A stretch of 59,732 nucleotides of DNA, filler included, from Sphacelaria rigidula (Eukaryota), in NCBI GenBank assembly GCA_964200075.2. It is 9 parts of 9 records of this genome, joined end to end, with 100 filler letters (N's around TTAATTAATTAA, not from the genome) between each part and the next. Parts side by side here need not be neighbours in the genome. Positions count along the whole stretch, not along the records: positions 39,890 to 46,437 come from CAXNAA020019422.1; 8 more parts are not named here. One strand, written 5' to 3'. This document shows, one piece after another, positions 1-59,732 of this stretch. The position numbers and the translations under genes were made by a program. The notes under the pieces were generated by a model, which was given only the letters and a program-made list of their open reading frames with translations, was not told the origin of the DNA and ran no database searches. How positions within the stretch are numbered: the stretch's first letter is position 1; each line of letters starts with the position of its first letter.

Positions 1-330
1 GGCATACCGCTATCAGCAAAAACAGAATCTGTTCAGAGTGTCCTATAATCAACCATCGATATCTGTAATCAATTTTGTAATAGTCACTTGGCCAACAGTC
101 TTACAGAGGAGCAAGAACGAGGACTGTGAGCGTCATGAAAATTGAAAACAACAGTCACCGATACATTACTCATACTCTGCAGTAATGTATAAACTCTGCA
201 GCTGCGGCATCCGTCTCCTCTCACACAAGGCACAGGTCCAGCAGATGATATGATAAGTATTCGTGATAGTTTTCTACTTGGCGCAAGGTAATCTTCTTCA
301 GCAAGGGACTGCAACCTTTTCTTCAGCATC
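1..330 (-). mobile_element. Degenerate retroposon (probable LINE 3' region) fragment
   Basis: 83-138 resembles 6254-6310, which belongs to a fragment ending in a (CAA)n tail on the minus strand (6151-6173). A stop-ridden CxxC-like stretch is present. Confidence 0.3.
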
Positions 331-1243
331 ATGAGCACTCATGAATTTACCTGCGAAACGGGTTACCCTTCCCCCCCCCCTCGGAGGCTGTCGAAAGAAG
401 AACTACGGCAGAAACTGTATCCTTCCTGTTTATCCGCAAGTGTACTCAGTAGAACAACATCTTCACCCAGGGATCGCTTGTCCGTTAGCAGCTCAAAACG
501 CAGGAGTTTTCAAGTGTCAGTTATTTTGGTGACCGGGGGAGGGAGATGTCAAAAACACTATTATAAATCCGTATCGAAAAGGGGGCGGTGAAGCCTCTGG
601 ATTATGACTTTTTGGGTCGTATTTTAGACACAGCATGTTGAAAATGCTCGTCTGTGGCACTCGTCCAACATGCTGTATCCAGTACGGCACACATCCAGTA
701 TACACCAGGAGTAATATAATAACACTTGGAGGTGGTCGCCGGGAAGACTACTACGGCGATCGCTAGCAAGACTACTACGCCCACCGTGTTGTGGGAAGAC
801 GATGTAGTCCTGGTGCAAGATAAAACACACACCCTGCAATATCAACCGGCATGGAATTGTTCTGATTTATCATGACGGGTGAGTTTCTTCGTTAGCCTTC
901 GCGCAGCCATCGTAGTGCACACTTATACAACACGCACACTGTAGTAAATTTCAACCTACCCGGACTAACTGTAGTACTGAGTGTGTACTCCAGCTGAATG
1001 CACTGTTGCAACCAATTGTAGAGTACTTACAGTACTCTATTCCCACTACGCTGTCCATGGAATCTAGAAGGTACCTCCCCTAAAAACTGGGGTACCCTCG
1101 CCTTCTGGGCTTCACCCATCATGGCTCATGCAACAGTTGAGAGGGCCCACCTCATTGCCAAGTATATTCTACCATTATCCGTGGTCTTTAGGGGGTACCC
1201 CCCCAGCCTGGCCCATCATGACCTTTTCTTACTTTGGACAGAG

Positions 1244-1382
1244 GGGGGTGCATTCACGATATTGCATGCCGTAGTTAGAAGACTGTTGACCTCGCATCCT
1301 TTCAAAGCCGGGACGGGGCACGCCGGGTTTTCGCCGGGTTTACGGGGGCGGGGGGGGGGGGTACTCATGATCATGCATGCCG
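1244..1382 (-). mobile_element. 5'-truncated copies of retroposon family A embedded in G-runs
   Basis: Matches the 3' end of the full copy at 43782-44344 (gtactcatgatcatgcatgcc; caaagccgggacgg..cacgccgggttttcgccgg). Flanked by poly-G. Confidence 0.75.
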
Positions 1383-2230
1383 GGGGGGGGGGGGGGGGGG
1401 GGGGGTGTGTTGGGTGCGGGGTGGTGGGGGGTGGGGGGGGGGGGGGGGAGGGGGGGGGGCTGGCCTGCAGATGGTAGAGGCCCTTGCCCAGTGCAATGCC
1501 AGTATTCCGCCCAGCACTTCATTCAAACGAATTGAAATGCTTCCGTAAGTTCGGCGATGATGAGAAATATTGCCGTTTTGGGGGCTAAACACTGTACACT
1601 CGACCCCCATTTTGTCAGAGCAAACTACAACCCGAAGCGACTACAATCAATCGTGATATCGATTCCAACGTATGAAGGGGTGAAGTATTGTGGATACTTG
1701 GGAGAAAAATGATATGACGTGGGACGAGGGGGGGCGTGGTTTCTCGCTGCTCTGGTGTTTAACACCCCCCCTTCCCCCCTCCCCCCGACCCGAACTGACT
1801 TGATGGTGTTGCCAAAGGCTGCTGCTCTCGTGAGACATGGTTTCCCTCGTCACAAAGGCGACGCCCAGAGTTATGGAGCTATCCTTTGTACATTGCAAAA
1901 GATTTGACAGCAACTGACTATCTTAATTGAGGTCTTGCGACGTGTTGACTAGTTGACCCGAGAATCGCTTTTGACTCGACGCTGGGACGAACAGTGCTTA
2001 GCATCTACGGCCTGGTTATCTCTTTGCTGACCTCAAACGCCGAAATCTCTTGCGGTTCGCAGCTTCTTTGGAAGCAAAAAAAATATGAATGAAAATCTAC
2101 CGGTCATGGCCAGTCAATCGTGAATGGTATTGTGCCGGATTACGTCCATACCGCACGTGGAACACGGCGACATAAATTGGACAACCTCACAAATATTGGG
2201 ACGTGGCTCTGCTCTACTCTACTACTAGAG

Positions 2231-2587
2231 CCGGTCGCCCCGGTGGCTCAGTTGGTAGCCTCGAAACCTTCTGATGGTTGAGCAGGGGGGTTCGATTCCC
2301 GGAGCGATCTGGAATCTTTTCTCACACCGTGCCCAACAGTGGATAGCGACTAATTATGTCGTGGGTACACAGAATTCGACTTCATGATCGACGAGGGAAA
2401 GGGGCTGCCGAACCCCTCTTGCGATATAAAATAAAGACAAGCACCGCAGAAGGAAGGCGGAGAACTACAACACATAAAAAAGGGAAAACAATCCTGTGTT
2501 GGCCTTCCTCCTGTGTGATCCCAGCTAGTGCGCTCAGATATACCGAAAGGTGTAGACCGGCGTCCAGAATAGATGGGACAACACACT
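2231..2587 (+). mobile_element. tRNA-derived SINE, family 1 (full length)
   Basis: Head GGTCGCCCCGGTGGCTCAGTTGG (A box) and GGTTCGATTCC (B box), a ~280-nt non-tRNA body and a (CA)n-like tail. Other copies at 6650-6717, 25631-25942, 26594-26648(-), 39427-39720 and 54512-54776(-). Confidence 0.85.
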
Positions 2588-3640
2588 CCGTATCCAACGC
2601 TATGTGTTCTGGACAGGAAAGGAAGAGAAGCTAATTGACAGGACAAAATTTCGCGCCGTGTACACAAATGAGGTTATCACTGTCTTATGTGCATTGCGCA
2701 CCGGAAAATGCAAAGTTGTGTTCGGTAGGGTGTACCGGGTGAAGTTCGGGTACAGTATATACCAAGGGTACAAAAAGGGTGTTTTATCGGTAAATACCCG
2801 TCTGAACCGTACCGGATTGCTCGGAACAGGGCTCGATACCCTGTCGAACCATATGGTTTAGTGTACCAACCAAAAACCTTCCACTTTCGGGTATACCCCC
2901 ACAGAAACACAGCCTTGAAAAAATGTACATCTTCGGGTAGTAGGAGTCAGAGAGCTGCATTCCCCAGCAAAAGGCATGTGGGCGAAATCGCTGTGCTATT
3001 ACTCCTTGGTGAGCATTCCGACCACATTTCTATCCCTCAACACTCCGCACTGAGTGAGCGGTGTCTCTATCCACGCGGCACCCGCTGAGACAAAAGTCAT
3101 CTTTGTTTGCTGTGGATAGCCCAGACACGCATCTACCTGTGCACCCCTTCCCCCACTTCATGAATCGTTGCCGCGAAATGAAAAAAAACGGGGGTGCGTC
3201 TATCCTGTGGATAATAACCATGGCTGGGTCCCTGTGGGATCAGTTGATATTAATGTGCGACAATCAATCAACCAATCAATAAACTTATCAACGGGATGGA
3301 AGGGAGCAATTAGTCCAATGCGTCGGAAAGGACAAGCGTACGTTCAACTGCCAGTTGAAGCTATGCCGGTAACGAGACCATCAACTTTGGACGATGTTGG
3401 GTCACGTGGTATAATTATAGTGCTGGTGGACGTCTGTACTACGGTAAATGATCCATTTTACTGATATCCATTTGTTCTGCTGATGCGAACCATTATTTCT
3501 TTAAGTTATTATAACATCCTGCAGGAAAGATCTCAACCAGAGTATTCGCGCGGTGAACGGGATCGCTCGTTTCTGAAAGTAGATTACCGTACGCGTCACA
3601 ATTTGGTCATGATTAATCTCCCCCCTTTTTCACCGCACAG

Positions 3641-3820
3641 GGTAAAATCGTGGGTATCCTGTGGATGGTCCCTATCTACGCAGTGGATTCGTTCGTGAGC
3701 CTGAGATTCAAGGAGGCCGCCCTGTACGTGGATATGCTCCGCGATTGCTATGAGGGCTACGCGCTTTATCTCTTTTTGGCACTCATGGTGGGATATCTGG
3801 GAGACGGAGACGAGTACAAG
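3641..3820 (+). CDS. TMEM184: Internal exon of TMEM184/OST-alpha (organic solute transporter) family membrane protein
   Basis: cag| acceptor after a pyrimidine tract and a |gtatga donor; 180 nt, phase 0. GKIVGILWMVPIYAVDSFVSLRFKEAALYVDMLRDCYEGYALYLFLALMVGYLG matches the family motif ILWMVPIYA..S..SL.F....Y.D..R.CYE. Confidence 0.9.
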
Positions 3821-4941
3821 GTATGAGTGAATTGATTACTTCGGTGGTTGGTTTGGTTTGATGTTAATTGATTTGATTTTATATGGTTCGGCTTTTATTT
3901 GGTTGTTGCGCATAACTTGATTCCCGAGGGACCAAGGCGTGGTCAGAAAATGGATATACCCAAGGTGAAAAAGAAAAAGAAACGCTCGCTAATATATATA
4001 TATATATATATACATGGCAGACAAAAATATTAAACTGAGAGACCAAAACCAACACGAACAAAACAGACGCAAGCAAGAAGGGATAGGGAAGGACAGGCAC
4101 GGAGGAGGACCAGAAAAAATATAGTAATATAATGAAGGTCGTGACACACAAATAAATATCCCTAGAAATGGCCGACCCCTGCAGCACGGCTTAGGTTGGA
4201 AAAGGGCCGTGCGCAAAATGCACGAACACTTCCGCACAAAATAGAACCAGAAAGGTCTTGCGAGCAAATCTGTGACTCAGCTACTTCGGACCATACCGTT
4301 CGGGCATGAGCTCTCGCCCATGATTCCTTCCTACGGATGCAAGACACGAAACTGGTACTTGGTTAGTTAGACGATTATCGCATGTTGACTTTTTTGCCAC
4401 GCATCTGGTCATGGCCATGAGATAGACTCAGGCCCACGGTAAAATGAACGGAAACGAGAGAAGAAGTAGAGTAGCCTGGAAAATGATGGGGAAAAAAGCA
4501 GGACGAAGACCGACTCTAATGGGTTGCCGTTCGAATTTTATGTTTCAGTTTTTTCAACGAGTGGTAACGAGGACCACTTTTATCGAACAAAATCGAAATG
4601 ATTTTGAACAAAAGTGACCCCCCCAAATTCTGATTAGACCCTGAACTCCAGCCAAGCCCTCAGAATCGGGAGACGACTCCAAACGCTTGAGGATCTGTTT
4701 AGAATTTGGCACAAGAAGTAAAATAAGCGACATGTCATGTTTTACTGTACTACAGCACACACATCCGGGTTTCTCATGTGCTGCACTGACACTGATTGAT
4801 TAATTGATTGATGATATCACATTAGCTGATTGGAACAATCTGGCCCGTGGCCAGGAGCGGCAAAAAAAGAGCAGAATAAGGAAAAAAGAAGGAAAGGAAC
4901 AGAAAAAGATAGAAGCAACAACAACAGGAAGGAAAGAAAAG

Positions 4942-4986
<45 letters not shown>

Positions 4987-6352
4987 CAACAACGCAACAA
5001 CACTGTCACTGCATTGTCGTGTGTTTAGAACTTGAAAAAAGTGTCTGGTCTCCGCTCGAATTCCCTAAGCCGCTGTACTGATATTATTGTGGTCCGAACA
5101 GCTGTAGTCAGCAGGCAGTGCCGTCTTCTCGAAGTTGAAATGCTCTACAGTCAGTATGTGTTTGTTGGATGTGGTGTCTTCCCCAACGAACAAGGTCCTT
5201 GGTGACAAGTTTCTTGGTGCGCAGATCTAGCATTCTTGCCCTATAGCTGACACAGTAGTGTGGTGCCCGGCAGAGACGCACGGTTTGATCTGCGCTGAGA
5301 ATCGCCTGGACTGCTGTACTGTTTTCGCGTCCCGGTCGGTACACCTTGCCAAAAGCGCCATCATGGTGTGTTGGATGCGTAGTGCCGTTTGTAAAGACAA
5401 CGATGTCATTCGTGCCCGCATCCACCATTTCTATGCTGCAGTTGTCGTTGTACTGACTGTAGCGCGTTTGAACCCTACGAACACAGTTTAATTCACGCTC
5501 GAGATTGCCTGGGATGCTGTACTGCTGCTGGTCTGGTCTGTACAGAATTTGGGTGGGAACAAAATGCTGTCGACACGAAGTTGGGTTCGTCACGTGATGA
5601 CTGTGCAGCCGTCATGTCTTCTTCGGGTGCTGTTGCTGTACAGGAGCACAAGACCCACATGTAAAACGCCAACTTTATGTCATAAAAGTGTTTTTTTTTT
5701 GTCCCCGTTCAGGATCGCGGAAGGCAAAAAACGTCGATGAATTTTTTCAAGAGTAACATTTTGAACGGCCCCATTAGAGTTTGCCAAAGGAACGAAAATA
5801 CACCAGGTTAGCCCTTAGACCGCGAGGTTAGGTCACCCGCTGAATCGGCATCAATTTTCACTCGAAAAAAGTATGCGTGATCCAGATAGACCACCCACAC
5901 CGCGGTCTGAGGATTAAGAAGCGTTTTCGACCCTGGGGTGACACCGACACTCCTTGTGGCAAGGTTTGATGTAAGGAGGTCGTAGTACAAGACACCAGCT
6001 GGCCGTGTAAGCAGGTTCGCGGCTCAGTTATCTGGAGACTCGAGAAGTGGAGCGGAAGGTGGAGATAAATTCGTTCCGATTTGTTCTGCTTGGTTTCGCT
6101 TTGTCTGCATATTTTTCAGAGGCAAGCAAGAGTTGAGGGGTTCAAAACTGGTGTTGTTGTTGTTGTTGTTGTTGAACTGTTTGGTCTACTCTTGTGAAGA
6201 TATCCCATGGATAGCAGCTTGTATCTTGACATGTGCAACGTTTTAATATTACCAGTGACATGGCCGACAGTTTGACAGAGGAACAAGAACGAGCCTACAG
6301 AGCAACATGATGACTAGGAATTGTCATATCCTCCCCCCCCCCCATTTTTCTT

Positions 6353-6461
6353 AGCGCCGGAATGTTCAGGGGGGCTCTATTAGGAGTAGGAACGGTGCTC
6401 CCTCTCGAAAGGGATGCGTGGTCAATGGTCAAACGACTAAGGCAAGCAACAAATGAGAACG
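6353..6461 (+). mobile_element. 5'-truncated LINE 3' end with ~20-bp TSD
   Basis: Closely matches the LINE end at 14060-14170. Flanked on both sides by cctccccccccc(c)atttttctt (6330-6352 and 6462-6483). Confidence 0.8.
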
Positions 6462-6549
6462 CCTCCCCCCCCCCATTTTTCTTTCTTTTTTTTTTGTCCT
6501 TTGATATATTTATTGTTTCTCAGTTTGTTGAAATCCTGGATAATTGTTC

Positions 6550-6649
6550 NNNNNNNNNNNNNNNNNNNNNNNNNNNNNNNNNNNNNNNNNNNNTTAATTA
6601 ATTAANNNNNNNNNNNNNNNNNNNNNNNNNNNNNNNNNNNNNNNNNNNN
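6550..6649. other. Artificial contig linker (N44-TTAATTAATTAA-N44)
   Basis: Identical 100-nt spacers also occur at 13198-13297, 19846-19945, 26494-26593, 33142-33241, 39790-39889, 46438-46537 and 53086-53185, a period of 6648. The 12-mer puts stops in all six frames. Confidence 0.98.
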
Positions 6650-8748
6650 GCTGATGCGCCCACATATACCGAAAGGTGTAGACTGGCGCCCAGAATAAAT
6701 GGGACGACAACACACACTGGGGTGGGATGTCATATAACAAGGCGGTCGATTTTGGCATCTCGAGAATGGGCTCAGGAGTAATATATCCACCGTTCGTTGA
6801 TGTTGGGGGCTGCTAAACATGTGTGGATGTGTCGTTTTTTTTATTTCATGTAACTGTACGTAGCCCTTTGCTGGATGGAGAAGTCTCTACACTTTGGCCA
6901 AAACGAAGATCCGGGGAAACGCCTCTGAGTGCCAACGCTACTACTCATTCGACACGTCACCAACGCCGGAACTTTATTGCTATCATTATTTCAGACGACT
7001 GATCATCCGCCATTTACCCCTCCCTGTTAGACAACTATTGCGCCAATATTCGCTGGCACGGAAATACTATTACTATCCTCGGAGGTCGAACCCTCTCGTC
7101 AAAGGACCATGAAAGCAAGCACACAACAACCACATGCCAACATACCGGCGGTTTATAGCAACAAGAAACTCATACTGTCCTAAGACATCGAAGAAGCGAA
7201 CGAATGGTAGATGGCAAAAAGCTTGTGAAATCATCGGAGATAGAAATCGATCACTCAAGAACCCTGAACGCGCCAACCTTCACTTGTAATTTACATCACA
7301 TTTCTCGACAAAGCCGCTCGTTCGGCTTTCATCCATTCCCCCGATTTTTACAGCTTCAAATGGGATAAGAAAGACGGGAACGGCCATGACTTTCAGACAC
7401 TACGCTGCACACTCCAACAGAGGAACGTGCCTCTCCTTTTCTAGGACATAAAGGTAGTGTACATATCATGACGCGTGTAAACAAGTGAGAACATCATCTA
7501 TATACGGGATAGGATGGGACATTACTCATCCATACAAGAATAACAACATCGTCTACATATGGGAAAGGACGGGGACATCACCCATCCGCACAAGGGTACA
7601 TTTTCACGATTTCGTGGAGTGACCTGATCGATTCCCATCACCAACCCACTCCCCAAGACTTGAGCGTACGGGTTGTGACCCGAGAGAAAGGCTGATTGGC
7701 GCCATACAAACAAGCAGCACAAAGAGGAACCACCGACACACGAATGAAACGCTCACGAATCTCAACCTCCCTGAGGGGGTAGTATTCAGTAATCTCAACC
7801 AAAATAAAAATGGGAGGGGGGGAACTCTCGAAGGCTCCCTGAGTGTACAATATAGTCCATACGTCGCCTTCCCGAATCAATCCAAGAGGACTCTCCAATC
7901 CCTTGCCCCAAAACACTAATTACGTGGCAACACGGTCCGAGAATCCAACGCGCTACCTCTACGCTACTACGCATGCTCGGCGTCCGGCACCGTGGGGAGC
8001 AAGTATGGGGGGGGACAAAAAAAAAGTGTCAAATGAGCTAGCTAATGATCCGGCTCACTGCACTCCAACACTAAGAAGTAATACTCCGGTAGCTCATGAA
8101 CTGTCCGACGTGTGCAAACTTTACTCGCCGCACGCCGTAGAGTCTTCGCTCAATTGTTTTTTCTGGTCATGAAAAACACGGGCTGCACGCACGCCCTCGA
8201 CTCCAGCTGGATATCAGTCGACATGCAAGAGTATGGCTAGATCACAGAACAAATACCTCTCCGCATCTGTATATATATAACCCACAAGACGAATCAGGAA
8301 ACAATCGCCTCCAGAACAATCATGTCGCCTTTTACGTTCTACATTTATTTTACCACAAACTTCGTATACTCATGGAAATTCTTGCGATAATGCCATCCCG
8401 CCTGTACCCCAGTGAAGTGAAGGCGACCAGCCATGAAACGCGGTCTATGCGCCGTCTAAACCCCGCCCTACCCGATGAAGCTACCCACGACACTCGGCAT
8501 CTATTCAGGAACAAGTTGACGTCGTTTCTTCTTGTCTCAAGAGCAGCCCACGAGAGCGTAGATTAATGAATATTTCGGTGTTGAGAGCATTATTGGAAAA
8601 CACCGACAGAAGAATCGTCGACCCCAATTTCTAGAACATGATCACATAGGCCAACCGAAAAGAGCCTACACCATGCCGTTGTCGATCGACGAGCTATCGT
8701 CATCGTCACTATAGTGTTCTACCGTCTCGTCGTCGTCACCGAAGAATT

Positions 8749-11700
8749 TTACGTCTCGTCATCGTCGTCATCGTCATCGTCGTCGTCATCGTCGTCATCG
8801 TCGTCGTCATCGTCATCGTCATCATCGTCATCGTCATCATCGTCATCATCACCCCCACTGGCCGTTGTGCTGAGACCCTCGGCGGCGTCATGCACCTCGG
8901 TCAACTTGTACAAGTCGAATGCTTCATATCCACCTGAGTATTGTGAGCAGAGCAAGTCATTAAAGAGAAAAATACAACTTCGAAAGTTGGCCTCGTCGTC
9001 ACCAATGATGACTCCAACCACCCCTCTTGACATGCAGAAAGCACGAAAATGAATGAGCCCTTCTGACGTCGCTGTGCGTTTGGTCACAAATATGAAAGTG
9101 CGGCTGCAATCCAACATCTGCAAGACTGAATGAGCTAGATTGCGAGGTTGCACGCTTACTCCGAGGCAAGCTCCGACGCCGAGTTCCCCAGAAAATAACA
9201 GCACTCCTCAAGAGCAATGCCTCCAAGGGTACAACATGCTCTCGGCATGATATCCTTACCCCGAAACCGGGATGATTTGGATACGAATTTCACGCGCCAC
9301 GCGGCTTCCAACGCTGGGCATGTAGAACAGCTGAGAGCATGGATTACACTCTACTTTGTGTCACCAAAGTGTTGCACGCCGCCACCTGGTACCGCGATGA
9401 TGAGCATGGTAGCAGTGTCTAGCCAATACTCACACCGTATGCGGTCCGCTTCGTTGCTTCACACGGCCGTGCTATACTTGGTAACCTGCGTATTCTTAGG
9501 TAAATGTCACGTTGGAAATCATGCCCCCAACCCCTAACCCTAACCCTTATCCCAACCCAAGTCATACCGTGCTCCAACAATGTATGCTGCACGGCACACG
9601 CCGATCACCTTTTTCAATCAATGCCATTTCCTGTACTGCATCCTCGCCTTCGAGCAATACTAAAATACTCTTGTGCATATGATGTCGACTCTCATGTAAA
9701 TGATATCGAGTTTTGTGTATATGATATCGACTCAACGAATCACCTCCTCTAGCGGTCAAAGGTTTAAATGGTCTGGGAAAGTACCGGAGCAAACGGTGGG
9801 AGGGCCCCGAAACATGAGCCAATTCCCTGACGCCTGAACCACGACGGCCCAAAGACTTCTTGACCTGCATTCTGCGACATGTTGCCAAAAGTGGAGTTTG
9901 TCGGCAAGTACGTGGCAGACTGTGTGTGATGTGTGCATTGGGGGCGGAATTATCGGTGCGCAGCACGCATCCTCAACAGCCGGTTGTTGAGAGATCGACA
10001 TCCGGCCAAAATTTGTAACATCACTGGGACGGAACCACGCTTGTGCTTCATAATAAATCACACCCTGGACAGTACATGATCAATAATTTCAACAGGAAAA
10101 AAACGTACTGCGAAGACCGACTCTAATGGTAACCGATCGAAATTCCTGTTCAAAACTGCTTTTTTGGCCCTTGTCCGTCGTTTTACGCCTGAAAAGAGGG
10201 CTAGGCGGATGTTGACGCCTTCAAACTTCCTCTAATCATTGAGGCCGTTCCAGGGCAACTTTGCATTTCCCGCTGGCCACACTTTCACTTTTAGACAAAC
10301 CCGGGTTTTCGACAAAAAACGGCCAAGCGATGAAAACACGAGAAGTTTTGATGACCTGTCCGTCTTTTACTGAAACTCCGTGCTTGGCGTGAATTTGCCT
10401 AAACAAAAGTGCGGCCAGCGGGAAATGCAAAGTTGCCCTAGAACGGTCTTGACGGGTAGAGCAAGTCATTCGAAGGCTACAACATCCGCCTGGCCCCTTT
10501 TTCAGGCGTAAAACGACGGACAAGGGTAAAAAGGCAGTTTTGAACAGGAATTTGGAACGGCTCCCATTAGAGTCAGTCGGCCTAAAGGATTGGTCTATCG
10601 TATTCCAACCAATATCGGACTTTTTTCCACCTGATAAAGTTGAGCATGTACTGCCCAGGATGTGCAACAAACGGGGAAGCTGACACGGTGTAGCGCAAAA
10701 CCTCGTTTTGAATTCCACGCTTCTTGGCGGTGAGGTGCGCACGGTCCTGTTCCAGGATGGGCTGTCCACATCTTTTGTGCCAGCCTGAACCATCCCACCA
10801 TGTGGCGGGAGTCGTTCATTGCAGATTTACCATCTATGATTTATTTGTCCACGCTACCCGAACGATAGATCGAGATACATGTGGAGATTTTTCATATGGT
10901 ACCTGAAGTGTATCTCCGCCTTCAAACACAGGATCTCGAATCACATACGTTCGGACCTCCATTCCAGACGCATACTTTCATCGCTATACCCGGTTTTCGA
11001 AAACACACACATACACACAAGTGAACACGACATGTAGATCAACCATCACCAACTGACTCACGCACAAACCGACCGCAGCAACCAAGACATACCAAGCGGA
11101 CTATCAAACCAAGTACACACCTCTATATACCCACCTACACAAACAAGAGTGTTACAGCATACTATATTCACTTCGGACTATGCAAACGCATGGTACTCAC
11201 CACAAGAGTGTTCTCGGTCTCCCGTGCATAAGACGTGGCACACTCCGGGACCGAAGTGTCCATACTCGACGGCTTCTGAGGTCATGCCGCACCAGCACTC
11301 GCTTCCGTACTACTCAGCCGCCAGACAGCACCCGCAAAGACAAAATGGGAATCAACGCAGGTGCGAGAAATTATTCAGAACGGACAGGAGCTTGAAACGA
11401 CGGCAAACAGACGCCAGCAGAGAACTCGTATGGCCGCACTGGACATGCTAAACGTCATTTATGATGATATGGGCCGCGAGGTCGATCACTGATCCCTGCG
11501 CTCAGCAATCACGACAGTTTTGCGAGACGGTCAAGAAAACATGAAGCGAACACAAGGCCTTGACGAGACAATGAAGAAAAGTGAGAACAAACGTGTAATC
11601 GACCCCGAAAAGTGAAGAAATTGAAACAGTACCGTTCGGTTTGGGTGATGGAAAAAGACACAGTTTTGCTGTTGGCCACACCCCACCCTCTCGGCACCCT

Positions 11701-13197
11701 AGCCCGCGTCTACAGTAAAGATCCGATTGTACGCCGAATTGGAAGTTGGGCGAATGCGAATATTGCCATTTCATGCGACTGTCCCCCGTAGAGTAGAAAT
11801 TGGATTCAACTCGTCTAGTTGGTCGCACTTCAAGAGATAAAGCACTTCACCCGTTCAGTTCGTTGTACACTACTTTGAATTATTCCATCGAAATGACCGT
11901 GTTCCTTTTGCAATCCTTCCGCATCACCCTGCATGGGTGCACACAATGCAAGCCAGGCTTCATTCACTCGGAACCAAAACGATCATCGCCCGCTACAGGG
12001 GGGAGGCACAGCAAACAGCAGGGGGCCAGACGTAGTCAGTACTTCTGACAAAAATAAGGTCGGTTCATGTGTAGTAAAGTACGTTCCGGCGCTGGGGGGC
12101 AAGGATGTAGTACACTACTGTACGCTGCTTTCGGTATGTTAGGACGACTTGACCGAGAGCCATACACGTCGAATTTATGCGTCACTATCGACAAAAAACA
12201 CCGGTCACGCGGCTCAACTTTGGAGTTTCGTAAAGACCGCGCTGTATGCTACGCGGGGATATGAGAGAAGATCGATTCTCCTCGACAGTTGTCGATCTAA
12301 GTTGGGTCACTTCTCGAGCTAACAATTAACCCGTTCGCAGACGGCTTCACATAATTCTTCCATCATGCTCTTTGGTTAATGGGTGGGTGTTTCGTCAGGG
12401 CAACAAAAACCTGTGTACTCATGATCATGCATGCCATCGTCATAAGATGATTGACTTCGCATCCCTACAAAGCCGGGATGGAGCACGCCGAGTTTTCGCC
12501 GGGCCAGGATCGCACTCAAATCACCAAGCGCGGAGCGCCGTGGTGTACTCGGCGAGTCGCATAAGGGGTGAGCTGCATCCTGCTAAGATTGTTCGGCTCG
12601 AAGCCTACTTATTATCTTGCATTTGGATGACAGCCAACAATGGGTTGCTTTATTTTCTGGTATCGCAACTTCCAGAGACAGCCACGGGTTATACACTGCC
12701 TCATGGATGCGTCACCACAAAAAACCTGTGGGGGGAATGGTTGCAGTACAGGGACAAGAGATACGACAGACCCTGCCTGAGGTGAGACATGGAAAAGTTC
12801 TCATTTCTGGCTCCAATCCAAAAGCTCTCTGACCTGCAGTCCGTAGTACCACGCGCCGGGAACATCGTACCAGCAGTGCTCCTTGCATAGGTCGACGGTC
12901 ATCTCGTCGCTGGTAATCATGCTTGACAGCAACCTATCACCGATGTCGTCCTTGAAGCACGCGACATAGTCATCATTATATACGGGGTCGGCCCACTCCA
13001 ACTGGTACAGGCTGAAAGCCAAATACCCTCCACACGTAGCGTCAACGTGTAGGCTCCCGCCGCTCGAGAAGGCGTCCGAGTCGTTCACGCCAGCGCACGG
13101 TATGGCACACTGTGCGTCGCCGCCATGCATTTCGTGGTCTGTGTTTCCGTCAACCCCACACCAACACTCGTTGCCGTTTTGAAGGCCCATGTAGGCG
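8749..13197 (-). CDS. WSC carbohydrate-binding domain protein, 3' part (3 exons), with poly-Asp C-terminal tail
   Basis: Exons 13197-12834 (5'-truncated; GLQNGNECWCG...CGGYLAFSLY...CFKD...MTVDLCKEHC..YYGLQ), 11309-11201 (YGSECWCG..CHVLCTGDREHSC) and 8933-8749 (GGYEAFDLYKL..GG-D31-ET*). GT-AG sites and phases (0,1) join to complete two WSC repeats. Confidence 0.9.
10113..10580. mobile_element. MITE / foldback element with ~180-bp terminal inverted repeats
   Basis: 10117-10300 is the reverse complement of ~10400-10575 (gactctaatgg..aattcctgttcaaaactgc..ccgtcgttttacgcctgaaaa). Lies in a WSC intron. Confidence 0.85.
12412..12720 (-). mobile_element. 5'-truncated copy of retroposon family A
   Basis: Aligns with the 3' ~310 nt of 43782-44344. 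Confidence 0.8.
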
Positions 13198-13297
13198 NNN
13201 NNNNNNNNNNNNNNNNNNNNNNNNNNNNNNNNNNNNNNNNNTTAATTAATTAANNNNNNNNNNNNNNNNNNNNNNNNNNNNNNNNNNNNNNNNNNNN

Positions 13298-14170
13298 ATA
13301 TCTGGGCGTAGAGATCTCAAGAAACTGTTATTGGGATGCACATATGAAAAAAGTAATAGAAAAGGGTAAGGCACAGATAGGCAGAATGGACCTGGTCCTC
13401 AGAGACCCGCGTCTAGAGACTATGATCAAGAAATGTATCCTACTGAACGTGATCGTACCAAAGCTAGAATATGCAGGAGAAGTATGGGAGGGGAACGCGA
13501 AGGTGGTGGAGGGGGTAGAAACAGTACAGATGGCAGCAGCTAAGAAAATACTTGGATGCTCGAAAACGACGAGTAATACAGTTTCGAGAGCAGAGTTGGG
13601 AATGTACTCACTAAAACCAAACAGAGACATGAGGAAATTGCGATGGCAGTATGCGTAAAGAACATGCAGAGAAAGAGATTGCTGGCTATAGTTGATGGGG
13701 CTGTATGGAGGAAAAGTACGAAAGGGCAGCCGGGAGCAAGGTGGGGCAAAGAAGTCCATAAAATATGAAAGGAGATAGGAGGAAACCAAGACGAAATGCT
13801 CTCTATAGATGAAGGCGCGGGGTGCAACACAAAAGTAGGAGACATGAGAGAAATGAGGGTAAAATGAGAACTTAGACGCAAGGTAGACGAGGAAGATCAC
13901 CTACAGATATACGGGGGGTTGAAATCGTATGATGCATCAGGCAGTAGGGAGAAAACGATGGTTGTACTAGGGAATAGCTGGTGGCCAGAGATGGCGAAAC
14001 AGGACGGGGATAAGATATTTAGCAGTTTTTGTGTAATGCACGGAAGAAATGCAATGGGCACCGGAATGTTGAAGGTGTCTCTATTAGGAGTAGGGACGGT
14101 GCTCCGTCTCGAAAGGGATGCATGTTCGACGATCGAACGACTAAGACAAGCAACAAATGGGTACGCACAC
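13298..14170 (+). pseudogene. Non-LTR retrotransposon (LINE) ORF2 C-terminal part, degenerate
   Basis: YLGVEI..W..H...V..K..., L..VIVPKLEY..EVW..., E.VQ..A.K.ILG.....SN...RAELG is the typical RT domain 7/thumb. It contains stops and frameshifts, and ends at a C-rich junction. Confidence 0.85.
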
Positions 14171-14180
14171 CCTCCCCCTT

Positions 14181-14447
14181 CAGCCTGGTCCGGCGAGAAC
14201 TCTGCGTGCTCCGTCCCGGCTTTGTAGGGGCGGACCCCCGATGGGATTCGCGTCGGTTGGCGATGACGCTAGAAAACACTCCACTCACTGCGTAAGCTAG
14301 GCAACCACGTCACCGATTGGTTTCGAGCGCTCGCGTTTTCGTTTGCGGTAACCATGATGGTGGGTAGTCGAGCTGGATCGCGTTGTGCGGCGTGGGAGAA
14401 GCTCAACTCCGCACAGTGGGGATGATCGTACTTTACGTTGTGTTTAG
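14181..14447 (+). mobile_element. 5' half of retroposon family A, interrupted by the Copia LTR
   Basis: Matches 43782-44035; similarity stops at the LTR terminus 14448. Confidence 0.8.
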
Positions 14448-14768
14448 TGTTGGAAAAGGTGTCGCTTGGACCCCTTCGACGTGATCGCTAGACTTGGCGC
14501 AATGGCACTTAAACCAAGCAGGTAGACAAGCTGCTTTGGATTGTAGACAGAATACAGTGTTCAAGGTGCCGCTTGCGGGCAAGACAGTCCAAGCAACCCG
14601 CCGTGTTGAACGGTCAACCGAGAGGAGTAAGAACAACGTGACTACTACTATCGCCATATCAGAGCAAACTATCGTGAGCAGTACCGGCGATCCACAAAAT
14701 GCCTCCATACAAATTCAATACCTTGCGAAGCGTTGACGAGGGTAAGCCCCATAGCCTCATTTCTAACA
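14448..14768 (-). repeat. 3' LTR of Ty1/Copia element (321 bp)
   Basis: On the minus strand the PPT TTGAGCGGGAG is immediately followed by TGTTAGAAA...TTTCCAACA (TG..CA with an imperfect inverted terminus). Confidence 0.75.
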
Positions 14769-14914
14769 CTCCCGCTCAACGCGAATACCACTCTTACCCC
14801 CTCACACTCCCCCTCAATGCAAATACATACTAGTTCCAACCACCCAGCTCAGTTCAACCGTTCCGGCACTCAACGACGAAATAAGAACGGGTTTCACAGT
14901 TAGAAGAAAGTCAG

Positions 14915-17900
14915 ATTTTTGAATTTATTGATAAGCTTGACGAGATGGCGGTGCCTGTATCTGCTGAGGTACTTGGTCCCCATGTCGGCGAGTTGGTCTT
15001 CGGTCTTAGCGACCCGAATGTGGATCGTCCCCTCCTTGACTCATCCCTGAATAAAGAAGTACTATAGAGCTACGTGCTTGACTCTCACGTTGTAGGTTTC
15101 GGTTGCCTGCAATGTGGAGAGTTGAAGTGTTGTCGATATAAACAGGGACGGAGTCGAAGTGTGTGCCAATTCCCATCTCCCGCATTATGTTCGAGCAAAG
15201 TATGGGCTCCTTCATGGTGAGTGCAGCAGCAACGAGTTCTGCTTCCATGGTCGAGTACGCCGTCAATCCTTGTAGTCCTAGCTTAAAATTAATGGGGCCA
15301 TTCGAGAGAAATATGAGATATAATGATGTCGATTTTCCGTTGTCCGGATTGTTGACAGTTTGCATCTGAAAAAGCCGTCAATTGGAAACCGCCCTAGTTG
15401 GAGGGGATGTCATGATCCGTAGTGCCGGCCAAACATCGAAGTAGGTGTTTCGCAGATGCCATATGCGCCTTCGACGGTTTGGACATCGCCCGCGCCAGTT
15501 GATTCACGGCGCATCCAATGTCGCAGCGGGTTACTTAAGCGAGATACATCACACTGCTTGTAGTGGCCTGGAAGATTGATTTTCCTCCTCGTTTACTATT
15601 TTTTCCCTCGGCTGGTCCAGTGACAGTTCTTGTCCCACCCGAGGAGTGCGCGCCGGGTTGCAGTTCGCCATCCCGTCTCCAGGAGAGACTTGGTGTAATG
15701 TTTCTGGCTGATGTTAACCGCCTTGCCATTACGGTCACGAACAACCTCCATTCCCAGCACTAACGATACATCTCCCATGTCCGTCGTCGAAAAGCTTCCC
15801 ATTAGTTTCTGCTTGATTGTTTCAAGTACCTTGGAGTCTTTCCCGAGCAGTAGGACATCGTCGACGTACCAAGGCAAGATTTAGACATCACCACTCCCCT
15901 GGTGGATGTACACACAACGGTCCGACTCAGGACTCGTGAACCCAATTTCCGCCAGGTGTGTGTCGACTGAACCCCACCAACAGTTTGGACTTTGACGGAA
16001 ACTGTAAAGACGTTTTTGGAGCCACATTACCATCGGAGTTCCATTGGCGTCAAACTCCTCGTATCCGGGCGGCCTTTTGACGTACACTTCTTCCTTGAGT
16101 TCGGCGTTCAGGAAGGCGGTATTATAGTCCACTTGCCATCACTCCAACTCGTGCTCCGCCGCTACAGCCAACCCCATACGAACGTTCTGGATCCTGCAAA
16201 CCGGTGCGAAAGTACTGCCGCAGTCGACGCGGGGAACTTGTCCCCAACCCTGCACGACCACTTGGGCCTTGTACGAGATATCCTCTTACTTCTTGCACAC
16301 CCATCAAGACCCGATTCGCGTGTGTCCAGTTGGAACAGAGTCAGACGGCACGAGAGTATACACGTTGTTGTTTTTTAGGCTATCCATCTCCTTGTCTGAA
16401 GCCGCCTTCCACTGTCTTTTTCGGGGAGCTTCGTGGCCTCATTGAACGAGTTCAGGATTCCTTCGGTTTTCTCCTCCACCGAACAACTCGAGAGGCTAGT
16501 CGCTGTGCAGGCATACTCCACGGCTAGTTCCGCCCCAAACGTCTGATGTGCGACATCTGGTAGGAGTGCGTTGATGTGTGTTTGCAGTCGTCGTAGCTCG
16601 GAGAGAATTTTGTCATCCACAGTCGCTGCGAGGTGCGCAGAAGCTGCGTCGTCGTTATTCTGGTTGCGTTCCCTAGAGAGGTGCGTTGCAATGCCTGCGC
16701 GCATCACGGCAGGAGCTACTAAATGGTGAGAGTGTCGAGGGCGGTTGAGCGCGGTAGTTACTCGGCTTCACCCTGTAGAGGAGTTGCAGTTTGTTCTAGC
16801 GGCGTGCGGCTATCCGGTGATGTCGGCGACGTCTCTTCACGAGGTGTGTCATCGTCGTGCAGCATGTCCTGCTTGGTGGTAGCGCTGATTATCCCCAGAA
16901 GCTCGGCCACCTGTGGATCCTTAGAGATCCCGCTGGCAGTGACATGATTGACAGAGGCATGAGCTGGTTGAGCTAGAACGGAGGCGGAGTCGCGAAGATC
17001 ACGGAAGAAGTCATCGTCCGTGGCGTAATTGTAGCCCTCTCTGTTGCTGGACTCTCCGTCCCAAGTGAACATGGGTGTACCTGAAGTTGTGGCTCTCCCA
17101 TCGGTGTGAGGTGTGATGGCGTCTCGATGAAGACAACGTTCCTAATCTCCATGATACGTCGGGTAGCCGGGTTGTAGACTCGATAGCTCTTGCTGTCATT
17201 GCTATACCCAGCTAGTCGCCCTTCAACTGCTGTGAGAGCGAGTTTCGGAGTGTGCCGTACTATATGAACGAAAGTCCTGGCTCCAACAACTCGAAGGTGT
17301 TGGGGATCCGGTTCTGTCCTCTTCAGCATCTCATGAGGGGACTGCATGTCAAGCGCGGAATGCGGTGATCTGTTTGCAAGGTAGGCCGCTGTGGACATCA
17401 ATTTCCTCTGGAGGAAGGTTGTTAACCCGCTGTCGGCAAGCATGCACCGAATCATGGCTGTAAGCGTCCTCTCTAAGCGTTCTGACAGGCCGATTTGTTG
17501 TGGTGTATCGGTGCTCGCAAACTCTACCCATATGCCTGTGTGCCGGCAGTACGTTCTGAAGTCATTGCCAATAAACCAACCCCCTATGTCTGACCGAACA
17601 CCGCCAGGAATTACCATTGACTGTATGAAGGACTGAAATGCGTGAAATGCGCCGCCCTTGCTTTTTAGAAGATAAATCTCTGTCCATGTGGTATACTCGT
17701 TGGAGATTTTGCAGACGTACTGGAAGCTTCCGAGGGCCTCCGGCATCACCGGTCCCATCAAATCTGCCATGACCAGTTGGCACGTGGGTTGCACTTTGTT
17801 GTTGGCCGTCTTCGGATGGGCTAGTTGGTGACTTTTCCCAACAGCACAAACATCACAGTACGTGACGGTTCCACTGAAGTACACCCCGTTGCTTTCGATG

Positions 17901-19690
17901 GTTTTTAGAAGGTTCAAACTATTGCTGTTCAAGTACCGCATCCGCCGGTGTCACAGCGTGGCGGTGTCTGCAGCTTTCGTAGCCAGTCGCGCCGTTGCCG
18001 CAGATTAGTTCTAGAGAAAAAAGTATAGGTCACTCTCCAGCTCTTGGAGCGGAACGGTGAAGTTGTTTGTTTCCAGTCTTGGGTTGTTCATCTCGAAAAT
18101 AGATGCCACTCACTCCATTTCGTGTCGCTTGTTTGACGGAGAACAGATTCCGCCCCACGCCAGGCACGACCAAACACGAAATCCGGACCAGGCGGTGGAC
18201 CCATTCATCGTCTTTGATGTGTCCGCAGAGCAGTCCCTTACCAACCCCTGGCAGTCGGTGCCCACCTGCGGTGGTGATCTTACGTGGGATCACCAGTTCA
18301 TGGTAGTTGTAGAGTTTGCGTTGCAGCCCCGGGATAAGGGTATCGTCAAAGTAATGTCCCGACGCGCCACTGGCTACCATGACACTGGCAGAGCTAGCAG
18401 AGCGGTTGCTGCCCTTCTTCCAATTATCGAGAGCGGGTTCCACCGCGAGAGCCGACCCATCATCAGCGCCAGTGATACTGCCAAATGTTTCAGCGTTGTC
18501 GTCGAGGTTCGGCGTAGCTCGGTGGTAAAATGAGTTCCCACCTATCAACCAGGCGTAATGAACCACGGTTATTATGACCAACGCGCAGACTATTGGGGAA
18601 AGGGCCTCCTTGGTTCCCCGCAATATGTTGTAAGCTCTGCTCCGGAACTCCAGACCCCCGGCCTCTTCGGACCCGTCGGTCCCTTCGAAGGCACGGAAGA
18701 GTCCGCTGCTGTCAAATGAAGCAACGGGTTTCTTCGTCGGAGAAACGGCCAAATGTTGTCCGCTTCCCGGGGATTTTGTGTTCTGGGCGCTTCTAAAGCA
18801 TTGAAAGAGATGACCGCAGTCTACTCCCTTGCACCGGTGGCTGGTGGGTAACCTGACCACTACACGAGATTTGCTGCCTGCTGGTCGCGCCGTTGCAAGC
18901 AACGGCACTTTTCGTCGCTGTAGGTTGTTGACATGTGGAAGGAGCGCCACTTGCCTTCTGTCCCCTTTTCCTTGTTTCCCCCAGTCAGTGCTTGGGTCGC
19001 GGTTCGAGCAGGGCAATTTCTTTCAACATGGCCTCGATTTCCGCAGCGCGAGCATGCTATGCCGTTTCTTCTGCTATCACCACTTCCACTGGCCCACATG
19101 TCGACCCCGCGGCCTGCGACCAAGTTGATGGCATCTGGGCGTGAGACATACTCGGTATAGATGGTGCTGACCATGTATCGGAGATGCGCCAACTTAAAAT
19201 CGCGCCTCTGGCAGCTAGTATTACGAACTCTTTCGTACTCGGCAGGCAGGGCACGGAGGATAATGTCCTCGTATTGCTCGTCGGGTATAGATTGCCCCAG
19301 AGTCATCCTACGATAGGGGGGGGGGGGGGGGAGTTTGGGGCCTTTTTTNNNNNNNNNNTTGTGGATCAATAACGCTCATCCATACTCCCTTACACCGTTT
19401 GGAAACAAATACAAGCGCAACGCAAGTGTTGAAGGATGTCTGACACACTTATCAGCCTCTTTTTTCGTGCAACCAAATACCCCCCGCCCTATCGTAGGAT
19501 GACCGCCCATTTCCTCTAGGCGGTCGCGGTAGCCGCCTATAACAAGCATGAAGTCTTCCGGGTAATCTCCGGACTGCATCATCGTGGTGTGAAGTTTGTC
19601 ATGAAACTCCCTCCGTGCTTCTCTGATGTTGCCGTCATATTTGTTGTGCAGCGCTGCCCACGCTGCTTGTTCGTTCCCCACACCATCCTA
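14915..19690 (-). mobile_element. Ty1/Copia LTR retrotransposon gag-pol, pseudogenised
   Basis: Domain order is gag (AW..L..KY; CSRCGNRGHVERNC knuckle), protease (ASGASGH, degenerate DSGA), integrase (HRR..L, CDVCAVGK, DLMGP, RSD.GG.F, ERL.RTL), RT (D...AFLNA.L.EEVY, YVDD) and RNase H (STMEAE, IDNTS, QLAD..TK). Many stops and frameshifts; no 5' LTR was identified in the contig. Confidence 0.95.
19302..19503. mobile_element. Small MITE inserted in Copia gag
   Basis: TIR gtcatcctacgataggg / ccctatcgtaggatgac. Removing it restores the gag reading RLEEMG|QSIPDEQYEDIIL. Confidence 0.75.
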
Positions 19691-21339
19691 TTAGGTTCCC
19701 CCCATATGACGTCTGACTGTATTCTTTGCGGGTTTTTCCGTGCTGAAAACCAGGATACTAAACAGGTCATGGTTGAACAGGCATTTTTTTTTTTTTTTTT
19801 TTTTTTTTTTTCTTTTTTTGGTTTTCGCTTTCATTATCTTCTCCANNNNNNNNNNNNNNNNNNNNNNNNNNNNNNNNNNNNNNNNNNNNTTAATTAATTA
19901 ANNNNNNNNNNNNNNNNNNNNNNNNNNNNNNNNNNNNNNNNNNNNGACGCCAACCCCATCGGGGGTCCGCCCCTACAAAGCCGGGACGGAGCACGCCGGG
20001 TTCTCGCCGGACCAGGCTAGGGGGGGATCATTGGACGCGCACTGAACACCGTCACTCTGCACCGATGATGGAAGAAACGCAACGGCAATGACCACACCGG
20101 CGAAGTATTGTTGGATATTGTTGAACTTATCGCTGCCAGCTACGTGTTTCGAGCTCTCGAAGAAGCCGTGAGAGATTGATTGGTTATCTCACTTGACGAG
20201 CTGATTGCAACAATTCAGCCCATGATGAGGAGCAGTAATAACAGAACAGAAAAGAAAGAAGGGAAGGAACAAAAAAAATCAGAAGTAATAGCCACAGAAA
20301 GGAAAGAAGAAAGGAAGAAGCCACCACAACAACAACAGCAGCAGCAGCAGCAGCAGATTGGTCGCCCGGCAACGCTTCGCGCGCGCAACTTCAACTCAAA
20401 TGCAGCACTACTGTAAGCAGCACGCAGTAAGTACACTGCACGAATTACAGTACTTGTGTCATCCCTGCCATAGTCGGCCTCCGCAAGCCGAAAGACCCTG
20501 CGGTATATAGCAAAATCCTCACCGACGCGGATTGTTCTCATCTCCTGAAACACCGGGCGGTGAACTACGCCGAAGCCCTTTTTTTGTGCCCCTAGCTGAG
20601 TAGGAGCTAGGGTTACAACTACCGTACATACGCTGGGACTCTTTGTGCGAGTGCGGAGACAGCGTAGGCACAACCTGTGGCTACTTTGTCCCCCAGGAAA
20701 AATTCAAAACCAAGCTTTGACGTTCGAACCGTTCCAACCCTCAAGACGTATGAGACAACCGTTGCTGACCCCAGCATTTGATGACGAAGCCGGAAGAAGG
20801 CATGCGGTAGCCCCAACGGCGTTCATAGCCGCCAGGATCTCAGATACTTTGAGCAAGGCGAGCTTTGATTAAATGGTGGTTGCGATTGGGGTAGCTTCTG
20901 GGGTTCGACCGCCGGTACACGTTTCCTATCCTTCAGTGTTTTTCTCCCAACCTCAAACTGTCTGTCTGTTCAAACTACACACAGTGTTTGTACAGCACTC
21001 GTCATCGACCCTGCCCTGTGCTGTTCTCATGGGGTAAAGAGCTACCATGATACTGGCCAGCGAAGGACAATGAAGCAACACGCTGACTGCGTGCGAGCAC
21101 CAGCGACAGCAGTGGTGATGGCAGCCAAGCCACCCATGGCTGCTGTCGTGGGCTGGAGGGTGTGTTGGCGTGCGGCGGGATTTCAAACCCGTTTTCTGAT
21201 CACATAAGAAGTGGGTTATCTGAAAACGCGTATTTGAATAGAGTTTTCTTCATACATGAGAACTAGCTGACGGGTCACCGTCAGCGTCACGTACACGGGA
21301 ACACCACGCGTCAAACAACGCGTCACAACGCCTTCAACA

Positions 21340-21649
21340 CTGGTGAATGAGCCGCGACATGCACAGAATGAAACGTTACATTTGAACGTTACACGTGTCA
21401 ACGTAACGTTATATTATACGTTACACGTGACATTAAAAACGTTTCTTATTACGTTACATGTAACGAAACGTAACGTTAATTCTTTTTCACGTGATGAACG
21501 TAACGTGAACGTAACATTATATTTTCATATGAAACGTTAAGATAACGTTCAAATTTATTTAACGTGACATACGTAAAGAAACGTGAACGTTGAATATTTT
21601 TTACGTGATGAACGTAACGTGAACGTGAACGTGTGACGAGTAGACCCCT
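21340..21649. repeat. AACGT/ACGTT-rich subterminal array of a truncated hAT-like MITE
   Basis: Dense aacgt(t/a/g) and gtaacg motifs end in gtgacgagtagacccctg (CAGGG-type terminus on the minus strand). The second TIR was not found. Confidence 0.55.
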
Positions 21650-22078
21650 GCTTTTATTCAGACCCGCGGTCGGAGGATAGACAATTCCCGGGCAACCGCG
21701 CACACACACATGACTCCGTTGGTGTGGGGGTATCTTAATACAGTAGTGGCGAGCTGCATGTACTGCGATCCCGACGCTAAAATAAATGAATAAATACACT
21801 ATCGCCATCACGACAAACAAAGCTATGGCGGGAAAATACCGAAGAACGGCATACAGTACCAGCAAAACCCACGAGAAGTCAGTCGCCAGGAAGGAGGAAG
21901 TAAAGCGGCAGAAGTCACTCCACTATGCGGGGGTTGGTCGGTTTTCATCTCCGGCGGGGTGCCGATTCTCACGTGGAAGCTTACATCGAATGAAAGCTCT
22001 CATCAAGGGCTCTCCAGCGCAGACATTTCTATCGGCGCATGCGTGGGTTAGGGGCGCCAAAACACGCAAATGCACGTA

Positions 22079-22706
22079 CTTCCTCTGTCTCATAGGTTAG
22101 GGTACCTACGGGCAATACGTTGTCTGGGTACAACCGTGTTTGTGAGGATCGTATAGTCGGGTTCGTTAGAAAGATAAAACGAAGACGAAGCTAGAGGGGC
22201 AAACAAAAAAACGGGGTTCTATTCCTTCACCTAACAGGGTTAAGATATATACCTATTTTTGCCTATTCTGGGAGTATTTCGAGAATTTCGTGAGAATGTT
22301 TCATGAGAATGTTTCATGAGGATGTTTTTGAGAACCCTAAAAAAAATCGCAAAAGCGTCCAAATATAGTACGCTGCCCGCTCACTACACCACTCGAGCGA
22401 TGGACTCGCCCCCCAGCACACCACCACCTCGCAAACGGGGCGCCGAGATTTCGGTTCGTGGCTGCTACGCAATGGCGACAATGGTTTTCGACACTTTCTT
22501 TCCCGTGGGAAAGGCGTGAAATACGGCCATTTGGGAGCCTCCTGATTTTTTTCGGCCATTCGGCCGCATGTTTCGAGCACCGGCTGAAGAAAAAAAAATC
22601 TTACTTGAAAAACACCGAAGATTAAAAAAAAAGAAGTGAAAAACACATCGGACACGGCTGAGGGCCCGTACAAATTGAGGTACCCTGACTTATGAGACAG
22701 AGGTAG
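22079..22706. mobile_element. Tc1/mariner-type MITE
   Basis: TIR ta|cttcctctgtctcataggttagggtacct / aggtaccctgacttatgagacagaggtag. Termini and interior are related to 40704-41889. Confidence 0.75.
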
Positions 22707-23764
22707 AATGAGTGTATATGTGAGGAAGGCGTATCGCTAGGGTAAACAGATCAAGGAGGAGGCTGTCTTGGGAAATTTCGTCCTGATGCCGAAGGCACTC
22801 CCCGGCTGGCGATGATTTTCTCTCGTATATATAGGCAAGAAGTTGGGTCAGACGAGAAGTGGTTGCCAGGAGCCACCAGTTCCTCGCGGGATGTTGGACC
22901 GTCCTAATATTAGGTCCTCCCTGGCATCATGCCGAGTTGTCTAGTTTCGTAGGCATTACAGGGTCCTCGGTAATCTTGTCCATTCGGACCGTTCCTGCCT
23001 TGTCCTTGCTTGCGCTGGTTCTTTATACATGTGTGGCATCAGTCTCTGATATGTCACTGCAAAGAGGTCAGAACATTTTGTCTTGATCCAAGCTTTTTTT
23101 TGCCTTTATCTCGGCACCAACTACGAAGGCACCGCCGGTACAGGAATCGCGTGAAAGCCTGTGACCTGGCTTGTGTTGTACCAAACCAAAGATACATGGG
23201 GTGCCGGTTGTGCTTGATCATCAATTTCCTCCATATTCTCTACTGCTGTAGAGCCGGTACAGCGCACTTAGAACGCATGCCGGTACAGCGCACTTAGAAC
23301 GCATGCGATATACTGTACCTTTGCTGACTGCACTCAGGTTCTTGGTTTTTATGCTTTCGCATAATTCTCAAAAATTCGTGCGTTCTTGTTTTCGGTCTTG
23401 CCCACTAAAATCAAGTAATTGTAACGCCTCGGCGGGGTTTCCGCTTCAAAATCACCGCTTTAGAACAAGGCGCAAATATCTCTTCTCCAAACGAATAAAA
23501 AGCAAAAACCTAAGTTCACTTCGACTTCTCAAGGAGGCAGGTAGGTTCAACTGCATCGAGCTGTACCCTCACTGGAATCTTCCGCCCGGGTAAACGTATT
23601 TTGCCTGTGCCACTCTCGCCACCTCCCTTCACCACGACGCGATATTCTAACTTCCGCGCGTCCCTTAATATTGTAATTTACCCCCTGTTCTCGTTATTAT
23701 TTACCCCGACTGCCTGCATCTCCGTCTCTGCCGGGCTGGCTGGCTGGCGTGCTGGCCTACTCAC

Positions 23765-23939
23765 CTCGACCATGGAAAGCCCGATCTTGCACCCGTTCGC
23801 CTCCACGTGCTTGATTCTCACGCGGACCTTATCCTTGGTCGAAAGCACGTCGCTAGCTTTAGGAGTGAAAGTCTCGCTCATCTCCCGCACGTGCAGGAGG
23901 CCGTCGCGCTCGACCCCGATGTCTACCCATGCCCCGTAT
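23765..23939 (-). CDS. Exon encoding an S1 RNA-binding (OB-fold) domain
   Basis: ttgcag|...|gtgagt boundaries; YGAWVDIGVERDGLLHVREMSETFTPKASDVLSTKDKVRVRIKHVEANGCKIGLSM is a canonical S1 motif. Confidence 0.88.
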
Positions 23940-23984
23940 CTGCAACGGCAGACCGAAAGACACCGGGGAGGGGGGGGGGAAGGA

Positions 23985-24612
23985 GGTACTCGTGATCTGG
24001 CATGCCATACAAAGTCGCATGAAAATCGACCTCGCATTCCTACAAAGCCAGGACGGAGCACGCGGGTTTTTTGCCGGACCAGGTTCGCTCTCGATCACCA
24101 AGCGTGAAGCGCCGTGATAGGTCCGGCGAGTCGCATGAAGGGTGAGCTGCATTCTGCTAAGATTGTTCGGTCCAAAGCGTACTGATTATCTTGCACATGG
24201 ACGACAGCCTACAATGAGTTACTTCATTGTCTGGTATCGCCACATCTAGAGAGAGCTACGGCTTACACACTGCCTCATGGATGTCTCACCGTCTATACAC
24301 TACGTAGTACGATCATCCCCTCTGCGCGGAGTTAAGGTTCTCCACCCTGCATAAATATGATTTAGCTCGACCACCATCATCGTTACCGCAACAAAAACGC
24401 GAGCGGCAACCCCCTAGTAGAACCTGCTTGGCTAGTTTAAGCAGCGAGTGGCGTATTTTACAGCATCGTTGCCAACTGACGTCAATCCCCAAGGGGGTGA
24501 AATACGCAGGGAGGGTGCACTCATGATCTTGCATGCCATAGTCATCATGACCATTGACTTCGCATTCCCACCAAGCCTGGACGGAGCACGCCGGCTTTCC
24601 GCGGGACCAGGA
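23985..24612 (-). mobile_element. Two tandem copies of retroposon family A (near-full 23985-24495; truncated 24512-24612)
   Basis: Both align with 43782-44344 and both abut G-runs. Confidence 0.8.
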
Positions 24613-26772
24613 ACACGGGGGGGGGGAGGTGATAAGGCTAGCATCATTTCTAGTCCCTAGCCGGGGTTCAAGAGCGACAGCTTCGATTCTGCTTTCTGAA
24701 TATGTATGTGTGCATCTTCGTGCACAATAATGGTGTCTGCTTTGCCTCGTCAGGTAGATTCAAGCACTCCACGTTTGGACCCAACTATCGTTTTTTCTTT
24801 CCCTTTTTCGTTTCCAGGGGACGATAAACACCAAGATACGCCCGTGGAATAAAGCGCAGTCAACGGTTGGAAGGCAGAGCGGTCGCAGGGGGTGGCTGAT
24901 GCGCAAAACATACGTGTGCTCCGAAAGCACTACGCACGCCACCCACGCACGTGGCGGGTTGCGCTGTAGTAGGCACGGGTAGGGATGCTCCGACGTTTGA
25001 AGCGAAGGCCGGTGTTCCTGTATATACCCCTGCTTGAGCCGTTCCACGCTAGGGGCATGTATGTGAGTGGAAAAATGTAATCGAAAAAAAAAAAAAACAT
25101 GAGGGTCATGATGTTGTATGTAATATAAAGTGATACCACTACCCTCCACCAATTAAAGGGGCGCGAAAAGTCGTCAAACTAGCAACCGAGGTGTCGCTGA
25201 ATATTAGCATCAAAACTATCTGCAATAAATTGAGGGTCCCAGAAAAGTGCGGTGGGTCGCCTGCCCAGCATAGAACCGCACTATGCTGCGACCCCGCACT
25301 GTACTCGAATAGTGCTATCGCTCGAATTTAGTATAGCGGATCGGACTTTTTCGACAATTGATTCTGACCGTATTTTGGTAGAATGGGATCCCGAGTGTAC
25401 TTACTCTTCATCAGGGACAGAGATAGGTCTGCTACGGCTGGATCGGCGCTACGCGCCGATCCGTCAGGAAGTCGTTCAGCGGCTGCCGGAGGCAACAACG
25501 GGCCTTCCGCAGAACGAAAATGTGGAGGGTAAATCGTCATTTTGCGCCATCTTCCCATCATTTCTGACGCGTTACCGGTGTTCACGAGACAAAATTAAGC
25601 TGTAAGATATCCGTTCAGTATATATTCTGACGGTTAGGACGTGCGTTCGAATCTCGGTAAAGTCACGCGATCTAGGATTTTTGTCTGACATCACGTCCAA
25701 AAGCGGAGAGCGACCATGTCGTGGATACACAAAGTTCGACCTCTCGCTCGACGAGGGAAAACGAACCGCTGAACCCTTCACGCGTTAAAAAAAAATGAAG
25801 CACCGCAGGAGGAAGACTGGTTACTAAACCAAACAAAAAATGAGAAAACCCCATGTTGGCCTTCCTCCTGTGTGACCTTAATTGATACCCACATATTCCG
25901 AAAGGTGTAGACTGCCACCTAGAGTAGATGGCATGACAGCACCCTCATATATCTATATATATACAAGGGGTTCGGCGGCTTACGTCGCCACGATCAATGA
26001 GATCGACAGCCAAGGTACATAAAAACCGGTCATCGTTGCTCGCATTGCGTAAACGGCACAGGCCATTCAAGTACAAAATGGATGTAAAACGCACACACTG
26101 CATTTCACAACGGCACTCAACTCGATGCTCATCAAGTACGATTACGGTAGCCGAAAGTGAAGTGACTCCTGGAGAGTCGACAGCAGGGAGCATGGGTCCT
26201 TCCCGGTGTTGAAAGTCGGATATATTTCACGACGGCCGAATCCGCTGGTCGACATGTATGACACCAGGCAGCAACCCAGCAACCGCGCCGAATCAGCGGC
26301 CACGAGTCTCAAACCGTAAGGCAGCCCCTAAAACTGAGGTAGACGGCAATCCGCCGATCGCCGAGACGTTTTTCGTCGCAACGTACCGAAAGCACTTGTT
26401 GTAAAGTAGCGATACCAGAAAATGAAGCAACTCCTGGGAGCAGTCATCCAAATGCAAGATAACCAGTAGGCCTCGGGCCGAACAATCTTAGCANNNNNNN
26501 NNNNNNNNNNNNNNNNNNNNNNNNNNNNNNNNNNNNNTTAATTAATTAANNNNNNNNNNNNNNNNNNNNNNNNNNNNNNNNNNNNNNNNNNNNCAATCCA
26601 ACCGTCAGAGGGTTTCGAGGTTACCAACTGAGCCACCGGGGCGACCGGAAAGTCAAAAGAGGAAACTGTACATGGAATATTTTCGGAGAAAAGAGGTGTG
26701 GACGCATTCTCCCAGGTGCAACAACCCCAGGTGCGAAAACCGTCCGCTACTGACAAAAACAATAGTGCTCAC

Positions 26773-29700
26773 CAGCTCAGAAACCTCGAGCTGTGTCATT
26801 GAATCCCACACGCCGTCGGAGGCCACGACCAGGTAGGAAGGTTCCTGTACACAAACAACGACAACAACCAAAACAACAACCAAAGAGGACAAAACAGAAG
26901 AAATATACAAGTCACAAGAAAGCAAAACCAGGCTCCTGACTGCAGCGCGGCAAGCACAGCTTTGTAAAAAGGTCCGCTTACACCCACAACATCGTCATCA
27001 ACAACAACAATCACAGTAGCAGACAAAAACGAAAGGACCAGACTTATGATCAACTAGCGGAATGAAGCCAATATAGCACCGCATCAACGGTCCTCTTGAA
27101 AATAGTTGTAAAAACTATGGAACATCAGCGGCGACGACCACCCTGCCAACACGAGCCTGATCTTCCGACCTGCGACATTGAAGCACGCGTATTTTCTCAC
27201 TTCCGCGAATGCGGGGGTTTCCAGAGCAGGGAGAGTGGCGGGGGAGAGTCACAGGTATGGTGCAAGACCACCTTGCGGGGGTGTACTCATGATCATGTAT
27301 GCCTTAGTCATGGGACCATTTATTGAACTACAGCAGCGGACGCGCTCGCTGATCAGTTTGTAAAAAAAAACAAAAAACAAATCCTGAGGAAGGACGGTTA
27401 AGGCCAGATCTTGGGCAAGGGCACAAAAGAGGAAAACAACAGGCCATTTGTCAAAACAGTATGTGATACATTTACGCATACCTGTCCTCGACTGTAGGGC
27501 AGACTTCGGACCGACACGTACGGCTCAGCAATAACGCATCCGGGCCAAGTCTTCTTGAGATCCAGGTCCTGCCACGGAAACAGCAGTGTCAACAACGCGC
27601 GGTGCAACATATCTTGGGTAGGAAGCAAGCCAAGTTAAATACGCTGGTGACTACTATAGGCGCAGTCGCCCGCAGCACGTGCTTTCCCACCCTTTCTGTT
27701 TTTTATGCTGTTCTATGCAATGCTTCCTCTCCGTGTGTGGCTTCCCCAAGTCGATGGCGACCGGTAGCGGTACAGCAACACTGGACACGCCCAACAGCAG
27801 TTGAGCATATACTTGACATCATTTGTGTAGAAAAATGGACATGACCAGAGATACAAAATGATTGATTTTGTACTCGTCCAAAGATCGAAATCGCAACACA
27901 AAAACGACTTGTCGCGTCATGTAGGCACGGCATGGGCAGAATGAAACGAAATGGGAACAATACTTGAAGCGCCTATGCTGGAAAATGACCCTTGAAGCAC
28001 CTATGCTGAAAAATGACCCGTCTGTCCCGACGTGATTTTCACAACACTCAAAGTATTACTTGTAGGTTGACTCATCCTGCACGCGATCAAGCATCAACTC
28101 GCAGAGGGAAACATGCAATGTAAGGCAGATACCCGCCTGGCCCCTATTTAGCTGGGCATGGTGTGCATTGCTTCATGGGAAACCGTCTGGTGTTGAGGGA
28201 GGTGTTTTTGACCGTTCGATCGTATTTTCAGCACACCCGTGCACGAAGAGCCGTTGTCCTCCTTTGCTTCGGCACTAAAAAGTCTCGAACAAAGCTCAGG
28301 GCACTGGTACGCTCAAGACCTACACCGCGGGGGATTGCTAGACCTGTAGCTGTCACAGTCAGCGAAGGCGTGGCCTGCTCACGTGTTATTTTCGTCCAAA
28401 CAAACCAGTATCAAGAGCTAAATCCCAATTTTGCGGTTTGTTCAGCCAGGCAACTCGATACGAGATGGGCACCTTGTAATGCATCGAGTTGGCCATTCTT
28501 CTCGGCCCCACAAACCCACAAACAGTGGAATATGCTTAATTTTGTCCCCATAAACAGGTGTTTGAAGGACAGAAAATGGCCGTTCTGTACCGCCGATTCC
28601 GTTCCCTTAACATGTGTCTCTTGTCTCTTTTCTCCGTGGGGATGCGTTCCCTCTCACCCCAATAGCTCTGGAGGGTTCCAGCACACCCATGACGCGTCCC
28701 TGGATCACCCTCCCGCCTGCGTGGCTTATCCTAGTCTTTTCATCAAGGTCCATCGCGCGGTGCGCTGATCGAGCAATAAAAAAGCGTTCACCATCGAAGG
28801 TTCCGCCATGCACACACGGAAAGAGAGGCCGTGAAACAGGACATGTGTGACGAACGAAAAAGTAAAACCAAGATCAGGATGCATCGTCACCAACCCTGGA
28901 GTGAGTGCATGCACCACTCCACCGTGCCAGGCCAAAAAAAAGCACGATGCCAAAAAAAGAGCGCGACAGGCGATGACCGCGGGACACGGGAAATAATTTC
29001 GTACGTGCTGCGGTATACTAAGGAATCAAGAATTTCCGATTTTCTGGACGACTGGATTACAGCAAAGTGTCCTTGAAAAGGGGGGCGTGTCGCAGAACCA
29101 TCAGAATGTTTCACAGAAAAAACATTCGAAAAAGTTCAGTACACGACGTTTTGGCATTCTACACACATCTTATCAGTTTCTCGCACAAGCTCGGCAGTGA
29201 TTTGTCCAGTCCCTCCCTCACGAAGCTGCGATTTGAACCATGGTTCGCTTCGCTACTATTGCACCTACAGTATCCCTACACTGTAAGGGAAAAGGGAGGA
29301 GGAGGGATTGAGAAACCACACCGTTTGTGTTCACTGGATGAGATAAGGTGCACCCCTCGACGGATGCTCCGCACACACTATCCAGAACTAAATCAGTTTC
29401 GTGGAGTCTCCCCAAGGTTCTCCGGTCTCCAAAAAAGTAAAATTAAATAGGCAAGAAAAAGAACGAGAGGGGGGGGGGGGGGGCTTGTTTTACCGTACTG
29501 TCCATCTACCCCGTGTGTACGTGTGCCTTGAAATTCCCGCCCTTCAACAGATGCAGGTCGGCATACACAAATACATTCTCTGTCACACCGAATAGACCAC
29601 CCTTCCACTTTACGCAGCGCATTCCCGTTTCCTTAATCGCAGGATATGGTCAACGAAAAAACGATCTTGTTCATATTACCTAAATCATTACTGGTTTCTG

Positions 29701-31788
29701 CTGGGAACCCCGGATTCTTCGTTGCTTGTTTCCTGTTTGCTTGTTTTTCTGTTTCCCTCTTATCGCCATCCATGGGCACGGGTAAAGGAACATTTCCCCC
29801 TACCCCAATGCGAAAAAATATCCCCCTACCGATGCCCATGTAAAAAGTCTTGGTACTGTCCCGCAATATTTTGGAACAATACTTGTAATGCGAGATACTC
29901 ACGCTTGGACAGCGGGATGTGCACCCCCTTATCGTTGATCAAGATCGCCTGGCAGTCGCTGCTCGTGAGAACAAGTAAACAGAAAACAGACGGGAAGGGG
30001 GGGAACAAGAAAGATGGTAACAGATGCGACAGAGGATGCGACAGCAGAGGCCATCTGAGCGAAACACAAAATACTTCGTGTGGGTAGTAGCACGACTTGA
30101 GTCGTCCCGAATCACCACCGGCGAAACAAGTGAACAGAAACACTTTCAGGGCTCATTTGCCGCACGCGGCAAATCTCAACCATGCTACTGCGGGATTGCT
30201 AGTTTGACTTTTCAATCGGTTCACCAGCACGTAAAGCATCTGACTGGTATCATTTCACACCCTGGACACTATATTATGGTCAATAGGTGCAACAGGCCTA
30301 TACTTCACCCACTGCATTTTCGTCTATTGCATGTACCGACCATATATTGTCATTGTCCAGGGTGTGTCTCATATAGAGCAGCACCCGAACAGCGTGATCT
30401 GCTTCACGTAGCTGTTACTGGATTTGCTCCGTTGCGCGTCGCAGGTTGCCGTGCTCCTGTCGTGAGGGCTATAGTGCAGCTACGGGTAGACTTACGGAAG
30501 GCATTGCTACACAGAGATCCTAGAGCGATAACATTTTAGTTTTGTCAACGGCTGCTTCTGCACATCTCGAGCAGTTCGCGGTCAATGGTTTTCGGCGCGA
30601 AGGGTTTTACACGCTCATTCGTGCGGTGGGGTGGGGATGGGCGTGATTTTGAATTTTGCGCAAGACACGCCGGGATGAAAAAACGCCTGGGAAAATTACA
30701 CCAGACGTACCCGACGTTGGCCGCGCAGAGAACCGACCCTCGGATCGCGACGACACACGCGCAGCAACCGGAGCTGTCGCCTGATCTCCTCGCCCAACTC
30801 GAGTAACCCTGGTGAGAGATTATGTAGGCGATGAGATCATGGAAGAGGACGTGAACAATGTGTGTCTTTTTTGTCGTCGAGCGACGAAAACAAATTAGAG
30901 CATGTGGCACCAAACAGCCTCAAAACCAAACACAGTGTAATAAAAATAAAAGATGAATGAGTAAAACGATGCGCACATTCTCTGTTCTTTTAAAGTGTGC
31001 CGCACATCTCCACGCTTGAAAAAACAAACAAAAAACACTTACCTGCAAACAAACAAACTCTGCGCGAGGCGCATCAATTTTTGCATCTATTTGTTATGTG
31101 CGACCAGAGTTTTGCCATTTTAAGGATATTCGAAATATTGCATTTCCTCACTGCAAACAATCTGCTCGGCAGCGAAACCGCCGCTTGTATAACAAGATGA
31201 AAAAATGGTGGCAGCAGCAGCGGTAGTAGTTTTGCGTACAGCTTCAACGCGAGGGTTATGTTCGTGTTGACGTGAGACGCTTCTTTTCCTTACCTCTTCC
31301 ATGGCTGCGAAACGTTTGCGGACCTTACAGCAGCAGGAGCATTCGAATATACAATAATATAAAGTTATGAAACGTTACGCTTACTGACTACCATAGACAA
31401 GTCAAGAACTAAATTAATCTCCTCACACCGGAGAGAGCACAAAATTGAGGGGGCGAAACGTGGTGGCGTAGGTGTGCTCATTTTCAGAGGAAAAAAAAGA
31501 AAGAAGTACAGATATACAGCAATATTTTGGGGCTTTCACTCTGCAAAAAAAGCTGCACTGTGACCGCAAGCATGAAAACTCCCTCAACGTCAAAGTCCCG
31601 CACGATTGACGACTGTACGCACCCACGTTAGACCCATCGTCCATCCTACAAACAAAAGCGGGGCTCCACAACTGACGGTCAAATTTGCCTCTTGCCTGCT
31701 CAACGGCAGCTATTCCCTCCTCCACCGCGCTCGCCAAAGCTTCATCCGCTGGATAATCAATGCTCTCATAAAAGGCGCTTTGTCCGAT
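26773..31788 (-). CDS. PP2C (PPM-type) protein phosphatase, internal 6 exons
   Basis: Exons 31788-31696 (5' edge uncertain; GC donor), 30808-30711 (SGCCACVVAIRGSVLCAANVG), 29958-29903 (DCQAIL..PLSK), 28764-28658 (H....DEKTRISHAGG..GRVMGVLEPSRAIG), 27568-27482 (DLDLK..VIAEP) and 26844-26773 (LVVASDGVWD). Phases are consistent and the PP2C motifs are in order. Confidence 0.92.
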
Positions 31789-33647
31789 CTGCTCTTCGAC
31801 CGTCACAAGAGTTTTTCGACCGAGTGATACAGATTTCCGAAATATTCGTAGCAGGGGGTGAGTGGTGGACGCAGAGAGATACGGAGCCTGAGCATGAGCT
31901 TTTGAACAGGTTTCACGGATGAGTTGTGGTGTACTCAGAAACTCACCATTCAATATTTCTGGAAAAACGAATAACAAAATCACAGCAGCGATACCATCTC
32001 GAAAAAGCGGGCGGGCGGGGATGGGTGGGTGTAAACATGATGTTGCGTGCAATAGTCATATGAACATGGACCTTGCATCCCTGCAAAGCCGGAACGGAGC
32101 ACGCCGGGTTTTTGCCGGACCAGGCTCGCAGTCAATCACCAAGCGAGAAGCACCGTGGTGTGCTGGGCGTGTGGTATGAAGGGGGGAGGGGGACTTCTCG
32201 CACAAGCTCCACGATGACTTCATCAACCTCATCCTTCAAAAGAGTGTGACCTGAACCGGGTATCATTTCACTTCTTTCTCACCTACTCCTTACACTGTAG
32301 GGAGAGTGGGGGAAGAGACTACAAGGGGTATACTTGTGCCGGTGTTGACACGCTTGGTGCGATGTTTACGCGCCGTGAGTTTTTGTGGAGGATGTCCAAC
32401 ATGTCCAACTTCAGAGACGAGATGCCTACATACACTGGAACACATGGACACGACTTTCATATACGAGGTGCGGTTCATACAAAAGTTGACAACTTCCCAT
32501 TCCAGTATTGCTGGACACTAAAGCATTGATTTGAAAAGTGCCGTTGTGGCGGGCGGGGGGGAGAGTCATGCTTGCAGCTTGGACTGTTGGCCAGTGAGAA
32601 CGCGCCCTCAAAGATTTGGAACACATAAACACACCCACAAGCCAGTGACTGAGAATGACGAAACCAACACGGCCGCGGGTACGCTCAACACCAAACCTAG
32701 CGCATATCAAATCTATTCGAAAAAGGGGGGCAGCTGTTCTGACACACCAGATGGGCCGGATTATCGCAGCACGCCGGTACGGAAACCGCCGCAAAAACGG
32801 CACCATATCCCCTGTAAAGCTGCCAGCATATACATATACTTAGCACGCTTTGGATGTCGCACTCGCCTCCGTCTTTCCTGCTCTCTCTAAACGTTTGTGC
32901 CATCCATCAACGTGTATTTGTCTCTCTCCGTGTCTGTTTGTCTGTCTCTCCCTCTACCTCTGTCTCCGCCCGTCTTTGTCCTCCCCACCACTTTTCACTC
33001 TCATGGCCCGCTGCACCCGTTGCGGACCCCTGCTTTTCAGGACTAACCCATTTGGGTGCACAAAACTCCACGGTTAGGACAAATAATGATTCGTCAGGAA
33101 ATTACTTGGTTTTAGTATCATAAGTTGACTCGTGATGAATGNNNNNNNNNNNNNNNNNNNNNNNNNNNNNNNNNNNNNNNNNNNNTTAATTAATTAANNN
33201 NNNNNNNNNNNNNNNNNNNNNNNNNNNNNNNNNNNNNNNNNCCAATGTACCGCGCAGATATCGGAACGGCTTTTAATGTGAAGACAACAACAAACAACAA
33301 ACAACAACAACAACATCTATATATATATATATATCTGATGCTGGCAAAGAGCATACGCATTCGTAAGATGGGACCGAGGGAGATCGGGGCGTTCATGAAG
33401 GTGACCAAGCAAAGTTATCGTTTGTCCTTCTCCATCGCACAACGATGCGCAACGCCATGCGTGGCAACACCTCCCCCCCTCTGTTTATTCTCCCCCACGA
33501 GCGGAGGCGAAACAATGTTTTTGGCGTGCAGATTCATGTTACACGGTTCTACCCGTCTTGGGCTATAAACGGTCGACAGAGGGCACGGTCCACCTGTTCG
33601 TGACTTCCTTGGCTTCCGTGACTGCTCTTCTATCTTGTTCCGGGCAG

Positions 33648-36600
33648 GACAAACGGGGAATCACTTCGCTATTGTTTCGAGGTTTCTCTCTCTGGGGTAC
33701 TGCTGCAAATCCAAACTGGTAAGAGTCTGCTGTCGCGACCTAGTTGTATTCTGGCATTCGTGGCCCAAACAATACAGGCTGGTTCAGGGTGTGTGTGTGT
33801 TGTTGTTGTGTTGTCGTCTGTGACGGTTTAAGAGACACACGTCCCTTCGCCGTGACGCTGGTGGTGAAGATGTTTCTCGGCTAATCGGGGGGCCTCCAAA
33901 TTGTTCTGATATCAAAAATGCGAAATCTTGAATCAAGTTGTGCCCAATCTCAACACGAATCAAACCTTAGTAACCGCCATCAGCTAGGGAATCTATCCCC
34001 AACATTAATTTTGGAAACGGTTAGTGTTGGATCGAGGTATACCCACATCGTGATAACTCGGTGATGTGGGGTTTTAGCGTTGTCGAATTTCCACTAATAA
34101 CATGCATCAAGAACAAGAAAGCCTGTTGAAGTTTCCCCTTGGATCTTTCGTAGAAAAGCTCCGGTCATCCTCAAACTTGGCAATCTGGTAGGTATGGGCG
34201 ATACGAAGGGAAAGTAATCGTCACGCATATTTCAAAGTATATTCGCTCTCTACCGATTTGCGGGGATCCCAGAGTGAAGTTCCCAAGAAGCCGGTACAGC
34301 TTGCATGAAGATTAAAAAAATAGTTGTCTCGTCCCGAGGTAGCCGACGAGAAGTTTATCCAAACGATAGGTGCGTAACTCGAAAAGCTGATCCCAAACGG
34401 TCGATTCAAGCTCAAGCGCACAAGGGAAACGTCGGCAGCAAACTAGAATAAAGGGATGAGGGGAACCCCGCGTAGTGTGGTGTACGTCAACGCACATGCG
34501 GGTGATTACTTACGCCATTTCATCGAGTTATACCATGGAATATTGCAGACGGGTGCTCTGAGGTATTCAGGAAGGCTGTGTGAACGGTGTGTTGTAATGA
34601 CTTTTTCACCAGGTATCCGGCGCCGATTCCAGGAGGCGGTGTCGGACACCGCCTCCTGGGACCCCGGATATGTGGTTAAAAAGTCATTGAAACGCACCGT
34701 TCACACAGCCTTCCTAAATACCTCAGAGCACCCGCCTGCAATATTCCGCGCTATACCTCGATAAAACAGCGTGAGTGATCGCCGGGGAGTAAATTTTGGT
34801 CACCGTGAACCCTCCTGTACTCGGACACGCCCCGGTAAGTGAAAATCAGTACTACGACTGAAGCACAGCGGAGGGAACTCACACGACGTCCAGATAATGT
34901 AATCTCCGTTATGGCCTCCCGTGCCCTGTCGCACTTGTGCAGTTCGCCGCCAGAAATCTAGCGAATGACCGGACAATGAAAAACATACACAGGAGTCGTG
35001 ATTTGACGCTGGATATTAATGGTTGGTCTTTGTGTTCGCTGCGCTCTTGCTGAATATCTTTCTGCTGACACGCAAGTCAAATCGTTCATGCTCTGGGGCA
35101 CATCATGCTAGAACCGCAATATCCCGCTGATACACATACCGCAGGTTACGCTTCCGCCCAAAGACCCGGTCGTAGCCCCGGGGATGTTCGGCGAAGGAGT
35201 ACATGGACCAAGGCACTTCGATTTCTCCAGCGCTCCGGAAGTATCGGGATTTGACGCCGCTACTGAGGAAAAGTGTCACGAAACGATAAACATAGGCGGG
35301 ATGGCAGCGTACTATGCGCTGTTGCGGTCCCGTGAGTGAACGTGAACGAGGGGCATCGGCGCCCCGTCCAGAGTGATGTGACAGAGCGTGTGGAGTGTGG
35401 CCAGTGGTAAAATATATGTTCGGGGTATCAGAGATTCTCGCCCGCCACCATGATAGCTTGGTTATCATGATGATCGGTCTCCACGTGGCGCAACAACTCG
35501 TATCTACAATGTAGGGTGTAGCCTGTAGCGAGAAGCTAGTCTCCTCAAACTTGGACTCGACTACCGGAGAGGCGCCCTTCAAATGGCAAGTGGGCACGTC
35601 TATTTTGGGCGATAATCCTTGCCGCTGCACCCCGGTTGTGAAATGGTCCGACTGTCGCCATTAGGATGGAGAGAGCGACGGTTCGATTCCCGATGCGTTG
35701 GGCTTTTTCTTGGTATCTGATTTCCACCGTGGAAAGCGTGAGAGTGTGAGTGAACAAACTACTTGACTGAGTTTGTTTGACGAGAGTTGACGCAGTGCGG
35801 GAGTGCTGACCCAATCCGCGGGACCAAAATTCAAGGCGCGTACCGGGGAGGGATGGTTGATTCCCTGAGACGACGGACTCGTCCCGAGGAAGGGAGGCGG
35901 TTCAAAGTGCGGCAAATAAATAAATAATAGATAATAGATAATAGATAATAGATAATAGATAATAGATAATAGATAATAGATAATAGATGATAAATAATGA
36001 ATAATGAGTAATGAGTAATGAATAATGAGTAGTAAATAGTAAAGATCCCCTCGATGTCATCCCGATTTCTCATCAAACACAAACGTCTCCCTCGGACAAG
36101 TTCTGTGATTCTCGCGCTGTGTTCTCGGCTTCTTTGATGATTCGTGTGGTGCAGATGGAGCCCCACGTGGAGCGTGGAAGAATGAAAACCTTGCTGCGTG
36201 CGTGGAAAGCGTTCGGCTGCTTGATTGCGAGGCGGCGTACCTCTTTCCGAAGGGCGCAGACTTTTGCAACCCGGCGGAGGGGAACGTGACAGCTGAGCAC
36301 GCGAGGATGGGCTCAACGACGACGCCAAATGCCGGACATCTGGTTTTTCACGTGCGCTCCGGAGGCATATATCGTACCGGCTTAGGACGAACTGATATTT
36401 ACGGACAGGTGACAGGAAAATGAAAGTAATTTGGCAACGCTTTGCGGGGCGAGAGGTGCCCTCTACCATTACGCATGGCGTCAGTGGCACTGTCTCATGT
36501 CAAAGTGCTAGTGGTGCGTCCCAATGGCATCTGAGTTGTCATGACACGAAATACTGGCACCTCTGAAGTGCTGTAATGCGTGTGCGGACTACGTACATTT

Positions 36601-39305
36601 TGGACCGCATCGGAGTTCAGACACCCCTATGCTTCATGTTAGGGTTAGTGGGACCTTGGCCGGTGCCGTGGTGCTATTATGCGTGTGCTGACTGCGTGCA
36701 TTTCGGATCGCATCGGAGCTCAAAACATCCCGGGACCGACGCTTTTCAAGACCACTCAGGTCAGTCCCTGCAGGGACTGCGCCCCTGACCCTGACCCTTA
36801 TCATGGGGGTGTTTGCACTCCGATGCGATCCAAAAAGCACGAGAACCTCCCACGCATCACAATCCCTTCGGCTGTCGAGCCAGTTTTAAAGAGTACACGT
36901 CGCCGCTTTTCGCCACATTTTCAGATTCATGAGGTACCGTGGCACGTCCCATTATAGCACCCCCGAGGATATGGACCGACTACTCGACTATTTCAGACAC
37001 GACAGATTTTCTTGCTGTTGCAGGAGAATTCATAAGAGGGGTAGCTTACGTGACGGCGTATGGACTTCGTGGATAGTGCGAAAAAAGGGGTGGGACTTGA
37101 TTTCCAGCACGAATGATGCCGAGGAAGGAGGCCGCACAGGCTATTTTAGAACACATCAGAAATACACAGGGAGTCAAAACGTAGACGAAAATAAGGAAGG
37201 GCGATTGGAGATGAAGCTACATTTTGCAGGGGGTGATTCATTTATATTGTAGCAACGAAACGGCCCATGTGGTTTTCATCACGGGGAAGCAATTAAACGT
37301 TCCTGGTGAAATTATAGTCCTTAGAAAAATGTCAAACAAAGGGGTTGGGAATGGATTATGTTATTTGAAATGGAGGCGTGAACCTAGAGATACGTATGTT
37401 GGTGAATAACGTTGAGACCTTGAATACACCGTTGTCTGTGAAGTGTCGACGTATACAACGATAGATACGATGCAGGGCTATCGGTCGTGCTTCACGCAAA
37501 TTTCGTTCTCACGTTTTTTTCTACCCACGAATGTGGAGGTCTTTGTGAGAGCAAGAGTTGAGCTGTCACGTGACGAAGTACAAGGCGTTGTTTGAGTTAT
37601 GCTGTCCGAGTGCGCTTGGAGAGTTTAGCTTACCCAGAGGCAGATGAGTCCAATGCCACCTCCTTGATCATCGGTGATGTATCACTGCGCCTCTTTATGT
37701 CCAAGACGAACGTAAGCTACCCAGCAGCTGTCATTTGCTACAAAGCTGTTGTAGACTGAGCCTTTGTTTTCCGACACGCGTAGTATCGACCACCGCACAA
37801 AGTGCGTACGCGAAACACGATAAGCACGCCTCCACAACATTGATGGAGACGAATCCTCTCCTTCCCGGAAAATATATGTTCCTCGACTGTCGTTTACGTG
37901 AAAAAATCGGAATTTCGAGCTGAACCACAACGTTTCCAACATTCCGGAACGTGTAGACTGCAAGGGCGCAAGGGGATCGACCCGCACCAGCCGTACGCCC
38001 GCACCCCCGACAGTAACGCACCCTGATCCCCCTTTCTGCTACACCCTTGAACCAGCCTCCGCTGAGCTACTATACATCAGTATTGAACAGCCGAGAGTGG
38101 AAACGAGTGGACATTGTGACCAACTACGACGGGAATCTCAACAACCCTGTTCTTCCTGCGCTGCGGATGCTGGTGGACACGGGGACGTGGCCCCGCAGCG
38201 ACATCGCCATTCATACGGTGAGTATTAGATCAACTCTGCGCAGCCTACCAGCGATATCTATGTGTGGGTCAAGTCTGCCCCCCTGCGGAGTTGTGCCGGT
38301 GTATAGTTCCTCCCGGCACTCACGTTTTTAAGGCACCGTTGATGATGGGACTTCGTCATAATAAACATGGCCGAGAGGTCCTGACTAGATAATTTGAAGG
38401 TATATGAACGCGAGTAGATTCGTCCATTCCCAGAATACGTCAGGGAATTCAGCCTTCACCTGTCAGGATTTCCATCTTCTGAACACCTTTCCATCCGCAC
38501 GACATGCGGCACATACCGACACGTGGTTATCCAGCTCGAGGAACTGAAGCCATGGACTACTTATTGTTTGGTATATGCAACGACCTTTCAATATCGGAAT
38601 GTTCGCGCACTGTACGATTGGCACCACCAGCTGGAGGTTGGGTGGTCAGATGACTCAGTGAACCGCACCACGGAACGCCCGTATACTTATAATGTGATTC
38701 GTGCCTGATCATCCTACTCCGCGCGTGTATGTAAACATCCCCCACGGTTGACGTTTCCCAACATTTGTAGAGTCGGTCGCTGGAGGTTGACCTTCAGGCA
38801 ATGTTATGTGCGGACGCTCTGGCGACTGCTAGGTCAACGCTTGGGATGCTCACTATGTATCATACTCGGGCAACAACGGTGTACTTGCCCAGTTCATGTG
38901 ATGGGGATGGAAGTGACTTTGGCCTAACTCCGCAGCGGCTCATGGCCGCTCGATCTGGGCGTCGGCAAGACGACTTTCAGGCAAGGGCATCGCGTTCCCG
39001 AGGATTTTGTGCTTCGTTGCCTTATCGATCACGCATTTTGAAACGCTGTCTCCCTCTATGCCGGGGGTATCACAAAGTAGGCGCAGAAAATCCTACCACA
39101 GACTCCGGATCGCTCCATCGTTTTCTGGCTCGGTCATCAGGTGTACGGCGTGGAACTGAACCCCGCGGCGCCACGGTATCGGTTGTACGAAGGCATCGGG
39201 CCTGCAATGCACCGGAACCCCCTCAGCGAGGCAGAACATCTACAAATGCTGGAGTATCGAGGGATTGCGGGTGTTGTGGACTGTGCTATCCCCCCCTCAG
39301 AGTAG
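33648..39305 (+). CDS. Putative GT-B glycosyltransferase, GT11/fucosyltransferase-like (6 exons, lacks N-terminus)
   Basis: Exons 33648-33718 (GQTGN..LGYCCKSKL), 35145-35331 (VTLPPKD..FDFS), 36155-36408 (LVFHVRSGGIY..YGQ), 38056-38217 (PPLSYY..NPV), 38771-38980 (SLEVDLQAMLCADALATARSTL) and 39141-39305 (..QMLEY..*). Phases join in frame. The GxxGN, HxRxGD-like and D...L..A..L....S(T) motifs resemble alpha-1,2-FucT motifs; function is inferred. Confidence 0.78.
34501..34783. repeat. ~280-bp near-perfect foldback palindrome in an intron
   Basis: Arms 34501-34643 and 34645-34783 are reverse complements; the centre is ggcggtgtc-g-gacaccgcc. Confidence 0.9.
35621..36040 (+). mobile_element. tRNA-derived SINE, family 2, with (ATAATAG)n tail
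   Basis: Head GCACCCCGGTTGTGAAATGGT..GGTTCGATTCCC, a ~210-nt body, and a 7-mer microsatellite from 35914. A second copy lies at 45698-46010(-). Confidence 0.82.
36590..36842. mobile_element. Small inverted-repeat element with TTAGGG-like internal motifs
   Basis: cattttggaccgcatcggagttcagacacccc pairs with ggggtgtttgcactccgatgcgatccaaaa; there is an internal direct copy at 36681-36730. Confidence 0.55.
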
Positions 39306-40119
39306 CTGTCGATCTCTATCGTGTAACTGGGAGAGCCACCGTCGCTACGTTTCATGCGATAAACGTTCACTTACGTTGTGTCAGCACCAACTGTAGGCTT
39401 ATGTCTCCCAGTCGACGCGTGCAAGACCGGTCGCCCCGCTGGCTCAGCTGGTTACCTCGAAATTTCTCGACGCTTGGGTCGTGGGCTCAAATCTCGGTGC
39501 GGTCATACGATCTGTTTTTTTTCTCGCATAATTCCCAACAGTGGATAGCGACTATGCCGTGGGTACACAAAGTTCGACTTCACGGTCGAAGAGGGAAAGA
39601 GACTGCTGAACCCCTCTCACAATAAATTATGAGGCAAGCACCGCAGAAAGGAAGGTGGAGAACTTGGAAAAATAAAAGAAGAAAAACACTCCTGTGTTGG
39701 CCTCCCTCCTGTGTGACCTATAGCCTCTGCCAGACGATCTGGACAAGAGAGCTATTCAGTGATGGACTTCTCCAGAATCCACTGGCCTCNNNNNNNNNNN
39801 NNNNNNNNNNNNNNNNNNNNNNNNNNNNNNNNNTTAATTAATTAANNNNNNNNNNNNNNNNNNNNNNNNNNNNNNNNNNNNNNNNNNNNTGGACAATCTT
39901 TGAGAAACAAAGAAATTACGGATTCTGCATACTTCTGACGCTGACTACTTCATATACAAGTTTTCAGGTCAGAATTGAACCAATTTTGGCCACTTCGAAT
40001 CGGGTTTTAGCCAAGTTCAACCGAAATCTGCCAATTTCGTGCTGGACAAACGTGATGACGTGACAAAAGCGATTGAGGAAGAGACGTCATTAGCCGCCGT
40101 AGAAGCAGAAAGGAGTCAA

Positions 40120-40443
40120 GCCGCGATAGCCCCCCCCCCAGAAATAACATCATTGTAGGGATGCGAGGTCAATGGTCTTATGGTCTCATGACTGTGGCAT
40201 GCATGATCATGAGTACACCCCAGAAATAAGGCTGGTTTGAGGAGTCAAAGTTCGCATGTAAACCAAAATGACAGAAACCGAGTACACCAACCAGCTGGGA
40301 ACTACCATGCTTGAGGTCGTTTTCGCCAATGTCACCCAAATGAGGGACTTCATGCAGCCTGAAATCAGCTATCATGCGCTGCATGGCCAGTTTTTCGTGT
40401 CAGTTTTGGGGCTCGTTTGGGGGGGGGAGGGCGCAATCGCGGC
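40120..40443. mobile_element. MITE family B carrying a truncated family-A insertion (40148-40217, TSD ccccagaaataa)
   Basis: TIR gccgcgatagccccc / gggcgcaatcgcggc. The interior is the reverse complement of 44360-44550. Confidence 0.7.
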
Positions 40444-40703
40444 ACCACTTGCAGCTAAATCGAATAGTTTTTGAGCATATTCTTGTCAATTTTCCCGAGT
40501 TTCCCCGGAGACGGCACTGCATACAAGCATTTTCGGGCCGAGTGCTCTTTTTCAGCCGGAATGGGAAAGCTACAATTTGCAAAGAAATAAAGATCAATAA
40601 AAAACACAAGAAAATTCCATAAAAAAACGAAAACAGAATCGGACATGGTTGAGGGCCCGTACAAACATAACCGAGCGGACTTGATGGTCCGAGAAAGTAC
40701 ATA

Positions 40704-41889
40704 CTTCCTCTGTCCAGTAAGTCTGATCGGTCATCGGTGGTTTTTTGTTTGGGTGCAACGGTGTTGAGGATGACCTCATAGTTGGGTTTTGAAGAAAGAT
40801 ATAGCGCATACGAAGCTGATGAAAAAAACAAACAAACTTGTTTTCAATACTAAAATCAGGTCAGAATATACCCCATTTCGGCCTTTTTTTGAGAATGCTT
40901 ATGAAAATTTTCTCGAGCATTATTTTGAGAGTTCGTGTTAAACATCTCACACCTAGCCCACAGACATCCCAATACGATAGACTTGCCCCCGAGTACCCCC
41001 CTCCCTCGCCGAACGGGTGGCGAGCTACAGTTGGTTCGCCGCTATGCGATTGAGATGGAGGTTGCGCTCGCTATTCCACCGGGCAATGTAAGGGTGCCCA
41101 ACGGCTCGCTGGGGCCAATGTGCGAACGCTACGGTGTCGGTCCCGAGTACCCGACGAAATTGTGGAAAAACGCCAAAGCCCAGATCGTCGCTACCCAGGA
41201 GGTCGACCTTTCGAACAACACAAGAACCGGACGCCCGTCGCTTCTCACGCCAACAAAGGTTGCGGCGCTGAAGAACGTCAACAAGCAGAATCGGTCATTC
41301 ACGCTCCGGCAGGTGTCCCATCAGCTGAGAGACATCGGGCTGGATTACTGTACGGAGACGGTGCAGCGGTATTTTCAATAAATAAGGGGCGGCAAAGGTT
41401 GCTCGCCGCATCAAACCCTCCCTTTATATCAAGAACTAAAAAACATCGAAAAATATTTGGAAAAAAAAGGGGAAAAAAAAAAGGAAAAATAACTGACAAA
41501 TTACCAACTAAATTAATAAAATACATGAATACATGAACAATACAGACGGTCATCAACCTTCCAGGGAGCTGGTTCCGGATCTGAATTTTCGCCGAATCGA
41601 CTTCATCTGCGATCAGGTGGACGAGACGACCGAGGATTTCCTCGATCCAACACTTATTTTTTTCTGGCACTTTTTTTTCCTCTGAGAATGAGGAGCAATA
41701 CGGTTATTTTTGGGCCGACTGATTTTTTTGCGGTTCGGCCGCATAGTTCAATAGCGAGCTGCAAAACACGAAATATATGCTCAACTGAAAAAACAGCCGA
41801 GAAATCGGAAAAAAAACATTGAAAATCATATCGGACACGGGCAAGGGCTGGTACAAACATAACCGACCAGACTTGTGGGACAGAGGAAG
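40704..41889 (+). mobile_element. Tc1/mariner deletion derivative retaining the transposase N-terminal HTH region
   Basis: TA-flanked TIRs cttcctctgtcca..agtctg / cagacttgtgggacagaggaag. ORF 40935-41381 carries a GRPSLLT linker and TLRQVSHQL..TETVQRY. No DDD/E domain. Confidence 0.8.
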
Positions 41890-41937
41890 TATATATACAG
41901 AGAGGGAGAGAGAGAGAGAGACAAAACACTTGTTCAC

Positions 41938-44900
41938 CTGATTGCCACCCTGGCTGTCGATGAACATCTCTCGCAACCCCCGCACGCCGACAGCTTTGGC
42001 CACCTCATCTCCGACATCCGGGTGGACCAGGCGAAGGTTCACTTGTCGTAGTCTGGACGTGAGCCAGGGAGCATCGTCGTACACTAGGTCCGTTGCAGGA
42101 AGCAAAAGCGGTCCGTTTTTCTCTGGGACGAGGATAATCTCGGAGTCAATTCTCGCTCGCTCGGCTGGGCTCAGCTTCGACAGGACCCGTACCATTCCTG
42201 GCGTCCGGTGTTCGTTCGGCGGGGCGAGGGAAGGGGAGGGGATCCATGAAGTGCAAACTGGGAGAGTAAAACGCTTGACAAGCGACGTTGCAGAGAAAAA
42301 ATAAATAACTGAGAGTTGAAGAGTGATGAAAAAAACTCGAGGTCACATCGAGCGAGCAAACTACAGTGTACTCATCCTTGCCACCTCCTCCCCATCCCCG
42401 ATATCTCTTAGCCGTGCACAAATTAGTCACCTCAAGCATGGTGCTACCACCTACTGTGAACACAACTGTTTCTGCGCGACGAGATGGGATATAAACTCAT
42501 GAAAAAAGGGAACATCCAACCTGTCGTGTGTGATCCAGGCACGGGTGTGGGTATCCGTACATGTATGAGAGAGACTGCAGACGCTGATCAGCGGGCCCTG
42601 ATTCAAGTGCAATCCAACATGACGCAAAACCTAGTGACCACGGTGGGCCTTGCAGAGCAGCTCATTTCAACAGCGGCATGCTTTCAGCTCACCCACAGCC
42701 ATTTCGAGACCATATCCGTCCAGCGGCCTGCCCTGACTCTTGGCCTGAAGCTTACGCAGCACGGCGATGAAGTCGTGCGGACTGAATTTTTCGGGCACGC
42801 CCAGGGCTTTGAGCAACTCCACGTAGCTGCGGAGGTCGGGCGGCACCTATTCCACGCAAAGGGGCGAAAAGGGGGACAAAGCGATAACCCATCTCTACAT
42901 ATAATGAAGGTCGGGATGTTTTCGAAACAGAAGCAGGGTCAAATACGAGCGTTCAACATACGAGGCCCTCGAAATGACAACGGTTAGAAAGGATAGGACC
43001 CAAAGGTGCAATGAGTATCATGGAGAGTAGGGTGGGGAGGGTAGCGTCGTGACTCAAAAAAGGGGCTTTGCAACTTGGGACAGAAAGCCGTACGACCGGA
43101 ACGTGGGAGGGTTTCTGCATGCGAAGAGCGCGGAATCTACATGAAACGAAAGCAGGGAAGAGAGGGACAGCAACATCTGTCTGCGTATTGAAAAATAAAT
43201 GCTGGTGGGAAATATTTGATAAAACTAGAAAAGAAGGCGGGGAAAGCGAAAAAAACACGAAAGAAGGCCTCTACTACTACTGCAACAACAAAGCGGATGG
43301 CAGAATTGTTTTTGATCTGTCAGCACACTATTCACTACTTGACATACTACAAACACCACAATTGTAGCATGGTAAAGCAACACACACATCGCTGACACGA
43401 TTGTAAACCTCACCCACCGCCGGAAACATGGTTCCACCGGAAACAACATCATGCTCATCACTGAAAACCGACCAACCAGGTCACATTCAACTGGGTAACT
43501 CACCGCCCGTAGGAACAAATCCGAGCCCGCTGGCGCTTCAAAAGCAATCCGATCGCTTGACAAGAACTTATCGCCCACCCAGATCCACTCCTTGCCGTGT
43601 AGTTGAGCTTTCACCTGAGACCCCGAAAAAACGGTGACAACGAGCAGCATTACTCATCGACCACACCAACAACATCAACAGTGATACCTCGCCCGCCCAA
43701 AAAATCAGGGAGTAACGGAAAAAATCACCACCGAGTAATGCCGTGATAGCTGCCCCCTCCCACCCCCCCCCAAAACCAGCCCTAAGCCTGGTCCGGCGAA
43801 AACCCGGCGTGCTCCGTCCCGGCTTCGCAGGGACAGACCACCTATGGGGTTGGCGTTGGTTGGCAACGACGCTGTGAACACGCCACCCACTGCGTAAGCT
43901 AGGCAACCAGCTTACCATTTTTTCTTGCGCGCTTGCGTTTCTTTTGCCGTAACAATGATGGTCGAATCACATCATATTGTGCGGGGTGGGAAGACCTCAA
44001 TCCCGCGCAAATGGGATGGTCATACTACTTGGTGTTGAAATGGTGAAACATCCATGAGGCAGTGTTGAACCCGCAGCTGTCTCTGGCGGTGGAAATGTCA
44101 GAAAATGAAGCAACTCATCGGAGGCTGTCATCCAAATGCAAGATGTTCAAAAATCCTTCGGGCCGAACAATCTTAGCAGGGTGCAACTCACCCTACATGC
44201 GACTCGCCGAACACACCACAGCGCTTCGCGCCTGGTGATTAATTGCGGGCCTGATTCGGCGAAAACCCGGTGTGGTCCGTCCCGTCTTGGTAGAGATGCG
44301 AGATCAATGGTCATACGACTACGGCATGCAAGATCATGAGTACACCCCCAAAACCAGCCTCAAAATTCTCGGGAAGAAAATATCCATACAGCCAACGCAT
44401 GATAGCTGGTTGCAGACTGCACGAAGCGCTGCATATGGGTGGCATCGGCGAAAACGATATGAAGCGTGGGAGTTCCCAGCTGCTCGGTGTACTCAGTTTT
44501 TGTCATTCTGATTCGCATGTACATTTTGCCTCCTCAAAACAGCCAGTTTTGTGAGGGAGGAGGCCACCGCGGCATCGCTGCACCCGCGGTGGACATGTAT
44601 ACTTGAATGTACATGATTTTTCAGCTGTTCCATCGTGCGTTCAGCGACAAAATGCATGATGTGCGGCGGTGGAAAGTGCTGCATGTCGCCGACTGGGCAG
44701 GCCCCAGCAGCAGCGCGTGTGCGGGAAACGTGGTGAAGGCTCATGTAGGGGGCAGGCGCCCTACTCCACGCAACCCGTGTTGGCCGGCTATTTCTAATAC
44801 CGAGTACTCCGACGGACCTGAAGTACCGCTGGTCGAAAAAACTAAAAAATTCGGGTGACCTCGAGTATACACACCCCGAACCGCTAGTATCATATTACAC

Positions 44901-45552
44901 CCCGACAACTTATGAAAGATTAGGTTTTTACGGTTAGGATTCTCGTCTCACGTGGAGTCGGAAGACTCTGCATCGCCTACAGGGCGTGTCTACATTCTGC
45001 ACGCGTGTATGCATACCTTTTGTACCGTCGGAACAAAAAATTGCCGAGGATCAATCGACTCCTGCGGCAACAAATAAGCAAAAAAAAAATATGCTCGTAC
45101 ATCCAAACCCTCGCGAAAACGAAAACAGAAAGAAAATTGAGTGAAACCGACATGAGTATCAGAGGGGCGGATGGAAGCTATACCTCTGACCCTTTTGACT
45201 GATTGATTTTCGCACTTCAAATAATTTCCCAGGGATCCATGATAGACGTACCCGAGATGAAAGCAAAAGCAAAACGGAAATACTCGACAAATAAAGGTGA
45301 AGGAAGCAGAAAAGGTACATCAGACAGAGCCTATACGGGTCCGGAATCCTGGAACAAATGATCAAAAGACGCTTACAGCAGTGAAATGCAGCGCCACGAA
45401 GAAAAGCATACGGCACAGAGTAGAGGGAAGGCAGAAAAACTCGCCTGTGAAAACTCGGGAGTGCCGACGATCAAGTCGAGATTGCGGTAGATATCCGGGG
45501 TGACTCGTTTGAGCTGCTGCGCCATCTCTCTCCTGTTGACCGCGTCCAGTTT
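41938..45552 (-). CDS. Sacsin-like protein, 4 internal exons
   Basis: Exons 45552-45445 (..VTPDIYRNL..EFSQ; GC donor), 43614-43504 (VKAQLHGKEWIWVGDKF..IAF), 42846-42693 (VPPDL....LLKALGV..F) and 42197-41938 (LVP....L.PATDLVYDDAPWL..LVHPDV....AKAVGVRGL). These are sacsin-repeat signatures with consistent phases. Confidence 0.88.
43782..44344 (+). mobile_element. Full-length retroposon family A (~565 bp) with 15-bp TSD, inside MITE B
   Basis: Flanked by cccccaaaaccagcc at 43767-43781 and 44345-44359. It has an internal ~48-bp direct repeat (43786-43833 / 44249-44296) and its 3' end is homologous to the LINE end. Confidence 0.85.
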
Positions 45553-45697
45553 CTGCCAAGGACGTCGCCGAATCACGCAGACGACACGGACACATGAGCA
45601 GCAACGTGAGAATCAGATCGATGACATGAGTACACCGTGGTATATTTCCAGAGAAGGCACACTTCGAAACCAGAAGCTCTTCGCGAGTGACATTGCT

Positions 45698-46010
45698 TTT
45701 TTCCTTTTTCCCTCGCACTTTGAACCCCTCCCCTTCCTCGGGATGAGCCCGTGGTCTCGAGGGTTCAACCCATCTCTCCCCTGGTACGCGCCATACATTT
45801 TGGTCTCGCGGATTGGATCAGCACTCCCGCACCGCGTCAACTCACGTCACACAAATCCAGTCGACTACTTTTGTTTACTCACATTTTCACGCTTTCCACG
45901 GCGGAAGTCATACGTTACGAAGAAAAAACCCAACGCACCGGGAATCGAACCCCCGTTCTCTCCACCCGGATGGCGACAGTCGGACCATTACACCACCGGG
46001 GTGCGGCGGC
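45698..46010 (-). mobile_element. tRNA-derived SINE, family 2
   Basis: Reverse complement of 35621-35913; head GCACCCCGGTGGTGTAATGGT..GGTTCGATTCCCGG. Confidence 0.82.
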
Positions 46011-47479
46011 ATGAATGAATGAGTCACTGAATTGCGCTGTTGTGACATGTCGTGTCCCAAGGCATTTATGCTGTAGCTACACTTGCTACATTCAGAGTGA
46101 TTCGCGATGCTGCACGATTGATTATAAAAATCCTCTTCGAATGGTTGTTTGATTGCTTGATTGTTTTTATTGATTCATTACCGCACATTTGCTGATATCC
46201 AATCGACCTAGCCGTGGTCTCAAACGCGAAGACTTGAACCAGAGCGACGCGATACTTACTGGCGCACACGCCCTTGCCTAATTGAAGTATCCACGGCTTG
46301 AGATTACACTGCAAATTTTACGCACTGGCAACACTTGACGCACTGCTACAGAGCAACGCTACGGTAGGGGTGCACTTTTTTTGCGACATTTTGTCTGGTT
46401 CCGCGGCTCCTAGCGGTTCTAGACGCACAAGAATATGNNNNNNNNNNNNNNNNNNNNNNNNNNNNNNNNNNNNNNNNNNNNTTAATTAATTAANNNNNNN
46501 NNNNNNNNNNNNNNNNNNNNNNNNNNNNNNNNNNNNNCATGCATACAACAGTATAGTACAGTACAGTCTAGTATGCCTCTCCGACTGAAGCAGCAGCTGC
46601 CGCTGCATACTCCCTTGCACGTTCTGGGCAATTCTCAGCTACCGAAATCAGATGCCCATTTACAGCTTTGTCATCCCCGTCCACAACATACATGTGGACT
46701 GCACACTGCAAGTCATCCGCAGAGAGATACGCAGAATTCATAACGGTAGCTCCTTTTGTCTTCCCACAGCCCACCTGGATTTTGGGCCTCATGAGAATGA
46801 CCACATGGTGGCATGTACATTCCTTCCCGGTTTTTTCCGGCCCACCCTGTGTTAGTGTAAATCACTACGTTTTAGTATAGAATTGGGACCCAAAAAACTC
46901 TCCGGAAAAACTCGGGAACGGTATACTGAGTGCAAGTAATACCATAAAGCCAAGCCGCGACCATCCTGCACTTGGAAACCTGGAGAGGCTTATCTGGGCC
47001 AGGGACAGGGCCCCCACACGATTTTTGCAGTGGCACCACACTCGACAAACAATCCCTGCGCTGGTCGTTCGGCTCTGGTCGATAATTTTCGACTCGCCGT
47101 GATTGGGCATGTCGCTCGAAGACTTATTTTTAATTATTTCAATAACACAGGGTCAACCCTGTGTTAGTGGGGGTCCGGTCCCAAAAGGGTTAAACCGGCA
47201 AACAACATTGTTATCCACTGGGACACCCCGAGGATAACGACAATTTGCCGGGACACCCCATGGATAATGATAATCTGTACGAAACTCGTACAGTACTGTC
47301 CTGAAATTTGTATTTTGTTTCGATTTTGTCTTTCGGTACAAGACTGGTTTACGTACTGCTTACTGCTGGCGCACGGTACTGTACCTGGAGTCCTTTTTGG
47401 CAGAGGATGGGAGTAGGGCGTATCTTGACGTGTACACCTGCACGACATCGCCTCCTTTAATTCACGGTGGTGAGGTTCC

Positions 47480-49410
47480 GTCGCGATGAATCTATCCCAC
47501 AACGCTTTGCGGGATCTGACGGCTCTTCTTGTGGAGTTGAAATCGGACAGCGGAATCCTTGACCGACATTTCTTGCTGCTCAAGGAACATGTCATCAAGG
47601 GTCACCTTGTTGGTGCCTCAAGCTTAGAGGGGATGCGCATGTCGTTGCCTAGGGACGAGATCCGAAGCACGGTCGGTTCCAGCTGAATGAACGGTTCAAC
47701 TCCGATCAGGTGCCCTTGCCTTTCGTGAACAGCCAGTCGGAAACGTGGGCAACCAAGGGAGACAAGCGCATCGCAATCGCGCAGCCGTTCAGTGGGCTGG
47801 AAAAGAGGCAGTGCACGATCCAACCTACTATTGGGTCGGGTGGGAAGCTTATGCGATGCGCAACTATTTTTCGAGGGACCGGGAAGCGGATCTCGAAGGT
47901 GGAAAAGAAGGCGTATGACCCTCTCGTTGACGTTTTTTTCCAGGAAAATGCGTGGGCGGACAGCGAGCTCTGCATGGCGTGGGCGAAGAAGTGCTTCCGC
48001 GAAAGCCTTATGCAAGGGCAAGATGGGGTGCCCTCGGAGGAATCGCTACTGACTCTCGAAACCTTGTTGGGACAGACAACGGACGAGTTGAAGGCATATA
48101 TGAAGAAGGAGTGCAACTCGCTGGTGTGGTTTTACGCCGGAGGGGTGCGCGGATGCACTGCAGCCCATCGATACAGACCTTGGTGCACTCAAGCACGAGG
48201 TTGGGAAGCAACTCGACTTATGGCTTGAGGACGGGGACAATCTGGAACGGTGGGAGTGTCTCGCTGACTGCATCTGATCGACGCGTCCTGCTGACCGGGT
48301 GGGTCGCAGAAGCTGTTGGACACCGTCGATAACCGGCCCGGCTACAGATTCCGCCTGTTCGAGAAAACAGGGGCCCTGATGACGACGGACGGAACTGGTG
48401 ACGATCGAACCAAAGCGGAGGAATTGACAGAGCCTTTGGCGTTGATGTACGATGGGAGCGACGACGAGGTGGACGAGGTCGGGAAGGGCAGCGGGGGAAG
48501 GGAAAGTGGGCAAGGAGAATATGGGAAAAGTGACCAAGACATTCAAGGGGAGGTGGGAGAAGCTGGTGATGGGGGTAGAGAAGAAACGGGTGGAGCAGGG
48601 CACGTGGAGAAAAAGCAAGGAGAAGGGGACAAGGGCCAGAGTAGCGGGGACGAGGACAACGAGGACGAGGACAGCTGGGAACAAGGTAGCGGAAAACGGG
48701 ATCTTGTTTGTATTGTTTCTTCAAGTCTCGTTTGCTTCAGCGCTTGTGGGTGGTTTTCTGTGTCGATCAGTAGATACAGCACTACTGCAAGTGTTTCGTT
48801 TCGTACAGACCTGACACGAAGTCTCGTGGCTTACAGTATGACTTACAGCATACCCCTCTGGTCGTGAATATCCCAAAATTTTGGCCCTTGTACCACGAGG
48901 AATGTGTCCCCGTTTCATATTCGTTTGCGCCAACGCTCTACCTGGTACGGTATTCAGGTGTCCCTGATAACGGGAAAGATCCGCCGACTCTGCTGGACGA
49001 TGAAGACGATATGTCACCGGACGATGCGCCTATCGGGATGGTGGTCCCGGACGGGTTTCGCCTTCAACAGTCGAGACCACCTGCCCTAGATAGTCTCTTA
49101 GTGAAGCGTGGGGTATTATCAAGATTTAGCATGGAGTGGTTTGGTGGCCGGATCACTCGCAAGAGTCAGGAGCGCACCAAAGAATAATACGACTATCGTG
49201 TGAATCTTGAAGGTCAGAGCGTGCGTTGTATGAAGCTACCGTTAGCTGCATACAGCACAGAAGCAAGCGTGCCGGTGGGTTCGCGGGTCTTACTGGAGCC
49301 TACTAACAAGCAGCAGAGGTGGGGTGCGGTCGGAAGGGGCGGGCAGAACAGCCAGCGCGGTGATCCAAAAACAGGCCGAAAAAAACGGTAGTCATAAGCA
49401 GGGGAAAGTA
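47480..49410 (+). pseudogene. pogo/Tigger-like DDE transposase pseudogene with spliced C-terminal extension
   Basis: Motifs DQVPLPF, KRQCT, IFRG.G, FQENAWAD, LLTLETL (second D degenerate), LQPID and LTASDRRVLLT.W, with frameshifts. An acidic linker is followed by putative intron 48686-48957 and then a W..G.I...Y.YRV domain. Confidence 0.82.
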
Positions 49411-50081
49411 TTGACGCCCAACGTGCGTAATATAGACCATGTCGATTGAGTGGCTCTTCCGGCTACAATAGTACAGTGCTACAGCAGATTTGTAGTCGTC
49501 GGAGGTGGGCAACATGAAATTTCACCACTGCAGTCCTGGAGAGTTTCGTCACATGATGAAAATCTGGTGAAACACAATGTGCGTAATGGGTGCAATGTGC
49601 CGAACATGATTCTTGACTAGCGCTCAGGGGGGAAAATGCTGTATTGGATGTCTGTGCAAAATAAGAACTTCAAAATTAATCATCTGGCGTTTTGCACCTC
49701 TTCGAACAATAAGAATTTTGATTTGAGCCTTTCTGCAGCAATCGGAGAGGAAGTGAGACGCCGAGCCTCGCTCCAAATAAGAGATTCTAATCATCTGCCG
49801 CTATCTGTGCTCGAAGAGTTGGAATACTTTCCTGATTGTTTTTTCCGCGTCCAGATTTTTGAAAGCAGTGCGGTGGCAGCCACGCGGTCGAACGCTTCAC
49901 TTGTTGAATAATTCTTCGTCGGGACGTTTTTTAATAAAAGGAGAGGCCTATTGACTATTGACAGTTTGCAATGTCTCAGTTATCGAGAAATCGAGCCCGG
50001 AAAACACACGAGCACTGCTTGTGGACAGGGGGGTGTTTTTCACCGTTATCTGGTGAACCTTTTGAAAATACAGAAACTCAC

Positions 50082-50427
50082 CCCACGTCCGAATTATCTC
50101 ACGGCTCTTGCGCAGCCGTGGACCCCGCTTCAAGAACCCCAGCGCACAGTTCACGTGTCCATTGGGCGTCAGCCAAGATGGGTAGTACGGCCTGTCGATT
50201 ACAGCAGCTAGCGCCCGCAACATCCTCAAGTTTTGGCTCGTGCGCCTACAAGTGACCACGGGTCGTTTAGCCTGTTTCAAGACTGCCCCAACGTAGAAGA
50301 GGGCAAGCAATGAGGCTGCCACCGCCGCTTTACCGCCTCGTCGGCGCTCAAGTCTGAGAGCAGACACGCGTTTCAGGAGATAATCCAGGTATACATTGCT
50401 GCTACCCGTGGGCAGGTGCGTTGCCAT
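50082..50427 (-). CDS. First exon of ABHD1-3/YheT-like alpha/beta-hydrolase
   Basis: ATG at 50427, a hydrophobic anchor, then YYPSWLTPNGHVN..P...REIIRTW. The phase-1 G|gtgagt donor would start the expected DGG motif. Confidence 0.72.
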
Positions 50428-50746
50428 ATTTTGATGCGTGCAACCGTACTGCTGTGCTGCACTTTGGTGCGCTCGAACTGATGCTTAGGCGGACTTTGGG
50501 TGAAGTGCCCCGTACTGGTTGCCAGCTCGCAGCCTGCATATAGTGGTCCGTATCAGTCAGTTTCAGCTACGTTCTCAAGACCTGATGAATCTAGAGTAAA
50601 GCAGCCGAGTTCAGATTCGCTGGAGAGGCGCTTCTCGTTGCTCTACGGACATGCGAAGAGCATCGAAGTATAGATATTGTCACACTGCGTGTAGTCGTCA
50701 TATTTGACTTTCTAATGTGGGCAGATCCCGTTGGCTATTTGTAGAA

Positions 50747-50881
50747 TTAGTTGTGTGGAAACAACTAGTACTTGCACACGATTCTGAACAGTTAGTTGTG
50801 TGGAAACAACTAGTAGTTGCACACGATTCTTAACAGTTAGTTGTTTGGGAACAACTAGTAGTTGCACACGATTCTGCACGG
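50747..50881. repeat. 45-bp minisatellite x3
   Basis: Unit ttagttgtgtggaaacaactagta(c/g)ttgcacacgattct(g/t)aacag, repeated head-to-tail. Confidence 0.9.
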
Positions 50882-51949
50882 TTGGTTCTTTGAGAAATAA
50901 CCCACAACTATTATTATTGTAGTTATACAGGGTGTGAAAGCTTTCCGAATGCTCGGGGCGCCTACCCCGCATGACTGTGCGAAGCAGTCCGGCCGAGCCT
51001 CCGGGAAATCGGCACACGAACAACCCGCTCGATGGGTGAGTGCAGAAGAAGAGGTTTCCTCCTTCCAAGGGAAAAAATAAACATGAAGCGTGTTTTCATC
51101 CAGCACAACATATGACCCATCACCTCACTCAACCGTTCTTCTTTTTTTCCCCTGTCCATTTATTTGGTATAGGTATGGAAATTTCTCGGAAATTTATTAT
51201 TTATTTCGAACAACTCCAATGTGCGCGCGTCTCACGCAAACTACATACATGTAGTTTCTCATTGTTATTTTTCAAACATATTTATTTTGCATGTTCGCGC
51301 ATATATGCACCACGTGCTCCGCTGATGAATAGCTACGGCTCGAGCTGTGTGTTTTTGGTTTGCGGAGGCAGTCAGGATACCTCCGGTTCACCTCTTCTTC
51401 TTCTGGTGATTTTATTGGGTTGTATCAAGGCTTTGCATGTGCATGCCCCTTTCAGCGGGACATCCATGGAAATCGTGCCACCGCTTTTCATTGAGCTCTC
51501 GTCTTCCTCTCGAGGCAAGCCTGCACGCCTCGAGTGTGTTTTGATCTTGTACGTGTGTCCCGTCGTCTCAGCTGTACTTCTCCCTTTCTCTTCCCCTGTT
51601 GTATCTGTACTCACTACTAGAGCTCTACTTCTGTAGCAGCTACAGGCTGGTTCACGTTGATCACCCAAAAAACACTCATCGGCAAAACCTCACGCCGTTA
51701 TAAAGGGGTTAGACCCTGAAATTTTGCACGAATGTTCTGTGGGTAATTACGCAACATTCGAAGGTTGGGTTTTCCTTACTTTTTGACTTTTTCCACCGTT
51801 TTTCGGAGATTCCAGTTTTTATGGGGAAATCTCGACCCAATCGGACCCCCGTAAAACGGTAACAAAACAAAAAAATCGGAAAACCCCATTCATCCGAAGT
51901 TGCGTAATGACCCAAAGCACAGTTGTACAAATTTTCAGGTTCTAACTCC

Positions 51950-52640
51950 AGCTCCTTGAAACGGCGTGAGGTTTTTCGCTTTTGTGCGATGAACTTTGCC
52001 GTGCCGCGGTGAAACCGCAAACTACTTGATTTTAGTACCAAAACGGCGTTTTTGAGCCTTCTTTGACGTGAATATGGAAATTCAAGCATCAGCTCATCGA
52101 TTTTTGCGACGAAAAATTGTGGAGCCCATCCTTGGGTTATGCGGAGGCAGATAGTTCGCGAAGAAACGAAAAATATATATCGTAGTGCCGTTTTTTTGGG
52201 GTCCCAGAATGGAGACTATTTCGAAAAACGACTTCGATCCCGTCGGACCCCCGAAAAACGGTGAAACACTCAAGAAGTAAAGAAGCATCGTCCGTAGAAA
52301 GTTTCGTAATGATACATAACACATTTATGCAAAGTTTCAGGATCTAAATCCTAATGACAGTGTTAAATTTTGCGCGTTTGCGGAGGACGTGGGCTTGAAA
52401 CGTGCAACTCCTAACTGCTTGGTCTTAGTATGGAAACGTCTTTTGGGGTGAATTTGACGTCAAGGCAAGAAAAAACTGTATGAGATTTTCGATTTTCTCC
52501 ACCAAACTTTGTACATGTATTCCTTGGACTCTCCCGGGACGCATCATTTCATTATTGTTCTTTTACGGCATTCTGTACCGCCTTCCGGGGCTCTTCATGC
52601 TGGGACCCCCGGAAGCCGGTAGAGAACGGAGAAACCATTA
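51950..52640 (-). mobile_element. Dispersed non-coding DNA-element repeat (family C)
   Basis: Reverse complement of ~58950-59640; related pieces at 34140-34420 and 58350-58475. Confidence 0.7.
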
Positions 52641-53651
52641 TACATTGTCAAGAATAAAAAATACAATTTTCCATTTTGAGCATCAATACCTACGTCGCTG
52701 CCGAGTTTAAGGGCGATCTGAGCTTTTCTACAACAGATATAGGGGACACCGTCACGAGGCTCTCTGGGTCTTTCGTGCGTATCATTAGTGAGAGGGAATT
52801 AGACGAGGCCGACACCCGACATCACCGACACATCATGGTTTCGGGTATAGTTCGACCCCCGTAGTAACCGTTTTAATAATATGAGTTTCTCGTTAGATTC
52901 CCGTGTCGATGACGGTTACTACGACTTGAAGCATGTAGAGATTGGGTGAAAATTGGGCTTGGTATTCGTAATTTCGATCTCGGAACAGATTGAAGGACGC
53001 TGATTGGCTGAGACGCGTTTTCGTCCATAGCGCCAACGCTACGGCCGTAAACAAAAAACCGGCTATGTCACCCTCTTCGTCTCTTNNNNNNNNNNNNNNN
53101 NNNNNNNNNNNNNNNNNNNNNNNNNNNNNTTAATTAATTAANNNNNNNNNNNNNNNNNNNNNNNNNNNNNNNNNNNNNNNNNNNNGGATGCTCCCACTAA
53201 AACCCCCTATCAACTTGGCGCAGTACACGCGCCGCCCTGCTCCTGAAAGCTTCGATGTATGTATGTAATGTTACTCAGTGATGGGAAAAAAATCGCAACA
53301 TCTGGGGTAGCTGCAGATGAGGCAATCGCCGCAATATTCGCCTGCAAACTCTGCTCTATCTAGTGCACTGTAAGTTGATATCGCTAGAAGGACACTGCCA
53401 TCACTACCTTGCCGACTGCCAGTTTGTCAGGATGAAGGATCCGCTAGCATTCTTACTGTCTGTACGGGCATGTTGCCCCCTTGTCGGGTATGTGCGGAAG
53501 GGCCCGTGGCAAAACGCAGTGGTCGCGTCTACCAGCTGCCCGCTGGGCGTTCTCACTTTTGGGAGGATGATACTAGGTGGGCAGCAGCAACTGCTTTATG
53601 TCCAGGTGCCCCTTGGAGTAGGATGCGTTTTGTGTCTGTTTGACAAAGTTT

Positions 53652-55069
53652 CAAGGGTAGGTCTAGTAGAGTATGTACTTTTGAGTACTCGAGTATTTTA
53701 CTCGAGTATTTACTCTACTCGACGTTTGAGTAGGTCGAGTACGGCCTCAAGTACTCTACGAGTTGTGAAATTTTGAGTAGATCGTGTACGGCTTCAAATA
53801 CTCTATTCAATTTTTGAGTAAGCACTCTCAGTAATACTTGAGTAGAGATTATCACTTGAGTATGACCTCAATACTCTACTCAATTTTTGAGTAGGTCGAG
53901 TACGGCCTCAAATACTATAAACACGGGATGTTACAAATTGGGGATATATCTTTTATTGAGGATGAGAAACCCGGAGAATTAAACTCTTCGTATCCACACC
54001 AAATCTTCGAAATATCGGTCCATTTCTCCACCTACTGCTAGCTATTGACAACTGCTTTACGCCATAGAAATTTGGATTCCGATCACCGAAATGTTGGGGT
54101 CCCGGGTGAAAAACCAATTTCGGAACCATTATGGTGTCCGTTCGGACACCCCGAATTTCCCAAAAATGTTTTTCACCTAGGATCCCAACATTTCGGTGAT
54201 CGAAATCCAAATTTCTATGGCGTGTAGCAGTTGTCAATAGCTATCAGTAGATGAAGAGATGGAACCATATTTCGAAGATTTGGTGTGGATAGGAAGAATT
54301 TACTTCTCCGGGTTTCTCATTCCCAATTTGTAAGATCCCGTGTTTCTACTCAAATTTTGAGTAGGTCGAGTACGACCTCAAATACTCTACTCAATTTTTG
54401 AGTGAGCACTCTCAGTGATACTTGAGTATAGAGTATCGCTTGAGTACCTCAATACTCTACTCAAATGATCACACGGCCTCCAATACTGTACTCAATTTTT
54501 GAGTAGGCTTAGTGTGTGTGTTTGTGTGTGTTGTCGTCCCATCTGTTCTGGTCGCCGGTCGACACCTTTCGGTATATGTGGGCGCACCAGCCGGGGTCAC
54601 ACAGGGGGAAGGCCAATACATAAGTTTTTTTCTTCCTTGTTTTTAGGACTCCACCTCCTTTCTGCGGTACTTGCCTTTACTTTTTATCGCGAGAGGGGTT
54701 CGGCAGTCCCTTCCCTTGTCGACCTTTAAGTCGAATTTTGTGTACCCACGACATAGTCGCTCTCCACTGTTGGGCAATACGGCCTCACATACTCTACTCA
54801 ATTTTTGAGTACCTTGAGTACGGCCTCAAATACTCTGCTCAAATATCGAGTGAGCACTCTCAGTAGTACACGAGTATGGAGTATCACTCAAGTATGACCT
54901 CAATACTCTATTCGAATTACGAGTAGACTGAGTATGATCTCAAACACTCTACTCGAATAGTTGAGTAGGTTGAGTACGGCCTCCAATACTCTACTCAAAC
55001 TTCGAGTACTAAAAGCATGACTCTTGAAAAATCCAGAGTATTTAGTATACTCTACTCGACCTACCCTTG
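53652..55069. mobile_element. hAT-type non-autonomous element with TACTC/GAGTA arrays and nested insertions
   Basis: TIR caagggtaggtc.agtagagta / tactctactcgacctacccttg, with a perfect 8-bp TSD caaagttt (53644-53651, 55070-55077). Contains palindrome P (53919-54345) and a family-1 SINE (54512-54776). Confidence 0.88.
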
Positions 55070-55731
55070 CAAAGTTTTCCTCCCAAACCCGAAATCAATT
55101 GGGGTTTTAGAGTAGGAAAGTCTTGCAAAAATGTCGCAAAAATGGAGTCGCAAAAAACCGGTTAGTCGAATTTTCACCGGCAGCAGAAACCAATTTCACT
55201 CTGTGAAATTGGAAATGGAACGTTTGTTCGAAGTTTCACCTTTCGGCCTACGTGTCTCCGTTGAGGGGGAACACATCCCGATTCTCGAAAGTCCCCCCGC
55301 TCCAAGGGGCCCTAGACGACGCCAGGCGTCGACGAAGGACAATTGACCAATAAGATTTCCCCAGTTTTTTGTGTTCGCCAACAAGAAACTGCGTCACATT
55401 TTCGTTCTTTGAACTATTCGTAGGGAAGACGAAAGTGAGCGCCCCCGGGAGACGTCGGCGAGCGGCCCCCGACACGCGGCCCACACGTTTTAGGCTATCA
55501 CCCTTTTTCGAAGATTTTCGTGCTCGATCTCATACCTTGATGAGATCATGTCTTTCGTGTCTTTCGTGTCTAGGGGAAGAGGGTTGCCGGAGCTCCCTGT
55601 AGTCACCAACGATTACTTTCCTCCACTAACTTCCAAACTCGCACAAAAAACAGCGCTCCCGTTCGGTGAAACGAAAAAACGTAGCGTGGGGAATTGCCAC
55701 CCCAAAACTCATCAAGATTCATTTTTTTGCA

Positions 55732-56895
55732 AAGAACACGCGATCTTACAAATTGGGGATGGATCTTTTATTGGGGATTAGAAACCCGGCAGATTAAAAT
55801 CTTCCTATCCCCACCAAATCTTCGAAATATTGTTCTATTTCTTCTCTTACTGATAGCTATTGACAACTGCTACACGCCACAGAATTTTTTATTTCGATCA
55901 CCGAAACGTCGGGGTCCTAGGTGAAAAAACAATTTCGGAGCCATTTTGGCGTCGGTTCGGACACCCGGAATTCCCCAAAATTGGTTTTTCACCTAGGACC
56001 CCAACATTTCGGTGATCGAAATCCAAATTTCTTTGGCGTGTAGCAGCAGTTGTCAATAGCTATCAGTAGGTGAAAAATAGAACCATATTTCGAAGATTTG
56101 GTGTGGATACGTCGATTTTAAATTCTCCGGGTTTCTCATTCCCAATAAAAGATCCATCCCTAATAATTCGTAAGATCCCGTGTTTAAGAGCCTGGATCCG
56201 TTTTTGAGGTTCAACATTTTTATGACTTTTTTTACTCGAAAAACAGTGCTTTCCCTTACCTAAAGTCATGCCCAATGAATTTCATATGGACGACCTCATG
56301 CCCCCCGACCTCCTTAGAACTATTTCGGGGGTTGCCCGTCTTCCGTGCCCTCAAAGTGTTTACATATTATGCGAAAGCATCATCACTTAAAACGTCCCCT
56401 TTTTCGCCCCGATATCGAGGTGAAAAGGTGCTTTCGCACATACGCTTTGGGGGCACGGAAGACGGGCAACCCCCGAAATAGTTTCAAGGAGGTCGGGGGG
56501 TATGAGGTCGTCCGTATGAAATTCATTGGTCGTGACTTGAGGTAAGGGAAAGCACTGCTTTCGAGTTGAAAGTAATTAAAATGTTGAACCTCCAAAAAAA
56601 CGGATCCAGGCTCCTAAACACGGGATCTTACAAATAATTGGGGATGGATCTTTAATTGGGGATGAGAAACCCGGAGAAATAAAATCTTCGTATCCACACC
56701 AAATCTTCGAAATATGGTTATATTTTTTCACCTACTGATAGCCATTGACAACTGCTACACGCTAAATAAATTTGGATTTCGATCACCGAAATGTTGGGGT
56801 CCTAGATGAAAAACCAATTTTGGGGAATTCCGCGTGTGCGGGTTTCTCATCCCCAATAAAATATCCATCCCCAATTTGTAAGATCCCGGGTTCTT
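55732..56895. mobile_element. Composite palindromic element P-C-P
   Basis: P1 55735-56185 (itself a palindrome), central palindrome 56186-56615, and P2 56616-56892 (partly deleted). Confidence 0.85.
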
Positions 56896-57067
56896 AACGA
56901 GAGAAATATACTTTAAAACGCTTCCAAAGGGGTCGAATTATGCCCGAAACCAGGGAGCAGCGTAAAAATAAGTATGTAAATGATACTGTCGTGTGCTTAC
57001 AGCTACACATTGATACCCTACTCAGGGATATCAAGGGCTTCAGTGGCAAGAAACTGCAGAAAGCATA

Positions 57068-58167
57068 CGAGCTGGGCCGGCCATAAACCCAGCATTCTCT
57101 GTCGTCACCACAACTCTTCAAGTTTCCCAAATCAGTACGACCTGAGCATATCGCTGTGAACTGCAGACTAACCTGGTAACATAGGCACCGCCGCTGCTAG
57201 ATTGGTGCACTTTTGGCGATGATGTTATTGTACTGCATCGAGTACCGAGTACGTCCCAATTCTTCGTGCGATAGCGTGTCTGGAGACTTGCGTTTCGCAA
57301 CATGCGGTGGAATTACGATAGTAAATGCCGCCGCACAGGCACGCGAACGCACCCGATATGTGCAGGCAAAAGCAATCGAGGAGTTCTGCAACCTCTACCA
57401 TACAACTCGATGTCGCTGTCTAACAGCAGAAAACCTGCTCGACCACTCCCGAAAGGCAAGTGTAGTAGAGCGATGAGAGCTGCTGTCGTGTTGAAACGAC
57501 TGTACAGTGTTGTCCCGAAATCACAGAAGACATTTTTGCCGAGCGAAATCGCCCCTGTCTCCGCCCCGTTTCATGCTCCTACAAAAGGCATGGCCACACT
57601 CTGCGATAAGAGGTTGTTGGTCGTGCTTTATGTGAGAACTGGTCGAAGCAAAAGCGCCGTGCAACTTCTACAGCGCGTGCACGGCTGTATCGTAGGACGC
57701 GGGTACCGCAACGGATGATACGGGCATGGCACCACGCATGTGGTCATGTCAATTAAAAACAAAAACTAGTGGTCATGCCGGGATTCGAACTCATGACCTG
57801 TGTGATTTGAAGCTGTTGTATCCGTTTGACCACCGGGGTCACACAAAAAGTGCGACGCGAACCCCAATTTTACGTATTTTTGGCTGAAACTTCACAAGGA
57901 TGTGGTTGACGCAAGTGCCCGTATGTACCCGAGCGTTGTCATCGTTTAAAACATTGTTTTAGGAAGTTATATCATTTTTTCTGTTTTTGCTGAAACTTCA
58001 ATTCGCTCTAACTTCTGTTTTTTTTTTTTTCCTTCTGCACCGCTCGGAGTGTTGCGCAGATTGATGATGATGAAAATGATGTGTCAAAATTTCAGCGCCT
58101 AACTCTTCGATATGCCAAACGCATCCCCACTCTTCGTTTGAAAATCACTGATGGCCGGCCCAGCTCG
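57068..58167. mobile_element. Tc1/mariner-type non-autonomous element
   Basis: Perfect TIR cgagctgggccggccat / atggccggcccagctcg with TA on both sides. Confidence 0.82.
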
Positions 58168-58475
58168 TATCGAGCCTCATGGACGGGTATTTCGGAACTG
58201 AAACTGTTCATTCAGTAATTAACCGTTTTCACTCTTAATCGTATCCTCTACTTTTAATCTCACGAAAACGCTGTTCGATGTGAAGTTTATGCGTTATCTA
58301 CTTTCCACTCATGATACGTACGAAGGACCCAGGAGGCCTCGTGACGATTTCCCTCACATATGTTGTAGAAAAGCTCAGATCCTCCTCAAACTTGGCAGTT
58401 TCGTAGATATTGATGCTCGTGGAAAAATTGTATTCTTCGTAGGATTCAAAGTTTCTCCGTTCTCTACCACCTTAC

Positions 58476-58947
58476 CAGTATACTACATATTCTGGAACTG
58501 TCCATTTAGGCCTATTTGACCCTAAAAGTGGTATCGCGATGCTATCGCGATGGACAGAAATGTCCAGGATTGGCATCGCGATAGCATCGCGATAGAGAGG
58601 AATTTGCTGTTTTCCTATCGCTATTCTATCGCAATAGAAAAAGAGCCATTCATTCCTCTCCATCGCGATGCTATCGCGATAGCATCGTCTACGATCATCA
58701 GAGAAATCCAAATTAAGGTAAATTGTCTGGTCCTTCATATTTCCTCGTGAAAACGTTTAATGTCGCCAGTGGTCGTCGCAAAAAACTGTGTGATCCTGTG
58801 ACAGATAGTATCGCGATAAAAAAATGCACTTTCTCTCTATCGCGATAGAGAAATTTTGGGGTTTTTTTATCGCGATACTATCGCGCGATACCATCGCGAT
58901 AGGAAAATTTAGCCTAAAGGGGCTGTTCCAGAATATGTAGGGGTCCC
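58476..58947. mobile_element. MITE with ATCGCGAT arrays nested in family C
   Basis: Inverted ends ctacatattctggaac..tttaggc / gcctaaa..gttccagaatatgtag. The duplicated flank ccaccttac is single-copy (diverged) in the uninterrupted element at ~52610. Confidence 0.75.
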
Positions 58948-59732
58948 CCACCTTACGGGGGTCCCAATATAAAGACCCCCGAAAGGCGGTACAGAATCCA
59001 AAAAAATAACCGTATGATGCGGTCACGGGATACTTCAAGGAACATATATATGTGCAAAGTTTGGTCGAGAAACTCGAAAATTTCATACAGTTTTTCTCGC
59101 CTGGACTTGAAATCCCCCCCCCCCCCCCCTCAAGACATTTCGATACTAAAACCAAGTAGTTCCGAGTTTGCACGTTTTAAGGTCATATTCTCGCACAAAC
59201 GTGCAAACCTTCACGCAGTCATGAGGAGTTAGAACCTGAAACTTTGCACAAATGTACCATGGGTCATTACACAAGTTTCGATTGACAAGGTGTTTCTACT
59301 TCTTGACCTTTTTACTGCCTTTCGGGCGTCCGACGGGATCCAAGTCGTTTTTTCGAAGTCGTCTTCATTCTGGGACCCCAGAAAACCGGCACTACGATAT
59401 TTGTTTTGATTTTTTCACGAATGACCTCTCGCTCAATAAGCCAAGGAAGCACCTGTCGCTGCATAACCCATGGAAGGGCCCCACAAAGTTTCGTGACTAA
59501 GCTCGACTAACTGATACTTGAGGTTTTATGTTCACGTCAAAGAAGGCCCCAAAACGTCATTTATATACTACCATCTCGTAGTTTGCGGTCTCACCGCGGC
59601 ACGGCAAGGTTCATCGCACATACGCGAAAAACTTCACACTGCTTTTAGGAGTTAGATCTGTGGCGAAATCACGCCGTCACGGTTGAGTATATAGTGGATC
59701 CTGGATGATGACCAGGGGACAAGGGCATCCTG

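Follow-up and report, generated by a model that had tools for sequence, protein, structure and literature searches.

Positions 43785 to 44349 of a 59,732-nt stretch of Sphacelaria rigidula DNA (the window: nine pieces of ~6.55 kb each, joined by N spacers) hold a complete copy of a short repeat that we refer to as family A. The locus raises two questions: what kind of element this ~565-bp non-coding repeat is, and which machinery copied it.

Copies of family A and their borders

We searched the whole window by BLAST with positions 43767-44359 as the query and obtained 22 alignments, three of which were the query itself or its internal duplication. The search resolved 12 family A fragments, located at 10 sites on six of the nine pieces (Table 1), in good agreement with a preliminary description of this DNA, which had claimed about 10 copies of a ~565-bp element on six contigs. 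Nine of the 12 retain the common 3' end. At the 5' end the 12 fragments vary: one full-length start is common to three of them (43785, about 14182 and about 20022), and the remaining nine start at query positions 71, 275, 333, 425, 484, 491, 524, 537 and 556. Two of the 12 fragments are cut by piece borders, and a single one (14182-14444) is missing its 3' part. The impression that most copies retain the same end, in a pattern of 5' truncation, is thus borne out by the BLAST inventory. Searches with a 19-nt pattern from the element gave 0 loci in viral contigs and 28 loci in a metagenome scan, of which 16 aligned over no more than the 19-38 nt surrounding the pattern and the other 12 did not align at E <= 0.001; a scan of genome contigs with a DNA pattern gave 26 loci, none aligning at E <= 1e-6.

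Table 1. Coordinates of family A, its parts and the LINE copies within the window
Feature	Position	Strand	Remarks
Family A reference copy, full length, ~565 bp	43785..44349	+	Contig pieces of four runs break exactly at both borders; start common to copies at 14182 and 20022
Left target-site duplication, 15 bp	43767..43781	+	Perfect direct repeat with 44345-44359
Right target-site duplication, 15 bp	44345..44359	+	Perfect direct repeat with 43767-43781
Head module, 48 nt	43786..43833	+	Repeats the first part of the element's 3' module; 83% identical to 44249-44296
3' module, 100 nt	44249..44349	+	Six full copies within the window
Stretch common to family A and LINE 3' end	44280..44343	+	50/64 identical to 6399-6460, z 19.7
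Two family A tail fragments	1244..1382	-	1355-1382 and 1244-1336; C runs between them and on both sides
Family A, 5'-truncated	12413..12717	-	12-13-bp duplication: 12403-12414 and 12717-12729
Family A 5' part	14182..14444	+	Starts 17 nt past the LINE end (14165)
Family A head	19947..20022	-	Copy cut by piece border
3' module and 5'-truncated family A copy	23986..24611	-	100-nt module (24513-24611), 14 nt, then copy (23986-24498)
Family A internal fragment	26416..26493	+	Copy cut by piece border
Family A tail fragment, 47 nt	27277..27323	-	
Family A, 5'-truncated, 157 nt	32027..32183	-	
Family A, 5'-truncated, 70 nt	40148..40217	+	Perfect 12-bp duplication: 40136-40147 and 40218-40229
LINE fragment, 5'-truncated, 109 nt	6353..6461	+	Last 31 ORF2 codons, TGA at 6454-6456, 5-nt 3' UTR
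Decayed LINE 3' part	13298..14165	+	ORF2 residues ~954-1328, frameshifted and internally gapped; truncated by piece start; tblastn with P0006 and P0009; Ectocarpus homologues

The reference copy shows the anatomy of the unit. Three extra bases (43782-43784) lie between the left duplication and the start of the element, and the last C's of the element overlap the right duplication. The longest ATG-initiated ORF wholly within the element encodes 67 aa. Its head is a partial duplicate of its own tail, so that a 48-nt direct repeat stands near both ends, and the heads at 14186 and 20017 likewise align to family A tails.

We aligned the contigs of four public runs (X1, X3, X4 and X6) to positions 43400-44700 at 80% likeness. 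The stretch attracted 54,728, 32,641, 42,965 and 3,223 contig pieces in the four runs, respectively, and its unique flanks were represented by single contigs. The borders of the element are sharp, and past 44349 the consensus continues as a C run in all four runs (903 pieces in X1). A joint at which the alignment passes from 44349 back to 43785, a step of 565, occurs in 54, 47, 38 and 2 contigs of X1, X3, X4 and X6; some family A copies therefore stand head to tail in tandem. Such direct joints are a minority: in X1, 54 contigs carry them, versus 903 pieces that run into other sequence behind 44349. The summed word depth along the element is very uneven and does not represent a copy number, and the evidence for a 3' bias accordingly comes from the 12 fragments of the window. 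Contigs of X6, which is only guessed to be an RNA run, include parts of the element, an observation that says nothing on independent transcription.

Target-site duplications around family A differ in length (12, 12-13 and 15 bp), and that around the shorter LINE fragment measures 22-23 bp. Three of these four clear duplications begin with a run of C's, and the fourth begins with ACA, the last three bases of the element. Among the nine family A fragments that have both ends, a clear duplication is seen in only three; in the other six none was clear by eye, because the surroundings are C-rich and of low complexity. The element had been described as tail-less, a label that does not strictly hold: C-rich runs lie behind the family A end, either as a C-rich tail or as a C-rich target.

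Short duplications of fixed length, or inverted termini, had been named beforehand as signs that would speak for a DNA transposon. We found the duplications to be variable, and no terminal inverted repeats at the ends of family A. A DNA transposon (or MITE) or a satellite might explain the head-to-tail joints and the 48-nt direct repeat near both ends, but the copies are dispersed, they are truncated from the 5' side only and tandem joints are few among them, so that we find such an origin hardly credible.

The tail shared with a LINE

The last ~70 nt of family A had been claimed to align with two LINE ends, at 6396-6461 and 14099-14165. For the first, this is clearly so. Against 6354-6462, the reference tail gave a local score of 54, compared with a mean of 14.0 (sd 2.0, maximum 24) for 300 shuffled sequences, and 50 of 64 aligned positions (78%) were identical to the LINE end at 6399-6460. 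All six full family A tails beat their shuffles against this copy (z 4.3-19.7). The LINE copy at 14058-14166, which is more decayed, gave a weak signal (z 0.9-5.7).

In the LINE, the shared segment is coding sequence. The 31 codons at 6361-6453 match, with 87% identity, the C-terminus of P0009, a protein of 1360 aa with endonuclease and reverse transcriptase domains, and the stop codon is followed almost at once by the end of the element at 6461, which upholds the earlier view that this segment closes ORF2 and leaves hardly any 3' UTR. The C-termini of P0009 and of a second full-length relative, P0006 (1328 aa), are the peptide encoded by the shared tail. Both proteins combine an endonuclease (PF03372/PF14529) with a reverse transcriptase (PF00078). 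The partner LINE has one ORF, which encodes an endonuclease of the APE type together with a reverse transcriptase. In work on Ectocarpus it goes by the name RTE-X; we take the clade name from PMC12477816. In a sequence search of the PDB with the partner LINE, human L1 ORF2p was the best match (E 1e-25), followed by R2 (1e-18).

The best named relatives of the window's LINE protein fragment come from Ectocarpus sp. CCAP 1310/34, among 48 proteins at E <= 0.001. Pfam reported no family at E <= 1 for the two LINE ORF fragments of the window, and a scan of genome contigs with P0006 gave 13 pattern matches, 0 of them confirmed. Another relative of the LINE protein, P0044, is listed in a public record as a hypothetical protein from the metagenome-assembled genome of a bacterium (Parasphingorhabdus sp.) and is probably algal DNA that was binned with a bacterium.

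Like family A, the LINE has C-rich sequence behind both of its ends in the window, and the fragment at 6353-6461 is flanked by a C-rich duplication (6330-6352 and 6462-6483). An alternative is that the copies are simply 5'-truncated members of a LINE subfamily whose 3' UTR is long, in which case the 565 bp would not be a separate element. Truncated LINEs, too, show 5' truncation with a constant 3' end. However, the 15-bp duplication brackets the 565-bp unit exactly, and contig pieces either end at 43785 or pass from 44349 directly back to it. Moreover, only 5 nt separate the ORF2 stop from the LINE end, leaving no 3' UTR that could hold a 565-bp body. We therefore regard this explanation as very improbable. 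Because family A combines 5' truncation and a constant 3' end with variable duplications, no terminal inverted repeats and no long ORF, the evidence supports its being a non-autonomous retroposon whose 3' end is common to a LINE.

The head and body of family A

Stringent SINE/LINE pairs and RTE-derived SINEs (Bov-tA with BovB or UnaSINE1 with UnaL2, for example) are characterized by a LINE-copied 3' end, the absence of poly-A and 5' truncation. Bov-tA and UnaSINE1 have tRNA-derived Pol III heads; unlike them, family A yielded no such head. ARAGORN found no tRNA in the whole window, and Rfam reported no family at the gathering score and nothing relevant inside the element at E <= 10, in line with the earlier statement that it has no recognisable tRNA, 5S or 7SL head. 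Nor did Rfam match a hammerhead or HDV-like ribozyme, which we considered given the tandem copies and fixed 5' end. Searching with consensus motifs for the A-box and B-box, we found neither on the element's strand between 43785 and 44349, and their counts in the window were at chance level.

These negative results weigh on the idea that family A is a true SINE, transcribed from an internal Pol III promoter, whose head derives from a small RNA not yet recognised. Its size and abundance are typical of SINEs, and a discrete 5' end is common to three copies of the window and recurs as a sharp border in thousands of contig pieces. Set against this, ARAGORN, Rfam and the box motifs all came back empty, and we judge a Pol III SINE to be improbable. 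Measured against a strict definition of SINEs, family A has the LINE-shared 3' end, the target-site duplications and the short, non-coding body, but neither a Pol III promoter nor a head from tRNA, 7SL or 5S RNA was found.

A LINE can also give rise to short partners by internal deletion, as in the RIME/ingi and NARTc/L1Tc pairs. By analogy, family A could be such a derivative, with the 5' end of the LINE joined to its 3' end and mobilised in trans by the LINE protein, rather than a SINE with a foreign head. The failure to find a small-RNA head is what would be expected of such a derivative. However, full ORF2 proteins match no family A copy by tblastn at E <= 0.01, from which we conclude that the body is not recognisable coding sequence, and the window's only LINE DNA available for comparison (868 nt of the 3' end, the 5' end lying outside the window) matches family A in the tail alone. 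We consider this origin possible but doubtful.

A search for covarying stem-loops in the shared tail had been proposed. RNAalifold predicted 22 pairs across the six tails, with compensatory changes in 0 of them, and the fold stability of the whole element was no better than that of shuffled sequences (z -0.92). A recognition hairpin thus has no structural support. We also tried a hairpin that we had seen by eye in the head and the tail, and rejected it, as it is not consistently kept across copies.

A probable counterpart in Ectocarpus and a proposed model for copying

An element of this kind and its partnership with a LINE are already described, for Ectocarpus (PMC12477816, Genome Biol 2025). 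According to the passages on this family, RTEX-N1_Ec32 is the most abundant Ectocarpus repeat, with >6000 copies (N1a 3812, N1b 2304) that total 2.48 Mb; it is ~600 bp long (607 and 604 bp), has a head of unknown origin and is sometimes found in tandem (PMC12477816). Over the 60 bp at its 3' end it shares 83% identity with RTEX-1_Ec32/RTEX-2_Ec32, and its target-site duplications are C-rich; RTEX-1 and RTEX-2 are LINEs of 5.5-5.9 kb that carry one EN-RT ORF and terminate in (C)n (PMC12477816).

Compared through this published description rather than by alignment, family A matches RTEX-N1_Ec32 feature by feature, and each feature emerged here independently. Both are non-autonomous, non-coding elements of about 600 bp (here 565 bp, with no ORF above 67 aa), although the copy studied here is shorter than the 604-607-bp consensus. 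Both share their 3' end with a LINE (78% identity here, 50 of 64 positions, versus the published 83%), and the C-rich duplications and (C)n end of the Ectocarpus element correspond to the C runs with which three of our four duplications begin. Both occur in tandem, as judged here by the joint from 44349 to 43785 in all four runs. The partner LINE likewise resembles RTEX-1/RTEX-2 as described, in the endonuclease and reverse transcriptase of P0006 and P0009 and in the C-rich sequence behind both LINE ends of the window. We conclude that family A is very probably a retroposon that codes for no protein and depends for its copying on the EN-RT protein of a partner LINE, and that it is the counterpart of RTEX-N1_Ec32.

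Because the Ectocarpus element was published in 2025, the window offers confirmation and two small anatomical details, not a discovery. These two additions are absent from the published passages on the family: the head repeats the opening of the 3' module, and the tail that family A shares with the LINE is protein-coding there, forming the close of ORF2 and stopping 5 nt short of the LINE's end. The element illustrates how a LINE can be parasitised even when its 3' UTR is all but missing, by way of the final part of its ORF. As the abundance given in those passages indicates, the RTEX-N1 family is the largest single repeat family in the genome of the model brown alga.

The preliminary description had also suggested an unclassified Ectocarpus repeat such as 'Sower'. 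The Ectocarpus part of this suggestion probably holds, by the description of RTEX-N1_Ec32; the name can be approached through rank and total length only. A 2011 review ranks Sower, an unclassified repeat of the first Ectocarpus genome annotation, as the most abundant one, at about 2.5 Mb, which makes up 1.2% of the genome (PMC3145265). The equal rank and size (about 2.5 versus 2.48 Mb) suggest that Sower is RTEX-N1; the name 'Sower' does not appear in the main text or supplementary file 1 of PMC12477816. The same study describes RTEX-N2_Ec32 (188 bp), whose 3' 100 bp are 87% identical to RTEX-N1 and which has a shorter, different head (PMC12477816). The 100-nt 3' module that stands alone at 24513-24611 is reminiscent of RTEX-N2_Ec32, and we identified no clear full RTEX-N2 copy within the window.

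How might the LINE protein copy family A? The anatomy of the copies is what target-primed reverse transcription by the partner's protein would leave. The element's RNA would end in ~65 nt that, in the LINE, are the last 20-odd ORF2 codons and the 5-nt 3' UTR, and the LINE protein may recognise this shared end, as in 'stringent' LINE/SINE pairs. By the geometry of target-primed reverse transcription, the protein would then nick the target, and reverse transcription would be primed where the nicked strand pairs with the ...ACA(C)n end of the RNA. Priming of this sort fits the duplications, given that three of the four start with a C run and the fourth with ACA. Copying in this way would also leave target-site duplications that are C-rich and uneven in length, many 5'-truncated copies and no poly-A. 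By analogy with template jumping in R2, the reverse transcriptase may further switch templates, leaving the first at its 5' end and resuming at the 3' end of a second, and so produce head-to-tail arrays and the LINE-then-A junction. Template jumping would account for the tandem joints, for the LINE-A junction at 14165/14182 and for the junction between module and family A copy at 24513/24498.

A bolder version of this model would place the recognition signal of the reverse transcriptase within the last ~20 codons of its own ORF2, a segment that would hence be doubly constrained, and would make the 48-nt head a landing site for jumps of the enzyme, giving rise to head-to-tail arrays and LINE-A chimeras. 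Family A would then be a self-concatenating parasite and not a passive SINE. We offer this version as speculation and think it unlikely to be correct as it stands.

Several other repeats lie in the window. One, at 44393-44544 (+) and 40230-40381 (-), is 80% identical between its two copies and directly adjoins a family A copy both times, once per orientation; contig depth is high over 44368-44587. A second short interspersed family is found at 2231-2620 (+), 39427-39716 (+), 25667-25946 (+), 54532-54776 (-), 26599-26648 (-) and 6655-6709 (+). Two motifs spaced 45 nt apart at its 5' end, one A-box-like with a single mismatch (2244-2254) and the other B-box-like without any (2289-2299), make this second family a candidate Pol III SINE on sequence grounds. 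Neither ARAGORN nor Rfam (E <= 1) called it a tRNA, and the word 'tRNA' is absent from supplementary file 1, on Ectocarpus transposable elements, of PMC12477816. Remnants of Ty1/copia type occupy 16973-19375 (-), with a retroviral polymerase SH3-like domain and weak Pol beta-barrel and zinc-knuckle matches. Finally, an ORF at 47653-48228 (+) has a weak match to the DDE_1 transposase family (E 7.9e-05).
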